DNA of 64,000 bases from a virus. This document shows positions 1 through 64,000 of this stretch, piece by piece. How positions within the stretch are numbered: position 1 is the stretch's first letter; every line of letters starts with the position of its first letter. The stretch is taken from positions 6,070 through 70,069 of IMG/VR virus record IMGVR_UViG_3300021091_005158. One strand, given 5' to 3'. A program made the position numbers and the translations under genes. Under the pieces are notes generated by a model that saw only the letters and a program-made list of their open reading frames with translations, did no database searches and was not told the DNA's origin.

Positions 1-18975: not shown

Positions 18976-20271
18976 ATGTACTATATAGTCGAAACTATAG
19001 AACAATTAAAACATCTTCCAAAAACAAATCAATGTTTTATAGATCTAGTTTCACTTTCCGAAGAAACCCACCCACTACTAACATCTCCATGCGTCCTGTA
19101 TTATAACGATTTTAAAAAAGGATACATTTTTCCTATAAACCATTCTGAAGGGTTTTCCTTAAGTCTTGACGATATACAAAATTTAATTTTTGATATTAAA
19201 AAAGTATATTTACTAGATAAAAAATGGCATTCTTATTTTTTTCATATTCCGCAAGGAATAGATCTGTATTTTAATATCCTAGATAAAGCAGGAGAAATAA
19301 AAGATCTCCAATTTAATACACCCGTACATCTTGACTTTTATAATAAGTTTAAATATAAAGAGCAAGTAAATACTCTTATACCTATTTCAAAGCATTATGA
19401 AAAGAGTGAATCTATATTTGAAACAGTTAAGAGCTATGTAGGATCTGAAAACGATCAGAAATGGCAAAATGAGTATGTCGAAGCCTATAAATGGGTAGAA
19501 GAACAAGGTATAACAGTAAATGAACGGGTATTTGATAAGTTTTTTGAACCTACATGGAAGGCTAGATCTTTTAAAGATAATAGAATCTATACAAGCTACA
19601 ACCTTTATAATATTACTTCTAGACCTACTAATGCTTTTAATGGAATTAATTTTCTTGCTTTAAATAAAGAAAATGGTTCTAGAGCAAGTTTTATACCTCA
19701 AAATGATATCTTAATTGAATTTGATTTTGATGGTTATCACATAAGGTTAATAGCTAACATGTTAAACGTACCGCTTCCCTCTGACGAATCTATACATGTA
19801 ATACTAGGTAAGCAATACTTCGGAAAGCAAGAACTATCACCTGAAGAGTACCAAGAATCTAAGAAAATAACCTTCAGGCAACTCTATAACGGAATCGAAG
19901 AGAAATATAAAAATATAGAGTTGTTTTTTAAGGTTGATCAGTTACTAGAAGCAGTATGGGTAAAATATAAAAGAAATAGTTTTTTAGAACTACCAAATAA
20001 AAGAAAATTAAAGATAGAGAATGCTAACCCGCAAAAACTTTTTAATTACTATGTTCAATGCCTAGAAACTGTTAATAACGTAAAAAAGCTAAATGATTTA
20101 CGTATATTATTCAAAGGTAAAAAAAGCAAAGTAATTTTAATAGTTTACGACTCAATTCTTGTTGACTATTCAACTGAGGACGGAAAAGGATTTCTAAAGC
20201 AAATAAAAGAAGTGCTAGAACAAGATGGATATAGGGTTAAAGCACAAAAAGGATACAACTATAACTTTTAG
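18976..20271 (+). CDS. Compact family-A DNA polymerase paralog (431 aa)
   Basis: TSRPTNAFNGINFLAL (cf. TGRLSSSDPNLQNIP), EFDFDGYHIRLIANML (motif A, DYSQIELR-like), KKITFRQLYNG (O-helix-like) and VYDSILVDY (motif C, HDE-like), with Pol I-like spacing. Confidence 0.5.
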   Translation: MYYIVETIEQLKHLPKTNQCFIDLVSLSEETHPLLTSPCVLYYNDFKKGYIFPINHSEGFSLSLDDIQNLIFDIKKVYLLDKKWHSYFFHIPQGIDLYFNILDKAGEIKDLQFNTPVHLDFYNKFKYKEQVNTLIPISKHYEKSESIFETVKSYVGSENDQKWQNEYVEAYKWVEEQGITVNERVFDKFFEPTWKARSFKDNRIYTSYNLYNITSRPTNAFNGINFLALNKENGSRASFIPQNDILIEFDFDGYHIRLIANMLNVPLPSDESIHVILGKQYFGKQELSPEEYQESKKITFRQLYNGIEEKYKNIELFFKVDQLLEAVWVKYKRNSFLELPNKRKLKIENANPQKLFNYYVQCLETVNNVKKLNDLRILFKGKKSKVILIVYDSILVDYSTEDGKGFLKQIKEVLEQDGYRVKAQKGYNYNF

Positions 20272-20292
20272 AAGTAATTATAGATATTTATT

Positions 20293-20712
20293 ATGGCATA
20301 CATTGAATTAACGCAGGAACAATTGAAAAATAAGTTATTTTGTACGTTTTCTCCTAAAAACAAGCTAGAAGATACATTAGCTATAATCCAGAAAGAGTAC
20401 TCAATAATGTACAGTAAGATCTTTGTGCTTGAATCTTATGATTCTGAAGAGCTTCTGTGTACTTATAATATTGAAGTTGAAAATTCCACTACAAAAGTTT
20501 TACCTAATACAATTCTTTTACATCGAAAGAAAGAGACAAATACGTTATATACTATTAACAGTCTTAATCTTCTTATAAAATCACTTAACGAAGGTGTACT
20601 TGATATATCATTTAGAATAAACTGGAATGATTTCAGAAATACTGTCCTCCTTTCTCAAGGCGACGAACTTAAAAAGCTTTCCACAAAGATTCACAAAATA
20701 ATCAATCTATAA
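20293..20712 (+). CDS. Hypothetical protein
   Basis: ORF only; no recognizable motif. Confidence 0.25.
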   Translation: MAYIELTQEQLKNKLFCTFSPKNKLEDTLAIIQKEYSIMYSKIFVLESYDSEELLCTYNIEVENSTTKVLPNTILLHRKKETNTLYTINSLNLLIKSLNEGVLDISFRINWNDFRNTVLLSQGDELKKLSTKIHKIINL

Positions 20713-20778
20713 GTTGTTAGTTTGAGGACCTTTTCTTATATTCTCATTTAAACCTATTTTTAATTAAAACTATAAGTT

Positions 20779-21582
20779 ATGGGTATGGATTTAGGCGCAA
20801 TTAAGTCTAAACTAACCGCCTTGCAAAATCAAAGGCAAAGCGGTCAAAAGAGAGATATGTCTCTTATTTTATGGAAACCGTCAATAGGTAAGCATGTTGT
20901 CCGTATTGTTCCGGCTTTATGGGATAAATCAAATCCTTTTAAAGAGGTAATGTTCCATTACGGTATTGGAAACAAGGTAATGCTAGCCTTAACTAACTAC
21001 GGGGAAAAGGATCCTATTGTAGAGTTTTCCAAACAGCTTGCTTCTAGCGGCGATAAAGAGAACTGGATTATGTCTCGTAAATTAGAACCAAAGATGCGTG
21101 TATTTACTCCTGTTATCGTACGCAGCGAAGAAGAAAAAGGTGTACGCCTTTGGGAATTCGGCAAGCAAATTTATGCTGAATTATTAAGTCTAGCTGATGA
21201 TCCTGATATCGGAGACTTTACTGACATTATTCAAGGCCGCGATATAACTATCGAAACCACCGGGCCTGAAACTAACGGTACTTCTTTTAACCAATCGAAA
21301 GTACGAGTACGTACAAAAACAACACCACTATCTGAAGATTCAAAAGAGGTAGAGAAGTGGCTAGCAAATCAACCGGATTTATTTAGTAGTTTCAGGAAGT
21401 ATAGCTACGAAGATATGAAAGAAGCCCTACTTGGATGGTTGAATCCAGAAGAAACCTCTGAAGAGCTTCCTCCTACCGCTAAACAGGAAGCTACACCTCC
21501 TGCAAAACCAAGCTCTCTTTCTCTAAATACTCCAAAGGCTAAACCTAGCATTGACGAAGAATTCGATGATCTATTTAAGTAA
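20779..21582 (+). CDS. Putative ssDNA-binding protein with acidic C-terminal tail
   Basis: C-terminus ...SIDEEFDDLFK resembles the acidic interaction tails of SSBs (gp32-like); lies immediately upstream of the recombinase gene. Confidence 0.3.
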   Translation: MGMDLGAIKSKLTALQNQRQSGQKRDMSLILWKPSIGKHVVRIVPALWDKSNPFKEVMFHYGIGNKVMLALTNYGEKDPIVEFSKQLASSGDKENWIMSRKLEPKMRVFTPVIVRSEEEKGVRLWEFGKQIYAELLSLADDPDIGDFTDIIQGRDITIETTGPETNGTSFNQSKVRVRTKTTPLSEDSKEVEKWLANQPDLFSSFRKYSYEDMKEALLGWLNPEETSEELPPTAKQEATPPAKPSSLSLNTPKAKPSIDEEFDDLFK

Positions 21583-21588
21583 ATATTT

Positions 21589-22665
21589 ATGGTTAAACTA
21601 GCTAAAGCCTCGTTAAACGAAAGTATAGCGGGAGCTGTTAAAGGTACTTTTAATTTAGAAAAGTTTATTCAATCTAAAAATCTTTCAAGTACCTCAATAA
21701 AAATGAAAGAGCAAACTTGGATTCCTTTATCAAAGGCTTTTCAAGACTGTCTTTCTATCCCCGGTATTCCGGTTGGGCATATCTCGTTGCTACGTGGACA
21801 TTCAGATACTGGTAAGACTACTGCTCTTTTAGAAGCTGCAGTTAGCGCTCAAAAGACTGGTATCTTACCTGTATTTATTATTACTGAGATGAAATGGAAT
21901 TGGGATCATGCTAAGCAAATGGGACTTGTATTCGAAGAAGTCCCTAACGAGGAAGGTGAGGTTGCTGATTACAAAGGGTTTTTTATTTATATAGATAGAG
22001 AAAGACTAAATACTATCGAAGATGTAGCAGCATTTATTGCAGATCTTCTTGATGAACAAAAGAAAGGTAATCTACCCTACAACTTACTGTTTCTTTGGGA
22101 TTCAGTAGGATCTATTCCTTGCCGTTTATCAGTCGAGTCTAATAAAAATAATAATGAGTGGAATGCAGGTTCTATGTCACAGCAGTTTGGTAATTTTATC
22201 AATCAAAAGATTGTTTTATCACGCAAACAAAGCCAACCTTATACTAATACTATGCTTGCGGTTAATAAAATCTGGGTTGCTAAAGCTGAGAATATTATGG
22301 CCCAGCCTAAGATGAAAAATAAAGGCGGTGATACAATGTATTTTGATGCTTCTCTAATTATTACTTTTGGTAATGTAACTAATTCAGGAACTAATAAGAT
22401 TAAAGCAACTAAGAACGGAAAGGACGTTGAATTTGCTAAACGTACTAAAATAAGTTGCGATAAGAATCACGTAAATGATGTTACATCTACTGGACGGGTA
22501 ATTATGACTGCTCATGGCTTTATTGATGATACAAAACAAGCAATTGATGCTTATAAGAAGCAATATTCAAAAGATTGGCTTAAAACTCTTGGCTCTAAAG
22601 ATTTCGATGTAATTATTGAAACTGACGAAGATAACAAAGACGTTTTTGATCCTACTGAAGAATAG
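21589..22665 (+). CDS. RecA-family recombinase/ATPase (UvsX/Sak4-like)
   Basis: Walker A GHSDTGKTT and Walker B-like FIYIDRE; RecA-fold length. Confidence 0.5.
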   Translation: MVKLAKASLNESIAGAVKGTFNLEKFIQSKNLSSTSIKMKEQTWIPLSKAFQDCLSIPGIPVGHISLLRGHSDTGKTTALLEAAVSAQKTGILPVFIITEMKWNWDHAKQMGLVFEEVPNEEGEVADYKGFFIYIDRERLNTIEDVAAFIADLLDEQKKGNLPYNLLFLWDSVGSIPCRLSVESNKNNNEWNAGSMSQQFGNFINQKIVLSRKQSQPYTNTMLAVNKIWVAKAENIMAQPKMKNKGGDTMYFDASLIITFGNVTNSGTNKIKATKNGKDVEFAKRTKISCDKNHVNDVTSTGRVIMTAHGFIDDTKQAIDAYKKQYSKDWLKTLGSKDFDVIIETDEDNKDVFDPTEE

Positions 22666-22690
22666 CTTATGTTCGGTTTGAATTAAAGTT

Positions 22691-24088
22691 GTGACAAGAA
22701 TAAACTTAGGTATACCACCTAAAGAACTAACAAATAAGCATCTTATTGCTGAACATAGAGAGTTAAAACGTATACCGAACGTTGTAGCTAAAGGTAGATT
22801 TAATCTTAGTAGTATACCTCAAGAATTTAGCTTAGGAAAAGGTCATGTATCTTTTTTCTACGATAAATTAGGGCATTTAAAAGAGAGGTATATTGAATTA
22901 TACAACGAATGCATATCAAGAGGATTTAATGTACAGAATTACTTAAAGTCATGGGACTGTATACCTCAAGAGTTAATGAACGGTTATACGCCTACCGAAA
23001 AAGATATTCATATAATACGTGAAAGGATAGCGGACAGGCTTGCAAATCCAATCGCAAAACAAAAAAAAATGGACTACAGGAAAATCTTTGAACAGATGGA
23101 GAAGCAAGAGCCGGTAGAGTTACATAAGAATAGTAGAGTACTTATTGTTGATTCTTTAAATACTTTCCTTCGTAGCTTTACAGCTATTAGTCATATCAAT
23201 CTAAGCGGGGCACATATCGGAGGTTTAGGGGGATTTTTAAAATCTATAGGGTCTCTGATAAAACAATTGCATCCGACAAGAGTTATTTTAGTGTTTGACG
23301 GACAAGGGGGGTCTACTAACAAGAGATATCTTTATCCAGAGTATAAAGCTAATAGACATATTACAAAAATTTCTAATTGGGATGCTTTTGACGACCAAGA
23401 AGAGGAGTCAGAATCGATAACTGCTCAAATAGTACGTCTAATTGATTATCTCAAATGTCTCCCTGTTGATCTCGTAGTCGTAGATAAAATTGAAGCTGAC
23501 GACGTAATAGGCTTCTTAACAGGGAAATTTAAAGATAAAGTATTTATTATATCGACTGATCAAGATTACCTCCAATTGGTAAAGAAAGATGTTACTGTTT
23601 TCAGTCCAGTAAAGAAAATTATTTACAACCCATATCAAGTCCTGACCGATTACGGTATACCACCCCATAACTTTTTAACCCATAAAATTATAGTAGGGGA
23701 TAAAGGAGATAACGTACCTGGGGTAAGAGGTATAGCAGCAAAAACCCTTATAAAATTATTTCCTGCGATTGCAACTGAAGATAGATTTACTATAGAGGAA
23801 CTGATAAAGGAGTGCGAAGGAAAAGATAAGAAGTATGCTAACATTTATAACTTCAGAAATCAACTTCTTATAAATAAACAGTTAATGGACTTAGAGAATC
23901 CAAATATTCCCGATTCCGATAAGTTAGCTCTTGAAAATATTGTTGCAAATCCTAAAAATAATTTCGACCCTAATTGTTTTGTAAGATTATACAAAGAAGA
24001 TCAGCTAGGAAAAACATTGCTAAATCCTCAATTATGGCTTAATGAAACTTTTGCAAAATTAATTCAATATAAGTTAAAAGATCAATAA
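22691..24088 (+). CDS. Fusion protein: T4 endonuclease V-like pyrimidine-dimer DNA glycosylase (N-terminal) + 5'-3' flap endonuclease (FEN/RNase H-like)
   Basis: GTG start. MTRINLGIPPKELTNKHLIAEHRELKRIP...GKGHVSFFYDKL...RGFN tracks T4 DenV (MTRINL...HLMAEYRELPR...GAGHVTFFYDKL...RGFN). Continues in frame into VLIVDSLNTFLRSF... and HhH-like FEN motifs. Confidence 0.6.
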   Translation: MTRINLGIPPKELTNKHLIAEHRELKRIPNVVAKGRFNLSSIPQEFSLGKGHVSFFYDKLGHLKERYIELYNECISRGFNVQNYLKSWDCIPQELMNGYTPTEKDIHIIRERIADRLANPIAKQKKMDYRKIFEQMEKQEPVELHKNSRVLIVDSLNTFLRSFTAISHINLSGAHIGGLGGFLKSIGSLIKQLHPTRVILVFDGQGGSTNKRYLYPEYKANRHITKISNWDAFDDQEEESESITAQIVRLIDYLKCLPVDLVVVDKIEADDVIGFLTGKFKDKVFIISTDQDYLQLVKKDVTVFSPVKKIIYNPYQVLTDYGIPPHNFLTHKIIVGDKGDNVPGVRGIAAKTLIKLFPAIATEDRFTIEELIKECEGKDKKYANIYNFRNQLLINKQLMDLENPNIPDSDKLALENIVANPKNNFDPNCFVRLYKEDQLGKTLLNPQLWLNETFAKLIQYKLKDQ

Positions 24089-24107
24089 AAGATTGTTATA
24101 TTAGAAT

Positions 24108-25481
24108 ATGAGTGTTTTAAATCAGCTGAACCAGTACGGCGTAAGCTTTCAAATAAAAGTCCTATCTAGTCTTCTTAAGCATAGAGAATTTCTGCTTAGT
24201 ATATTCGATATTCTCGAAGAAGACTATTTCGATAATCCAGCTCATAAATGGATTGTAGAGGAAATTTTAAAATACCATTATAAATTTCATACTACACCAA
24301 CACTAGATGTATTAACTGTAGAAATAAAAAAAATTGAAAATGAAATACTGAAAGTATCTGTAATTGAGCAATTAAAAGAGGCTTATAAAGCATCAAACGA
24401 AGATAGAGATTTTGTTGAGCAAGAATTTTCTAACTTCTGCAAAAATCAGCAGTTAAAAAAAGCATTACTATCATCTGTTGAATTACTCGAAAAAGGTCAA
24501 TATGATGATATTCGTTACCTTATTGATACTGCCCTTAAGGCGGGTCAAGATAAAAATATTGGCCACGAGTATGAAAAAGATGCTGAGACTCGTTATAGAA
24601 CGGAAGAGAGAAGCCCTCAACCTACTCCATGGGAGCATATAAACGGGCTACTACAGGGCGGATTAGGTTCAGGGGATTTAGGTATTATATTCGGCAATCC
24701 CGGAGGGGGTAAGAGTTGGATGCTCGTAGCTTTAGGAGCAATGATAGTTTCAAGCGGAGGGACTGTAGCTCACTATACTCTCGAACTTTCAGAAACATAT
24801 ATGGGTAAAAGATATGACTCTATATTTACTGGTATAAGAATTCAGGATCTTTACTTACATAGAAAAGAAGTAGATGAAGCAGTCAGCAAACTGCCCGGTA
24901 AACTTATTATCAAAGAATTTACTATGGGTAAAGCATCTATATCTACTATTGAGAGTCATATTCAGAAACTTACTGATCTAGGAAACAGACCTAATCTCAT
25001 TATTATTGACTATGTTGATCTTTTGAAATCAAAAAGAAAATCAGTTGAGAGAAAAGACGAAATAGACGATATTTATGTTTCAACTAAAGCCTTGGCTAGA
25101 GATTTAAAGATTCCTGTTTGGACCGTATCTCAAGTAAATCGAGCTGGCGCAAAAGATGATGTAATAGAAGGAGATAAGGCTGCTGGTAGTTATAATAAAA
25201 TAATGATTGCAGACTTTGCGATGTCCTTGTCTAGGAAGAGGTTAGATAAAGTTAACGGTACAGGTAGAGCACATATTATGAAAAACCGTTATGGAGGGGA
25301 CGGTATGACATATCCTGTAAAAATTAATACTGAAAATGGGAATATCGAGATACAATCACGTGAGATGGGCGAAGAAGAGTTTGTTCAGGAAGGTGCTGCA
25401 GTACCTATGAAGCCTGTTACTAGATTTAGTGCAGAAGAACGAAATTTTTTACAGCAAAGGTTTTTTGAATTAGGGAAATAA
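24108..25481 (+). CDS. DnaB-family replicative helicase
   Basis: Walker A GIIFGNPGGGKSW; IIDYVDLL; SQVNRAGAKDD (H4 arginine-finger region). Confidence 0.75.
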   Translation: MSVLNQLNQYGVSFQIKVLSSLLKHREFLLSIFDILEEDYFDNPAHKWIVEEILKYHYKFHTTPTLDVLTVEIKKIENEILKVSVIEQLKEAYKASNEDRDFVEQEFSNFCKNQQLKKALLSSVELLEKGQYDDIRYLIDTALKAGQDKNIGHEYEKDAETRYRTEERSPQPTPWEHINGLLQGGLGSGDLGIIFGNPGGGKSWMLVALGAMIVSSGGTVAHYTLELSETYMGKRYDSIFTGIRIQDLYLHRKEVDEAVSKLPGKLIIKEFTMGKASISTIESHIQKLTDLGNRPNLIIIDYVDLLKSKRKSVERKDEIDDIYVSTKALARDLKIPVWTVSQVNRAGAKDDVIEGDKAAGSYNKIMIADFAMSLSRKRLDKVNGTGRAHIMKNRYGGDGMTYPVKINTENGNIEIQSREMGEEEFVQEGAAVPMKPVTRFSAEERNFLQQRFFELGK

Positions 25482-25509
25482 GCTATTTATTATTACAAAA
25501 GTTATTACT

Positions 25510-25725
25510 ATGAATATTGCTGAATTATACGTTGAAAAGAGAACTCCCCTAGCACCTCCTGCTAATCAGACAACTTATGAGCAGTTTGTATTTAACATGG
25601 AAAGAAACGGTACTAACGACCTAGTAGAAAGAGATATGGTCGATCCTACCTTTCGCCCTCCGCAAGCTTCTGATAGCTATCAAGCCCAAAGATTTCAAAA
25701 AGGACTTAATTCCAATTTGAGCTAG
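25510..25725 (+). CDS. Hypothetical protein
   Basis: ORF only. Confidence 0.25.
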   Translation: MNIAELYVEKRTPLAPPANQTTYEQFVFNMERNGTNDLVERDMVDPTFRPPQASDSYQAQRFQKGLNSNLS

Positions 25726-25815
25726 TATTAATGATCACAGTTACGATTTTGACGGTATCGTAAGATAACCGATAGAATTACTTATCTTTAAAATTATAAA
25801 AAAAAAGAGTAAAAA

Positions 25816-27672
25816 ATGGATATTTCCCGGAGTATCTTAAGTGACATTACCGTGTATATGAAATACGCGAAATTCAATCAAGAGCTAAAAAAAAGAGAGA
25901 CCTGGCGTGATTTAGTTGATAGAAATAAGCAAATGCACTTAAAAAAATTTCCTAAGTTAAAAAAGGAAATTGAAGATGCTTACATTTTTGTTTATAATAA
26001 AAAGGCTTTACCTTCAATGCGCTCTATGCAGTTTGCTGGCAAGCCTATTGAAATTAGCCCTAATCGTATATATAATTGTGCTTACTTACCTATAGATGAT
26101 TGGCGTGCTTTTGGCGAAACGATGTTCTTACTTCTTGGCGGTACTGGAGTAGGCTACTCTGTACAAAAACATCACGTCGATAAACTACCTGAGATTAGAA
26201 AACCTGACCCTAAAAAACATCGCCGTTTTTTAATTGGTGATAGTATTGAAGGTTGGGCTGATGCTGTTAAGGTATTAGTGCGAACTTACTTCGAAGGCGG
26301 ATCCACACCGGTATTTGATTTTTCTGATATAAGACCTAAAGGCACACAATTAATTACATCTGGTGGTAAAGCGCCTGGCCCTCAACCTCTAAAAGAATGT
26401 TTACTTAAGATTCAAGGAGTTTTAGATAGCAAGGAGGATAACGAAAAATTAAATCCTATCGAGGTTCACGATATTGTATGTCATATAGCAGATGCAGTAC
26501 TAACAGGGGGTATCCGTAGAGCTGCTTTAATTAGCCTTTTTAGCGCCGACGATGAAGACATGATTGCTGCCAAGTCTGGTGCATGGTGGGAACGCCATCC
26601 TCAAAGAGGTCGCGCTAATAATTCTGCTGTACTTTTACGTAGCAAGGTTACTGAAGAGTTTTTTACAGCACTCTGGGATAAAATTAAAGCATCGGGAGCT
26701 GGCGAGCCCGGGATTTATTTTAGCAACGATAAAGATTGGGGAACTAACCCGTGCTGTGAAATCGCTTTGCGTCCTTATCAGTTTTGTAACTTATGCGAAG
26801 TAAACGTTTCTGACGTTAATGATCAAGAAGATCTAAACCAAAGAGTTAAAGCAGCAGCATTTATAGGTACCCTGCAGACTTCTTACACCAATTTTCACTA
26901 CTTACGTCCTGTATGGCAGCGTACGACTGAAAAAGACGCATTAATTGGAGTAGGTATGACGGGGATAGGTTCGGGTGCGGTACTGAAATTAGACCTCAAA
27001 CAAGCAGCTCAGGTCACAAAAGAAGAAAATGAAAGAGTTGCTAAGCTGATCGGTATTAATCCTGCTGCAAGATGTACTACTATCAAACCCTCCGGTACCT
27101 CTTCCTTAACCCTAGGGACATCAAGCGGTATTCATGCATGGCACAATGATTACTATATTCGTAGGGTTCGTGTAGGTAAGAATGAAGCTATTTACTCATA
27201 CCTTTCAATCTATCATCCAGAGCTTGTTGAAGACGAGTATTTTCGTCCTCACGATACAGCAGTAATTTCTGTTCCTCAAAAAGCACCTGAAGGATCTATC
27301 TTACGTCATGAATCGGCTTTGCAATTGCTAGAAAGAGTTAAATTTTTCTATCAGCACTGGATAAAACCCGGTCATAGAACTGGACAGAATACTCATAATA
27401 TCTCAGCAACAGTTTCAATTAAGGATAACGAATGGGATGAAGTAGGCAAGTGGATGTGGCAAAATCGCAAATTTTACAACGGATTATCAGTACTTCCATT
27501 TTCTGATCATACCTACAAACAAGCACCTTTTCAAGATTGTTCAAAAGAACAATACGATGAACTTATAAAGAGTTTGAATGATATTGACTTATCAAAGGTA
27601 GTAGAATTTTTTGATACTACAAATCTTATGGGAGAGTTAGCATGCGCAGGAGGGGCTTGTGAAATCGTATAA
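25816..27672 (+). CDS. nrdJ: Class II (adenosylcobalamin-dependent) ribonucleotide reductase
   Basis: Active-site NPCCEIAL (the N-x-C-x-E of RNR) and GGTGVGYS; a monomeric NrdJ-like length with no glycyl-radical motif. Confidence 0.65.
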   Translation: MDISRSILSDITVYMKYAKFNQELKKRETWRDLVDRNKQMHLKKFPKLKKEIEDAYIFVYNKKALPSMRSMQFAGKPIEISPNRIYNCAYLPIDDWRAFGETMFLLLGGTGVGYSVQKHHVDKLPEIRKPDPKKHRRFLIGDSIEGWADAVKVLVRTYFEGGSTPVFDFSDIRPKGTQLITSGGKAPGPQPLKECLLKIQGVLDSKEDNEKLNPIEVHDIVCHIADAVLTGGIRRAALISLFSADDEDMIAAKSGAWWERHPQRGRANNSAVLLRSKVTEEFFTALWDKIKASGAGEPGIYFSNDKDWGTNPCCEIALRPYQFCNLCEVNVSDVNDQEDLNQRVKAAAFIGTLQTSYTNFHYLRPVWQRTTEKDALIGVGMTGIGSGAVLKLDLKQAAQVTKEENERVAKLIGINPAARCTTIKPSGTSSLTLGTSSGIHAWHNDYYIRRVRVGKNEAIYSYLSIYHPELVEDEYFRPHDTAVISVPQKAPEGSILRHESALQLLERVKFFYQHWIKPGHRTGQNTHNISATVSIKDNEWDEVGKWMWQNRKFYNGLSVLPFSDHTYKQAPFQDCSKEQYDELIKSLNDIDLSKVVEFFDTTNLMGELACAGGACEIV

Positions 27673-28258
27673 TAATTTTGTACATTATATATGGGTTGGC
27701 GATAAAGATATTCCTGAACGTTTTATTAAGAATTATAATAGAGCTAAAGAATCGAATACAGGATACAATTTCGAAATCTGGACTGAGGATAAGTTGATCC
27801 CGATTCTTGGAGAGTTTAGCAATTTATTTTTATCCTCTACGGTTTTCCATAAGCTACAGCTTGCAAAGTATTTAGTATTAAATTATAAAGGCGGTATCTG
27901 CTGTGATTTTGATATAGAATGGAAAGCGAATTTCGATTCAGTTTATAGTCTTTTTGATAATTGTAATTTAATTTTCGTCCGAAGGAATAGCTACTATTCT
28001 TACACCCCCCCTAAAAAGATATATCTTTTAGATGATTATGTTATCTTAGCTAGACCTGGATTAACTAAAAAATATATAGAGTATTGTTTAGCTCGTACTA
28101 ATTTAAGAGAAGATCAGGCTGAACCATTCAGCGTATACGCACTTACTGAGTGGTGTTTAAGTAGAGATGATGTTAAATTTTTTGATAGCAGTCAGATCTA
28201 CGATGATCAAAACTGTAGCCTCGCTTATCACTATAATCAAAGAACATGGGTTAAATAA
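27659..28258 (+). CDS. GT32-like glycosyltransferase fragment-sized protein (Gly_transf_sug DXD motif)
   Basis: LAKYLVLNYKGGICCDFD matches the conserved LRY..L..YGGIY.D.D motif of OCH1-type sugar transferases. Confidence 0.45.
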   Translation: MKSYNNFVHYIWVGDKDIPERFIKNYNRAKESNTGYNFEIWTEDKLIPILGEFSNLFLSSTVFHKLQLAKYLVLNYKGGICCDFDIEWKANFDSVYSLFDNCNLIFVRRNSYYSYTPPKKIYLLDDYVILARPGLTKKYIEYCLARTNLREDQAEPFSVYALTEWCLSRDDVKFFDSSQIYDDQNCSLAYHYNQRTWVK

Positions 28259-28290
28259 GCTTAGAGTTAGTTTTCTCGCTATTTATTAAC

Positions 28291-28578
28291 ATGAGTCTCC
28301 TTGATTTATTCAGAAAAAGTAGGTTAAAGATTAATACCCCTGATGGTAACAAACCTACCCCATATCAAGACGGAATATTAAAATTAAGGAATATAAAATT
28401 CCCAGCAAATATTTCACCAGGCACAAACTTTGATCAATATATAAGGTACGAAGAGACAGGCGCTGTCGCTGGGTCACCAGCTCCTGTAGAAGTTACATAT
28501 TATATGGTTACGGAAATAGATCACTTTTTAATGACTGAAAACGACGATAATCTAATAACAGGTACTAATATAGAATAG
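28291..28578 (+). CDS. Hypothetical protein
   Basis: ORF only. Confidence 0.25.
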   Translation: MSLLDLFRKSRLKINTPDGNKPTPYQDGILKLRNIKFPANISPGTNFDQYIRYEETGAVAGSPAPVEVTYYMVTEIDHFLMTENDDNLITGTNIE

Positions 28579-28602
28579 TATAAGTTAAACTAATAGCTAA
28601 AA

Positions 28603-39143: not shown

Positions 39144-39706
39144 TAAAAGTTCAAGAAAACTGGGGAATACTAATATCTCAGACCGGATCCGAGATTATTG
39201 CTATAGCTAAAGAAACCGGGTTTCTCCCTAGTCTCCTTGTTACTAATAGATTAAGTAAGATATCTGATGATAACCTGAGATTCTTTGGAGAAAATAGTGT
39301 AACAATAAAGACAATACCGTTTAAGCCTGTATTAAAAGATTATCTTTTTCCTGAACTACTTGAAAAAAAGCTAATTACTTTACATGGATTTTTGAGAATA
39401 TTACCTACTGGGTTTTTTAGTGAATACAAAGGCAAAATTTATAACGGTCATCCTGCACTCATTACTCGCTATCCTGAATTAAAAGGCTTTAATAAACAAG
39501 AAGATATTGTTAAAAATCATGAAAAGTACCCCGTTTGCGGCTCAGTAATTCACGAAGTAATTCCGGAATTAGATTCAGGGGAAGTTATAATAACAGCTAG
39601 TATCGAAAATACCGCAAAAACTGTAGACGAAGCATATTCTATTTTACGGACTACGTCTCTTCTTACTTGGGTAGAATTTTTTAAGAATACTTGGACCTTT
39701 CAGTAA
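39140..39706 (+). CDS. PurN/Fmt-type formyltransferase (candidate preQ1 N-formyltransferase)
   Basis: NGHPALITRYPELKG (N-x-H-P-[SA]-L-[LI] catalytic Asn/His) and HEVIPELDSGEVI (cf. GART HFVTEELDGGPVI catalytic Asp). Confidence 0.65.
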   Translation: MIKVQENWGILISQTGSEIIAIAKETGFLPSLLVTNRLSKISDDNLRFFGENSVTIKTIPFKPVLKDYLFPELLEKKLITLHGFLRILPTGFFSEYKGKIYNGHPALITRYPELKGFNKQEDIVKNHEKYPVCGSVIHEVIPELDSGEVIITASIENTAKTVDEAYSILRTTSLLTWVEFFKNTWTFQ

Positions 39707-39734
39707 ATATTCATATATTATATAAAATATTTAA

Positions 39735-40244
39735 ATGAAAATATTACTTGGATCTCACGGGACCGGAAAAACTACCTTACTTAAAGAGGTTGCTACTAAT
39801 TATCCCGGGTATTATGTTACTGATGGTTTCTCAAGACCTGTTATTAAGATAGGCAAGCAGCTGGAATTATCAGGTTATGAAAAGCAATACGTAATAAATG
39901 AACTATCTGCTTGGGCTTATCAAAATTACTTAACACATAAAAATGTAATTAGTACTCGAAGTATTGTTGATTGTATTATTTACTCCCAAATTTTAGCCCC
40001 TAATCTTGATATTGAAAACCTTATTACTCTATTTGAAGAAACTAAAGATCAAGTAGAACGTTTTTTTTATATACCTGTTGAGTTTGATTTTGAAGCCGAT
40101 CCTGATCGCTTAAGTCAAGAATTGCAATTAAAAATAGATCAAGTTATAAGAGAATTTATGATAAATTATATTCCTAAAGAAAAAGTAGTTATATTAAAAG
40201 GTACAGTAGAAGAACGTTTAAAATCGATATCCTTATATCTTTGA
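39735..40244 (+). CDS. P-loop NTPase (putative nucleotide/nucleoside kinase)
   Basis: Walker A GSHGTGKTTLLKEV at the N-terminus; small (169 aa) kinase-like size. Confidence 0.4.
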   Translation: MKILLGSHGTGKTTLLKEVATNYPGYYVTDGFSRPVIKIGKQLELSGYEKQYVINELSAWAYQNYLTHKNVISTRSIVDCIIYSQILAPNLDIENLITLFEETKDQVERFFYIPVEFDFEADPDRLSQELQLKIDQVIREFMINYIPKEKVVILKGTVEERLKSISLYL

Positions 40245-40247
40245 ATT

Positions 40248-40958
40248 ATGAGTAGAGATAAACATATTAAAATTGAAAAACTAGAGCTTGCACAAGCTGG
40301 CCATGCTAACGGTATTAGTACTTTTTTGCGAGACGCAATTAAAGAAGGAAGAAATTGTTTAACTGAAGGTGAAAAGAAGCTTATTATTGAAGCTGCTTCT
40401 TTACATTACGGCAATTTTCTAACTGCTTTAGGAGTTGACTGGGAAAACGACCCTAATAGCTCGAATACTCCTATGAGAGTGGCTAAGGCCTACGTAAACG
40501 ACTTATGGAAAGGTAGATATGAGCAGCTAGATTCTGTGACTAGCTTTCCGGCTGACGGTTATGACGGAGTAGTATTTGAAGGAGGTATCCCTATTACGAG
40601 TATGTGTAGTCACCATCATCAGACTATTAACGGCCTGTGTCATATCGCTTACGTGCCGACCCTTAAAAGTAGGGTAGTAGGTCTAAGTAAACTTAACCGA
40701 ATTGTAGAGCATTTTAGTAGAAGAGGTTCAATTCAAGAACAATTAACTGTAGCTATTCATAATGCTGTAGATAAAATTTGCGAAGATAATATTGGTGTTG
40801 CAGTAATGATTGAAGCAACTCATAACTGTGTAAGCTGTAGAGGTGTAAAGCATCAAGGTGCTAATATGAAGACCTCTAAGCTATCAGGATGCTTTTTAGT
40901 AGAAGATGCTGCACGAGCTGAATTTTATGAGTTTATTAAAGGTTACCCTAGGAAATAA
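40248..40958 (+). CDS. folE: GTP cyclohydrolase I (FolE)
   Basis: SMCSHHHQTING (cf. the CEHH zinc motif, Glu->Ser) and HNCVSCRGV (second zinc-Cys region); T-fold length plus an N-terminal extension. Confidence 0.65.
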   Translation: MSRDKHIKIEKLELAQAGHANGISTFLRDAIKEGRNCLTEGEKKLIIEAASLHYGNFLTALGVDWENDPNSSNTPMRVAKAYVNDLWKGRYEQLDSVTSFPADGYDGVVFEGGIPITSMCSHHHQTINGLCHIAYVPTLKSRVVGLSKLNRIVEHFSRRGSIQEQLTVAIHNAVDKICEDNIGVAVMIEATHNCVSCRGVKHQGANMKTSKLSGCFLVEDAARAEFYEFIKGYPRK

Positions 40959-40967
40959 TTTACAAAA

Positions 40968-41504
40968 ATGTTAAATGCACAACAAATCCTCGAAGAAGGA
41001 TTACTTAAGTTAGATAATACTAAAGGTAAAGTAGCTCAAGTTGGTTATGATATAACCCTTAAAGAGGTAAATAGAGTAGGTGATCCAAACGGAATCGACG
41101 AAAAACTTGTATATAGAAAATTCAAGATAGGTAAAGTTTTAAAGAATAAAACTGAATTAACTACTTATACTCCAGTTGAAACTATTCGTCTTGAAGAAGT
41201 TCAAGGATGGCTTTTGCATCCAGGTACATATGATATTGCATTTTGGGAAGGCTGTAGAATTCCAGATAATCGTGTAGCTTTTATTAAACAACGATCATCA
41301 TTATGGCGTAACGGTACTTTAATTAATTCGCCCGTATTTGATCCTGGTTTTGAGACTGAAAATATAGGAACAATTATGTTAGTAACTCAAACGATTTTTA
41401 TCGAAAAAGACGCTCGTGTAGCTCAAATATATTTTCACGAATGCACTCCAGCTGAAGAATATAACGGTCAGTGGCAAAACGATAAGCAGCGATCTTCCCT
41501 GTAA
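40968..41504 (+). CDS. dCTP deaminase/dUTPase-superfamily protein
   Basis: RSSLWRNG (motif III R-S-S-l-x-R-x-G) and VFDPGFETENIG (the DPGF-G uracil/cytosine pocket motif). Confidence 0.5.
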   Translation: MLNAQQILEEGLLKLDNTKGKVAQVGYDITLKEVNRVGDPNGIDEKLVYRKFKIGKVLKNKTELTTYTPVETIRLEEVQGWLLHPGTYDIAFWEGCRIPDNRVAFIKQRSSLWRNGTLINSPVFDPGFETENIGTIMLVTQTIFIEKDARVAQIYFHECTPAEEYNGQWQNDKQRSSL

Positions 41505-41514
41505 AGTATATATT

Positions 41515-41522
41515 TATATTTG
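41515..41522 (+). promoter_or_regulatory. Bacteroidetes-type -7 element TAtaTTTG
   Basis: Exact TAnnTTTG in the 158-bp intergenic region upstream of 41662. Confidence 0.3.
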
Positions 41523-41661
41523 TAAAAACATTTTTAAACACTTTAAGAAACAGGTCTATTCATTAAAGAATCAAACTAGTAGCGTTCAGATAAATTTTAA
41601 ATCTCTACTGCAGTGGTTACGAACGGATTATTAGTAAATTTAGACAGCAGTAACCCTTGAT

Positions 41662-41985
41662 ATGGAAAATTTTGATCCAAATAAAGAATCTGAAGGTCTT
41701 GGCGACACCATTGCTAAGGTTACTAATTTTCTAGGTATAGATAAAGTAGCTGAAGGTTTAGCTAAATTAGCGGGGGCTAAAGATTGTGGTTGTAGTAGAC
41801 GTAAGGATCTACTTAACGAATTGTTTCCATATAATCACTCCGTCAGAGAATTTAAAGTCTTAAAAGATTTTAAGCACGATAGTACTCTATTTAAGCAAGG
41901 TACAACTATACACGTAGCTAAAACAAGTAAAATTCGTAATAATATATTAAATTTAGTAAGGGACGGAATATTAGAAGAAGTATAA
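41662..41985 (+). CDS. Hypothetical protein
   Basis: ORF only. Confidence 0.25.
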   Translation: MENFDPNKESEGLGDTIAKVTNFLGIDKVAEGLAKLAGAKDCGCSRRKDLLNELFPYNHSVREFKVLKDFKHDSTLFKQGTTIHVAKTSKIRNNILNLVRDGILEEV

Positions 41986-41988
41986 AAT

Positions 41989-42168
41989 ATGATAATAGTA
42001 AATATAAATGGCTCAGTTGAACATGCTTTGAAGCAATATAAAAATAAACATAATAAAATAGGAATAATAAAAGAATTAAGAGATAGAAAGACCTTTATTA
42101 AACCTTCAGTTAAACGTAGAACTGAAATTTTAAAGGCTCGATACGTAGAGTCTAAAAAAATAAAATGA
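41989..42168 (+). CDS. rpsU: Phage-encoded ribosomal protein bS21
   Basis: Unlisted 59-aa ORF MIIVNINGSVEHALKQYKNKHNKIGIIKELRDRKTFIKPSVKRRTEILKARYVE..., matching the S21 pattern (V...E.aLkrFKr...k.Gi..E.RrR..F.KPs..Rr). Confidence 0.65.
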   Translation: MIIVNINGSVEHALKQYKNKHNKIGIIKELRDRKTFIKPSVKRRTEILKARYVESKKIK

Positions 42169-43184
42169 AGATAGATAAATATAATAAGCTAAGAGTAAAG
42201 CTTGAGGTGCATAAGCTTGAGCAAAACTATTTTACTTTAGATAGAATACTCTACTACTTTTCTTTTCTTGGTAATATATTCCTTATTTACTTTGGATACT
42301 TTTTTGTAAAGTCAATTACTGATAGTATCCCTCCTTTATTTCCTTTTCAGGATACTTTTTTTGCTATTTTCGTAGCACTTTTCCTTACTGGCTATGAACT
42401 AACTAAAAGGTTTGTCTTAGAACAATTGTCAATTAGCATTTTGCAAATAAAAAAATTTACTTATTCTATAGCTGTAGGATCAGTTATTTTTATGGGATTA
42501 ATGGCAGGAAGCTTCTACCTATCAATAAAAGGAGCTCATAGATTAATTGATGATTCAGAGACTATTCAAACCACTCTTGAAACTAGTATTTCATTGAAAG
42601 CCGATTCTATTGCGAAATATTACGATAAAGAGATTAATTATTACAGAACCCAGCCTTCTAAGTCAAGGGTAGATAGACAATATAGGGATTCAATAGTTGC
42701 TTCCCTGCAAAAAAGTAAAGAGACGAAATTAAACGAAATAGAGGATAAGTCTAAAGAAAAAACGGCTAGCAAGCTGGACGTAAGTAGCGAGAATTCAACA
42801 GCATTTTTCTTTATAACTGTATTTTTGGAATTATTAATCTTAGTAGGCGTAGGTTTTAACGCATACTATACTATAGGGAGTTACGACGAAACTAAGAAAC
42901 TCCTACAAACTCCCAAATTCAAGCAGTTGGAGCTTAACTTAAAACTACTTAAATTGTACTATCAAAACGGTAAGAAGTTAGCTGGTGACCCTACTCTATC
43001 TTTCAGCAAATTTCAATCTCTTGTACAGACTGCAGGCTTATACTGCTTTCAGAAAGACCTAAAAGCGTTTACTACTTTATGTCAAGAGCTCGAAATCGCT
43101 AGAGAGTCTAGGGGTAGAAAAAAAGAGTTAACTATGTCTTACGATCAAGCAAAAAAATTGATAGAAAATCAAGAAGGTTTTTAA
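42165..43184 (+). CDS. Membrane-anchored coiled-coil protein
   Basis: N-terminal TM helices (ILYYFSFLGNIFLIYFGYFFV ...) and a long helical Lys/Glu-rich C-terminus. Confidence 0.3.
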   Translation: MKIDKYNKLRVKLEVHKLEQNYFTLDRILYYFSFLGNIFLIYFGYFFVKSITDSIPPLFPFQDTFFAIFVALFLTGYELTKRFVLEQLSISILQIKKFTYSIAVGSVIFMGLMAGSFYLSIKGAHRLIDDSETIQTTLETSISLKADSIAKYYDKEINYYRTQPSKSRVDRQYRDSIVASLQKSKETKLNEIEDKSKEKTASKLDVSSENSTAFFFITVFLELLILVGVGFNAYYTIGSYDETKKLLQTPKFKQLELNLKLLKLYYQNGKKLAGDPTLSFSKFQSLVQTAGLYCFQKDLKAFTTLCQELEIARESRGRKKELTMSYDQAKKLIENQEGF

Positions 43185-45493
43185 TGCAGCAAAAAAGTTA
43201 TGTTATAGTAAATAATAAAGAAACGTTAAAAGAGTTAGTTCAGCATATAGCAACTAGCGAGTACGTAGCGTTAGATACTGAAACCGATAGTTTGAATCCT
43301 AGAAAGGGTCGAATTATCGGCTTTTCTATTTCTGGTGAAGTAGGTAAAGGTTACTATATGCCTATAATGGTATGGAATACTGATAGACTCGAAGAAGTAG
43401 TTATTGAAGGAAAAAACGCTAACGTTTTAGCTAAATATGTTATTAAGCAATTAATAGGGAAGAAAGTTATTTGTCATAACGCTTCTTTCGACTTACGTTA
43501 TATAGAGAATTTTTACGGAATTAACTTGTTAAATTATTTGCATGCTGATACTTCTCTACTTGTGCATACAGTAAAAGAAGAAGGAGCATTTGGATACGGT
43601 AATCCTTTTGGATTAAAAAGTATTGCTATAATGGTTCAAAAGGAAATCGGTTTAGATGTAGAAACTGAAGCTAATGAAGAACAAATAGCTCTTAAAGAGA
43701 GTATAAAAGCAAATGGCGGTTCAACTTCTAAGGAGAATTATGAGATATACAAAGCTGATTTAGTGGTACTATCAAAGTATGCAGCAGCCGATACCGACTT
43801 GACGCTACGTATCTATCATCACTTTTACAAAATATTAGTAGAGGAAGGTCTTGAAAAGTTTTTCTTTGAAGACGAGGTGATGCCTGTTTATAGAGAGGTT
43901 ACTATACCGATGGAGAAACACGGTATTAGATTAGATATCTCTCTTATTAAAGAAACTAAAGATAGAATAACTAAAGACCTCGAAGTGCAGGCAACAGCAG
44001 TACTCAAAGAGTTATTAAAAGAGCCTAAAGTACGCAAATGGATTATTGATCAAGCGGTAGAAGCGTATCCTCCAAAAAGCAAAGGTATATTTGCCCAACG
44101 TCTACTCGAGCAAAATAATATCGATCTACCTAAATCAAATAAGACAGGTAAATTTACTATAAATAAAGCGGCTATATTAGCTCTATCTCCTTCTACTATA
44201 AAGGATTACTTGATGACTGGTGATATAGAAAATCTCACTAAAGATCAAATTGTTAAAGTTAGTTTATCTTTATGGAAAGAGGATAATGACGGCCAGTTCT
44301 TTAATATACAGTCTAAAGATCAAATGGGTAAGATAGCTTTTGATGTATTAGGTGAGAAATCGATTTCAACAACTACTAAAGGAAAGGCTCAATTTGACGA
44401 AGATATGATCCAATCCATAAAGGACAAATATTTATGGGCAAATCATTTACGCTTATACAATAAACTTACTAAAATTAAAACTGCATACGTAGATCGATTT
44501 TTTGATTCAGCTGAGGATGGTAGATTTTATCCTTATTTCAAGCAGAACGGTACTGTATCAGGAAGATACGGATCAGATATGCAGCAGTTGCCTAAGCCAC
44601 TAGAGCCAGGTCAAGAGGAAGATTTAATTATTGGATATACAAACCTTGTAAGAGCTTTCTTTATTGCTGACGAAGGCACTAAGATACTTGATACTGATTA
44701 TGCATCTCTGGAACCTCGGGTATTTGCTACAGTAGCAGGTGATCAAGGTCTGAAAGATATTTTTAATAATGATTTAGATTTTTATTCTCATATTGCTATA
44801 AAAACCGAAAAGCTTGAAGGAGTAAGTGCCCATACCAAAGCTCCTAATTTTCTTAAAAAAATAGATCCCGTCAAAAGACAGACTGCAAAAGGTTATGCGT
44901 TAGGTGTACCGTACGGAATGTCCGGATATGCCCTAGCAATGTCGTTAGGAGTAGATAGGAAAGAAGGAGAAAGACTTGTAGAAGGTTACTTAGATGGATT
45001 TCCTGAATTAAGAAAGTGGAGAGAGAATTCTAGAAAGTTTGTTAAAGAGAACGGCTATATTAAGAATAAGGTAGGTCGAATCAGGCATTTGCCACAGGCT
45101 AAGGAAATCTATTCTGCCCTAGGGGATAGGCTTATTGAAGACTGGAGGTTTAGAAAAGATTTGGAGAGAGAGTATGGAGTAGAGTACACAACTGGTTTGT
45201 ATAGAGATTATAAAAATGCACTTAACAACTGTTTAAACTTTCAAATTCAGAGTTATTCAGCAAGCATAGTAAACCGTGCAGCCCTACAAATCAATAGGAG
45301 ATTCAAGGGAGAAGGCATTAGAGGGCAGGTAATTTGTCAAATTCATGACCAACTAGTATGCCAAGTTAAAGAAGAAGACGTAAAACGTGCATGCGAAATA
45401 GTACAAGACTGTATGGAGAATACAACTAAGCTAGAAGGTGTGCAACTTATTGCCGATCCGGAAGTTTCGGTTAATTTTCGTGATGGACACTAG
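43184..45493 (+). CDS. polA: DNA polymerase I (family A) with 3'-5' exonuclease domain
   Basis: Exo I VALDTETDSL; SGRYGSDMQQLP; motif A ILDTDYASLEPRVFA; motif B RQTAKGYALGVPYG; motif C QIHDQLVCQV. Confidence 0.85.
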   Translation: MQQKSYVIVNNKETLKELVQHIATSEYVALDTETDSLNPRKGRIIGFSISGEVGKGYYMPIMVWNTDRLEEVVIEGKNANVLAKYVIKQLIGKKVICHNASFDLRYIENFYGINLLNYLHADTSLLVHTVKEEGAFGYGNPFGLKSIAIMVQKEIGLDVETEANEEQIALKESIKANGGSTSKENYEIYKADLVVLSKYAAADTDLTLRIYHHFYKILVEEGLEKFFFEDEVMPVYREVTIPMEKHGIRLDISLIKETKDRITKDLEVQATAVLKELLKEPKVRKWIIDQAVEAYPPKSKGIFAQRLLEQNNIDLPKSNKTGKFTINKAAILALSPSTIKDYLMTGDIENLTKDQIVKVSLSLWKEDNDGQFFNIQSKDQMGKIAFDVLGEKSISTTTKGKAQFDEDMIQSIKDKYLWANHLRLYNKLTKIKTAYVDRFFDSAEDGRFYPYFKQNGTVSGRYGSDMQQLPKPLEPGQEEDLIIGYTNLVRAFFIADEGTKILDTDYASLEPRVFATVAGDQGLKDIFNNDLDFYSHIAIKTEKLEGVSAHTKAPNFLKKIDPVKRQTAKGYALGVPYGMSGYALAMSLGVDRKEGERLVEGYLDGFPELRKWRENSRKFVKENGYIKNKVGRIRHLPQAKEIYSALGDRLIEDWRFRKDLEREYGVEYTTGLYRDYKNALNNCLNFQIQSYSASIVNRAALQINRRFKGEGIRGQVICQIHDQLVCQVKEEDVKRACEIVQDCMENTTKLEGVQLIADPEVSVNFRDGH

Positions 45494-45530
45494 TTTTCTT
45501 TAAACAGATATATTTATTATAAATAAATAA

Positions 45531-45544
45531 GGTACTTAGTAGGC
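45531..45544. repeat. Left arm of a 14-bp perfect inverted repeat flanking the Hsp20 gene
   Basis: ggtacttagtaggc; its reverse complement gcctactaagtacc occurs at 46047-46060. Confidence 0.7.
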
Positions 45545-45601
45545 CTTAAGTTTTGAAACATTTATTAATCGTTCACCGTAAGGGAACACAAATTTAAAAC
45601 T

Positions 45602-46039
45602 ATGACAGCACTTTTTCGTGCGTTCGAGCTCGATCCGTTTGACTTGCTATGGAAAGACCTAAAAGAAGCACAAGCACATTTTTCTGCAATTACGCAGAGA
45701 GTAACCCATCCTGTTGATATTTTCGAAACTAAAAGCGGTATTCGTTTTGAAATAGCCGCAGTAGGCCTTAGTGTCGAGGATATTCTTATTTCTGTTGAGA
45801 ATGATTCTCTTAGAATTTGTTACGATAAACCTGCACAACAGGAAGAAAATCATCCAATTTATAAGGGTATTAAGAGATCAAGTTTTGATCTTACTTGGAA
45901 AATTTCAACTAAGTTCGACTTAAGTAACCTTGAAGCATCTCTCGATAAAGGTCTTTTGACTTTAAATATACCAATTGCTGTAGGTAAAGCTACTCGAAAA
46001 ATTTCTATTACTACACCTAAAGCTTTTCTTGAGAATTAA
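45602..46039 (+). CDS. Small heat-shock protein (Hsp20/alpha-crystallin family)
   Basis: Alpha-crystallin-domain pattern: ETKSGIRFEIAAVGLSVEDILISVENDSLRI...RSSFDLTWKIS...LDKGLLTLNIP. Confidence 0.6.
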   Translation: MTALFRAFELDPFDLLWKDLKEAQAHFSAITQRVTHPVDIFETKSGIRFEIAAVGLSVEDILISVENDSLRICYDKPAQQEENHPIYKGIKRSSFDLTWKISTKFDLSNLEASLDKGLLTLNIPIAVGKATRKISITTPKAFLEN

Positions 46040-46046
46040 ATAAGTA

Positions 46047-46060
46047 GCCTACTAAGTACC
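46047..46060. repeat. Right arm of the 14-bp inverted repeat flanking the Hsp20 gene
   Basis: gcctactaagtacc. Confidence 0.7.
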
Positions 46061-46064
46061 AGTT

Positions 46065-46253
46065 ATGTTTACACTTACTAAGCAGTTTATTCCATTTAAT
46101 AGCAAACTCTTTTTAATTAAAAAAATTATTAAGGAAGATGATTTTCCCGTAATAGAAGTCTGGAAAGAGTATCTTCAGGCCGATACAATATTAAAGAAAG
46201 AAGGATTACTTTATTTTTTAGTAACAGTTGAAGATTTGGAGATTATTTCTTAA
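46065..46253 (+). CDS. Hypothetical small protein
   Basis: ORF only. Confidence 0.2.
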   Translation: MFTLTKQFIPFNSKLFLIKKIIKEDDFPVIEVWKEYLQADTILKKEGLLYFLVTVEDLEIIS

Positions 46254-46273
46254 ATTAAATTAAAATAAAAAGT

Positions 46274-46645
46274 ATGTCGAAGTTACAACCGTTAAATGGG
46301 TATTTAATTTTAAGACCTATAGAAGAAGAGGAACAAATGTATGGTAATATTGTTATTCCAGATTTAGGAAAAGAGAGGCCTGAGATGGGAGAAGTGATTG
46401 CTGTCTCTGCTACGTATAATTTTAATTCTGATAAACTAGTACTTTCAAATCTTGAATTAGGAGACAAAGTTCTTATCCCTAAACTAGGTTCTCTAAGAAT
46501 CACTGTAGAAAGCGAAGAATATTTTATTTGCAAAGAGCAAGACGTCTACGCAAAATTAAGCGGACAATTAAGTGTTTTATCAGTTCTTAAAGAGACAGTA
46601 GTTGATCCTGATTTTGAAAAATACAACAACAGTAAAGTATCATAA
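46274..46645 (+). CDS. groES: Co-chaperonin GroES
   Basis: LQPLNGYLILRPIEEEEQ...GNIVIPD matches GroES (kPL.DRVlvkr.E.E..t.gGI.lP). Confidence 0.7.
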   Translation: MSKLQPLNGYLILRPIEEEEQMYGNIVIPDLGKERPEMGEVIAVSATYNFNSDKLVLSNLELGDKVLIPKLGSLRITVESEEYFICKEQDVYAKLSGQLSVLSVLKETVVDPDFEKYNNSKVS

Positions 46646-46646
46646 A

Positions 46647-48269
46647 ATGACAACAACAGTATTTGGAATTGAATTAAAAAATAAGTTACTTGCGGGTATT
46701 AAAAAATTAAATGAATCGGTAACTTCCACTTTAGGGCCAGGAGGCCGTACAGTGTTAATTAAAGAAAAATCTGGCGAAGTAAAAGTAACTAAAGACGGAG
46801 TTACAGTAGCTCGTTCCTTTCACGAACTTGAAGACCAGGTTGAAGACCTTGGTGCCCAGCTAGTAAAGCAGGTATCCATAAAGTCTGCTAATGAAGCAGG
46901 AGACGGAACTACTACCTCTACTCTTCTTGCTACAACAATGGTTGAAGAAGGATTAAAGCTTATTAATCAAGGATCTAACCCAGTAGAGGTTAAGAAAGCT
47001 ATTGAGGTTTACGTAAAAGAAGTTATCGATAACTTAAAAAAAATATCGAAAGATATTTCCTCTCAAGATCAAATTCGTCAAGTAGCAGCTATCTCTGCAA
47101 ATAACGATATTGAGATAGGCAATCTAATATCAGCTGCTATTGAAAAAGTAGGAAGAGAAGGTATTGTTACTATTGAAGAATCTAAAACAGGTGAAACTGC
47201 TTTGGAGATAGTAGAAGGTATGCAGTTTGATAGAGGATACAAATCCCCATACTTCGTTACTAATAATACTACAATGCATGCAGTCTTGAATGAACCTTAT
47301 ATTCTTATTTACGATGGCCGTATCACTAAAGCTGCTGATATTTTAAATTCGTTAACTAAAGCCAACTCCGATCAAAAAGCTTTACTAATAGTAGCTGAAG
47401 ATATAGAAGACGAAGCGCTTGCTACTTTGATAGTAAATAAAATGCGCGGTATAGTTTATGTAGCAGGAGTAAAAGCTCCTGACTTTGGGGAACGCCGTAC
47501 TTTAATCTTAGAAGATCTAGCTATTTTAACCGGGGGACAGGTAATTTCTAAAAATAAAGGACATAAACTAGAGAAAATAACCCCGTTACAGTTAACGGAA
47601 TTTTTCGGAGTCGCAAGAACTGTTACGGTATCTAAAGAAACCACTACTATAGTTGATGGCAAAGGTAATATAGATGCTATAAGCTTAAGAGCTGAAGAGA
47701 TAAAAGATCAAATTGAAAAAGCTACATCATTTTATGAGAAAGAAAAGCTTCAGGAGAGGCTTGGTAAATTAGTTGGCGGAGTAGCTATTATTTCAGTAGG
47801 AGGAAATTCCGATATTGAGATTAAAGAAAAGAAAGATAGGGTAGAAGATGCTTTGTTTGCTACTAAAGCAGCTCTAGTAGAAGGCGTAGTTCCTGGTGGA
47901 GGACTTGCATTAATTACAGCATTCGAAAATATTAAATTACCTTTAACATCAAGCGATGAGCAAAAAGGTTGGAATATAGTTAAAAGAGCTTGTCATGCTC
48001 CTTTCAAAGTAATTTTAACAAACTGTGGTATTGAAGATCACTACCGTATTTTAAGTGAAATTAAGAATTATGAAAGTCAAGAATCAGCTCACACTTATGA
48101 TGCTAAAAATCAAAAAGTAGTAGAGGCAACTGAAGCAGGTCTTCTTGATCCGACTAAAGTCACACGTACTGCTCTTGAAAATGCTGCCTCCGTAGCAGGT
48201 ACTATACTAACAACAGAATCAGTAATTTTCGAAAAAAAAGACGATAAGAAAAAAGATGAAGAAATTTAA
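46647..48269 (+). CDS. groEL: Chaperonin GroEL
   Basis: [17 protein letters not shown] and GGGLAL motifs. Start placed at MTTTVFG (46647), just after the GroES stop; the listed ORF start at 46602 overlaps GroES. Confidence 0.85.
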
Positions 48270-48357
48270 AAAATATACTAATAGCTTCTGATTTAACTAG
48301 AATTCCTATTTATTTATGGATGTTTATATTAAGTTTTTAATAATTTAAATTTAAGGT

Positions 48358-49122
48358 ATGAGAGTAGTTCTTATAAGTGATACTCATACTAGACATAAGT
48401 ATTTAACTTCGAAGGGAACGGGAAACATTCTCAAAGAAGGCGACTTGTTAATACATGCAGGAGATTTTTCTAGTGTTGGTCAAAAAGGAGAAGTTCAAAA
48501 TTTTATTAAATGGTTAGACCAGCAATCAAAAAACTATACATACGGAGCTATTTTTATAGCTGGAAATCATGATAGGAGTTTTGATCCAAAATATTTTAGA
48601 GAGTATGAAGATAACGATTTATGGGGCGATTTTTCGCACCTTAAAAAGCCCGAGTGGGTTTGTAATATTTTATCTGATCTTAAATCTAGCAGTTCTAGCG
48701 TTACTTATTTGGAAAACCAGGACGTAACTGTAAATAAACTTAAGATATGGGGATCTCCTGTAACGCCTTGGTTTTTTGGAGAAAAGTGGGCTTTCAATAA
48801 ACAAAGAGGAGCTGAAATAAAAGAGGTTTGGAATAAAATTCCAGTAGATACTGATATTATAATAACCCACTGTCCTGTTATAGGTCGGTTAGATTATGTT
48901 CCATCTACTAAAGAATATGCAGGATGTGAAGAATTAAGAAATAAGATTGAAGAAATAAAACCAGTACTACATGTATGTGGACATATACACGAAGGGTATG
49001 GAGAAAGTATAGTTAACGGTACAGTATATGTAAACGCTAGCATATGCGATCGATTTTATGACCCTATAAATAAACCTATTGTAATTGATATTGATATTAA
49101 AAATAAAAATGTAATTTATTAA
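48358..49122 (+). CDS. Calcineurin-like metallophosphoesterase
   Basis: VVLISDTHTRH, HAGDF, IAGNHD, ITHCP, CGHIHE: the metal-binding motif series. Confidence 0.65.
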   Translation: MRVVLISDTHTRHKYLTSKGTGNILKEGDLLIHAGDFSSVGQKGEVQNFIKWLDQQSKNYTYGAIFIAGNHDRSFDPKYFREYEDNDLWGDFSHLKKPEWVCNILSDLKSSSSSVTYLENQDVTVNKLKIWGSPVTPWFFGEKWAFNKQRGAEIKEVWNKIPVDTDIIITHCPVIGRLDYVPSTKEYAGCEELRNKIEEIKPVLHVCGHIHEGYGESIVNGTVYVNASICDRFYDPINKPIVIDIDIKNKNVIY

Positions 49123-49124
49123 TA

Positions 49125-49475
49125 ATGGAAAATAAAACTTTTGATTTTGCAAAGTATCAAGGAGTCTTGTTAAAACTCACTAAAACAGAAGATAGAAGAT
49201 TTTCTGATAATCACCCTAATGGCGTTGAGGTCGGACGTGTAGAAAAAGGACTTCTTCATTTAGAGAATTCCAATAAGTACCAATGCGTGTTTATTCTAGA
49301 CGGACCTGACCGCTACTTTCATACATCACAGGTTTTAGAAATTTGGGAACATGAAGGATATGATTTAGTGAAAACTCTTAACTCTACTTATAAAATTGAA
49401 CCACAAATAGTATCGATTCCAGGTGAACAGCAAAAACATTCTGTAGATATTGTTTCATCAGAGAAAAATTCTTAA
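49125..49475 (+). CDS. Hypothetical protein
   Basis: ORF only. Confidence 0.25.
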   Translation: MENKTFDFAKYQGVLLKLTKTEDRRFSDNHPNGVEVGRVEKGLLHLENSNKYQCVFILDGPDRYFHTSQVLEIWEHEGYDLVKTLNSTYKIEPQIVSIPGEQQKHSVDIVSSEKNS

Positions 49476-49492
49476 TTTTACAAAAAAGAAGT

Positions 49493-49744
49493 ATGGTATA
49501 TTATTTTACTGCAGCCTGGTGTGGACCTTGTAAAATGTTTAAGCCAATAGTCCAAGAAGTAAGCTCGGAACTTGAAATCGGCATAGTTTATGTAGACGTA
49601 GATCAGCAGAGAGATATGGCGATGAAGTACGGTGTAACAAGTGTTCCAACTATAATGATTGAAAACAACGGAAGTGTTTTATATAGAAATTCCGGCGTTA
49701 TATCAAAATCGCAATTAAAACAAGCTTTATCACAATTCAGGTAA
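49493..49744 (+). CDS. trxA: Thioredoxin
   Basis: WCGPCK active site; 83 aa. Confidence 0.8.
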   Translation: MVYYFTAAWCGPCKMFKPIVQEVSSELEIGIVYVDVDQQRDMAMKYGVTSVPTIMIENNGSVLYRNSGVISKSQLKQALSQFR

Positions 49745-49880
49745 ATTATATCGTAAACTCTAGCAACCATCTATATTCTTGTAATACCTTGACACCTTAC
49801 AAGCCTTATCTTTACTTTTTAGTCTAATTTTATATATTTATAACTAATAATTACACATAAAATAAAAATAAAATAAAATC

Positions 49881-50771
49881 ATGAAAAAAATTGCAAAAAT
49901 TTTAATTGCACTCGGAATTGGTTCTCTCATAGCAGGAGCAATTTTATGGAATTGGAATCAACCAACTCCAACTCCACCTCAACCATTACCAACAGTAGAT
50001 ACAACACAATACACTGATGTCGTGTTAGTAAACAAATCACAACTTGATTCAGTTCAAGTGTGGGTTACCCTCCAAGCAGGAGAATCAATTGTTGGTCTAT
50101 TTGGTATGGACTCTTCGAACATGTTCAACAGTCAATCAGATGTTGGTAACTTTTGGGCTAAAAAAGGTATTGAATATCACTTAGGCGATACAACCGCTTT
50201 AACTGGTGTTATCGTTACATGGGGAGTTCAAAACCAAGCGTGTACAGCTGCACAAGCTGCAGGTTATCCATTCGGTATTAATAATTTCGAATTTACGGTA
50301 AATACATGGTGGCAAAACGGTGAGCTAACAGGTGCGGGCGAATCATTTGATATCACATGTGTTGATGGACTACATTCCATACTACAACAAAACGTAACTT
50401 CATTCGGTCCGAGAGTAGATTCCGTCCTTTCTCCAAATTTCGGAGCATTTTGGGATTTCGGATATAAAGATAACACAGGAAAACTTAAGCCATTCGTTGG
50501 TTCAACAAACGGTGCTACTTTTGCTGAATGTGTAAATATTCCTGGTGTATTCCCTTACCAATGTGATTGGGGATACAGACAGTATTCACCACCTCCAGCA
50601 TGTAGTAATCCTTCCTATCCTGTAAAATGTTCTGATAAATGGGGACAAATAAATACGTCTCAAACAAATAGACAAGGTCAAGGTGGTCAAGTCATTTGTA
50701 CATTTATAGGATTTACAGCTGACCTACAACCAGGTTCAGGTGATAGTGCTTCAACCTTAAAGGTAAAGTAA
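49881..50771 (+). CDS. Secreted/anchored Cys-rich protein
   Basis: N-terminal signal/anchor MKKIAKILIALGIGSLIAGAIL; about 12 Cys in the mature part. Confidence 0.3.
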   Translation: MKKIAKILIALGIGSLIAGAILWNWNQPTPTPPQPLPTVDTTQYTDVVLVNKSQLDSVQVWVTLQAGESIVGLFGMDSSNMFNSQSDVGNFWAKKGIEYHLGDTTALTGVIVTWGVQNQACTAAQAAGYPFGINNFEFTVNTWWQNGELTGAGESFDITCVDGLHSILQQNVTSFGPRVDSVLSPNFGAFWDFGYKDNTGKLKPFVGSTNGATFAECVNIPGVFPYQCDWGYRQYSPPPACSNPSYPVKCSDKWGQINTSQTNRQGQGGQVICTFIGFTADLQPGSGDSASTLKVK

Positions 50772-50850
50772 AAAGATTTCATCTAATAATCAGCCGCTAA
50801 GGCTACGCAGGATCAATATCTTTTGCTTTATAGTTAGTTCTTTATAATAT

Positions 50851-51278
50851 GGGGGAGTCCAGGTATTGCTCCGTAATGTGAAGGTAATACTACATGCAGG
50901 CGTTTGGATATGTCGCCTTTAAACAAATTTTCAAACAATAAATGACGAAATGTCAACAATGACCTATGATGACCTAGTGGCATTTGTAGGTGCTGAAGAG
51001 TACGCATACGCGGCTTAGTAAGCTTGGGGCAGCTGATAGCCTCGCAACAGAACAGCAGCGAGTCGTACGCTATAGAGACGGCATCCGGACGCATATTGCG
51101 AGCCGTGAGTTTCCTAGTTTAGAGTAAAATTAGGTGGTGGAAGGCACGCTAACCAAAACTAGTGGCCCCAACTACTGATCAGCTTGCAGATCTAAGCATG
51201 TGATACGCTGGTGTTATTGTTCCTTATGGATACACGGGTTCGATTCCCGTCTCCTCCACTATTTATAGATGTAAAAGA
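50851..51278 (+). ncRNA. ssrA: tmRNA (SsrA)-like gene
   Basis: 5' GGGGGAG pairs with 3' CTCCTCC (7 bp, one G-U), followed by discriminator A. T-arm acggg-TTCGATT-cccgt. Internal tag-like ORF ggt gct gaa gag tac gca tac gcg gct TAG TAA (G-A-E-E-Y-A-Y-A-A**) at 50989-51021. Confidence 0.55.
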
Positions 51279-51285
51279 GTATGAA

Positions 51286-51331
51286 AACGTTACTTACATC
51301 TATATCTTTTTCATTAAGCACCTTTATAGTA
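51286..51331 (+). terminator. Intrinsic terminator downstream of tmRNA
   Basis: tagatgtaa ... ttacatcta 9-bp stem followed by a T-rich tract (tatctttttc). Confidence 0.5.
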
Positions 51332-51429
51332 GTACAACCTACTGGTGTATATACAGGAAATTTTTCAAATAAATTAAAGACCGGGCCTATAAAAGGTAAC
51401 AAAAATGATACATAGTTAAATAAAGTATT

Positions 51430-52287
51430 ATGAAAAAATGTATTTTATTTGTTTTTTTAATATTCTTATTACAATTTTCAACTTTTTCTCAAACTGAAAA
51501 AGACCAGAAATTATCAATTCGTAATAATATTTCTTCACAATCAACTACTGCTACATCGCGAATCACAACCACCGAAAGTTTCGATAAACAAGAAATAAAA
51601 AGAGAACAATATAGGTCTAAACAAAACACTTTTAAACCGCCTTCTCCACCGATGTGGGGTGGAATTGGCGGATGGAATCAATGGCGTAGATGGGGAGCTC
51701 CATATTTCTACAATAATGTTTATGATTGGAATGTATACGACAGATGGGGATATAAAAAACCTGCAAAAATATTTCAGCATTTAAATGGTAAAAGAGATAC
51801 TATTATTAGTAAAAAAAATAAAGTTAGAGTTGGTATTAATTTATCAACGAATAATGAACTTGGAGCATGGTTTACAATTGGAAAAGGCGTTTATTTAAAA
51901 GGGCAGTTTAACAAAATTATGAGTGGTGACCGCTCTGAATTTTATAATCACTCAAATGTGAATTTTTATAATGCTTCAACAGTTTGGAATGACCAGAGAT
52001 TAGTAGATATAATTAAAGGATGGTCAGTATATTTTGGAGTAGGAAGGGAAATGAAACATTTTGGTGTTAATTTATCATTTGGTATAGGAAACGAGCAGGA
52101 AAATTTTCAGTTTTATGATGAGCTGAAAATACTTTCTAATAATGGAAGATACTCGTTTAAAAACTTTATAGACAATTACGTTTCAACAAGTGTTGGAATT
52201 ACTCATGATTATAAATTTGTATCAATTTCTGCAGATTATGACCCATTTAGAAAGACGTTTTGGTTAGGAACTGGGTTTAATTTTTAA
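51430..52287 (+). CDS. Putative outer-membrane beta-barrel (OMP-like) protein
   Basis: Signal peptide MKKCILFVFLIFLLQFSTFSQ; alternating amphipathic strands; C-terminal ...GTGFNF (terminal Phe typical of OMPs). Confidence 0.35.
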   Translation: MKKCILFVFLIFLLQFSTFSQTEKDQKLSIRNNISSQSTTATSRITTTESFDKQEIKREQYRSKQNTFKPPSPPMWGGIGGWNQWRRWGAPYFYNNVYDWNVYDRWGYKKPAKIFQHLNGKRDTIISKKNKVRVGINLSTNNELGAWFTIGKGVYLKGQFNKIMSGDRSEFYNHSNVNFYNASTVWNDQRLVDIIKGWSVYFGVGREMKHFGVNLSFGIGNEQENFQFYDELKILSNNGRYSFKNFIDNYVSTSVGITHDYKFVSISADYDPFRKTFWLGTGFNF

Positions 52288-52288
52288 T

Positions 52289-52612
52289 ATGATTACAGTA
52301 ACAGAAACAGCAAGTAAAAAAATCCATGAATTAATAAATCAAAGTGGATTCAATAAACCATATCTTCGTGTTGGAGTTAAAGGTGGAGGCTGCTCAGGCT
52401 TAACTTATGAATTAGAATTTGATACGGATAAAAAACAAGGTGATGAATTATTTGAAGATAAGAACGTAAAAATTTTAGTTAACATGAAATCTTTATTATA
52501 TTTATTTGGCACTGAATTAGAATTTAGTGATGGATTAAATGGTAAAGGATTTCAATTTATAAACCCAAATGCAAATAGAACCTGCGGTTGCGGAGAATCG
52601 TTTGCAGTATAA
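52289..52612 (+). CDS. iscA: Fe-S cluster carrier IscA/HesB family
   Basis: GGCSGLTYELEF ... CGCGESF: the three-Cys IscA signature. Confidence 0.75.
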   Translation: MITVTETASKKIHELINQSGFNKPYLRVGVKGGGCSGLTYELEFDTDKKQGDELFEDKNVKILVNMKSLLYLFGTELEFSDGLNGKGFQFINPNANRTCGCGESFAV

Positions 52613-52704
52613 AAATAAGAATTAAGTTTATGTAGCAAGCTAAATAATAATCAAAAATAACACTACATACAAATAGTCATTAATAATAATCAAAAATCAA
52701 GAGT

Positions 52705-52947
52705 ATGAGATGGTTTAAATCGCTGTTTGATGACAGCAACACAATTAATGAAAAAGCAGTTGTAGGATTTGGTGCATTTATTATGATGGTAATTACTCTA
52801 GTAATAGATATTATTACAGGAGTAATGGGAAAAGATATGCCTATACATGAATTTGTATTTGATGGTTTTATGATAATAGTTCTCGGCTCTTTTGGTATTG
52901 CATCAGTCGACAAGTTTATCAATAAGAACAAAAGCGACGAAAAATGA
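52705..52947 (+). CDS. Small membrane protein
   Basis: Two hydrophobic helices. Confidence 0.3.
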   Translation: MRWFKSLFDDSNTINEKAVVGFGAFIMMVITLVIDIITGVMGKDMPIHEFVFDGFMIIVLGSFGIASVDKFINKNKSDEK

Positions 52948-53167
52948 AAAATCTGTCAAAAGAGGAGTTGGTAAGCAGGTTAGAGGCAATAGTCGGAACA
53001 ATTATGGGTATAAAGTATGCTACCAAAGAGGCAAAAAAGGAAAACGCCACTATCTAAGAGAAGAGATTTGCTGTAAACTCTTTTTTTTTATTTAAATGTT
53101 TGTAATTTAAAATAAAATACTTATATTAGTATACTGAAGACGGTTTGAAAGCGTTTACAAAACGGAG

Positions 53168-53240
53168 TGACTATTAGCTCAGAAGGTTAGAGCAAGCCCT
53201 AAATCAGGCCGTGCCACTGGTTCGATTCCAGTATAGTCAC
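53168..53240 (+). tRNA. tRNA-like gene with non-canonical anticodon arm (possible pseudo-tRNA)
   Basis: Acceptor tgactat/atagtca, D-arm gctc-agaaggtta-gagc and T-arm actgg-TTCGATT-ccagt are intact. The 17-nt anticodon region agccctaaatcaggccg does not fold into a 5-bp stem. Confidence 0.35.
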
Positions 53241-53247
53241 CTTATAC

Positions 53248-53321
53248 TGACTCTTAGCTCAGTTGGTGAGAGCGGCTGACTCATAATCAGTAGGTGACTG
53301 GTTCGATTCCAGTAGAGTCAA
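53248..53321 (+). tRNA. tRNA-Met/Ile2 (anticodon CAT)
   Basis: Acceptor tgactct/agagtca; D-arm gctc...gagc; anticodon stem gctga/tcagt with loop ctCATaa; T-arm actgg-TTCGATT-ccagt. Confidence 0.7.
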
Positions 53322-53323
53322 CG

Positions 53324-53421
53324 AACAGGGTGGCGAAAAAGAGCGGGCATATGACCGCCGAAGGTTAGACGTAGACGAAAGTCTGCCGCAAGGCGTGAAG
53401 GTTCGATTCCTTCCCCTGTTC
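53324..53421 (+). tRNA. Long tRNA-like element (possibly a type II tRNA or a tRNA with an insertion)
   Basis: Acceptor aacaggg/ccctgtt; T-arm gaagg-(g)TTCGATT-ccttc; about 98 nt with the internal hairpins gcgg..ccgc and tagac..gtctg. The D-arm could not be resolved by eye. Confidence 0.35.
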
Positions 53422-53435
53422 CAAGTTACTGCTCT

Positions 53436-53735
53436 TTGACATATAAGGAGAGACAAATTATGGAAACACTATCATTCATTTTAGGGATAGCGTCTGTGGT
53501 GGTTATTGCTACGGCAATAGTTGCTGTTTACGCATTCGTTAAGGTAAATAAAGTACAAATACGAGTTAATGATCTAGAAACGTTATTATCTCGTGAAAAT
53601 GAAAACATTCTCAGAATAATTAATACTGAAATTCAAAACGTATCTAGACATGTTGATAATGTTGAAAGAGATATTTACAGTCAAATGGATTCACGTTTTG
53701 ATAGATTAGAAAATAAATTAACTAACAAAAAATAA
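53436..53735 (+). CDS. Membrane-anchored coiled-coil protein
   Basis: N-terminal TM helix followed by a helical segment. Confidence 0.3.
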   Translation: MTYKERQIMETLSFILGIASVVVIATAIVAVYAFVKVNKVQIRVNDLETLLSRENENILRIINTEIQNVSRHVDNVERDIYSQMDSRFDRLENKLTNKK

Positions 53736-53792
53736 AAAACAAGTTGAAGAGCAGTAACTTTTTTCTTATAATAAAAGTATAAACTAGATAAT

Positions 53793-54026
53793 ATGCTGCA
53801 AAAGCAAGTGAATCTTAACATATCTCTTGATAAGACTATTTCCATTACATGCGACGAGTGTGGAAATGATAAATTTACGCAAGTAACCTTCTTACGAAAA
53901 GTAAGCAAATTCATTGCCGGTACTGACAGCGACGCTCTTATACCTATTCCGAGTTTTGCTTGTAGTAAATGCGGATACGTAAATAAAGAGTTTCAACCTA
54001 AAAATTTAGCTAATGACTTGGAATAG
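53793..54026 (+). CDS. Zinc-ribbon protein
   Basis: CDECGN ... CSKCGY: paired CxxC motifs. Confidence 0.4.
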   Translation: MLQKQVNLNISLDKTISITCDECGNDKFTQVTFLRKVSKFIAGTDSDALIPIPSFACSKCGYVNKEFQPKNLANDLE

Positions 54027-54324
54027 AGATTTAGGGGCTATTACAATTACAAACGGACCTGGAAGACCTGAGGATAGTATTACGAAAGCGGTTATTAGCG
54101 ATTTAAACAGTAGAGCTGATAGAGGTTGGAAAAAGTATAATTCAACACTTAGTCAAAATAATCACGAAAATATGCTTCAGCATGCTTATGAAGAAGCTTT
54201 AGATTTCGCTCAATACTTAAAGAAAGAAATAACGACTCTTAATACTGTTCAGGATTTAGTTAAACAGTACCCTAACGATCAAGAGTTAGGTAATAAAATA
54301 AGAGCGTTATATGACAAAAGATAA
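54013..54324 (+). CDS. Hypothetical protein
   Basis: ORF only. Confidence 0.25.
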   Translation: MTWNRDLGAITITNGPGRPEDSITKAVISDLNSRADRGWKKYNSTLSQNNHENMLQHAYEEALDFAQYLKKEITTLNTVQDLVKQYPNDQELGNKIRALYDKR

Positions 54325-55180
54325 AACTGTATCATTTTCTCAATATCAAATCTATAAGACTTGTCCACACCAATGGTACCTATCTTATGTTAAAAAGCTA
54401 CAACCTTTTAAGCCTTCAGTACATTTAATTTTCGGTACAGCCTTCCATGAAACATTACAAAACTATTTAAAGGTAATGTTCGAGGTATCGATCTCTGCAG
54501 CAGATAAGATCGATCTACCTACTTATTTTAAAACTAGGTTTATAGAATTATATAAGGAGAACTCAGTAGTAAGCCATTTCTCAAATCCTGAAGAACTAAG
54601 CGAGTTCAATGACGATGCAGTAGCGATATTAAATTTTATTAAAAGAAAGCGAGGGTTATTTTTTAAGAGAAAGAATCACGAGCTCGTTGGTATAGAGATT
54701 CCTATTAACGGGACTATTGTAGAAGAATTGAAGTTCGTTAAGATGAAAGGTTTCATTGATCTCGTTATATATAATAAAATTCTCGATAAGTATACTATTT
54801 ACGATATTAAGACTTCTACAAGAGGCTGGTCTGACTACGAGAAGAAAGATCAAACTAAAATTAATCAAATTCTTTTGTATAAACGGTTTTTCTCAGCTTT
54901 ACGCAATGTTCCTGAAGATAAGATAGACATACAGTTTTTTATAGTACGTAGAAAAATCAATGAGAATCTTGAGTTTGCCCCTAAGAGAGTACAGGAGTTT
55001 ATACCCCCACACGGGATTAGGAAAGTAAAGAATGCTTTTGAAGATTTTCAAAGTTTCGTAAATGATGTCTTTAATTTAGAAGGAGGGTATCAAGAAAAGA
55101 TTTATTTTAAAAATATAGCTAAGTGCAAATTTTGCCCCTATTTCGATAAACCAGATCTTTGCGACAGAAAAAACAACTAG
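54311..55180 (+). CDS. PD-(D/E)XK nuclease, Cas4/RecB-like with 4-Cys cluster
   Basis: N-terminal KTCPHQWYL; core IDLVIY...YDIKTS (D...D.K); C-terminal CKFCPYFDKPDLC (the Cas4-type Fe-S cysteine arrangement). Confidence 0.55.
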   Translation: MTKDKTVSFSQYQIYKTCPHQWYLSYVKKLQPFKPSVHLIFGTAFHETLQNYLKVMFEVSISAADKIDLPTYFKTRFIELYKENSVVSHFSNPEELSEFNDDAVAILNFIKRKRGLFFKRKNHELVGIEIPINGTIVEELKFVKMKGFIDLVIYNKILDKYTIYDIKTSTRGWSDYEKKDQTKINQILLYKRFFSALRNVPEDKIDIQFFIVRRKINENLEFAPKRVQEFIPPHGIRKVKNAFEDFQSFVNDVFNLEGGYQEKIYFKNIAKCKFCPYFDKPDLCDRKNN

Positions 55181-55231
55181 TGATATATAGTTTTAGATAT
55201 AGATCGTACTATTTATTAATAAACCAAGTAT

Positions 55232-55438
55232 ATGCATATCGGCAAAAAAGGAGATATCCTGACAACAGTCAGGCTTCAAGATGAATTATTTGAAGCCTTT
55301 AAGCAAGAGGGCTTAAAGAATAGGATTACAATGAGAAATCTTTTAGAAAGAGCTATGTTCCTTTACCTTACAAACGAAGACTTCAAAAGAACTATTAATA
55401 ATCAATTAAGTGCTCGTTATATCAAACCAACAGAATAA
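55232..55438 (+). CDS. Hypothetical small protein
   Basis: ORF only. Confidence 0.25.
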   Translation: MHIGKKGDILTTVRLQDELFEAFKQEGLKNRITMRNLLERAMFLYLTNEDFKRTINNQLSARYIKPTE

Positions 55439-55604
55439 GTTTAAGTATTCAAAAATAGGCATGAGATTGTTATATATTTTGTTGGAAACTTATAAAATTA
55501 TTTAAAATTATACGAAAACTTTAATTATAGTTCTATGAATTATACTATGATAATATACTGTCTCAAGCAATTAAAAAAGTGAAAGATATAAATCTATAAA
55601 TTAC

Positions 55605-57050
55605 ATGTCAAAAGAAGGTTATATTCCAAAAGAGCAGAGAAAAAAAATACTTTTGCTTGCAGACGATATTCGATTTACCTCTGGAATATCTACAATGGCT
55701 AAAGAGATAGTTATCGGAACCTCTCATCGCTTAAACTGGGTTAACTTAGGCGCAGCTATTACACACCCAGAAGCAGGTAAAAAACTTGATTTATGCGCAG
55801 ATACAAACACTTTAGCGAAGATCGAAGATGCTTCGGTTTTTATATATCCTCACTCAGGTTATGGATCTCAAGAGATCTTACGTCAATTAATTGAAATCGA
55901 AAAGCCTGATGCTATCGTTTTCTTTACTGATCCTAGATATTGGATCTGGCTTTTTCAGATAGAGAATGAAGTAAGAAAGAAAATACCAATGGTATATCTT
56001 AATATATGGGACGATTTACCTGCACCTCTCTATAATAAAGCTTATTATGAATCTTGTGATGCATTGATGGCTATCTCAAAGCAAACTTTTAATATTAATA
56101 AGCTAGTACTTGGAGAAAAAGCTAAGGACAAAGTAATAAAATATGTTCCTCACGGTATCAACGAGGAAGTATTCTATCCCATTACTCCTGAAATGACAGA
56201 AGACTATAGTAAGGTTAAAGAGAAGAAAAAGAAGTTTTTTGGAGAAAATCAACCTAATTTCGTTATTCTTTATAACGCGCGAAATATTAGAAGGAAGTGT
56301 GTACCTGATTTGATAGTAGGTTATGTTGAATTTTGCAATCAGTTGCCTCTAGAAGAAGCTAAAAAATGTGCATTACTCCTACACACACAGCCTGTAGATG
56401 ATAACGGAACCGATCTTCCGGCAGTTATCGAGCTGTTATGTGATCCTGAGAGACATAGGGTAGTATTTTCTACTGATAGAAACTCTCCTTATGATATGAA
56501 TATATTATATAACTGCTGTGACGTAGTAGCCCTCGTCTCTTCTAATGAAGGATGGGGACTGTCGCTTACTGAAGGTATGATGTGTGGTAGGCCTATAATT
56601 GCAACAGTTACCGGAGGAATGCAAGATCAAATTAGATTTGAAGATAAGCAAGGCAATTGGATAGAGTTTAACGAAAACTTTTGTAGCAATCATTTCGGAA
56701 CTTATAAGACTCACGGCAATTGGGCATTCCCCATATTTCCTAGCAATATTAGTCTTGTAGGGTCCGTACCTACTCCGTATATCTTTGACGACAAAGCCGA
56801 CTTCCGAGATATCGCTATTCAAATATCTGCTTGTTATAAATCAGGCGAGAATTTCCGTAAGTTTATCGGAGCGGAAGCTCGAAAATGGGTAACTTCGGAC
56901 GAATCTATGATGTCAGCTAGAGCTATGTGTAAAAATGTTATAGATACACTTGAAGAGACTTTTGCTAAATGGAAGCCGAGACCAAGTCACGAATTTATTA
57001 AGATATCAAAATTACCTAAGAAAAAAATTATACATAAGCTAACTTATTAA
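55605..57050 (+). CDS. Glycosyltransferase, GT-B fold (GT4/GT1-like)
   Basis: SNEGWGLSLTEGMMCGRPIIATVTGG matches the E-x7-E / EGFG...EA.a.G.PvIa donor-binding motif. Confidence 0.55.
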   Translation: MSKEGYIPKEQRKKILLLADDIRFTSGISTMAKEIVIGTSHRLNWVNLGAAITHPEAGKKLDLCADTNTLAKIEDASVFIYPHSGYGSQEILRQLIEIEKPDAIVFFTDPRYWIWLFQIENEVRKKIPMVYLNIWDDLPAPLYNKAYYESCDALMAISKQTFNINKLVLGEKAKDKVIKYVPHGINEEVFYPITPEMTEDYSKVKEKKKKFFGENQPNFVILYNARNIRRKCVPDLIVGYVEFCNQLPLEEAKKCALLLHTQPVDDNGTDLPAVIELLCDPERHRVVFSTDRNSPYDMNILYNCCDVVALVSSNEGWGLSLTEGMMCGRPIIATVTGGMQDQIRFEDKQGNWIEFNENFCSNHFGTYKTHGNWAFPIFPSNISLVGSVPTPYIFDDKADFRDIAIQISACYKSGENFRKFIGAEARKWVTSDESMMSARAMCKNVIDTLEETFAKWKPRPSHEFIKISKLPKKKIIHKLTY

Positions 57051-57051
57051 A

Positions 57052-58365
57052 ATGAAGCAGTTCTGTGTTATTTCAGCTCCGCCGGATACTTATAGCGGTT
57101 ATGGAGCAAGAGCGAGGGATTTTATAAAAGCAGTTTACGAACTAAAAAAAGATCAATGGGATATAAAAATTATGTCTCAGAGATGGGGTAGTACTCCTTG
57201 GGGTTTTATAGATGATAATCTAGAGGAGTGGGGATGGATGAAACCTCTTTTAATAAACAATCAGTTACCTAAGCAACCAGATGTATGGATACAGATTACG
57301 GTTCCAAATGAATTTCAGCCTGTAGGTAAAGTAAATATCGGAGTAACTGCCGGAATAGAGACTACTGTATGCGACCCCGAATTCATTATAGGATGTAATA
57401 AAATGAATTTAGTTTTAGTATCTTCTAATCATGCTAAAAAAGTATTTGAAAGTACTACTTATGAGCAGAGGGATAAAAATAGTAACGCTGTAGTTGAAAT
57501 AATTAAAATAAAAGCCCCTGTAGAGATATTATTTGAAGGTGTAGATTTAAATAAGTATTTTTATATCCCTAAAGAACAATTAGAGTGTACTCCTCTTGTC
57601 AATAATCTAAATAGTATTTCAGAGCAATTTAGTTACTTATTTGTGGGGCATTGGCTCCCAGGAGACTTCGGCGAAGATAGAAAGAATACGAGTCTTTTAA
57701 TTAAGATATTTTTAGAATCGTTTAAAGATAAAAAAGAACAACCAGCCTTGATTTTAAAAACTTCTCAAGCTGGTGCTAGCATAATGGATAGAGATGAGGT
57801 ATTAAGAAAAATAGATATAATTAGAGAAAGCGTAGAAGCAAAAAAACTTCCAAATATTTATCTCGTACACGGTGATTTAGATGATAAGGAGATTAACAAT
57901 TTATATAATCATCCAAAAGTGAAGGCTTTCGTATCTCTAACTAAAGGAGAAGGCTTCGGTAGACCATTAGCTGAATTCAGTCTATCTAAAAAACCTTTAA
58001 TCGCTTCAGGATGGTCCGGTCATACTGATTTTTTGAACCCTGAATTTAGCATCCTTCTCCCAGGAGAAATAACTCCCGTACATCCTTCAGCATTTGCAAA
58101 AGGGCTAATTATAGAAGGCTCATCTTGGTTCTCAGTCAATCATTCTGCAGCTGCCCAAGCTTTAGTTGACGTTTATAAAAATTATAGTAAATTTGAAGGA
58201 CCTGCTAAGAGGCAAGCTTATAAAATTAAAAATGAATTTAACTGGGACAACATGGTCTTAGTTTTAAATGAATATTTAAACCGTTACGTACCTGAACAAA
58301 AAGAGATAGTATTACCTAAGCTAAAAAAAATTGAACTTCCTAAACTTACAAAATTAACTTTATGA
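57052..58365 (+). CDS. Glycosyltransferase, GT-B fold (GT4-like)
   Basis: TKGEGFGRPLAEFSLSKKPLIASGWSG: the same GT-B C-terminal motif. Confidence 0.5.
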   Translation: MKQFCVISAPPDTYSGYGARARDFIKAVYELKKDQWDIKIMSQRWGSTPWGFIDDNLEEWGWMKPLLINNQLPKQPDVWIQITVPNEFQPVGKVNIGVTAGIETTVCDPEFIIGCNKMNLVLVSSNHAKKVFESTTYEQRDKNSNAVVEIIKIKAPVEILFEGVDLNKYFYIPKEQLECTPLVNNLNSISEQFSYLFVGHWLPGDFGEDRKNTSLLIKIFLESFKDKKEQPALILKTSQAGASIMDRDEVLRKIDIIRESVEAKKLPNIYLVHGDLDDKEINNLYNHPKVKAFVSLTKGEGFGRPLAEFSLSKKPLIASGWSGHTDFLNPEFSILLPGEITPVHPSAFAKGLIIEGSSWFSVNHSAAAQALVDVYKNYSKFEGPAKRQAYKIKNEFNWDNMVLVLNEYLNRYVPEQKEIVLPKLKKIELPKLTKLTL

Positions 58366-58604
58366 CATCTAAAGAATTTACTACCTGGTTAAAAGGATTT
58401 TCTAAAGCAGCTAATTCGTACAATATTACTCCCGAGCAATGGGATACTATTCTAGAAGAACTTAATAAAGTACAAGACACGTTGTCTTTTCCTGATTATA
58501 GTCCTAAGCCTAATGCAACATCAGATATGCCCGAACCTATAAAGATTTGGCATTCTACTAACACTAATCTACTTCTAAAAGATAAAACGCTACTGAATGA
58601 CTGA
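58362..58604 (+). CDS. Hypothetical protein
   Basis: ORF only. Confidence 0.25.
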   Translation: MTSKEFTTWLKGFSKAANSYNITPEQWDTILEELNKVQDTLSFPDYSPKPNATSDMPEPIKIWHSTNTNLLLKDKTLLND

Positions 58605-59040
58605 TCAGATGATAATATGCCCTAAATGTGGATGCGACGGCTGCTACGTAACACCCATAAACGAAACTAAATTTAATTATTTCTGCTGGGGATGTGGCTT
58701 TCAGACTAACGATTTAATGAAGCAAGGAGAGTTTAATTTTGAAGAATACGAAGAAACTCTACCTGAACTTTATAAGGATACTAAATTTGTAGATAATCAA
58801 CAGAGAGTATGGTATCCAATTAGTATCAACATATCCGATAGAGGCACTGTTTTTCTGAATGGAAAGACTAAAGAAGAAACGCAATGGTCGGCTATTAAAG
58901 TAATTCCTTTAACCGAGGAAGAAAAAAAGCAACCGAAGTATAAAAATTTATCCTATAAATCTGATGCTAAATCAATCAAGCACTTTGGAAGTGATTTTAT
59001 AGAAGCGTGTGATTATATTGGAGTATTTAATCAAGAATAA
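58597..59040 (+). CDS. Zinc-ribbon protein
   Basis: CPKCGCDGC ... CWGCGF. Confidence 0.35.
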   Translation: MTDQMIICPKCGCDGCYVTPINETKFNYFCWGCGFQTNDLMKQGEFNFEEYEETLPELYKDTKFVDNQQRVWYPISINISDRGTVFLNGKTKEETQWSAIKVIPLTEEEKKQPKYKNLSYKSDAKSIKHFGSDFIEACDYIGVFNQE

Positions 59041-59654
59041 TGTTCAGAATAAGTTACGCTGTTACCGCTCATAACGAGCACGAGGAATTAGCTCGTCTAC
59101 TTGATCAGCTAGATAGAGGTATCAGAGACGTAGACGAGGTAGTTATTCAAGTTGATACTTCTGTAACTAAAGAGGTATTGGAAGTTATAAGCAGGTATCC
59201 GGCATTCTCACTATGGCAGTTTCCGTTGAAGGGCAACTTTGCTGCATTCAAGAATAATCTGAAGAGCAAATGTACTGGAGAATGGATATTCCAGATCGAT
59301 GCAGATGAATATCTATACCCTGAATTATTATTGAATTTACCTGAAATATTAGCTGCAAATCCTACTGTAGATCTTTTCTTGGTACCTAGAATAAATTTAG
59401 TAGAAGGTCTAACTCAAGAGCATATTCAGAAATGGAGATGGCATGTAAACGATACCGGCTATGTTAACTTCCCTGATTACCAAACAAGAATACTCCAAAA
59501 TTCCCCGAAGATTAGCTGGGTAAGTAAAGTACATGAAGTAATTATCGGACATAGTAATTATGTTATGCTTCCTGCAACTGAAGAGTTTTGTTTAATACAT
59601 AAGAAAGGAATAGAGAGACAAGAAAGTCAAAATGCTTTTTATAATACATTTTAA
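59040..59654 (+). CDS. Glycosyltransferase family 2-like
   Basis: N-terminal YAVTAHNEHEELARLLDQL (cf. the GT2 PtYNe...L...L motif) and the FQIDADEY DxD. Confidence 0.5.
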   Translation: MFRISYAVTAHNEHEELARLLDQLDRGIRDVDEVVIQVDTSVTKEVLEVISRYPAFSLWQFPLKGNFAAFKNNLKSKCTGEWIFQIDADEYLYPELLLNLPEILAANPTVDLFLVPRINLVEGLTQEHIQKWRWHVNDTGYVNFPDYQTRILQNSPKISWVSKVHEVIIGHSNYVMLPATEEFCLIHKKGIERQESQNAFYNTF

Positions 59655-60586
59655 TGAAAAGTTTAAAAGTAGCAATATATGAATCATTAGATCATTTCGT
59701 TCCTGGAGGAGTTGGATGGTATGAAGGACTAGAAAACCTAGGTCACGAACCTTATATTCTTGAATTTAAATATGACTTAAACGCATACGAGCTTCCAGAA
59801 AGTCCAGATCTCTTAGTTATTATGGGAATAACTCCTGAGATGTTAATACCTGTTTTAACGTTTAAAGACAAACATCCAAGCACTAAAATTATTGTTAATT
59901 TTTCTGGCTTTAAAGATTACTTTTTAAGATTAAAAGGGGTAGTAGATCTTTGGATAGAGCCATTTATGAAGCATGAATATGTTAAAAAGAAGTTTGAAGA
60001 AAATGGACTGCCGGTAGCATTCTTACCTCTAGCAGCTACTCAAAGTATTTACTATAAAACTGTAAACGAATTTAGTAAAACCTACGATGTAAGCTTTGTA
60101 GGAGGATTCGGAGGCCAAGGACATGGATATAGATATCAAGATGTTTATTTATTTCCTGTGATCGATAGAGGTTATAAGGGTTTCTTTGGAGGCTTCTATT
60201 ATAAAGGTATAAACTATCCTACCGTTAAATACTCTTTTTTAAATGAAGTATATAACGCTACCAAAGTAAATTTGAACTTCCATTACGACCAACAAAAAAG
60301 AGAGCAGTTAGACCAAGAAGGATTTAAGTTAGATTTTAATACTAGGGTTTATGAAATAGCATTAAGTAATAATTTCCAAATAAGCGATCATCCCGAGGTG
60401 TTAAATGTTTTTGACGGGGCTATTCCTTATATTTCGAAAGAGGATTGGATAGACGCTATTGACTTTTACTTAGATAAACCTGATCTAAGAGCGGAGCTAG
60501 CATTAAGAGCAAATCAAATATGTCTTGAAAAGCATACATGGAAACAAAGAATGATAGAATTTTTTAATATACTTTCAAACAAGTGA
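59654..60586 (+). CDS. Hypothetical protein (glycosylation locus)
   Basis: ORF only. Confidence 0.25.
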   Translation: MKSLKVAIYESLDHFVPGGVGWYEGLENLGHEPYILEFKYDLNAYELPESPDLLVIMGITPEMLIPVLTFKDKHPSTKIIVNFSGFKDYFLRLKGVVDLWIEPFMKHEYVKKKFEENGLPVAFLPLAATQSIYYKTVNEFSKTYDVSFVGGFGGQGHGYRYQDVYLFPVIDRGYKGFFGGFYYKGINYPTVKYSFLNEVYNATKVNLNFHYDQQKREQLDQEGFKLDFNTRVYEIALSNNFQISDHPEVLNVFDGAIPYISKEDWIDAIDFYLDKPDLRAELALRANQICLEKHTWKQRMIEFFNILSNK

Positions 60587-60587
60587 T

Positions 60588-61223
60588 ATGACTACAGTAA
60601 CTTACGATACTACTACCTTTCCATTTAAAGAAGCTATTGAAAAACTATTTGAGGTTAATGATCTTGCTTTATTAAATGATGAAGTAGATGTTTTCAAGAG
60701 AGAGAATGATCAAAGTACAAAGTACCATAAAGCTTTCTACGAGTGGGCGCGAACAGATTCATTCGAAAAGCTCTACAATAGTTTCATTCTTAAAGTAGTT
60801 AAACCTTTATATGGCGAACAGATAGTATATCAAGCAATTCCTACCTTCAGAGTTGCTTACCCTAATAATATTGCCGTTGGAGAGTTTCATAAGGATAAAA
60901 ATTATAGAGACGTTAAATGGGCAGGAGAAGTAGATGAAGATAATTTCTTCTTACCTTTTACTGAGGCCTTCGATACTAATACTATTTGGGTAGAATCTGA
61001 AGAAGATAAAGGGGATTATCTACCTATAGAGTGTAAGTATGGAGAATTGGTACAGTGGGATGGTGCCAATCTAAGACATGGAAATAAAATTAATATAACA
61101 GGTAAGTGCCGAGTTAGTGTAGACTTTAGGGTTATGACTTATTCTAGATACAAGCCAAGTGAGTATGGTTCTATAAATACTAAAACTAAATTCCAGATAG
61201 GAGGTTATTATAGAACTGTATAA
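60588..61223 (+). CDS. Putative 2OG-Fe(II) oxygenase-like protein
   Basis: GEFHKDKN (HxD) ... ANLRHGN (distal His). Confidence 0.35.
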   Translation: MTTVTYDTTTFPFKEAIEKLFEVNDLALLNDEVDVFKRENDQSTKYHKAFYEWARTDSFEKLYNSFILKVVKPLYGEQIVYQAIPTFRVAYPNNIAVGEFHKDKNYRDVKWAGEVDEDNFFLPFTEAFDTNTIWVESEEDKGDYLPIECKYGELVQWDGANLRHGNKINITGKCRVSVDFRVMTYSRYKPSEYGSINTKTKFQIGGYYRTV

Positions 61224-61234
61224 AACTATACAAA

Positions 61235-61813
61235 ATGATTCTAAAAAAAATTTACGAAACAATTATTAGTACTACACCTGAAACAATTAATAATGTTGAA
61301 GTAGAGGAACTATCCTTGAATATTACAGATCATAATTATAGGAATTTTTTTACTGACAAAGCAGGAAGAGAGCATTATAGACTGCTAGTAAATATTGCCA
61401 GTTTAGTTAGTAATGAAATTATTATAGACCTAGGGACTCACATAGGATGTTCATGTTTAGCACTAGCATCAAATAAAACTAATACTGTTCATTCGTTTGA
61501 CCTAGTTGATAGAAGAATGGTAAATCAGCCTACTGATAACTGCTATTTTTATGTAGAGAATATTTTAGATACTGAAAAGATTCAACTGTTTGAGAAAAGT
61601 AGTATAATAATTTTAGATACAGCTCATGACGGTCCTTTTGAAAACGCCGTTTATGAATATCTTAAAAAAATAAACTGGAAAGGAATTTTACTTCTCGATG
61701 ACATTTATTTAAATGATGCTATGGTAAGTTATTGGAATGAAATAACTTATGAAAAAAAAGACATTACTAATTTAGGACATTTTAGCGGAACAGGTATAGT
61801 TCTTTTTGATTAA
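61235..61813 (+). CDS. Class I SAM-dependent methyltransferase
   Basis: Motif I IIDLGTHIGCSCLALA; acidic motif II IIILDTAHD. Confidence 0.5.
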   Translation: MILKKIYETIISTTPETINNVEVEELSLNITDHNYRNFFTDKAGREHYRLLVNIASLVSNEIIIDLGTHIGCSCLALASNKTNTVHSFDLVDRRMVNQPTDNCYFYVENILDTEKIQLFEKSSIIILDTAHDGPFENAVYEYLKKINWKGILLLDDIYLNDAMVSYWNEITYEKKDITNLGHFSGTGIVLFD

Positions 61814-61815
61814 CT

Positions 61816-62574
61816 ATGAATAAATTTATTATTCTTACAGCAGCATATAAGGTTTCTAGATGGATTGAGATGTACGTTAATATGCTTAAGTTTCAATCCT
61901 ATAAAAACTTCGAGGTGTATTTTGTTGATGATGCATCTCCAGATAATACTATAGGGAGGTTGATAGAAGAGATAGCTGGAGATACCAGGTTTCATATTTT
62001 TAAAAACGAATTTAATGCCGGATCCCCATTAGAAAATATTGTTAAAGCCTTCGATTATGCTAATCCTGCAGATGAAGATATCATTGTTAATATAGACGGG
62101 GACGATTGGCTAGCTTCAGTGTTCGTTTTACAGTATCTAAATAGCGTCTACAATAACACACAATGTTGGCTGACTTATGGTAACTATCAAATGTACCCAA
62201 GCGGACAATTAGGCGGACACGCATCTCTTTCTATTCCGAATGAAGTAAGTGATGCAAATGCTTACAAGCAATATCCTTTTGTATCCAGTCACTTACGGAC
62301 TTACAAAGCAGGCCTTTTTAAAAAAGTCGATAGGAACGATCTGTTAGATCCTAGAACAGGTAAGATTTATACTGAAGCGAGTGATCTAGCGCTTATGTTT
62401 CCTATGCTTGAAATGGCTGGGAATAAAAGAGCTATTAAAACAGATGACATACTCTTGATTTTGAATAGAGAGAATGAAATGAATGAAGCTAAATTAGGGT
62501 TGAATAAACAAAAAGAAACAGAAGCGATTATTAGAACAAAGCAGAAAGTCTATGACAGGATTCATAACCTGTGA
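61816..62574 (+). CDS. Glycosyltransferase family 2
   Basis: FEVYFVDDASPDNT (the DDAS.D.T signature) and NIDGDDWL (DxD). Confidence 0.7.
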   Translation: MNKFIILTAAYKVSRWIEMYVNMLKFQSYKNFEVYFVDDASPDNTIGRLIEEIAGDTRFHIFKNEFNAGSPLENIVKAFDYANPADEDIIVNIDGDDWLASVFVLQYLNSVYNNTQCWLTYGNYQMYPSGQLGGHASLSIPNEVSDANAYKQYPFVSSHLRTYKAGLFKKVDRNDLLDPRTGKIYTEASDLALMFPMLEMAGNKRAIKTDDILLILNRENEMNEAKLGLNKQKETEAIIRTKQKVYDRIHNL

Positions 62575-63355
62575 TATTTTAGGTCCAGGAGACGGTAAGT
62601 ATAATTTCGGATTATGTAACCAAATGTTTCAGGTAGCAGCTTTGTATAGTCATGCTTATGATAATAACCTTAAAGTTACATTTCCTCAAATTAAGAATCC
62701 TTCTTTTGGTAACTATCACCATAATATTTTTTCTAAGGTACCTCGAGAAGATATTGATGCTAGTAAGTTTTTTTATCTAGAATTGAATTATGGATATCAT
62801 GATCTCAAATCACATGATGATATTATCTATAGAGGTTATATGCAATCTGAAAGATATTTTGCTCATAACCGTCAATTAATCCTAGATCTATTTTCTCCTA
62901 CCGATCAGATAAAAAAGTATATTGAAGATAAATACAGAAAAATTCTAAGCTGTAATGCTTTATCAATTCATATACGGAGAGGCGATTATGTAAACTTGCC
63001 TAACCATCATCCGATTGCAAGTAGTGAGTACTATACAAGAGCAATCAAGTATCTAACTTCAAATACTCAGATTGATAGTTATGTAATTTTTAGTGATGAT
63101 ATAAACTACTGTAAAGGAGTATTTGGAGAATCAGAAGATATTACTTATATTGAAAGAGAAGAAGACTATATCGATCTATACCTAATGTCATACTGTAATC
63201 ATAATATTATCGCCAATAGTACTTTCAGCTGGTGGGGAGCATGGCTTAATCAAAATCAAAATAAAATAGTCATAGCACCTAAGGAGTGGTTCGGTCCTGC
63301 AAGAATAGATCTAGATACACGAGATCTGATCCCTGAAACTTGGATAAAACTATAG
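62552..63355 (+). CDS. Alpha-1,2-fucosyltransferase-like (GT11)
   Basis: GLCNQMFQVAALYSHA (GT11 motif I, G.LGNQMFQyA) and LSIHIRRGDY (GT11 HxRRGD motif). Confidence 0.7.
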   Translation: MTGFITCDILGPGDGKYNFGLCNQMFQVAALYSHAYDNNLKVTFPQIKNPSFGNYHHNIFSKVPREDIDASKFFYLELNYGYHDLKSHDDIIYRGYMQSERYFAHNRQLILDLFSPTDQIKKYIEDKYRKILSCNALSIHIRRGDYVNLPNHHPIASSEYYTRAIKYLTSNTQIDSYVIFSDDINYCKGVFGESEDITYIEREEDYIDLYLMSYCNHNIIANSTFSWWGAWLNQNQNKIVIAPKEWFGPARIDLDTRDLIPETWIKL

Positions 63356-63356
63356 C

Positions 63357-63770
63357 ATGGAAAATATTTACAGTAAGCATGAGACTGAAGTTTTACTTCA
63401 CATTATCGTTCGAAAAGAAGATATGGCTCCTGGAAGAAAAGATATCGTTTCTGAAGAGAATTTTATTCAATGTTCTATCCTCAATATGGAACAGGGTAAA
63501 ACTTTTAGACCTCACAGACATATTTGGAAAGAGAGAACAAGAGATGTAATTGCACAAGAGAGTTGGATTGTAGTTCAAGGCAAAGTAAAATGTATTTTCT
63601 ACGATTTAGATGATACTATTATTGCTGAGCGTATTTTAGAACCAGGAGATGCAAGCTTTACTCTTCAAGGAGGACATAATTATTTAATACTAGAAGACAA
63701 TACTTTGGTTTACGAGTATAAAACAGGTCCTTATGAAGGACAAGCTTTAGATAAAACATTTATAGATTAA
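63357..63770 (+). CDS. Cupin-fold sugar ketoisomerase/epimerase-like protein (FdtA/WxcM-like)
   Basis: About 137 aa; beta-rich pattern IVVQGKVKCIFYDLDD ... PGDASFTLQGGHNYLILEDNT. Confidence 0.4.
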   Translation: MENIYSKHETEVLLHIIVRKEDMAPGRKDIVSEENFIQCSILNMEQGKTFRPHRHIWKERTRDVIAQESWIVVQGKVKCIFYDLDDTIIAERILEPGDASFTLQGGHNYLILEDNTLVYEYKTGPYEGQALDKTFID

Positions 63771-63775
63771 TCTAT

Positions 63776-64000
63776 GAGAATATTATTATTATTTTTATTA
63801 CTTATTTCAAATGTCTTTGCCCAAGACACAATTACAATTTATCATAAAGCTTATTCTACTACATTTAGTAAATCAAAACACTATCCTGTTAAAGTAGAAT
63901 GGTGGTTAACTAAAAGTAAGTTAATATGTGATACTAAAGCTAAACGTGGTGATAAATTTATTTCTGACCCTAAATTAGCTAATGAAACTAATTTACAATC
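63776..64000 (+). CDS. Secreted protein, possibly DNA/RNA non-specific endonuclease (3' end outside window)
   Basis: Signal peptide MRILLLFLLLISNVFAQ; YSTTFSKSKHYPVKVEWWLTK resembles the N-terminal region of Endonuclease_NS. Confidence 0.3.

Follow-up and report, generated by a model that had tools for sequence, protein, structure and literature searches.

Does the reading frame that joins a DenV-type pyrimidine-dimer glycosylase to a flap endonuclease (FEN) in this viral DNA represent one genuine gene, and if so, how did it arise and what might its product do? An in-frame fusion of the two enzymes had been proposed in an earlier note on the 64,000-nucleotide stretch analysed here, referred to as the window. 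The ORF listing of the window contains a single unbroken frame of 465 aa at this position, divided as follows.

22691..24088, + strand: fused denV-FEN ORF, 465 codons, GTG start, TAA stop at 24086-24088 (ORF listing, two-domain matches, identical ORF in independent contigs)
22691..23050, + strand: DenV, pyrimidine-dimer glycosylase/AP-lyase domain, aa 1-120 (profile and structure matches, AF2 model)
23051..23131, + strand: linker, aa 121-147, NPIAKQKK followed by MDYRKIFEQMEKQEPVELH... (low pLDDT; FEN of relatives starts MDYRK)
23132..24085, + strand: FEN/5'-3' exonuclease domain with a family-specific helical C-terminal region, aa 148-465 (Pfam, PHROGs, homologue alignment, AF2 model)

Both domains were recognised by Pfam, PHROGs and a PDB sequence search. 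Pyr_excise matched aa 1-83 (E 4.5e-13, 49.8 bits, cut-off 23), so the N-terminal region does fit the profile whose failure the earlier note had named as a possible refutation. In the domain-wise HMM search proposed there, 5_3_exonuc_N likewise exceeded its cut-off of 34.3 on aa 150-322 (E 2.7e-29, 102.4 bits, profile positions 2-164 of 164), and 5_3_exonuc, which represents the SAM/H3TH fold, reached 35.2 bits on aa 323-403 against a curated cut-off of 40. PHROGs assigned aa 1-120 to endonuclease V (1.6e-37) and aa 127-416 to an exonuclease (2.3e-35). T4 endonuclease V (2END) aligned to aa 1-119 with an E-value of 3e-21, and this alignment contains the motifs reported previously, namely MTRINL, AEHRELKR, GKGHVSFFYDKL and RGFN. 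M. smegmatis FenA, Taq Pol I and T5 exonuclease aligned to aa ~140-400. Thus, the ORF is a true in-frame fusion of a DenV-type glycosylase and a FEN, with matches far beyond chance. The parts are already known; new is their fusion, which was found only in this lineage.

The DenV half is 42% identical to T4 endonuclease V (2END, 1VAS, 2FCC) across ~120 residues and shares its all-helical fold. Thr2, Arg3, Arg23, Glu24 and Arg27 correspond to Thr2, Arg3, Arg22, Glu23 and Arg26 of the T4 enzyme and are invariant across 30 homologues. As in T4 endonuclease V, the initiator Met is directly followed by Thr2, encoded here by GTG-ACA at 22691. [quoted passage not shown] N-glycosylase activity on cyclobutane pyrimidine dimers (CPDs) followed by beta-elimination via the alpha-amine Schiff base (PMC3285167). 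Because DenV is the N-terminal partner of the fusion, the alpha-amino group of Thr2 would stay free after removal of the initiator Met. An AF2 model of aa 1-160 built with DenV homologues had pLDDT values of 84-98 across aa 1-120 and showed the all-alpha endonuclease V fold; the top Foldseek matches of this model were T4 endonuclease V entries only, the best being 2END with a TM score of 0.78 and an rmsd of 2.0 A. With the catalytic residues all present, CPD glycosylase/AP-lyase activity is predicted for this half.

Two features set the window domain apart from known pyrimidine-dimer glycosylases. T4 endonuclease V and the chlorella virus enzyme cv-PDG stand alone at ~138-141 aa, whereas DenV of the window lineage runs on into a 339-aa FEN. 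Furthermore, the T4 enzyme ends with the aromatic segment WYKYYGKAIYA, which contributes to dimer binding. The window DenV family stops at ...RLANPIAKQKK, and this segment is found neither in the window protein nor in any of the ~70 family members. Thus, DenV activity should not be taken for granted. The aromatic C-terminus is a trait of T4 and cv-PDG-like members and lies outside the Pfam model, which comprises 81 positions; a W/F-Y-R-Y equivalent was found in the more distant DenVs L086-L092.

The earlier note had also described a full FEN domain behind DenV, and this is in line with the 5_3_exonuc_N score and with retention of the metal-binding carboxylates. Asp154, Asp203, Glu268, Asp270, Asp290, Asp292, Asp337 and Asp340 are invariant or nearly so in 40 homologues, and the translation contains the FEN motifs VDSLN, VFDG, EADD, STDQD and GDKGDN. 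The H3TH region, whose Pfam score lies below the curated cut-off, can be aligned with T5 exonuclease and Pol I as far as aa ~400 and was modelled with pLDDT >90; the FEN half as a whole had pLDDT values of 86-97 in a full-length AF2 model. This model was built with FEN homologues only, so its DenV half is uninformative and the models carry no inter-domain geometry. Residues ~148-465 appear to be a complete FEN/5'-3' exonuclease, for which flap and 5'-exonuclease activity is predicted from conserved motifs. A match to PF02739 and the full set of metal-binding carboxylates, together with a PF01367 match that is below the cut-off in the window protein, link the window FEN to T5 D15 exonuclease (1EXN), T4 RNase H (1TFR), M. 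smegmatis FenA (6C33) and the 5' nuclease domain of Pol I. The window FEN bears a 126-residue glycosylase domain at its N-terminus; the Pol I FEN is instead joined C-terminally to a polymerase. The helical C-terminal extra region of the window FEN (aa ~405-465) is common to its stand-alone relatives.

The genomic context of the fused gene points to replication. It sits in a module with SSB, UvsX-like, DnaB, RNR and PolA genes, and its neighbours are the following.

20779-21582: gp32-like SSB, preceding the UvsX/RecA-like gene
21589..22665, + strand: UvsX/RecA-like recombinase, upstream neighbour, same order in relatives
24108..25481, + strand: DnaB-like replicative helicase, downstream neighbour, same order in relatives

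PolA of this phage has only the 3'-5' exonuclease and polymerase domains and no 5' nuclease domain. The position of FEN in the replication module beside such a PolA makes it likely that FEN is the replication flap nuclease responsible for processing of Okazaki primers and flaps.

How the two genes came together is indicated by their relatives. In ~70 related IMG/VR loci with the order denV-FEN (DenV 66-94% and FEN 53-92% identical to the window), the genes are separate and in different frames, except in members sharing at least 98% identity with the window. The split pairs, such as L003 (Ga0172365_10001391), L017 and P0122 + P0124, share the gene order SSB, UvsX-like, denV, FEN, DnaB, RNR with the window. 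Their denV overruns the 5' end of FEN by 3-27 codons in the other frame, giving DenV proteins of 129-158 aa with a frame-overlap tail and separate FENs of 338-339 aa. Likewise, the 90% cluster of the fusion contains 465-aa fusions together with DenV (142-148 aa) and FEN (329-338 aa) proteins of sister phages. The nearest split pair is 94% (DenV) and 92% (FEN) identical to the window and has the same KQKK/ATG junction. The difference in frame arises where the two genes meet.

23061..23069, + strand: A9 homopolymer at the fusion point, zero frame CA-A-AAA-AAA-ATG (relatives have 10 nt here)
23069..23071, + strand: internal ATG, Met127, the ancestral FEN start, with an A-rich leader without Shine-Dalgarno sequence
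23089..23091, + strand: TGA in the -1 frame; with an additional A at the run, translation would stop here and give a stand-alone DenV of 134 aa (...KQKKNGLQENL)
23115-23117: TAG in the +1 frame, a stop soon after A9

Fused contigs read C-A9-TGG, the nearest split relatives CAAAAGAAGAATGG and others CAAAAAAAGAATGG; the 10-nt tracts of relatives at the fusion point are AAAAGAAGAA, AAAAAAAGAA and similar. In the alignment of fused and split loci, one 1-nt gap is seen at the junction, and deletion of a G from ...CAAAAAAAGAATGG... of the relatives yields exactly ...CAAAAAAAAATGG... of the window. The split sister pairs thus hold one extra purine-tract nucleotide, which keeps the two genes in different frames. 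The last A of A9 is the first base of the ATG at which stand-alone FEN homologues begin: in 56 related loci the FEN match starts at an ATG in this position, and stand-alone FENs of 338-339 aa begin with MDYRK. The -1 frame at A9 is the frame of denV in relatives, in which the tails begin with NGLQ or DGLQ. Accordingly, the ~27-residue linker is composed of the conserved C-terminal KQKK motif of DenV and the natural N-terminal tail of FEN; its pLDDT was low in both models (35-54 in the aa 1-160 model, 52-71 in the full-length model). Two other A9 runs occur in the window, both just upstream of start codons.

We consider it probable that the ORF is a genuine, recent gene fusion which arose by a one-nucleotide deletion between overlapping genes. 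The ancestral state would have been a denV gene directly upstream of the replication FEN gene in a family of uncultured large freshwater phages, with a purine tract that coded for KQKK of DenV and at the same time formed the A-rich leader in front of the FEN ATG, and with denV extending for 3-27 non-conserved codons in a different frame into the 5' end of FEN. Loss of one base from this tract in one lineage (...CAAAAAAAGAATGG... to ...CAAAAAAAAATGG...) would have placed denV in frame with the FEN ATG and thereby converted separate into fused genes.

Translation from the GTG at 22691 would then yield DenV (aa 1-120) connected by a flexible linker (aa ~121-147) to FEN (aa 148-465). As the FEN ATG and its A-rich leader are intact inside the fused ORF, a free 339-aa FEN is probably still made by internal initiation at Met127, so that the locus probably yields both a bifunctional fusion protein and free FEN. 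The leader of Met127 is of the type that precedes 42 of the 46 gene starts in the window, A-rich and with no SD-like motif. Free DenV might be released only via slippage at A9 or by proteolysis. Both halves should still work. The C-terminus of DenV tolerates variable tails in relatives, and the first ~20 residues of FEN lie ahead of the initial strand of its fold and are modelled with low confidence. A C-terminal addition has also been engineered into the chlorella virus homologue, built as a topical repair enzyme (PMC5768739).

The fused state is confined to one clade of at least 98% identity with ~1-2% nucleotide diversity. At least five fused haplotypes, all with A9, were found; they come from metagenomes of Lake Tanganyika, from further SRA runs and from a separate series of ERR accessions. 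These haplotypes differ at 39 variable sites, comprising 30 synonymous and 9 non-synonymous changes. The DenV part contains 7 synonymous and 1 non-synonymous changes (P about 1e-4 against 80% non-synonymous expected at random, in a simple binomial calculation that ignores transition bias and codon usage) and the FEN part 23 synonymous and 8 non-synonymous changes. The fusion has thus persisted through diversification of the clade. As it is confined to one shallow clade, this persistence could be due to recent hitch-hiking, and the fusion may be nearly neutral.

The earlier note knew of no description of this architecture, and our searches agree. At the protein level, 50,697 phage records gave single-domain matches only; no other DenV-FEN fusion was present in these records or in two large protein searches, and no near-identical DNA was found in the 50,697 records. 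Of the best 120 matches listed for the full-length query, the first was P0001, which is the fusion itself, and the remaining 119 were stand-alone FENs of 326-360 aa. The DenV-only protein search listed proteins of 125-169 aa and missed the 100%-identical fusion; for this reason it was not used as evidence that the fusion is absent elsewhere.

Is the fusion of advantage to the phage? An adaptive reading, which we hold to be rather unlikely, assumes that the tether recruits the CPD glycosylase to sites of replication or repair, or couples incision at a dimer to removal of the dimer-bearing 5' end, while the weak GTG, the internal ATG and slippage at A9 determine in what proportions fused enzyme, free FEN and free DenV are made. 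If true, a surface-lake phage would possess the front end of short-patch UV repair in one natural polypeptide. The earlier note went further and saw a compact base-excision-repair device in which FEN processes the nick left by the glycosylase. The data do not favour this interpretation: the fusion goes back to the recent loss of one nucleotide in a single clade, whose ~70 relatives keep the genes split, and FEN sits in a replication module whose PolA lacks a 5' nuclease domain. Once DenV has incised, repair further requires an AP endonuclease that cleans the 3' end, as well as a polymerase and a ligase, none of which is supplied by the fusion. Apart from any benefit, the locus illustrates how overlapping phage genes can give rise to a multidomain gene in one step by a one-base deletion, with sister lineages keeping the state before the event. 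If active, the fusion would be the first DenV-type glycosylase seen naturally linked to a downstream repair nuclease. The matched pair of fused and split versions, at 92-94% identity, offers a test bed for tethered repair steps and UV survival, and might be of interest to those developing pyrimidine-dimer glycosylases into reagents or enzymes for topical repair.

The A9 run raises the question of whether the fusion is undone, or its ratio set, during expression, such that slippage of RNA polymerase or a -1 shift of the ribosome on A-AAA-AAA turns much of the product into free 134-aa DenV. CA-A-AAA-AAA-ATG is a perfect zero-frame X-XXY-YYZ heptamer and the -1 frame stops after 8 codons. E. coli RNA polymerase slips detectably from about A8 upwards in a GFP reporter (PMC6260861), and poly(A) lysine stretches can let ribosomes slide (PMC4363877). 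In poly(A) transcriptional slippage of Citrobacter tssM (PMC4256274) or IS elements, an A run also lies where two frames meet, and lengthening or shortening the run by one nucleotide decides whether the products are separate or fused, just as at the window junction. Here, however, the change is fixed in the genome and distinguishes one lineage from another, and no programmed slippage was found. No stimulatory RNA structure was detected downstream (fold of 23055-23150, MFE -9 kcal/mol, z = 0.26, 124 of 200 shuffles as good), and A runs are poor slippage sites for bacterial RNA polymerase, with no activity below eight As and barely any fluorescence in the poly(A) series (PMC6260861). Moreover, the homopolymer is not conserved: the tracts of relatives are varied and interrupted by G, their genes are separate and need no recoding, and there is no sign of selection on the A9 run itself. 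On balance, we regard such recoding as unlikely.

Alternatively, the fusion might be a tolerated accident that cripples DenV or the fused FEN, the phage surviving on free FEN from the internal ATG with DenV being dispensable; it would then be an ordinary, short-lived population variant. The intact FEN start and leader, the weak GTG start of denV and the young age of the fused clade are compatible with this view, as is the accessory nature of denV: the closest cultured relatives, Flavobacterium immuto phages, have a FEN that is 41% identical and matches aa 128-461 only, and no DenV match was found in them in the protein-level search of 50,697 phage records. Nevertheless, crippling appears distinctly improbable given the excess of synonymous changes in the DenV half of five haplotypes free of stops and frameshifts, the retention of all its catalytic residues, and the fact that the fusion leaves the catalytic N-terminus untouched and alters a C-terminus that tolerates 3-27-residue tails in relatives.

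If these runs are short-read data, consensus errors at an A9 run would be uncommon. An under-called homopolymer in a true A10 genome with two overlapping genes, the sequencing error that the earlier note had considered, is very unlikely: a 9-base run at the join is a classic indel-error site and one more A would make denV read ...KQKKNGLQENL*, with the frame and tail type of relatives, but the same A9 is present in >30 contigs from many samples and two pipelines (JGI assemblies of several Lake Tanganyika samples; Logan re-assemblies of SRR7985618, SRR7988745 and SRR7008372) and in the separate ERR-accession series (ERR14789945, ERR14789946, ERR14789953), scans allowing 6-12 nt at the run gave only the 9-nt form in this lineage (one contig per collection), and A9 is shared by all of the at least five haplotypes, which differ at 39 other sites by mostly synonymous changes in both halves.

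As to the host of the fused lineage, 42 of the 46 gene starts in the window have no SD-like motif and are preceded by A-rich leaders. Together with a GC content of 34%, this suggests a Bacteroidota-like host (cf. PMC6847099), as deduced from the sequence. A scan of GTDB genomes returned two DenV-only contigs and no more, both from metagenome-assembled genomes.

The region at 22691-24088 (plus strand), proposed in the earlier note to join in frame a T4 endonuclease V-type pyrimidine-dimer glycosylase (DenV) and a flap endonuclease/5′-3′ exonuclease (FEN), is indeed a single uninterrupted ORF of 465 codons starting with GTG. Profile searches and solved structures match both of its halves, and in the domain-wise check Pyr_excise and 5_3_exonuc_N score above their Pfam cut-offs. 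By residue of the fusion protein the profile matches are:

Residues 1-83, Pyr_excise (Pfam, 49.8 bits, cut-off 23)
Residues 150-322, 5_3_exonuc_N (Pfam, 102.4 bits, cut-off 34.3)
Residues 323-403, H3TH/SAM domain (Pfam, 35.2 bits, slightly under the cut-off of 40)
Residues 1-120, endonuclease V (PHROGs)
Residues 127-416, exonuclease (PHROGs)

In a search of solved structures, T4 endonuclease V (2END) aligned with residues 1-119 (E 3e-21), with all of the T4 motifs previously reported visible, and FenA, Taq Pol I and T5 exonuclease aligned with residues ~140-400. Thr2, Arg3, Arg23, Glu24 and Arg27 of the DenV half, equivalent to Thr2, Arg3, Arg22, Glu23 and Arg26 of T4, were invariant in an alignment with 29 DenV homologues. 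An AlphaFold model of residues 1-160 had a pLDDT of 84-98 over residues 1-120 and was poor over residues 121-160; the sole significant PDB fold matches of the DenV model were T4 endonuclease V entries (TM 0.78, rmsd 2.0 Å). Among 40 FEN homologues, D154, D203, E268, D270, D290, D292, D337 and D340 were invariant or nearly so, and the FEN half of the full-length model reached a pLDDT of 86-97. Based on these alignments and models, which were read half by half, the predicted layout of the protein places DenV at residues 1-120 and FEN at 148-465, with a flexible linker (~121-147) between them. In one contig of the fused lineage (L101, Ga0194127_10001591), a clustered change of GATAAA to GGGGAA at gene positions 1010-1012 turns the invariant FEN Asp337 into Gly, which is due to a misassembly at this spot or else marks a variant with inactive FEN that depends on another copy or source.

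Each half shows the characteristics of its family except for the marginal H3TH score of FEN and the aromatic C-terminal segment of DenV. T4 endonuclease V carries the C-terminal WYKYYGKAIYA, whereas this segment is absent from the window DenV and the whole phage family (loci L003-L075), in which the domain terminates with ...RLANPIAKQKK (window 23051-23068). A W/F-Y-R-Y segment is kept in more distant DenVs (L086-L092).

The halves are joined at ...GCA AAA CAA AAA AAA ATG GAC TAC..., where the last A of a nine-A run (A9, 23061-23069) is the A of the ATG encoding Met127. This is the position at which stand-alone FEN homologues start. The alignment of Flavobacterium immuto phages begins at residue 128, and, leaving aside the query itself, the best 119 database matches are FENs 326-360 residues long that cover 70-73% of the query. 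Both alternative frames stop shortly beyond the run: one additional A gives ...KQKKNGLQENL* (134 residues), one A less a product of 142 residues.

At 90% identity, 465-residue fusions cluster together with pairs of DenV (142-148 residues) and FEN (329-338 residues), both encoded on the same sister-phage contigs. At the junction, fused contigs read C-A9-TGG. The nearest split relative, with protein identities of 94% (DenV) and 92% (FEN) and a nucleotide divergence of 11.8%, reads CAAAAGAAGAATGG; many other split relatives read CAAAAAAAGAATGG, and removal of that G yields exactly the window sequence. Of about 70 IMG/VR loci in which denV immediately precedes FEN (DenV 66-94% identical, FEN 53-92%), all have the two genes in different frames except the members whose identity to the window is 98% or more. 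DenV of the split loci stops 3-27 codons beyond the conserved KQKK motif, its tail of variable length being the N-terminal codons of FEN read in another frame. By parsimony over these loci, the split, overlapping state would be ancestral and the fusion the outcome of one recent 1-nt deletion.

In the window, which has a GC content of ~34%, 42 of 46 gene starts have A-rich leaders without a Shine-Dalgarno (SD)-like motif, such a motif being found in the other four. The leaders are A/T-rich with A peaks at −11 and −10, and the other two A9 runs (6183-6191 and 25798-25806) each lie immediately upstream of a start codon. These signals resemble the pattern of Bacteroidota, for which SD-independent initiation is known (PMC6847099), and would be consistent with a host initiating without SD pairing, e.g. 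a member of that phylum. As A-rich, SD-less leaders are typical here, the internal ATG of the fused ORF retains an ideal leader; the GTG start of the ORF is weak. Starts of denV are often weak or non-canonical, namely GTG in the fused lineage (window 22691) and in L022/L023, and ATC directly ahead of the essential Thr2 in several relatives (L050, L053, L054, L069 and L077); the FEN start is ATG in every case. This suggests low DenV abundance or the use of AUC initiation. Two main products are thus envisaged, a minor DenV-FEN fusion of ~53 kDa and a free 339-residue FEN. Slippage at the A9 run, by −1 frameshifting or polymerase stuttering that remakes a free DenV of the ancestral type, would be a minor and unlikely contribution: the run and its zero-frame A-AAA-AAA heptamer could permit it, but RNA folding at the junction revealed no stimulatory structure downstream (z = 0.26), the run lacks conservation among relatives, and E. 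coli RNA polymerase, in a study with reporters, did not slip on fewer than eight As and produced hardly any fluorescence from the poly(A) runs examined (PMC6260861).

A sequencing or assembly artefact between the domains, the objection raised in the earlier note, is highly improbable and contradicted by the recurrence of the same A9: 16 JGI contigs, from Lake Tanganyika water-column metagenomes (bioRxiv 10.1101/834861), encode exactly this protein and 11 Logan contigs a Met-start twin, three SRA runs re-assembled by Logan show the identical junction, a separate run series (ERR147899xx) supplies a variant haplotype, at least five haplotypes differing at 39 sites all retain A9 with the frame open, and scans tolerating 6-12 nt at the A run found nine only. 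Among the haplotypes, 30 changes are synonymous and nine non-synonymous, divided 7:1 in the DenV half (binomial P about 1e-4 versus 80% non-synonymous expected) and 23:8 in the FEN half, which argues that both halves have probably been under purifying selection since the fusion, as judged by a crude test on a shallow clade.

Within our searches, the architecture is as undescribed as had been presumed. None of 50,697 phage records covered at least 80% of the query, and no other two-domain protein was among the best 120 matches of a full-length search of 5.8 billion proteins. An exhaustive comparison with 1.84 billion cluster representatives, which would miss a distant fusion below ~177 bits, listed 150 best matches (148-384 residues), of which all but one had a single matched stretch and none matched outside the FEN part. 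A DenV-only protein search missed the 100%-identical 465-residue fusion protein itself (P0001) and can therefore overlook multidomain proteins; it was not counted. The DenV-FEN architecture may exist elsewhere, with none seen in the searched sets.

DenV should stay active in the fusion, as its N-terminal placement leaves free the Thr2 α-amine on which its chemistry depends (PMC3285167). The tails of 3-27 residues that relatives naturally carry, and a chlorella-virus homologue engineered with a C-terminal NLS extension as a topical repair enzyme (PMC5768739), argue that the DenV C-terminus would tolerate extension. The earlier note proposed that the fusion would be a compact base-excision-repair device. 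After incision by DenV, the 3′ end is an unsaturated aldehyde and the 5′ end still bears the dimer; an AP endonuclease and a polymerase come into play before a 5′-3′ exonuclease or flap nuclease removes the dimer-bearing strand. Because the flap nuclease acts later in the same pathway, a functional link is plausible and may be the reason for the conserved denV-FEN adjacency; the intermediate activities, AP endonuclease and polymerase, are however absent from the fusion, which falls short of a self-contained device. DenV-FEN is an undescribed combination of known parts made by the simplest possible mutation, apparently confined to one shallow clade and of putative benefit. Rather than a surprising new system, it is a neat illustration of how overlapping genes fuse where they meet, and it offers a ready-made natural experiment.

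The fusion sits in a replication/recombination module, which comprises in order:

20779-21582, gp32-like single-stranded DNA-binding protein
21589-22665, UvsX-like recombinase
22691-24088, plus strand, DenV-FEN fusion
24108-25481, DnaB-like helicase
After the helicase, ribonucleotide reductase
Further on, family-A polymerase with a 3′-5′ exonuclease domain and without a 5′ nuclease domain

Given this context and the polymerase devoid of a 5′ nuclease domain, FEN is likely the replication flap nuclease of the phage. Elsewhere in the window, four large ORFs (662-1409 residues; 9118-11490, 11725-13713, 14019-18248 and 28603-30942) have no PHROG match, and a Pfam scan of the last gave none either. 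A Cpn60/GroEL-type chaperonin with a TTG start is encoded at 46602-48269. QueC-like and QueF-like genes of the 7-cyano-7-deazaguanine pathway (36570-37460 and 38226-39143) hint at a possible 7-deazaguanine DNA-modification module, and two group-1 glycosyltransferase-like genes and an NAD-dependent sugar epimerase/dehydratase gene (55605-58365 and 35109-36056) may have a role in sugar modification.

Follow-up and report, generated by a model that had tools for sequence, protein, structure and literature searches.

The stretch of viral DNA analysed here, which we call the window (64,000 nt, positions 6,070 to 70,069 of IMG/VR record IMGVR_UViG_3300021091_005158), holds a 59-codon ORF between its nucleotide-modification genes and its DNA polymerase gene. 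This raises the question of whether a phage encodes its own ribosomal protein bS21 at this place and, if so, what the protein would do in the infected cell. The Ribosomal_S21 HMM search that the initial annotation had proposed matched the product to Pfam PF01165 (E=6.9e-13, 48.5 bits for a gathering score of 27 bits, profile positions 3–52 of 55), and the equivalog model TIGR00030 gave 39.4 bits over positions 3–57 of 58, with a cut-off of 28.95 bits. PHROG 21469 'ribosomal protein S21' was matched as well (E=4e-8), and the best relative of solved structure is the bS21 of Flavobacterium johnsoniae (7JIL chain z, E=3e-11), which aligns without gaps over residues 7–57 (51 residues). The residue strings quoted when the gene was first noticed are present in the translation of the ORF. 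The identity proposed at that time is borne out by these scores above curated cut-offs and by the closest PDB relative, together with the phage context and the conservation in phage contigs described below. The gene had also been called unannotated, which holds for the ORF track of that first reading only, while in JGI, ENA and Logan the same protein, letter for letter, is already tagged PF01165, and public gene calls give relatives the product name 'small subunit ribosomal protein S21'. The 59-aa protein has a net charge of +12 and no N-terminal extension; an AF2 model (pLDDT 84.9) shows two helices, at residues 10–34 and 41–58. Foldseek searches of this model against the PDB returned 8 matches, all of them bS21 or mS21 chains and none significant (best 7qv1_b, E=0.34, TM 0.34), so that bS21 membership rests on the sequence profiles. 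The V shape that bS21 takes on the ribosome is not necessarily recovered when the two helices are modelled alone.

The location given initially, with a modification cluster upstream and polA downstream, is correct, and one gene, encoding a 339-aa protein, separates bS21 from polA (Table 1). Upstream lie genes for QueC, a QueF-like protein, a formyltransferase, AAA_28 and FolE, and a dCTP-deaminase-like gene; bS21 is co-directional with its neighbours, between the dCTP-deaminase-like gene and polA, and an Hsp20 gene is found three genes downstream. The 107-aa ORF that precedes bS21 has a weak match to PHROG 32048 only, is present in the relatives L002-L009 and is probably in one transcript with bS21. 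At the other end, the overlap first described as ATGA is there, since the bS21 stop codon TGA (42166-42168) shares nucleotides with the ATG (42165-42167) of the 339-aa ORF, and this arrangement suggests a possible translational coupling of the two genes. The 4-nt overlap recurs in the relatives L010-L012 (S21 end 6180, next gene start 6177) and is absent from the polB-type relatives L013-L015. The 339-aa ORF gave no Pfam or PHROG match and is kept after S21 in L002-L012.

Table 1. Positions of the bS21 gene, its parts and its neighbours in the window.
Feature	Position	Strand	Basis or remark
107-aa ORF, unknown function	41662..41985	+	stop 3 nt before bS21 start
bS21 translation initiation region, A-rich, SD-less	41959..41988	+	A at -2 to -5, -10, -11, -13, -14
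bS21 ORF	41989..42168	+	ATG start, 59 codons, product MIIVNINGSVEHALKQYKNKHNKIGIIKELRDRKTFIKPSVKRRTEILKARYVESKKIK (59 aa)
Phage-specific helix-1 face, residues 15-26 (KQYKNKHNKIGI)	42031..42066	+	column-by-column contrast
Inter-helix hinge K38-P-S-V-K-R-R44	42100..42120	+	alignment columns 40-46
Tyr52 codon TAC	42142..42144	+	F. johnsoniae Tyr54 by ungapped +2 offset to 7JIL bS21
ATGA stop/start overlap, bS21 / 339-aa ORF	42165..42168	+	ORF coordinates
339-aa ORF, membrane-protein-like	42165..43184	+	downstream of bS21, ends at polA start
Family A DNA polymerase (polA)	43184..45493	+	tblastn to immuto polymerase; PF01612, PF00476

The polA product is 54.8% identical to the polymerase of Flavobacterium phage vB_FspM_immuto (tblastn) and the locus is syntenic; polA marks the replication module and ties the window to Immutovirus. 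A megablast of positions 40000-46000 against the INPHARED phages gave no match, and relatives were therefore found at the protein level. Genes for the tail sheath, DnaB and RNR lie on the same strand as bS21, which is flanked by phage structural and replication genes. Judged from its sequence, the window is that of a myovirus related to immuto; this freshwater-type, immuto-like phage most probably has a member of the Bacteroidota as host, likely one of the Flavobacteriales. The lineage carries a small translation and proteostasis kit made up of bS21, tmRNA, tRNA, Hsp20 and GroES/EL.

Public data yielded 89 homologues of the phage bS21, 87 of which form a phage clade. Identity within this clade of about 87 metagenomic relatives is 66–100%, the contigs reach 161 kb, and the gene always lies within a nucleotide-metabolism/replication module. 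More than 24 contigs, independent of one another and from different samples, carry an identical bS21 gene within this phage setting, and bS21 is also present in related contigs of 110–161 kb. The initial annotation had named the lack of an S21 profile hit and of conservation in related phages as reasons to abandon the assignment; the profile hits are there, and contigs of related phages keep the gene. Compared with L067, it displays 13 synonymous and 7 non-synonymous changes (dN/dS 0.10), and compared with L010 pS is 0.77 and pN 0.13; the dN/dS with L068 was left out, an indel having shifted the codon alignment. The gene is under purifying selection. Located on a viral genome, conserved among relatives and under such selection, it encodes a virus-encoded ribosomal protein in the sense of Mizuno 2019, and the 59-codon ORF is a real and conserved phage gene for a bS21 of the Bacteroidota type. 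A scan of genomes gave 51 bacterial bS21 loci, 50 from Bacteroidota and one from a Chlorobiota MAG, and the phage protein matches bacterial bS21 over the full length with 42–56% identity. In a neighbour-joining tree (40 bootstraps) the phage clade nests among Bacteroidota, with monophyly in only 17–20 of the 40 bootstraps, and the tree resolved no bacterial donor for the phage gene.

We compared 88 non-bacterial rows (the 87 clade members and P0088, with P0089 left out) with 32 bacterial sequences in one alignment. Tyr52 is invariant in all 88 non-bacterial rows, and tyrosine is found at this position in 30 of the 32 bacterial sequences. It is followed by the aliphatic Val53 at the position of F. 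johnsoniae Ile55, which gives the phage protein the Bacteroidota-type signature, defined by Tyr54 and a following aliphatic residue (Ile55 in F. johnsoniae), both of which contact the 16S 3' tail (PMC7797042). In F. johnsoniae, Tyr54 stacks on 16S A1534 and redirects the tail with the anti-Shine-Dalgarno (anti-SD) sequence into a pocket of the platform (PMC7797042). The hinge residues K/P/S/V/K/R/R are likewise shared, by 32/32 bacterial sequences and by 71–88 of the 88 non-bacterial rows per column. Helix 1 is where phage and bacteria part: in F. johnsoniae numbering, the phage has Q, N, H, N, I and I/V where bacteria have R18, R21, F23, D/E24, T26 and T28. N19, H21, N22 and I24 of the phage protein each occur in 73–84 of the 88 non-bacterial rows, where bacteria have R, F, D/E and T, and the net charge of helix 1 is +3.0 in the phage versus +6.5 in bacteria. 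In other phage bS21 clades the helix-1 positions Arg21, Phe23, Asp25 and Thr28 are also divergent (PMC9723584). A simple topping-up of the host protein would not need such conserved changes in helix 1, which suggest that the phage protein differs from host bS21 in some aspect of its function. Finally, the C-tail after Tyr52 (VESKKIK, 7 residues, charge +2; phage-clade mean +1.95 for 87 members) is not of the Bacteroidota type, being shorter and basic, while the tails of the 32 Bacteroidota sequences have a mean charge of -0.09 and about 10 residues.

The leaders of the window had been described at the outset as A-rich and SD-less, and the counts agree. SD-like pairing, with a threshold of -6 kcal/mol or stronger, is present upstream of 1.3% of 79 genes versus 8.3% of control positions; the share of A rises to 72% at -10/-11, that of G being 4–15%. 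The best anti-SD pairing of the bS21 leader is -1.9 kcal/mol, and that of relatives ranges from -1.5 to +2.9; among the viral bS21 genes sampled none has an SD upstream, with pairing no stronger than -3.8 kcal/mol. Flavobacteriaceae rpsU leaders carry an extended SD (GAGAGGAGGT / GGGGAGGT), and this element of the SD-autoregulated rpsU genes of Flavobacteriia is lacking from the phage bS21 leader. The bacterial bS21 genes closest to that of the phage (Owenweeksia, Cryomorphaceae, MED-G17) have no SD either. Only one gene of the window, a 91-aa membrane ORF, has a strong SD-like leader (53445-53450); the idea that this gene might be sensitive to bS21 was set aside, as 1 in 79 is below the chance rate. 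A scan for sigma-70 promoters and terminators around bS21 found 17 sites, with 18.4 expected from shuffles. In the window, neither the Bacteroidetes-type -7 motif TAnnTTTG (87 versus 82 expected) nor the two-box form of the Bacteroidetes promoter (1 versus 2.1 expected) is enriched. Because the motif is not enriched, TATATTTG at 41515-41522, just past the dCTP-deaminase-like gene, is only a candidate promoter. Expression timing is not derivable from the sequence by these promoter scans; from the position of bS21 in the replication module we infer early or middle expression.

What might such a protein do? We consider it somewhat probable that the phage bS21 gene is expressed, that its product enters the host 30S subunit and that ribosomes thereby stay bS21-replete, 'SD-blind' and outside the autoregulation of the host. 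Its leader, like those of all genes of the phage, is A-rich and without SD, so that ordinary bS21-replete ribosomes would make the protein and it would escape the autoregulation by which many Flavobacteriia limit host rpsU through the SD. Through the KPSVKRR hinge and the C-terminal helix it would bind the 30S platform, replacing host bS21 or adding to it, and Tyr52, stacked on A1534 as F. johnsoniae Tyr54 is, would hold the 16S rRNA 3' tail, anti-SD included, in its sequestered position. Ribosomes would then remain in a state in which they work efficiently on leaders that are A-rich and lack an SD. The less basic helix 1 and the short basic C-tail probably adjust how well the protein competes for its binding site, or else the surroundings of the mRNA exit and bS1. 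Several observations from other systems bear on these steps. In F. johnsoniae, the absence of bS21 from ribosomes frees the anti-SD, destabilises bS1/uS2 and lowers activity on mRNAs without SD (PMC13000457), and rpsU of the host type in Flavobacteriaceae is translated mainly by bS21-less ribosomes (PMC9976891, PMC13000457). Besides, the binding of bS21 is loose and lets the protein be exchanged; E. coli ribosomes take up a pelagiphage bS21 and are then almost inactive, with only about 5% activity in vitro (PMC6375957). For the phage protein we infer ribosome incorporation, retained anti-SD sequestration and a benefit to phage translation. Since the closest bacterial bS21 genes lack an SD, the escape from autoregulation may not matter in the real host.

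Other readings go further than a maintenance of the bS21-replete state. Phage bS21 might replace host bS21 and, by its altered helix 1, favour initiation on phage over host transcripts, a model of specialised ribosomes that has been proposed before (PMC6375957, PMC7162821, PMC9723584). The helix-1 substitutions fit this model, being systematic and conserved through the 88 non-bacterial rows and accompanied by the drop in charge; other phages diverge at these positions too, and helix 1 lies over the would-be mRNA site (PMC9723584). Selectivity has been shown for no phage bS21 so far, however, and no feature was found that separates the phage leaders from those typical of Bacteroidia, both being SD-less with upstream adenines (PMC13000457). 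Moreover, the F. johnsoniae initiation complex with an SD-less mRNA displays no mRNA density upstream of -3 (PMC13000457), hence no contact between bS21 and mRNA is documented. We regard preferential initiation as a tentative possibility, on the unlikely side. It is distinctly unlikely that this SD-independent variant, keeping Tyr54, is no spare part but exploits circuitry specific to Bacteroidia, in that it fills the 30S subunits, hides the anti-SD and shuts off the SD-dependent rpsU of the host until bS21 is fully replaced by a form with a markedly less basic helix 1 and a basic C-tail. Such a form could change the surroundings of bS1 and the mRNA exit to the benefit of phage leaders. On this reading ribosome conversion would begin early in infection, as the gene belongs to a replication module and is probably expressed early or in the middle, unlike the late bS21 of the structural modules of other phages. 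Quite improbable, in turn, is that the phage bS21 acts mainly against the host, occluding the anti-SD, repressing host rpsU and progressively replacing host bS21, perhaps with a variant that is partly inhibitory for translation or assembly. The extended SD of Flavobacteriaceae rpsU, which is translated mainly by ribosomes lacking bS21 (PMC9976891, PMC13000457), the SD-less phage gene with its retained Tyr54 and the low in vitro activity (about 5%) of ribosomes carrying the pelagiphage protein (PMC6375957) would all be in line with such a shut-off. Against it stand the missing SD of the nearest bacterial genes and the turnover of bS21, which may be so slow that replacement has little effect within a lytic cycle.

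A role away from the ribosome, as a small RNA-binding regulator or chaperone (of phage tmRNA/tRNAs or of the coupled 339-aa membrane protein) or as a protein packaged in the virion, would agree with the possible translational coupling to the conserved membrane-like ORF339. Non-ribosomal partners of bS21 are reported elsewhere, for instance the OLE RNP (PMC12054373), and packaging in virions was raised as a possibility by Chen et al. (PMC9723584). The invariance of the ribosome-binding residues and of the Bacteroidota-specific Tyr54 is nonetheless hard to explain without a ribosomal site, and the coupling is absent in polB-type relatives, which makes this role very improbable. As to the gene itself, a short ORF in AT-rich sequence (about 33% GC) is of the kind that arises by chance, and a bacterial rpsU could in principle sit on a mis-assembled or host-derived fragment. 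Both origins were rejected and their probability is practically negligible, given profile scores above curated cut-offs, purifying selection, an identical gene that recurs with its phage neighbours on over 24 independent contigs, same-strand phage structural and replication genes on its flanks and an identity of only 42–56% to any bacterial bS21 recovered.

Phage-encoded bS21 is the commonest virus-borne ribosomal protein, and an effect on translation has never been demonstrated for it. For F. johnsoniae, structures and genetics now give a detailed picture of how bS21 works in Bacteroidia, from the sequestration of the anti-SD to rpsU autoregulation and the stabilisation of bS1. A compact phage bS21 without extension, with Tyr54 and defined changes in helix 1 and tail, would be a clean reagent to separate the maintenance of ribosomes from their reprogramming. 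For annotation, the bS21 gene should be called in this phage lineage; no new category of biology is involved, and the gene is a solid but ordinary find among phage 'translation take-over' genes, which are already well documented.

Among known systems, the closest cultured phage, immuto (Immutovirus), shares the order of queuosine/7-deazaguanine cluster, polA, GroES and GroEL. No bS21 was detectable in immuto by tblastn with E up to 10, which implies that bS21 is dispensable for this phage type. In the slot before polA, immuto has two unrelated hypothetical genes: its gp200 and gp201 were compared with ORF339 and ORF107, respectively, and are not homologous to them. The claim made at the outset that viral S21 is known mainly from phages of Bacteroidetes holds for the link to Bacteroidetes (PMC9723584, PMC7162821), but the first viral bS21 came from a pelagiphage, and such proteins are common among aquatic viruses at large (PMC6375957). 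The bS21 of Pelagibacter phage HTVC008M is the only phage bS21 experimentally shown to enter ribosomes (PMC6375957). Like the one studied here it is encoded by a large (>130 kb) aquatic myovirus; however, it is of alphaproteobacterial origin, outside the Bacteroidota context of anti-SD sequestration, and tblastn gave 43% identity over residues 7–43 with E=0.3. The freshwater Bacteroidetes phages of Chen et al. 2022 (PMC9723584) and the viral clade of 78–81-aa proteins (L071-L087) are nearer in kind, with a Bacteroidota-like bS21, an aromatic residue at 54, a helix 1 divergent at the same positions and SD-less leaders, although identity to L071-L087 is only 33–47%. Hsp20, a common bS21 neighbour in the Chen et al. 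survey (PMC9723584), lies near bS21 here as well. In the phages of that survey bS21 is expressed late and lies on the reverse strand in the structural module, between the genes for the prohead protease and the major capsid protein (PMC9723584), a placement that we confirmed for L074. Here, instead, the gene is co-directional within the nucleotide-modification/replication module and not in a reverse-strand terminase/portal/protease/capsid setting, and it lacks the basic N-terminal extension that many bS21 proteins of those phages have (PMC7162821). The bS21 of F. johnsoniae (7JIL z) and of other Bacteroidota agrees with the phage protein in length class, two-helix layout, the alignment of M1 to M1, the KPSVKRR hinge, and Tyr54 with its following aliphatic residue. 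The phage protein differs from it in being virus-encoded, in a helix 1 with about 3.5 fewer positive charges (R18Q, R21N, F23H, D24N, T26I, T28I), and in a gene without SD, whereas rpsU of Flavobacteriaceae uses its extended SD in autoregulation.

The product of the 59-aa ORF was identified as bS21 by four concurring sequence comparisons. The Pfam Ribosomal_S21 model (PF01165), a search named beforehand as one on which this reading could fall, matches over model positions 3-52 of 55 with E=6.9e-13 and 48.5 bits (gathering score 27) and upholds it; the NCBIfam equivalog model TIGR00030 gives 39.4 bits (cut-off 28.95), and PHROG 21469 'ribosomal protein S21' is matched with E=4e-8. Among all PDB chains the closest is 7jil_z, bS21 of the Flavobacterium johnsoniae ribosome (E=3e-11; ungapped, window residues 7-57 on F. 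johnsoniae residues 9-59), followed by further bacterial bS21 chains. An AlphaFold2 model built with 31 homologues (mean pLDDT 84.9) has helices at residues 10-34 and 41-58, and this predicted two-helix layout is the one expected for bS21. Since Foldseek searches with the model returned bS21/mS21 chains only, all of them non-significant (best E=0.34), family membership rests on the sequence profiles. The initial annotation had placed the ORF correctly, and the ATGA overlap that it described between the bS21 stop and the start of the next gene, ORF339, was confirmed.

Features of the window around the bS21 gene and in the associated modules
Feature	Position	Strand	Remarks
Tail sheath	4409..6178	+
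PTPS/QueD-like	31170..31634	+	7-deazaguanine (queuosine-precursor) DNA-modification cluster, 31170..41504
QueC	36570..37460	+	7-deazaguanine cluster
QueF-like	38226..39143	+	7-deazaguanine cluster
FolE	40248..40958	+	7-deazaguanine cluster
dCTP-deaminase-like protein	40968..41504	+	7-deazaguanine cluster
ORF107	41662..41985	+	107 aa; ends 3 nt upstream of the bS21 ORF
bS21 ORF	41989..42168	+	59 aa, MIIVNINGSVEHALKQYKNKHNKIGIIKELRDRKTFIKPSVKRRTEILKARYVESKKIK; ATG at 41989, TGA at 42166-42168
ORF339	42165..43184	+	339 aa; ATG inside the final ATGA of the bS21 ORF
Hsp20	45602..46039	+	proteostasis block after polA, 45602..52612
GroES	46274..46645	+	proteostasis block
GroEL	46602..48269	+	proteostasis block; TTG start as listed
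tmRNA	50851..51261	+	Rfam RF00023, full-length match, 56.2 bits (gathering score 47)
Fe-S cluster assembly protein	52289..52612	+	proteostasis block
tRNA, anticodon CAU	53248..53321	+	68.9 bits

The bS21 ORF is a phage gene. All 60-odd long ORFs of the window lie on the + strand, and besides the proteins listed in the table they encode a DnaB-like helicase, a ribonucleotide reductase, a family A DNA polymerase, a PD-(D/E)XK nuclease and glycosyltransferases, while the 7-deazaguanine cluster also holds a formyltransferase and an AAA_28 kinase-like protein. No nucleotide-level relative of the window was found in INPHARED; its polymerase and the one from Flavobacterium phage vB_FspM_immuto (Immutovirus, 160 kb) share 54.8% identity, and the gene order queuosine cluster, polA, GroES, GroEL is common to both phages. 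In immuto, however, the slot before polA is occupied by two hypothetical genes unrelated to ORF107 and ORF339, and no bS21 was detectable by tblastn (E up to 10). A 259-aa ORF inside the cluster (37457..38236, +) has no Pfam match and may be a DpdA-like transglycosylase as in immuto. Elsewhere, a 465-aa ORF with a GTG start (22691..24088, +) may be a fusion: its N-terminal residues 1-120 resemble endonuclease V / pyrimidine-dimer N-glycosylase, and residues 127-416 form an exonuclease domain.

Because the same phage encodes a tmRNA, a tRNA, Hsp20, GroES, GroEL, thioredoxin and an Fe-S assembly protein, bS21 is one item of a small translation and proteostasis kit. The thioredoxin, called on the identical JGI contig, and a metallophosphatase also belong to the block after polA, and ARAGORN predicts AEEYAYAA as the tag peptide of the tmRNA. 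The tRNA(CAU), a solid match, does not look like an initiator: positions 1 and 72 form a U1-A72 pair, and the anticodon stem lacks GGG/CCC. Elongator Met and Ile2 are its possible identities. Next to it, a 98-nt tRNA-like element with an encoded CCA end (53324..53421, +) scores below threshold (23.8 bits against 29), and an odd ARAGORN 'tRNA-???' with a 4-base anticodon (53168..53241) has no Rfam support.

The gene had been put forward as unannotated. This holds only for the ORF track of the initial annotation: the identical protein, encoded by 24 or more contigs of several independent metagenomes (JGI, ENA, Logan) and always in the same context, already carries PF01165 in public gene calls. 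The search of large databases returned 89 homologues, 87 of which form a tight clade (66-100% identity), so that conservation in related phages, on which the reality of such a small ORF had been made to depend, was indeed found. For the homologue P0021 (79% identity) the contig is 113 kb long and its genes run DCD-like, x, x, S21, ORF339, polA, Hsp20, GroES, GroEL, again with the 4-nt S21/ORF339 overlap. P0072 (72% identity) is found on contigs of 115-161 kb, flanked by FolE and the DCD-like gene, in a phage whose polymerase slot holds a family B enzyme. Given the context kept on all these contigs, bS21 is stably maintained across a broad lineage of phages, always in the nucleotide-metabolism/replication module. 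The window gene differs from that of the related locus L067 by 13 synonymous and 7 non-synonymous changes (dN/dS 0.10), and from that of locus L010 with synonymous sites saturated (pS 0.77) and pN of 0.13, a pattern indicating purifying selection.

With respect to the polymerase, three viral loci (L013-L015) share with the window the arrangement FolE, S21, DCD, Hsp20, GroES, GroEL and have a family B enzyme (about 7543..10113 in L013) where the window (43184..45493) and immuto have family A. The pattern resembles an exchange of the replicative polymerase inside one phage lineage; in L014 and L015 a block of four glycosyltransferases is inserted at the polymerase site.

The leaders of 79 + strand genes were scored for their best anti-SD pairing between positions -20 and -4. 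Pairing reached -6 kcal/mol in 1.3% of them, as compared to 8.3% of random window positions; G accounts for 4-15% at each position from -1 to -20, while A peaks at -10/-11 (72%), -13 (59%) and -3 and -5 (54-57%). The A-rich, SD-less leaders noticed in the initial annotation are thus borne out in numbers, and they match the initiation mode of Bacteroidia, F. johnsoniae initiating without SD and with upstream adenines at -3, -6, -12 and -13 (PMC13000457). The sole strong SD-like leader, TAAGGAGAG, is placed 9 nt ahead of the ATG at 53460 (-8.2 kcal/mol); it belongs to a 91-aa membrane/coiled-coil ORF that matches DUF4446 weakly, leader and ORF together taking up 53445..53735 (+). This leader is probably not meaningful, one in 79 being below the chance rate. 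The bS21 gene itself has the A-rich leader AGAAGAAGTATAAAAT-ATG (best pairing -1.9 kcal/mol), and no SD precedes any viral bS21 gene examined, whereas sampled Flavobacteriaceae rpsU leaders contain GAGAGGAGGT or GGGGAGGT, an extended SD that ties host bS21 synthesis to bS21-free ribosomes (PMC9976891, PMC13000453, PMC13000457). Among the bacterial rpsU loci, the extended SD (GAGAGGAGGT, GGGGAGGT or AAGGAGGT) occurs in Flavobacterium, Flavobacteriaceae and Chitinophagaceae and is absent from Owenweeksia, Cryomorphaceae-like Flavobacteriales MAGs and several Bacteroidia MAGs, a distribution consistent with lineage-dependent autoregulation as reported for F. johnsoniae.

A search through bacterial genomes, one for each species, gave 51 rpsU loci with full-length matches at 42-56% identity, all from Bacteroidota (including Owenweeksia, Cryomorphaceae, Flavobacterium, Flavobacteriaceae, Saprospiraceae and Chitinophagales) except one Chlorobiota MAG. 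In a neighbour-joining tree the phage clade falls within Bacteroidota-type sequences and adjoins a second viral clade; just 17-20 of 40 bootstraps recover its monophyly, and the tree singles out no donor lineage, which is as much as a protein of 59 residues can yield. The Bacteroidota-type bS21, the leader statistics and the kinship with a Flavobacterium phage are three independent lines pointing to a host in the Bacteroidota, probably in the Flavobacteriales.

We then aligned 88 homologues (the 87 clade members and the outlier P0088, P0089 being left out) with 32 distinct bacterial proteins. Both groups have the hinge KPSVKRR and the C-terminal helix in common, and Tyr52 is invariant in all 88 homologue rows. 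Its counterpart, the phylum-specific Tyr54 of F. johnsoniae, stacks on A1534 where the 16S 3' tail bends toward the bS18/bS6 pocket that conceals the anti-SD; Ile55, which corresponds to Val53 in the window, likewise touches this tail (PMC7797042). In helix 1, bacterial R18, R21, F23, D/E24, T26 and T28 (F. johnsoniae numbering) are replaced by Q, N, H, N, I and I/V, with window N19, H21, N22 and I24 each present in 73-84 of the 88 rows, and these replacements lower the net charge of the helix from +6.5 in bacteria to +3.0 in the phage clade. Past the tyrosine, the phage tail has 7 residues and is basic (+2), as against about 10 residues and a charge of about 0 in bacteria.

The ribosome holds bS21 only loosely, so that the protein can be exchanged, and bS21 of a pelagiphage is incorporated into E. 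coli ribosomes (PMC6375957). When F. johnsoniae 30S subunits lack bS21, their anti-SD is released and bS1/uS2 are no longer ordered; in the bS21ΔC mutant, activity on SD-less mRNAs is reduced (PMC13000457). Based on this biochemistry, the retained binding determinants and Tyr54, and the SD-less leaders of the bS21 gene and of the phage genes, we infer that the phage protein most likely functions by joining host 30S subunits and keeping them bS21-replete with the anti-SD hidden, a state that would translate SD-less, A-rich phage messages well; the host autoregulatory loop would not limit its production. The sequence itself shows the gene, its family, its conservation and the leaders, whereas entry into ribosomes and any influence on translation are inferred. 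The conserved changes in helix 1 and in the tail speak against a mere copy of the host protein. These changes could strengthen competition for the binding site, could shift mRNA choice as in the hijacking model of the literature or, together with the SD-less leader, could lead to full replacement through silencing of host rpsU. The gene belongs to the replication module, where polA follows two genes downstream, and this position suggests that the window bS21 is expressed earlier than the structural-module bS21 of Chen et al., a suggestion drawn from gene position, as no promoter is assignable to it from the window sequence.

Phage bS21 is well documented, in 1310 viral genomes and contigs (Mizuno et al. 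2019), in huge phages (Al-Shayeb et al. 2020) and in five freshwater Bacteroidetes-phage clades (Chen et al. 2022), whose survey of 900 published bS21 phages already counts Hsp20 and DNA-processing genes as common neighbours. In the second viral clade retrieved here (L071-L087) the proteins are 78-81 aa long, are extended at the N-terminus by a basic stretch (MNKKQKQHQ.IVPG...) and carry either Tyr or Phe in place of Tyr54; in its member L074 the gene (5947..6192) lies between those for the prohead protease and the major capsid protein, with PhoH nearby, which is the structural-module context of Chen et al. 2022. The window bS21 is of the same kind as the described cases: in the clades of Chen et al., unrelated to that of the window, helix 1 diverges at the same positions (Arg21, Phe23, Asp25 and Thr28, significantly) and an aromatic residue is conserved at position 54 (PMC9723584). 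It differs from the characterised clades in that it is co-directional within a replication module instead of lying in the protease/capsid interval, belongs to immuto-like myoviruses of about 110-160 kb, and lacks the N-terminal extension present in many huge-phage bS21 (PMC7162821).

Follow-up and report, generated by a model that had tools for sequence, protein, structure and literature searches.

A one-piece tmRNA of bacterial-virus origin with a 24-codon tag reading frame

A window of 64,000 nucleotides of viral DNA contains, on its plus strand, a stretch with the acceptor pairing, T-arm and tag ending of a tmRNA, which raises the questions of whether this is a genuine tmRNA gene, at which codon translation would resume on it, and what its peptide would do for a phage. 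An earlier note, made from the letters and their open reading frames, had proposed a phage-borne tmRNA with a short proteolysis tag and a terminator of its own, to be checked by ARAGORN and Infernal (RF00023) scans and by covariation among related phage sequences. It had suggested that such an RNA could rescue ribosomes stalled on host mRNAs under degradation, or retarget tagging, and had named the lack of a covariance-model hit, or a pseudoknot and resume-codon context that could not be built, as grounds for giving the idea up.

Identity, boundaries and conserved structure

Both scans were positive. ARAGORN called a tmRNA at 50851-51259 (+) and reported the tag AEEYAYAA followed by two stops, while Rfam RF00023 matched 50851-51261 over model positions 1-374 with 56.2 bits (E 2.4e-19), about 9 bits above the gathering score of 47; the alignment spans the full model, with the central domain poorly aligned. 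In IMG/VR, pattern scans further turned up full-length homologs on about 60 viral contigs of up to 179 kb; 46 unique sequences among them were used for alignment, and the profile of this family scores the window gene at 405 bits (nhmmer). When the tmRNA region was compared by blastn with 50,697 phage records, no match appeared at E<=1e-5, so no cultured homolog is at hand. The gene and its parts are as follows.

50851..51258, plus strand: tmRNA gene from mature 5' G1 to discriminator A, 408 nt (ARAGORN, RF00023, nhmmer)
50851..50857, plus strand: acceptor stem, 5' strand GGGGGAG, with G3 in a G·U pair in 46/46 sequences
50870..50897, plus strand: helix 2, 5' strand, in segments 50870-50876, 50883-50892 and 50893-50897
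50898..50932, plus strand: PK1 pseudoknot, with hairpin AGGCG...CGCCU at 50898-50918 and loop GGAUAU pairing with AUUUUC at 50927-50932
50933..50943, plus strand: A-rich spacer AAACAAUAAAU, 11 nt, with U(-5) A(-4) ahead of the resume codon
50944..51015, plus strand: tag frame DEMSTMTYDDLVAFVGAEEYAYAA, 24 codons, resume codon GAC (from geometry and coding selection)
51016..51021, plus strand: tandem stops UAG UAA (read from the sequence)
51022..51195, plus strand: central domain at the position of PK2-PK4, partly resolved (RNAalifold on 7 members)
51196..51230, plus strand: helix 2, 3' strand GCAUG ... UUAUGGA (core-structure pairing count)
51234..51250, plus strand: T-arm ACGGG-UUCGAUU-CCCGU, 5/5 pairs covarying, 100% of cells paired
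51251..51257, plus strand: acceptor stem, 3' strand CUCCUCC (core-structure pairing count)
51265..51311, plus strand: candidate intrinsic terminator, a 10-bp A/U-rich hairpin (51265-51274/51294-51303) followed by U5 (51307-51311)

The gene thus measures 408 nt to the discriminator, or about 411 nt with CCA, and not the 428 nt given earlier; this length, then regarded as above the bacterial norm, is unremarkable in a family whose members range from 358 to 514 nt. Its G+C content of 47% exceeds the approximately 34% of the flanking DNA. An 86-aa open reading frame on the minus strand (50834-51094) was rejected as spurious, its tblastn matches in 44 loci mirroring conservation of the RNA.

The core structure tested in the 46-sequence alignment comprised the acceptor, the T-arm, three helix-2 segments, the PK1 hairpin and PK1 stem 2. 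Its 45 pairs are formed in 90% of cells, compared with 77.6% after column shuffles and 37-52% when partners are slid, and compensatory double changes occur in 30 of them. Helices 2-4 of the core are 94-100% paired, with double changes in 11 pairs, and four of the five PK1 hairpin pairs also show double changes. The acceptor of 7 bp with its discriminator A and the T-arm, whose loop is of the GUUCGAnUC type, are present as first described. Acceptor pairs 4-7 covary (GGGGAUG/CAUCUCC, GGGGCAU/AUGCUCC, GGGCCUG/CAGGUCC), and the G3·U wobble is invariant across the family. G3·U70 is the alanine identity element for AlaRS.

PK1 stem 2 called for an alignment-free test, since the alignment around it is unreliable and per-sequence shuffle tests were without power (median p 0.46). 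In an anchored comparison, the 7-mer whose end lies 11 nt ahead of the resume codon was paired either with the hairpin loop of the same member or with the loops of other members. The total score of own pairings, 236, was matched by 0 of 5000 permutations, and the variants observed range from GGAUAU/AUUUUC in the window to GGAUGU/ACUUUC, CGUAU/AUACG, AGUAU/AUACU and GUUCU/GGAAC. Stem 2 of the window gene itself is among the weakest, with a U·U mismatch and a self score no better than its cross-pairings. Elsewhere tmRNAs typically carry PK2-PK4, which are dispensable; at this position, RNAalifold on seven members suggests a long-range GGGG...CCCC helix and a covarying hairpin CCUAGUUU/AAAUUAGG. 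This central domain has low posterior values in the Rfam alignment, large indels and variable length across the family, and includes an insert of about 50 nt common to the window and the viral contig L006.

Taken together, the calls by ARAGORN and RF00023 and the covariation of acceptor, T-arm, helix 2 and PK1 identify the gene as a genuine one-piece tmRNA of bacterial-virus origin, and on sequence evidence it is probably functional. The covariance model matches, and PK1 and the resume-codon context can both be built, so that neither of the grounds on which the earlier note would have withdrawn the identification applies.

The ends of the transcription unit are less sharply drawn. From the discriminator onward the gene reads A-CUA; CCA, which 11/46 family members encode, is not encoded here and must therefore be added or repaired, which requires a CCA-adding enzyme. 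The terminator ascribed to the gene is present as a hairpin with U5, and the feature belongs to the family, a hairpin abutting a T-run being found within 90 nt downstream in 27/46 homologs versus 37/360 random 90-mers taken from those loci. Textbook G+C-rich structures are common among the family terminators. What does not hold is that the terminator is clear or strong here: the hairpin has two G-C pairs, its fold z-score is -1.45, and a consensus terminator scanner did not call it. Such a weak hairpin at the family-equivalent position makes a terminator of its own plausible, not strong, for the window gene. A sigma-70 promoter scan upstream of the tmRNA gave nothing convincing, and a TATAAT at -8..-3 was discarded as a promoter for being too near G1. 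Counts of the Bacteroidota -7 motif TAnnTTTG (87 observed, 82 expected) show no enrichment, so that the motif is uninformative on host or promoter.

Resume codon and length of the tag

The tag had been read from its end, as an 8-9 residue peptide beginning at the G or A of GAEEYAYAA and followed by TAG TAA. The ending and both stops stand, whereas the start does not: the frame is open and conserved for 24 codons from 50944, and the tag is about three times longer than first read.

The geometry of the resume site agrees with this longer frame. E. coli tmRNA resumes 12 nt past PK1, with A86 at position -4 as the decisive and nearly universal determinant, and tolerates the change U85C; the family matches these rules (PMC2481249). 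The spacer from PK1 to the resume codon is 11 nt in 44/44 members, the window's GAC sitting 12 nt past PK1, and an A at -4 precedes the resume codon in 41/41 members, with U or C at -5. The resume codon itself begins with G in all 41 (GAC, GCA or GUA).

The frame also evolves as a coding sequence along its whole length. Variable columns fall on the three codon positions as 10/9/23 and entropy as 7.7/3.8/19.1 (tag frame, family), and every indel in the frame is of whole codons. The 12 codons that form the core of the extension give a pN/pS of 0.175 at pS 0.54; of the other frames of this core, +1 is closed by stops and +2 gives pN/pS 1.85. These substitution patterns indicate that the 16-codon extension evolves under coding selection. 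Members L003/4/5 form a group that departs from the window gene throughout acceptor, PK1, helix 2 and T-arm while retaining the tag peptide. The tag is bipartite, with a 16-residue acidic and aromatic module around a core T-F/Y-D-D-L-x-A-F-V-G followed by ...(D/E)YA(L/V/Y)AA, and its C-termini in the family include DYALAA (17), DYAVAA (13) and EYAYAA (3). A degenerate pattern of the extension matches 46 loci in IMG/VR; among 185,579 bacterial and archaeal species, each represented by a single genome, it had 0 matches. The tag motif string is absent from indexed papers.

We therefore regard as likely, with good confidence, that the gene encodes a functional one-piece phage tmRNA which resumes translation at GAC 50944, encodes a tag of 24 codons and uses the AlaRS, SmpB and EF-Tu of its host. 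Three other readings of the molecule have to be weighed against it.

Selection on the peptide bears first on the idea of a decoy or modulator, which would titrate host SmpB, AlaRS or EF-Tu, or out-compete the host tmRNA, tagging being secondary. It is encouraged by two related viral contigs, L009 and L015, whose mini-tmRNAs of 81 nt consist of the TLD only and share acceptor and T-arm with the window gene, by the proposal that a TLD-only molecule of mycobacteriophage DS6A titrates SmpB (PMC4131195), and by the absence of SmpB from the window. A decoy, however, needs neither purifying selection on a peptide nor an invariant frame-setting context nor conserved stops, and the covariation of PK1 and helix 2 also speaks against it. 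We consider this role improbable.

The short tag, by comparison, would keep the molecule a functional phage tmRNA and move its resume codon to GCU 50992 or GGU 50989, yielding AEEYAYAA or GAEEYAYAA, with the upstream stretch serving as RNA structure or spacer. This site lies 59 nt from PK1 and not 12, and in 7/41 members synonymous or conservative codon changes (GTA to GTT, Val to Ile) have removed its A(-4). The context GUAGGU before GCU does have U(-5) A(-4), comparable with UAGUC before GCA in E. coli, which makes a second resume point possible in the window, and the nine residues of GAEEYAYAA equal the length of the native Bacteroides tag, GETNYALAA. Such a tag would leave unaccounted the 16 codons upstream, with their low pN/pS, near-saturated synonymous change, whole-codon indels and freedom from stops, and the GCa resume codon of the Rfam consensus aligns to the window's GAC. 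ARAGORN itself is divided, reporting the short tag for the window and about 8 homologs and the long one for more than 30 (e.g., DEMSTMTFDDLMAFVGADYAVAA); its disagreement over near-identical genes means that automated tag annotations of phage tmRNAs are not trustworthy at face value. Altogether, resumption at the short-tag site as the gene's normal behaviour appears quite improbable.

It could also be supposed that an ordinary ATG-initiated gene for a protein of about 19-22 aa is embedded in a tmRNA-like scaffold, the window having two in-frame ATGs (DEMSTM...) and the peptide being under purifying selection. Both ATGs are replaced in some members (ATG to TTG or TTA, Leu; ATG to TGG, Trp), which disfavours a conventional small ORF, and the residues preceding them are conserved. 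The first codon of the frame, moreover, falls precisely where the resume geometry of a tmRNA places it, and its last residues form a canonical terminus of the ssrA type; a small protein gene is accordingly very unlikely.

Phage context and exchange of modules

The surroundings of the gene are those of a phage, as the earlier note had assumed. Open reading frames of the window are tightly packed, almost all on the plus strand, with uniform composition at about 34% G+C. Pfam and PHROG searches identify structural genes (tail sheath, tube, baseplate), replication genes (gp32-like SSB, UvsX/RecA, DnaB, RNR, PolA), a 7-deazaguanine pathway (QueC, QueD, QueF, FolE), and Hsp20, GroES, GroEL, a metallophosphoesterase, a PD-(D/E)XK nuclease and several glycosyltransferases. 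Among cultured phages the nearest relative is vB_FspM_immuto, a Flavobacterium myophage of 160 kb whose PolA shows 55% amino acid identity, and the order PolA-GroES-GroEL ... DUF3310-PD(D/E)XK-GT-GT is as in immuto on either side of the tmRNA. This synteny with a lytic phage on both sides places the tmRNA inside the phage genome. Gene content and order assign the source to large, T4-like and immuto-like myophages of virulent type. The host may be Flavobacterium-like, judging only by the 55% PolA identity to a Flavobacterium phage and the 34% G+C.

Neither ARAGORN nor Rfam finds a tmRNA in the immuto genome, which makes the gene an accessory one in this group of phages. In the 64-kb window, which is part of the genome, no SmpB, CCA-adding enzyme or Clp/Lon protease was found, and no integrase among the ORFs scanned. 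A tRNA-like gene (53168-53240) and a tRNA-Met (53248-53322) lie near the tmRNA, and at most family loci tRNA-Leu(UAA) or tRNA arrays adjoin it. As in the window, the tmRNA stands downstream of an Hsp20-GroES-GroEL cluster in at least 8 viral contigs.

That the gene is a remnant of a host ssrA or of an attachment site at a prophage edge is scarcely credible: ssrA 3' ends are classic integration sites (PMC3203893) and the tmRNA is richer in G+C than its surroundings, but raised G+C is normal in structured RNAs, the gene is complete and recurs in the family at its chaperonin-linked position, its flanks are syntenic with immuto, co-directional and of uniform composition with no integrase among the scanned ORFs, the long-tag pattern occurs in none of the 185,579 species genomes, its 3' end is common to no bacterial tmRNA, and a prophage junction or attP remnant was accordingly rejected on synteny and family context. 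A scan of the same genomes with the 24-nt 3' end recovered no host tmRNA; its matches were a tRNA-Ala in the tRNA array of an Acidimicrobiales MAG and one unannotatable contig.

Comparison within the family reveals that the window gene is a mosaic. By proteins, its closest relative is the contig L011 (PolA 91%, GroEL 94%, gene order kept), and the tRNA-like domains of the two are identical across the last ~75 nt. The L011 tag is unrelated to that of the window; it has 26 codons, ATREKRIAEGGAILASLFSEKYAVAA, and is common to L053 and L062. The tag and central domain of the window match instead those of L006, all tag differences being synonymous, although the proteins flanking the L006 gene are only 47-63% identical to the window's and its acceptor and T-arm differ through compensatory changes. 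The combination of an L011-type tRNA-like domain with an L006-type tag points to exchange of tag modules and RNA scaffolds among co-circulating phages, and speaks for independent recombination of tag modules and tRNA-like domains.

Predicted function and comparison with known tmRNAs

With the functional phage tmRNA and its 24-codon tag as the preferred reading, a course of events can be proposed in which expression, charging, use of host SmpB, the proteolytic outcome and a binding partner of the additional module are what we infer from sequence. Processing of the transcript would set its 5' end at G1, and a CCA-adding enzyme would provide the 3'-terminal CCA, after which host AlaRS would charge it with alanine through the invariant G3·U. 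Together with host SmpB and EF-Tu, it would enter ribosomes stalled on broken or stop-less mRNAs; translation would resume at GAC (50944), continue for 24 codons and end at UAG UAA, giving nascent chains that end in Ala-DEMSTMTYDDLVAFVGAEEYAYAA. The C-terminal ...(D/E)YA(L/V/Y)AA resembles ssrA degrons and might be read in the same way. Degrons of the ssrA type are read by ClpXP-type proteases. The phage-specific 16-residue module is a candidate docking or second recognition element that would probably set the fate of tagged products during infection.

One lead concerns the single-stranded DNA-binding protein of the phage. A resemblance of the tag core to SSB C-terminal tips was predicted first and then looked for. 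The gp32-like SSB of the phage ends in ...EEFDDLFK and that of immuto in ...KFDDLFN; in the 20,081-aa ORF set of the window, FDDL occurs only at this SSB tip (0.26 expected), and 64/67 homologs, with identities down to 52%, keep the tip E-F-D-[D/E]-L-F. The tag core T-F-D-D-L-M-A-F shares four residues with the tip, together with an aromatic residue at a different spacing, and the alternative, L011-type tag lacks the FDDL motif. The likeness may therefore serve as a lead of low weight.

It is tempting to speculate, though tentatively and at rather long odds, that the 16-residue module is a phage-evolved, interchangeable docking motif sending tagged chains to a partner or protease of the phage's choosing, and that long bipartite tags, in view of the comparable layout in mycobacteriophage Bxz1, are possibly general and convergent. 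If the module does alter the fate of tagged proteins, phages would be reprogramming a core bacterial quality-control system and not merely topping it up. Phage tmRNAs are catalogued but functionally unstudied, and the present family offers a comparative handle on them: in its roughly 60 members a long tag peptide is under strong selection, and the pattern scan found that peptide in no bacterial genome.

The E. coli SsrA tag is ANDENYALAA. With bacterial one-piece SsrA the window gene shares the tRNA-like domain with G3·U, helix 2, PK1, an A-rich spacer bearing U(-5) A(-4), a resume codon that begins with G and lies 12 nt past PK1, a central domain in the position of the pseudoknots, and the Y-A-x-A-A end with stops. 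It differs in residing in a virulent-type phage, in having a tag of 24 codons and not 9-10, with an extra conserved N-terminal module of 16 residues, in resuming at GAC (Asp) and not at GCA or GGN, in its divergent central domain, reflected in the Rfam score, and in its unencoded CCA. The Bacteroides tag has nine residues where the window's has 24 codons, and Bacteroides may not be the host.

As a kind, phage tmRNAs are already known. They occur in mycobacteriophages of cluster C and Bacillus phage G (PMC4131195), in huge phages (PMC7162821), in the Cellulophaga phages Calle, phi14:2 and phi38:1 (PMC8776804; Table S1 of PMC9004378), and overall in 402 of 18,146 sequenced phages (~2.3%), including two-piece forms in pelagiphages/Melnitz (PMC9004378). 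Upkeep of translation or selective tagging of proteins has been proposed as their role (PMC9004378, PMC7162821, PMC8776804). In comparison with other phage tmRNAs, those of the window family are one-piece and without a riboswitch. The TLD-only mini-tmRNA of DS6A has its likeness in the 81-nt molecules of L009 and L015, whereas the window gene has its full length and a tag frame under selection, and so is not of this reduced type. Phage phi14:2 was set aside as a flavobacterial comparator, its tmRNA being an ARAGORN call only, Rfam-negative and ambiguous in frame; the AcrIIIA1/tmRNA paper concerns host tmRNA fragments and has no bearing on the phage gene. A literature search found no dedicated study of long phage tags, and that of the window family is unstudied.

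The closest parallel is found in mycobacteriophage Bxz1 (cluster C), whose tmRNA was the first described in a phage. ARAGORN gives its tag as ATDTDATVTDAEIEAFFAEEAAALV, 25 codons from gene position 96. Like the window gene, it is a full-length tmRNA of a large myophage, lies beside tRNA genes and has a long tag, about twice that of its host. It differs in lacking blastn-level nucleotide homology, in host phylum and G+C, and in a tag end ...AAALV in place of ...YAxAA. The layout of the two tags is nonetheless similar, with an acidic stretch, hydrophobic-x-A-F-hydrophobic, A-E-E and an Ala-rich end (EIEAFF-AEE versus DLVAFVGAEE), a loose resemblance between short, compositionally biased peptides. 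The 25-codon tag of Bxz1 indicates that long tags in phage tmRNAs are not unprecedented.

Genes flanking the tmRNA

The tmRNA of the window lies 2.6 kb downstream of a phage Hsp20-GroES-GroEL proteostasis cluster (45602-48269), and the same linkage is found in several of the retrieved tmRNA loci (L011, L016, L021, L042, L004/L005, L044, L060 and L002).

45602-46039: Hsp20
46274-46645: GroES
46602-48269: GroEL
49881-50771 (+): 296-aa ORF directly upstream of the tmRNA
50834-51094 (-): 86-aa ORF overlapping the tmRNA

The 296-aa ORF has no match in Pfam or PHROG and a homolog in none of the tmRNA family loci. It is missing from L011, the nearest relative of the window by proteins (91-97% aa) and otherwise collinear with it, and therefore looks like a recent insertion. 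The 86-aa ORF is almost certainly not a gene, since its tblastn "homologs" in 44 loci mirror the conservation of the RNA alone; such a frame is a pitfall for automatic annotation.

Single-stranded DNA-binding protein, polymerases and possible base modification

The FDDL motif and an aromatic residue are common to the tmRNA tag core and the C-terminal tip of the gp32-like single-stranded DNA-binding protein (SSB), the only place where FDDL occurs in the ORFs of the window. In a comparison of the window gene with L068:2426-3265 and L076-L142, the tip E-F-D-[D/E]-L-F-(K/N/Q) is kept in 64 of 67 homologs, while the linker preceding it is variable.

18976-20271 and 43184-45493: two family-A DNA polymerase-related genes
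20779-21582: gp32-like SSB, C-terminus at 21553-21579
31170-40958: 7-deazaguanine/queuosine-type pathway
31170-31634: QueD/PTPS
36570-37460: QueC
38226-39143: QueF
40248-40958: GTP cyclohydrolase I

One polymerase gene encodes a complete PolA, its 3'-5' exonuclease domain included; the other is a 431-aa ORF whose sole match, to DNA_pol_A, is weak. The annotation of Flavobacterium phage immuto, the closest cultured relative, likewise contains two "DNA polymerase family A" genes. Immuto also shares the 7-deazaguanine/queuosine-type pathway, there accompanied by DpdA, which suggests that the DNA is modified.

tRNA-like genes and tRNA arrays

53168-53240 (+): tRNA-like gene, Rfam tRNA 40.6 bits
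53248-53322: normal tRNA-Met, directly downstream
L066:3036-7846: 29 tRNA genes in <5 kb, Acidimicrobiales MAG OZ220692.1

The anticodon arm of the tRNA-like gene is aberrant, with a stem of 3 bp and a loop of 8 nt, and ARAGORN assigns it a 4-nt anticodon, "aaat". Homologs at L011:11510-11583 and L006:865-964 are also read with 4-nt anticodons ("aaaa" and "ctca"), and the gene could encode a frameshift-suppressor-like tRNA or else be degenerate. In the bacterial locus L066, one tRNA-Ala has a 24-nt T-arm/acceptor 3' sequence in common with the window tmRNA; this array could be a phage-derived one residing within a bacterial chromosome.

Variant, possibly decaying and minimal tmRNAs

L011:9420-9812, L053:1408-1841, L062:3336-3771: second long tag
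L049:4072-4453: shortened tag
L074:4031-4500: reported tmRNA of the crAss-like flavobacterial phage phi14:2 (Cellulophaga phage, NC_021806)
L009:8894-8974 (-): 81-nt mini-tmRNA, Rfam 67 bits, model positions 1-374
L015:2042-2122 (-): 81-nt mini-tmRNA, Rfam 66 bits, model positions 1-374

The second long tag (ATREKRIAEGGAILASLFSEKYAVAA / ATRQERIAEGEAILASIFNEEFALAA; 26 codons, resume codon GCA) is unrelated to that of the window; apart from the tag, the tmRNA scaffold is very similar. The family member in L049, with its tag shortened (…FVGADYE*), its downstream region diverged and no tmRNA call by ARAGORN, may be a decaying copy. For phi14:2, ARAGORN gives the tag GSSVQKLAMVA, with the coding part starting at position 165, and Rfam makes no call at gathering score; the frame is open for ~30 codons upstream, so this tag may also be mis-delimited.

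The mini-tmRNAs of L009 and L015 are reduced to the tRNA-like domain (TLD), comprising the acceptor, D-like loop, short helix 2, T-arm and encoded CCA; tag and pseudoknots are absent, and the last 28 nt at the 3' end are identical to the window tmRNA. Their analogue is the TLD-only molecule of mycobacteriophage DS6A, for which titration of the tmRNA partner SmpB has been proposed (PMC4131195).

Follow-up and report, generated by a model that had tools for sequence, protein, structure and literature searches.

The locus considered here raises the question of which molecule a phage would decorate with sugars by means of an extensive set of transferases of its own. It occupies the right end of a 64,000-nt stretch of viral DNA (IMGVR_UViG_3300021091_005158:6070-70069; hereafter the window), whose source is a large freshwater phage with a tightly packed operon of soluble sugar-transfer and sugar-tailoring enzymes. 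The original prediction named three candidate targets: virion proteins, host surface glycans and the modified DNA base.

Organization of the operon

ORF calling in the window places 12 ORFs in series on the + strand at 55605-63770, separated by at most 11 nt or overlapping, and the 12 genes are translationally coupled. Six of them (two GT4, two GT2, Glyco_trans_1_2 and GT11) are supported as glycosyltransferase genes by HMM or motif, and the predicted glycosylation locus is real. The operon is cut by the window end and continues for ca. 7 kb, with genes for a near-equivalog of GDP-mannose 4,6-dehydratase (Gmd; TIGR01472, 2e-114), two further GT2 enzymes, Methyltransf_11 and Methyltransf_21. 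The enzymes encoded suffice to make a methylated, 6-deoxyhexose-containing oligosaccharide, as had been proposed. The locus is bracketed by four conserved transferases, all with their catalytic motifs preserved: GT4a, GT4b and GT2s at its left end and, at its right end outside the window, a GT2 of 398 aa. The cassette between them comprises in this phage the extra glycosyltransferases Glyco_trans_1_2, GT2, GT11 and GT2, and the tailoring genes for Gmd, a WbuC cupin, an aminotransferase fragment, and O- and C-methyltransferases.

The operon is preceded by an AT-rich spacer of 166 nt (55439..55604), a plausible site of a promoter. AT-richness is what remains of the TA-rich/TTTG promoter postulated there, as TAnnTTTG occurs at chance level (87 observed vs 82 expected) and is absent from the + strand of the spacer, and sigma-70-like sites are likewise at chance level (48 observed vs 40 +/- 7 expected). 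Just 5' of the operon lies the gene of a conserved 68-aa protein (55232..55438, +), present in nearly all of 80 related loci and showing no Pfam match, whose sequence pattern is possibly that of a regulator of the ribbon-helix-helix type. On its left the operon has a conserved neighbour coding for a PD-(D/E)XK nuclease (54311..55180, +; Pfam PDDEXK_1, 2e-21); this gene is found 5' of GT4a in those related loci that extend that far, and also in Flavobacterium phage immuto (44% identity) and Microcystis phage Mel-JY01 (40%).

The first core gene codes for GT4a (55605..57050, +), a retaining GT-B glycosyltransferase of the GT4 type (Pfam Glycos_transf_1, 3.7e-11; 43 bits vs a cut-off of 26) with more than 8,000 homologues. 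The best Foldseek matches of its AF2 model (pLDDT 86) are GT4 enzymes, including chlorovirus B736L, and the structural neighbours topping the list include MshA, BshA, sucrose-phosphate synthase and GlgM; these fold matches are generic and uninformative on the acceptor. The chlorovirus glycosyltransferase B736L (3oy2) is also the best PDB sequence match (1e-7) and the nearest solved relative, with only ca. 15% identity over the fold. GT4b (57052..58365, +), a paralogous GT-B glycosyltransferase of the conserved core, matches PHROG 2170 'glycosyltransferase' over its full length (5e-21) but stays under the Pfam cut-off (19.9 vs 26.4), so that of the two GT4-like enzymes foreseen, one is supported by Pfam and the other by PHROG 2170 and its E-x7-E motif. 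The gene of an 80-aa protein (58362..58604, +), without a Pfam match, found in many related loci and missing from others, is followed by that of the core protein ZnR (58597..59040, +), a highly conserved 147-aa zinc-ribbon protein with the expected CxxC...CxxC pattern, which could be an adaptor or regulator. The left module ends with GT2s (59040..59654, +), a minimal 204-aa GT-A (GT2) glycosyltransferase (Pfam Glycos_transf_2, 1e-9; 39 bits vs 23). The catalytic residues are invariant among orthologues: E315-x7-E323 of GT4a in 70/70, E300-x7-E308 of GT4b in 58/58, and D87-A-D89 of GT2s in 45/45.

The cassette starts with a putative glycosyltransferase of the Glyco_trans_1_2 type (CgeB-like; 59654..60586, +; PF13524, 2.3e-14; 54 bits vs 25), which the original prediction did not list and which has no counterpart in immuto. 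The 211-aa product of the next gene (60588..61223, +) was taken for a 2OG oxygenase, a claim not upheld: its TIGR04324 match (1.2e-7; 31 bits vs a cut-off of 150) covers only 43 residues, and it has no PDB match. On this weak match, membership of the 'sporadic carbohydrate cluster' type of 2OG-Fe(II) oxygenases is possible. The SAM methyltransferase proposed for 61235..61813 (+) likewise lacks HMM and PDB support, a Rossmann-like GxGxG motif alone marking the 192-aa protein as a putative methyltransferase. GT2b (61816..62574, +; Pfam Glycos_transf_2, 1.1e-10; 42 bits vs 23), with the motifs VDDASPDNT and DGDD, is with GT2s one of the two GT2 enzymes correctly recognized. It is followed by a GT11 alpha-1,2-fucosyltransferase-like enzyme (62552..63355, +; Pfam Glyco_transf_11, 1.2e-27; 97 bits vs 24), ca. 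35% identical to cyanophage GT11 genes; it has the HIRRGDY motif ascribed to it, but the supposed GxLGNQMFQ reads FGLCNQMFQVA. Gmd, encoded past the window end, supplies the GDP-6-deoxyhexose logic for this enzyme. The 'cupin ketoisomerase' at 63357..63770 (+) is borne out as a cupin, a metalloprotein of the WbuC family and O-antigen-cluster type (TIGR04366, 1.4e-11; 44.4 bits vs 42), but not as a ketoisomerase. Inserted next in the operon is a gene for a non-specific DNA/RNA endonuclease (63774..64000, +; Endonuclease_NS, 2e-41), of which the window end leaves only the start; it corresponds to L001 11223-11846 and is placed elsewhere in a 91%-identical relative of the phage, L017.

Conserved core and exchanged cassette

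The genes between the conserved transferases were shown to be rapidly exchanged. The left module GT4a-GT4b-ZnR-GT2s, whose three transferases are highly conserved across a large and widespread group of phages, is invariant in a set of 80 related viral contigs, while the genes 3' of it are hypervariable: 325 proteins drawn from ca. 45 loci fall into 152 families, mostly SDR epimerases/dehydratases, methyltransferases, DegT aminotransferases, GT2 enzymes and acetyltransferases. This phage and L017 differ by single-gene swaps and indels; the segment 61217-62560, including the 61235..61813 gene, is replaced, and GT2b is only 45% identical to its L017 counterpart, whereas the flanks are 94-97% identical.

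[quoted passage not shown] The two phages share the PD-(D/E)XK nuclease, the small protein, the left module of GT4a, GT4b, ZnR and GT2s, and the 398-aa GT2 at the right end, with identities within the locus of 43-59% (GT4a 59% to gp181, GT4b 53% to gp180, ZnR 43% to gp179, GT2s 47% to gp178, terminal GT2 49% to gp169), a conservation comparable to that of DNA polymerase (55%) and sheath (53%). They differ in the middle part, which in immuto comprises a WecE aminotransferase, a methyltransferase, a mannosyltransferase, a PglB-like acetyltransferase and an epimerase in place of the Glyco_trans_1_2, GT2, GT11, WbuC and Gmd set; immuto also has neither the cluster found at the window start nor a collagen-like fibre. 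The GT4a/GT4b/GT2s module occurs also in Mel-JY01 (35-53% identity), and Rhodothermus phage RM378 has a distant GT4a match (27%) and a GT2s-like stretch (29%), with no match to GT4b. The presence of the module in phages of different host phyla is most simply explained by a conserved acceptor that the phage itself provides.

DNA, envelope and other products as possible targets

Within the clade the operon lies last in the block of replication and nucleotide-metabolism genes, outside the structural block. This location in the replication region and the full preQ1/DpdA/DpdN gene set of this phage favour a role in DNA hypermodification, with the transferases glycosylating a modified base, e.g., a 7-deazaguanine derivative; the DNA glucosyltransferases of T4 are also GT-B enzymes. 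Such a role is nevertheless extremely improbable and, for the conserved core, largely refuted. The DNA of immuto, which has the orthologous core genes (43-59% identity), yielded in LC-UV-MS/MS only dA, dC, dT and fdPreQ1 (324 Da), dG being completely replaced, and neither a sugar adduct nor a glycosylated nucleoside (PMC10516641), which makes DNA an unlikely acceptor and contradicts the proposed modified-base target. Moreover, fdPreQ1 has no hydroxyl group for glycosylation, and no hydroxymethylase partner was identified. A number of at least eight transferases is far above that in the known phage DNA glucosylation systems.

The main rival explanation, possible but unlikely, is remodelling of the host envelope, in which phage enzymes would extend or alter lipid-linked glycans of the host (O-antigen, capsule, glycoprotein glycans) during infection, so that superinfection is blocked or the progeny is kept off debris. 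Gmd, WbuC, GT11, GT2, DegT and FkbM-type methyltransferases are characteristic of O-antigen and capsule loci, and the hypervariability of the cassette, which would then follow host serotype diversity, resembles that of serotype loci. This is also the published reading of the glycosyltransferase-rich hypervariable islands of pelagimyophages and cyanomyophages (PMC7029224, PMC12801897), where a 'host recognition cluster' combines glycosyltransferase and LPS-like genes with tail-fibre genes and the authors interpret the pelagimyophage islands as serving modification of the host O-chain (PMC7029224). These T4-like aquatic myophages differ from this phage in the glycosyltransferase families involved, GT8 being dominant, and their islands lie inside the structural module, with no conserved initiating module described (PMC7029224). 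A host surface glycan is disfavoured, however, as no priming phosphoglycosyltransferase, flippase, polymerase, ligase or multi-pass membrane protein is found among the 325 cluster proteins or in this phage; none of the 325 has more than two hydrophobic segments and one has two, and the proteins with such segments that Pfam can assign are all soluble enzymes. Furthermore, the first-acting enzymes are highly conserved across phages of Bacteroidota and Cyanobacteria despite the differing envelope glycans of their hosts, and a motif scan of limited sensitivity did not find the GT4a family in 185,579 bacterial and archaeal genomes.

The solubility of all the enzymes is also consistent with another cytoplasmic product: a glycosylated non-structural protein of the phage or host, serving, e.g., escape from a defence sensor or takeover of a host factor, or else a free oligosaccharide, glycolipid or glycosylated small molecule. 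In three phage groups the operon adjoins replication genes, the PD-(D/E)XK nuclease and the small conserved protein, the GT4a homologue of RM378 lies among replication genes with the GT2s-like stretch ca. 3.5 kb downstream as its only sugar neighbour, and the structural neighbours of GT4a named above have small soluble acceptors. A product of this kind is still rather improbable, since eight or nine transferases with donor tailoring point to a large exposed glycan and not a metabolite, the diversifying gene turnover is hard to reconcile with an intracellular product, and the links with fibre genes are left unexplained.

Virion and fibre proteins as candidate acceptors

The tentatively preferred reading is that virion or fibre proteins are O-glycosylated in the cytoplasm, the glycan having a core that is conserved and an outer part that varies; among the three targets originally proposed the virion protein is the best supported, purely by genomic association. 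The operon would encode a virus-specific, fully soluble system working in the cytoplasm of the infected cell, most likely on the phage's own proteins. Ser or Thr residues of a virion protein would receive an inner core glycan, started and assembled by the conserved enzymes, while the cassette enzymes would produce unusual donors, e.g., GDP-6-deoxyhexose, and attach and methylate a strain-specific outer glycan; if so, diversifying selection would act on this outer glycan as a determinant of the surface or of host interaction.

The top candidate acceptor in this phage would be a Thr-rich collagen-like tail fibre of ca. 1,900 aa with an S74 chaperone, encoded just upstream of the window and directly upstream of the window-start cluster; the fibre fragment contains 240 triplets, 123 of them with Thr at the Y position. 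Among 62 dereplicated fibre loci the GT4a/GT4b/GT2s module lies within 10 kb of 7/15 Ser-type Gly-X-Y fibres vs 0/47 others (p = 1e-5), and homologues of the window-start proteins are found at 8/14 Thr/Gln-type fibres vs 1/48 others (p = 7e-6), by Fisher tests that ignore shared ancestry among loci. The fibre gene of L129 has glycosyltransferase and methyltransferase genes on either side, and in a second phage lineage the same module adjoins Ser-rich Gly-X-Y tail fibres. When that lineage is sampled from the glycosyltransferase side, a Ser-rich fibre is located within 10 kb in only ca. 7 of 50 loci, the flanking genes elsewhere being those of thymidylate synthase and RNA ligase. Immuto has the core module and no long Gly-X-Y fibre, which rules out this fibre type as the acceptor of the whole clade. 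The position of the operon away from the structural block also speaks against a virion acceptor.

Phage-encoded soluble cytoplasmic glycosyltransferases decorate virion proteins of mycobacteriophages (Freeman et al. 2023, PMC10527164). Soluble phage transferases in the cytoplasm constitute the likeness to this phage; glycosylation has been demonstrated there and is predicted here, the acceptors there are the C-termini of capsid and tail-tube subunits and no architecture of conserved core plus cassette is reported. Mycobacteriophage virion glycosylation reportedly also uses methyltransferases. Capsid glycosylation in chloroviruses (PBCV-1; NY-2A B736L, PDB 3oy2) is likewise virus-encoded, cytoplasmic and independent of host machinery, and its glycans are composed of a conserved core and strain-specific methylated outer sugars including fucose, but the host is eukaryotic and the glycans are N-linked to the major capsid protein. 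In Bacillus BclA and the serine-rich-repeat adhesins, cytoplasmic O-glycosylation takes place on long repeats, Gly-Pro-Thr or Ser-rich; a conserved initiating step precedes an extension that varies between strains and uses deoxy, amino and methylated sugars. Initiation in the adhesin systems is performed by a tandem GT-B pair, GtfA/GtfB, with GtfB non-catalytic; GT4b, in contrast, retains its catalytic motif, and the DUF1975 domain is absent from the Pfam matches of both GT4a and GT4b. The acceptors of these systems are bacterial surface proteins.

The cluster at the window start would be a second module, dedicated to the collagen-like fibre, with a prolyl-hydroxylase-like 2OG oxygenase, a DUF6445 protein, a C-methyltransferase, an acetyltransferase and a radical-SAM enzyme as its members. 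Within the window it opens with the C-terminal part of a 289-aa radical-SAM/SPASM enzyme (1..344, +; SPASM at 27-344, 8e-7), whose full ORF in L007 also has Radical_SAM. The next product (511..1185, +) matches DUF6445 (Pfam, 1.5e-11), and its homologues are recurrent beside Gly-X-Gln/Thr collagen-like fibres. It is followed by an NDP-sugar C-methyltransferase-type protein of TcaB9-like architecture (1176..2426, +; Methyltransf_14, 3.5e-32, and also Methyltransf_13 and Methyltransf_23), a 259-aa protein (2431..3210, +) and a 2OG-Fe(II) oxygenase of the prolyl-hydroxylase-like (PKHD) type (3221..3814, +; PF13640 (2OG-FeII_Oxy_3), 5e-11), which has weak PDB matches to PiuC and P4H and homologues recurrent beside collagen-like fibres. 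HMM matches bear out the SPASM fragment, the C-methyltransferase and this oxygenase, while the 259-aa protein, described as GT-A-like, loses that assignment, with a best Pfam E-value of 0.03 and no match in NCBIfam. The description of the cluster and the operon as mirrored is misleading, the two sharing no homologous genes and evolving differently.

Two further sugar genes had been noted in the window. The SDR NDP-sugar epimerase was confirmed as an extended-SDR epimerase/reductase (35109..36056, +; Pfam Epimerase, 5.5e-41), encoded outside the operon and inside the 7-deazaguanine gene block; it is 38% identical to immuto gp170, has a partial Fcl match (1.7e-15) and may be a partner of Gmd. 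The GT32-like match at 27659 is weak, just below the cut-off (22.6 vs 23).

Enzymes of the glycosylation operon

All substantial ORFs of the window lie on the + strand, its G+C content is ca. 34%, and it codes for a tail sheath, a T4-type baseplate protein, DnaB, a ribonucleotide reductase, and a family-A polymerase. Contigs identical to the window were found in numerous freshwater assemblies from JGI, ENA, and Logan. A query of 50,697 phage records with both the locus and the structural region gave no nucleotide-level relative, and thus the closest cultured phage, Flavobacterium phage vB_FspM_immuto (160 kb; here immuto), was found only by a protein-level search; its polymerase is 55% identical to that of the window phage and the gene order is mostly common. 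Two contigs overlapping the window without a mismatch, L001 and L007, were used to view 9.4 kb past its end and 8.9 kb ahead of its start, respectively.

The glycan locus proposed in the original prediction is real and larger than described there. From 55605 to 63770 it comprises 12 ORFs on the + strand, which overlap or are separated by gaps of at most 11 nt. Of the two GT-B enzymes expected, the first, GT4a (55605–57050), is supported by Pfam (Glycos_transf_1, 43.3 bits versus a cut-off of 26.4) and its AF2 model (pLDDT 86) shows the two-Rossmann GT-B fold, the top 50 Foldseek matches all being GT-B proteins, mostly of GT4 and related families. These neighbours are generic GT4 enzymes (HepE, MshA, GlgM, sucrose-phosphate synthase, BshA, and chlorovirus B736L, the last being also the best PDB sequence match), and the fold search gave no clue to the acceptor of GT4a. 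The second, GT4b (57052–58365), stays below the same cut-off (19.9 versus 26.4 bits) but is matched by PHROG 2170 from end to end (5e-21), and is therefore regarded as a divergent paralogue. Both GT2 assignments hold: GT2s (59040–59654, 39 bits) and the protein encoded at 61816–62574 (42 bits) exceed the Glycos_transf_2 cut-off of 23.3 and carry a DxD motif, DGDD in the latter. The E-x7-E motif is invariant in 70 of 70 GT4a and 58 of 58 GT4b orthologues, and the DAD motif of GT2s in 45/45, so these three core transferases do not lack the catalytic residues, a lack that the original prediction had named as evidence against itself.

The product of the gene at 62552 (Glyco_transf_11, 97 bits versus 23.9) contains the HIRRGDY motif and, by domain and motif, is the foreseen GT11 alpha-1,2-fucosyltransferase-like protein, with donor and acceptor specificity predicted. 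The cupin encoded at 63357 belongs to the WbuC family (TIGR04366, 44.4 bits versus a cut-off of 42), and a Glyco_trans_1_2 protein supported by its HMM, encoded at 59654, was missing from the earlier list. The zinc-ribbon protein ZnR (58597–59040) has the CxxC...CxxC pattern and is strongly conserved (81% mean column identity); structure searches of PDB and BFVD with its model (pLDDT 93) returned no neighbour except an uncultured-phage orthologue. Two other assignments were not borne out, namely a 2OG oxygenase at 60588–61223 (TIGR04324, 31.5 bits versus a cut-off of 150, over a 43-residue stretch only, with no PDB match in a sequence search) and a SAM methyltransferase at 61235–61813 (no match in Pfam, NCBIfam, or PHROGs, and a best PDB E-value of 0.7). 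The promoter suggested upstream of the operon was also abandoned, as both TAnnTTTG, the Bacteroidota −7 motif, and sigma-70 consensus sites occur at chance level; TATAAATA-like candidate boxes are located upstream of several genes.

The window end splits the operon, and its continuation was read in L001. An Endonuclease_NS gene with an N-terminal hydrophobic segment (+ strand, L001 11223–11846, beginning at window 63774–64000) is followed by genes for a Methyltransf_11 protein, a GT2, a truncated DegT aminotransferase, an FkbM-type methyltransferase, a GDP-mannose 4,6-dehydratase (Gmd; TIGR01472, 2e-114), a 304-aa protein distantly similar to an immuto mannosyltransferase, a protein weakly matching Methyltransf_24, and a 398-aa GT2. 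The whole unit is thus ca. 15 kb in size, with eight or nine transferases. Gmd and the GT11 protein together plausibly account for a GDP-6-deoxyhexose (fucose-type) step. In a relative with 91% nucleotide identity the gene for the non-specific DNA/RNA endonuclease, here within the glycan operon, lies upstream of it. The operon is ordinary in its enzyme families and informative in its architecture.

Conserved frame and exchanged cassette

The locus is syntenic with gp181–gp169 of immuto. GT4a, GT4b, ZnR, and GT2s, forming the left module, and the terminal 398-aa GT2 are 59, 53, 43, 47, and 49% identical to their immuto counterparts, i.e., conserved at the level of the polymerase and sheath, while the intervening genes are unrelated. 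For GT4a the databases contain more than 8,000 homologues, and the best 120 of them are all at least 69% identical. Wherever the sequence reaches, the order PD-(D/E)XK nuclease, 68-aa protein, GT4a, GT4b, (80-aa protein), ZnR, GT2s is constant in 80 IMG/VR loci. Clustering at 30% identity divides the 325 proteins encoded downstream of it among 152 families, the commonest types being SDR epimerases/dehydratases, many methyltransferases, DegT aminotransferases, GT2, TPP enzymes, and acetyltransferases. Even in comparison with the 91%-identical relative the segment 61217–62560 (a methyltransferase-like gene and a GT2 gene) is swapped out, the identity of GT11 and WbuC drops to 80%, the endonuclease gene is relocated, and one methyltransferase gene is an indel. 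Synteny, the invariant left module, the turnover of families, and the swaps, taken together, show that a conserved frame encloses a cassette under active exchange.

The GT4a/GT4b/GT2s module is also present in Microcystis phage Mel-JY01 (35–53% identity), and Rhodothermus phage RM378 has a GT4a match (27%) and a GT2s-like stretch (29%); literature searches on the glycosyltransferases of these two phages turned up nothing relevant. A motif scan of limited sensitivity found no GT4a relative in 185,579 prokaryotic genomes. The transferase set is conserved, soluble, virus-restricted and, as judged by its motifs, catalytically intact, and it is accompanied by an exchangeable tailoring cassette.

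A conserved start with a variable extension, as proposed for the operon, is likewise found in the BclA and serine-rich-repeat adhesin systems. The GtfA/GtfB initiating complex consists of a tandem GT-B pair, of which the second protein is non-catalytic, and has a DUF1975 insertion. Membership in this family was rejected because GT4b retains the invariant E-x7-E motif; DUF1975 was not among the Pfam hits.

The collagen-like fibre and candidate acceptors of the glycan

In the cluster at the window start (1–3814), the radical-SAM/SPASM fragment, the TcaB9-type C-methyltransferase, and a 2OG-FeII_Oxy_3 oxygenase of the original prediction were recovered, while the GT-A assignment of the 2431–3210 protein was not. 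The cluster also codes for a DUF6445 protein, for which a PDB search returned chance matches only; the radical-SAM protein used as a query retrieved only two near-identical contigs. Directly upstream lies the gene for a tail fibre of the collagen-like type (Pfam Collagen, 4e-80) that bears an S74 chaperone at its C-terminus. Its fragment occupies L007 3–2990, just upstream of window position 1, and the full ORF was found in another viral locus (L101 4847–10525), where the 1,893-aa protein comprises 515 Gly-X-Y triplets, is rich in Thr and Gln, and ends with the S74 intramolecular chaperone. The triplets are GPT, GTT, GIT, or GxQ, and Thr occupies position Y in 123 of the 240 triplets of the fragment. 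Immuto has neither the collagen-like fibre nor the window-start cluster.

The fibre C-terminus as a query yielded 80 loci, in 62 groups after dereplication. Homologues of window-start proteins (DUF6445, the 2OG oxygenase, and the 323-aa and 623-aa proteins) were found within 10 kb in 8/14 groups with Thr/Gln-type fibres versus 1/48 others, and the GT4a/GT4b/GT2s module in 7/15 groups with (Gly-Ser/Thr-Ser)n fibres versus 0/47 with other fibres, these being counts of loci related by descent and phylogenetically non-independent. In one such locus (L129) a gene for a GT–methyltransferase fusion and two methyltransferase genes lie to one side of the fibre gene, and genes for a GT, a GT2L-like protein, GT2s, GT4b, and GT4a to the other. 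Viewed from the GT side, a fibre gene lies within 10 kb in only ca. 7 of 50 loci of this second GT lineage, and outside the fibre-linked sublineage its flanking genes showed no informative pattern. Module and fibre need not be neighbours to co-occur, since a 316-kb jumbo phage contig (IMGVR_UViG_3300032313_000682) carries the module and a Ser-rich Gly-X-Y fibre gene ca. 65 kb apart. Immuto has the core and no Gly-X-Y fibre; Ser/Thr-rich stretches are present in its tail spike and a mucin-like protein.

O-glycosylation of a virion or fibre protein in the cytoplasm is the best reading of the gene content, if a tentative one. The evidence is associative and comes from two independent directions, the fibre gene upstream of the window-start cluster and the fibre-locus survey, which favour Ser/Thr-rich Gly-X-Y fibres as acceptors. 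The core transferases would build an inner O-glycan on Ser/Thr of a virion protein, in the window phage most plausibly the Thr-rich collagen-like fibre, and unusual donors, as well as the addition of a methylated outer part containing 6-deoxyhexose, would come from the cassette. The window-start cluster may be a hydroxylation and sugar-tailoring module dedicated to the fibre. The operon would then work like the virion glycosylation systems of mycobacteriophages and chloroviruses.

Published work on pelagimyophages and cyanomyophages describes GT-rich hypervariable islands beside fibre genes and reads them as modifying host O-chains (PMC7029224, PMC12801897), so the kind of locus is already known. 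Large aquatic phages commonly carry such islands; guesses at their function have named the host surface and DNA, and no test was found in the literature. Remodelling of the host envelope by the present operon is rather unlikely, as the cluster of the window phage encodes no membrane protein and, among the 325 cluster proteins, none has more than two hydrophobic segments and one has two, those with such segments that were assignable by Pfam being soluble enzymes. These results leave the clusters with no priming transferase, flippase, or polymerase. A Wzx/Wzy- or ABC-dependent O-antigen or capsule locus was rejected, the priming phosphoglycosyltransferase, flippase/transporter, and polymerase being absent from the 325 proteins and the membrane families of such loci from the 25 commonest Pfam families (in a census of 113). 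A GtrABC seroconversion system was also dismissed, as no GtrA/GtrB/GtrC set and no transmembrane proteins were found, only a weak PHROG 841 match (0.0037) on a soluble GT2. Moreover, the conservation of first-acting enzymes across hosts of different phyla is easier to reconcile with a conserved acceptor that the phage itself provides than with variable host glycans, and the outcome of the prokaryotic motif scan, within its limited sensitivity, points the same way. Some other cytoplasmic product of the operon is improbable.

The modified DNA base, named among the targets in the original prediction, has in its favour that the window phage, like immuto, holds a full 7-deazaguanine DNA-modification set (31170–40958, + strand): QueD (31170), QueC (36570), DpdA (37457), a QueF-like protein (38226), a DpdN-like formyltransferase (39140), and FolE (40248), with genes 34–71% identical to those of immuto and with the NDP-sugar SDR gene (35109) inside the block. 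In immuto, LC-UV-MS/MS found dA, dC, and dT, with dG wholly replaced by fdPreQ1 (324 Da) (PMC10516641); the gene set predicts the same full replacement in the window phage. As the published data on immuto, a carrier of the orthologous core, show no glycosylated nucleoside (PMC10516641), DNA as the acceptor of the glycan, i.e., its hypermodification by the operon, is very unlikely and the claim was dropped.

The island described here splits into a virus-specific conserved initiating module and an exchangeable cassette. Neither this frame-plus-cassette organisation, nor a conserved module with an orphan zinc-ribbon protein, nor a statistical link to Ser/Thr-rich Gly-X-Y fibres was found described in the literature searched. 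Should virion glycosylation be confirmed, a widespread group of environmental phages would join mycobacteriophages and giant viruses in having it, and models of phage host range would gain a glycan layer. A far more speculative proposal, offered as a long shot, is that aquatic myophages display on Ser/Thr-rich collagen-like fibres a self-made, strain-specific glycan, built by four virus-only core transferases together with an orphan zinc-ribbon protein as their partner, diversified by a swappable cassette, and determining host range. If true, the fibre-glycan reading would explain the 'LPS gene' islands that have long been puzzling in T4-like phages of marine and fresh waters. As a bait, the fibre glycan could lure the outer-membrane uptake proteins with which Bacteroidota bind glycans; alternatively, as a shield, it could prevent recognition by hosts or grazers. 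The question of the target is now directly testable, because cultures exist of both immuto and its host, Flavobacterium sp. LMO8.

Other genes of the window

The window encodes a phage tmRNA (50851–51261, + strand; Rfam RF00023, 56 bits versus a gathering score of 47), with the tag peptide AEEYAYAA according to ARAGORN. A tRNA-Met gene is located at 53248–53322, and an unusual tRNA-like gene, whose anticodon has four bases, at 53168–53241. Two family-A DNA polymerase genes, 18976–20271 (431 aa) and 43184–45493 (769 aa), both on the + strand, match gp001 and gp199 of immuto. In a single + strand ORF (22691–24088) an exonuclease domain (PHROG 107) is joined to a DenV-like pyrimidine-dimer N-glycosylase (PHROG 1183), and GroES- and GroEL-like chaperonin genes (46274–48269, + strand) are 41% and 54% identical to their immuto counterparts.
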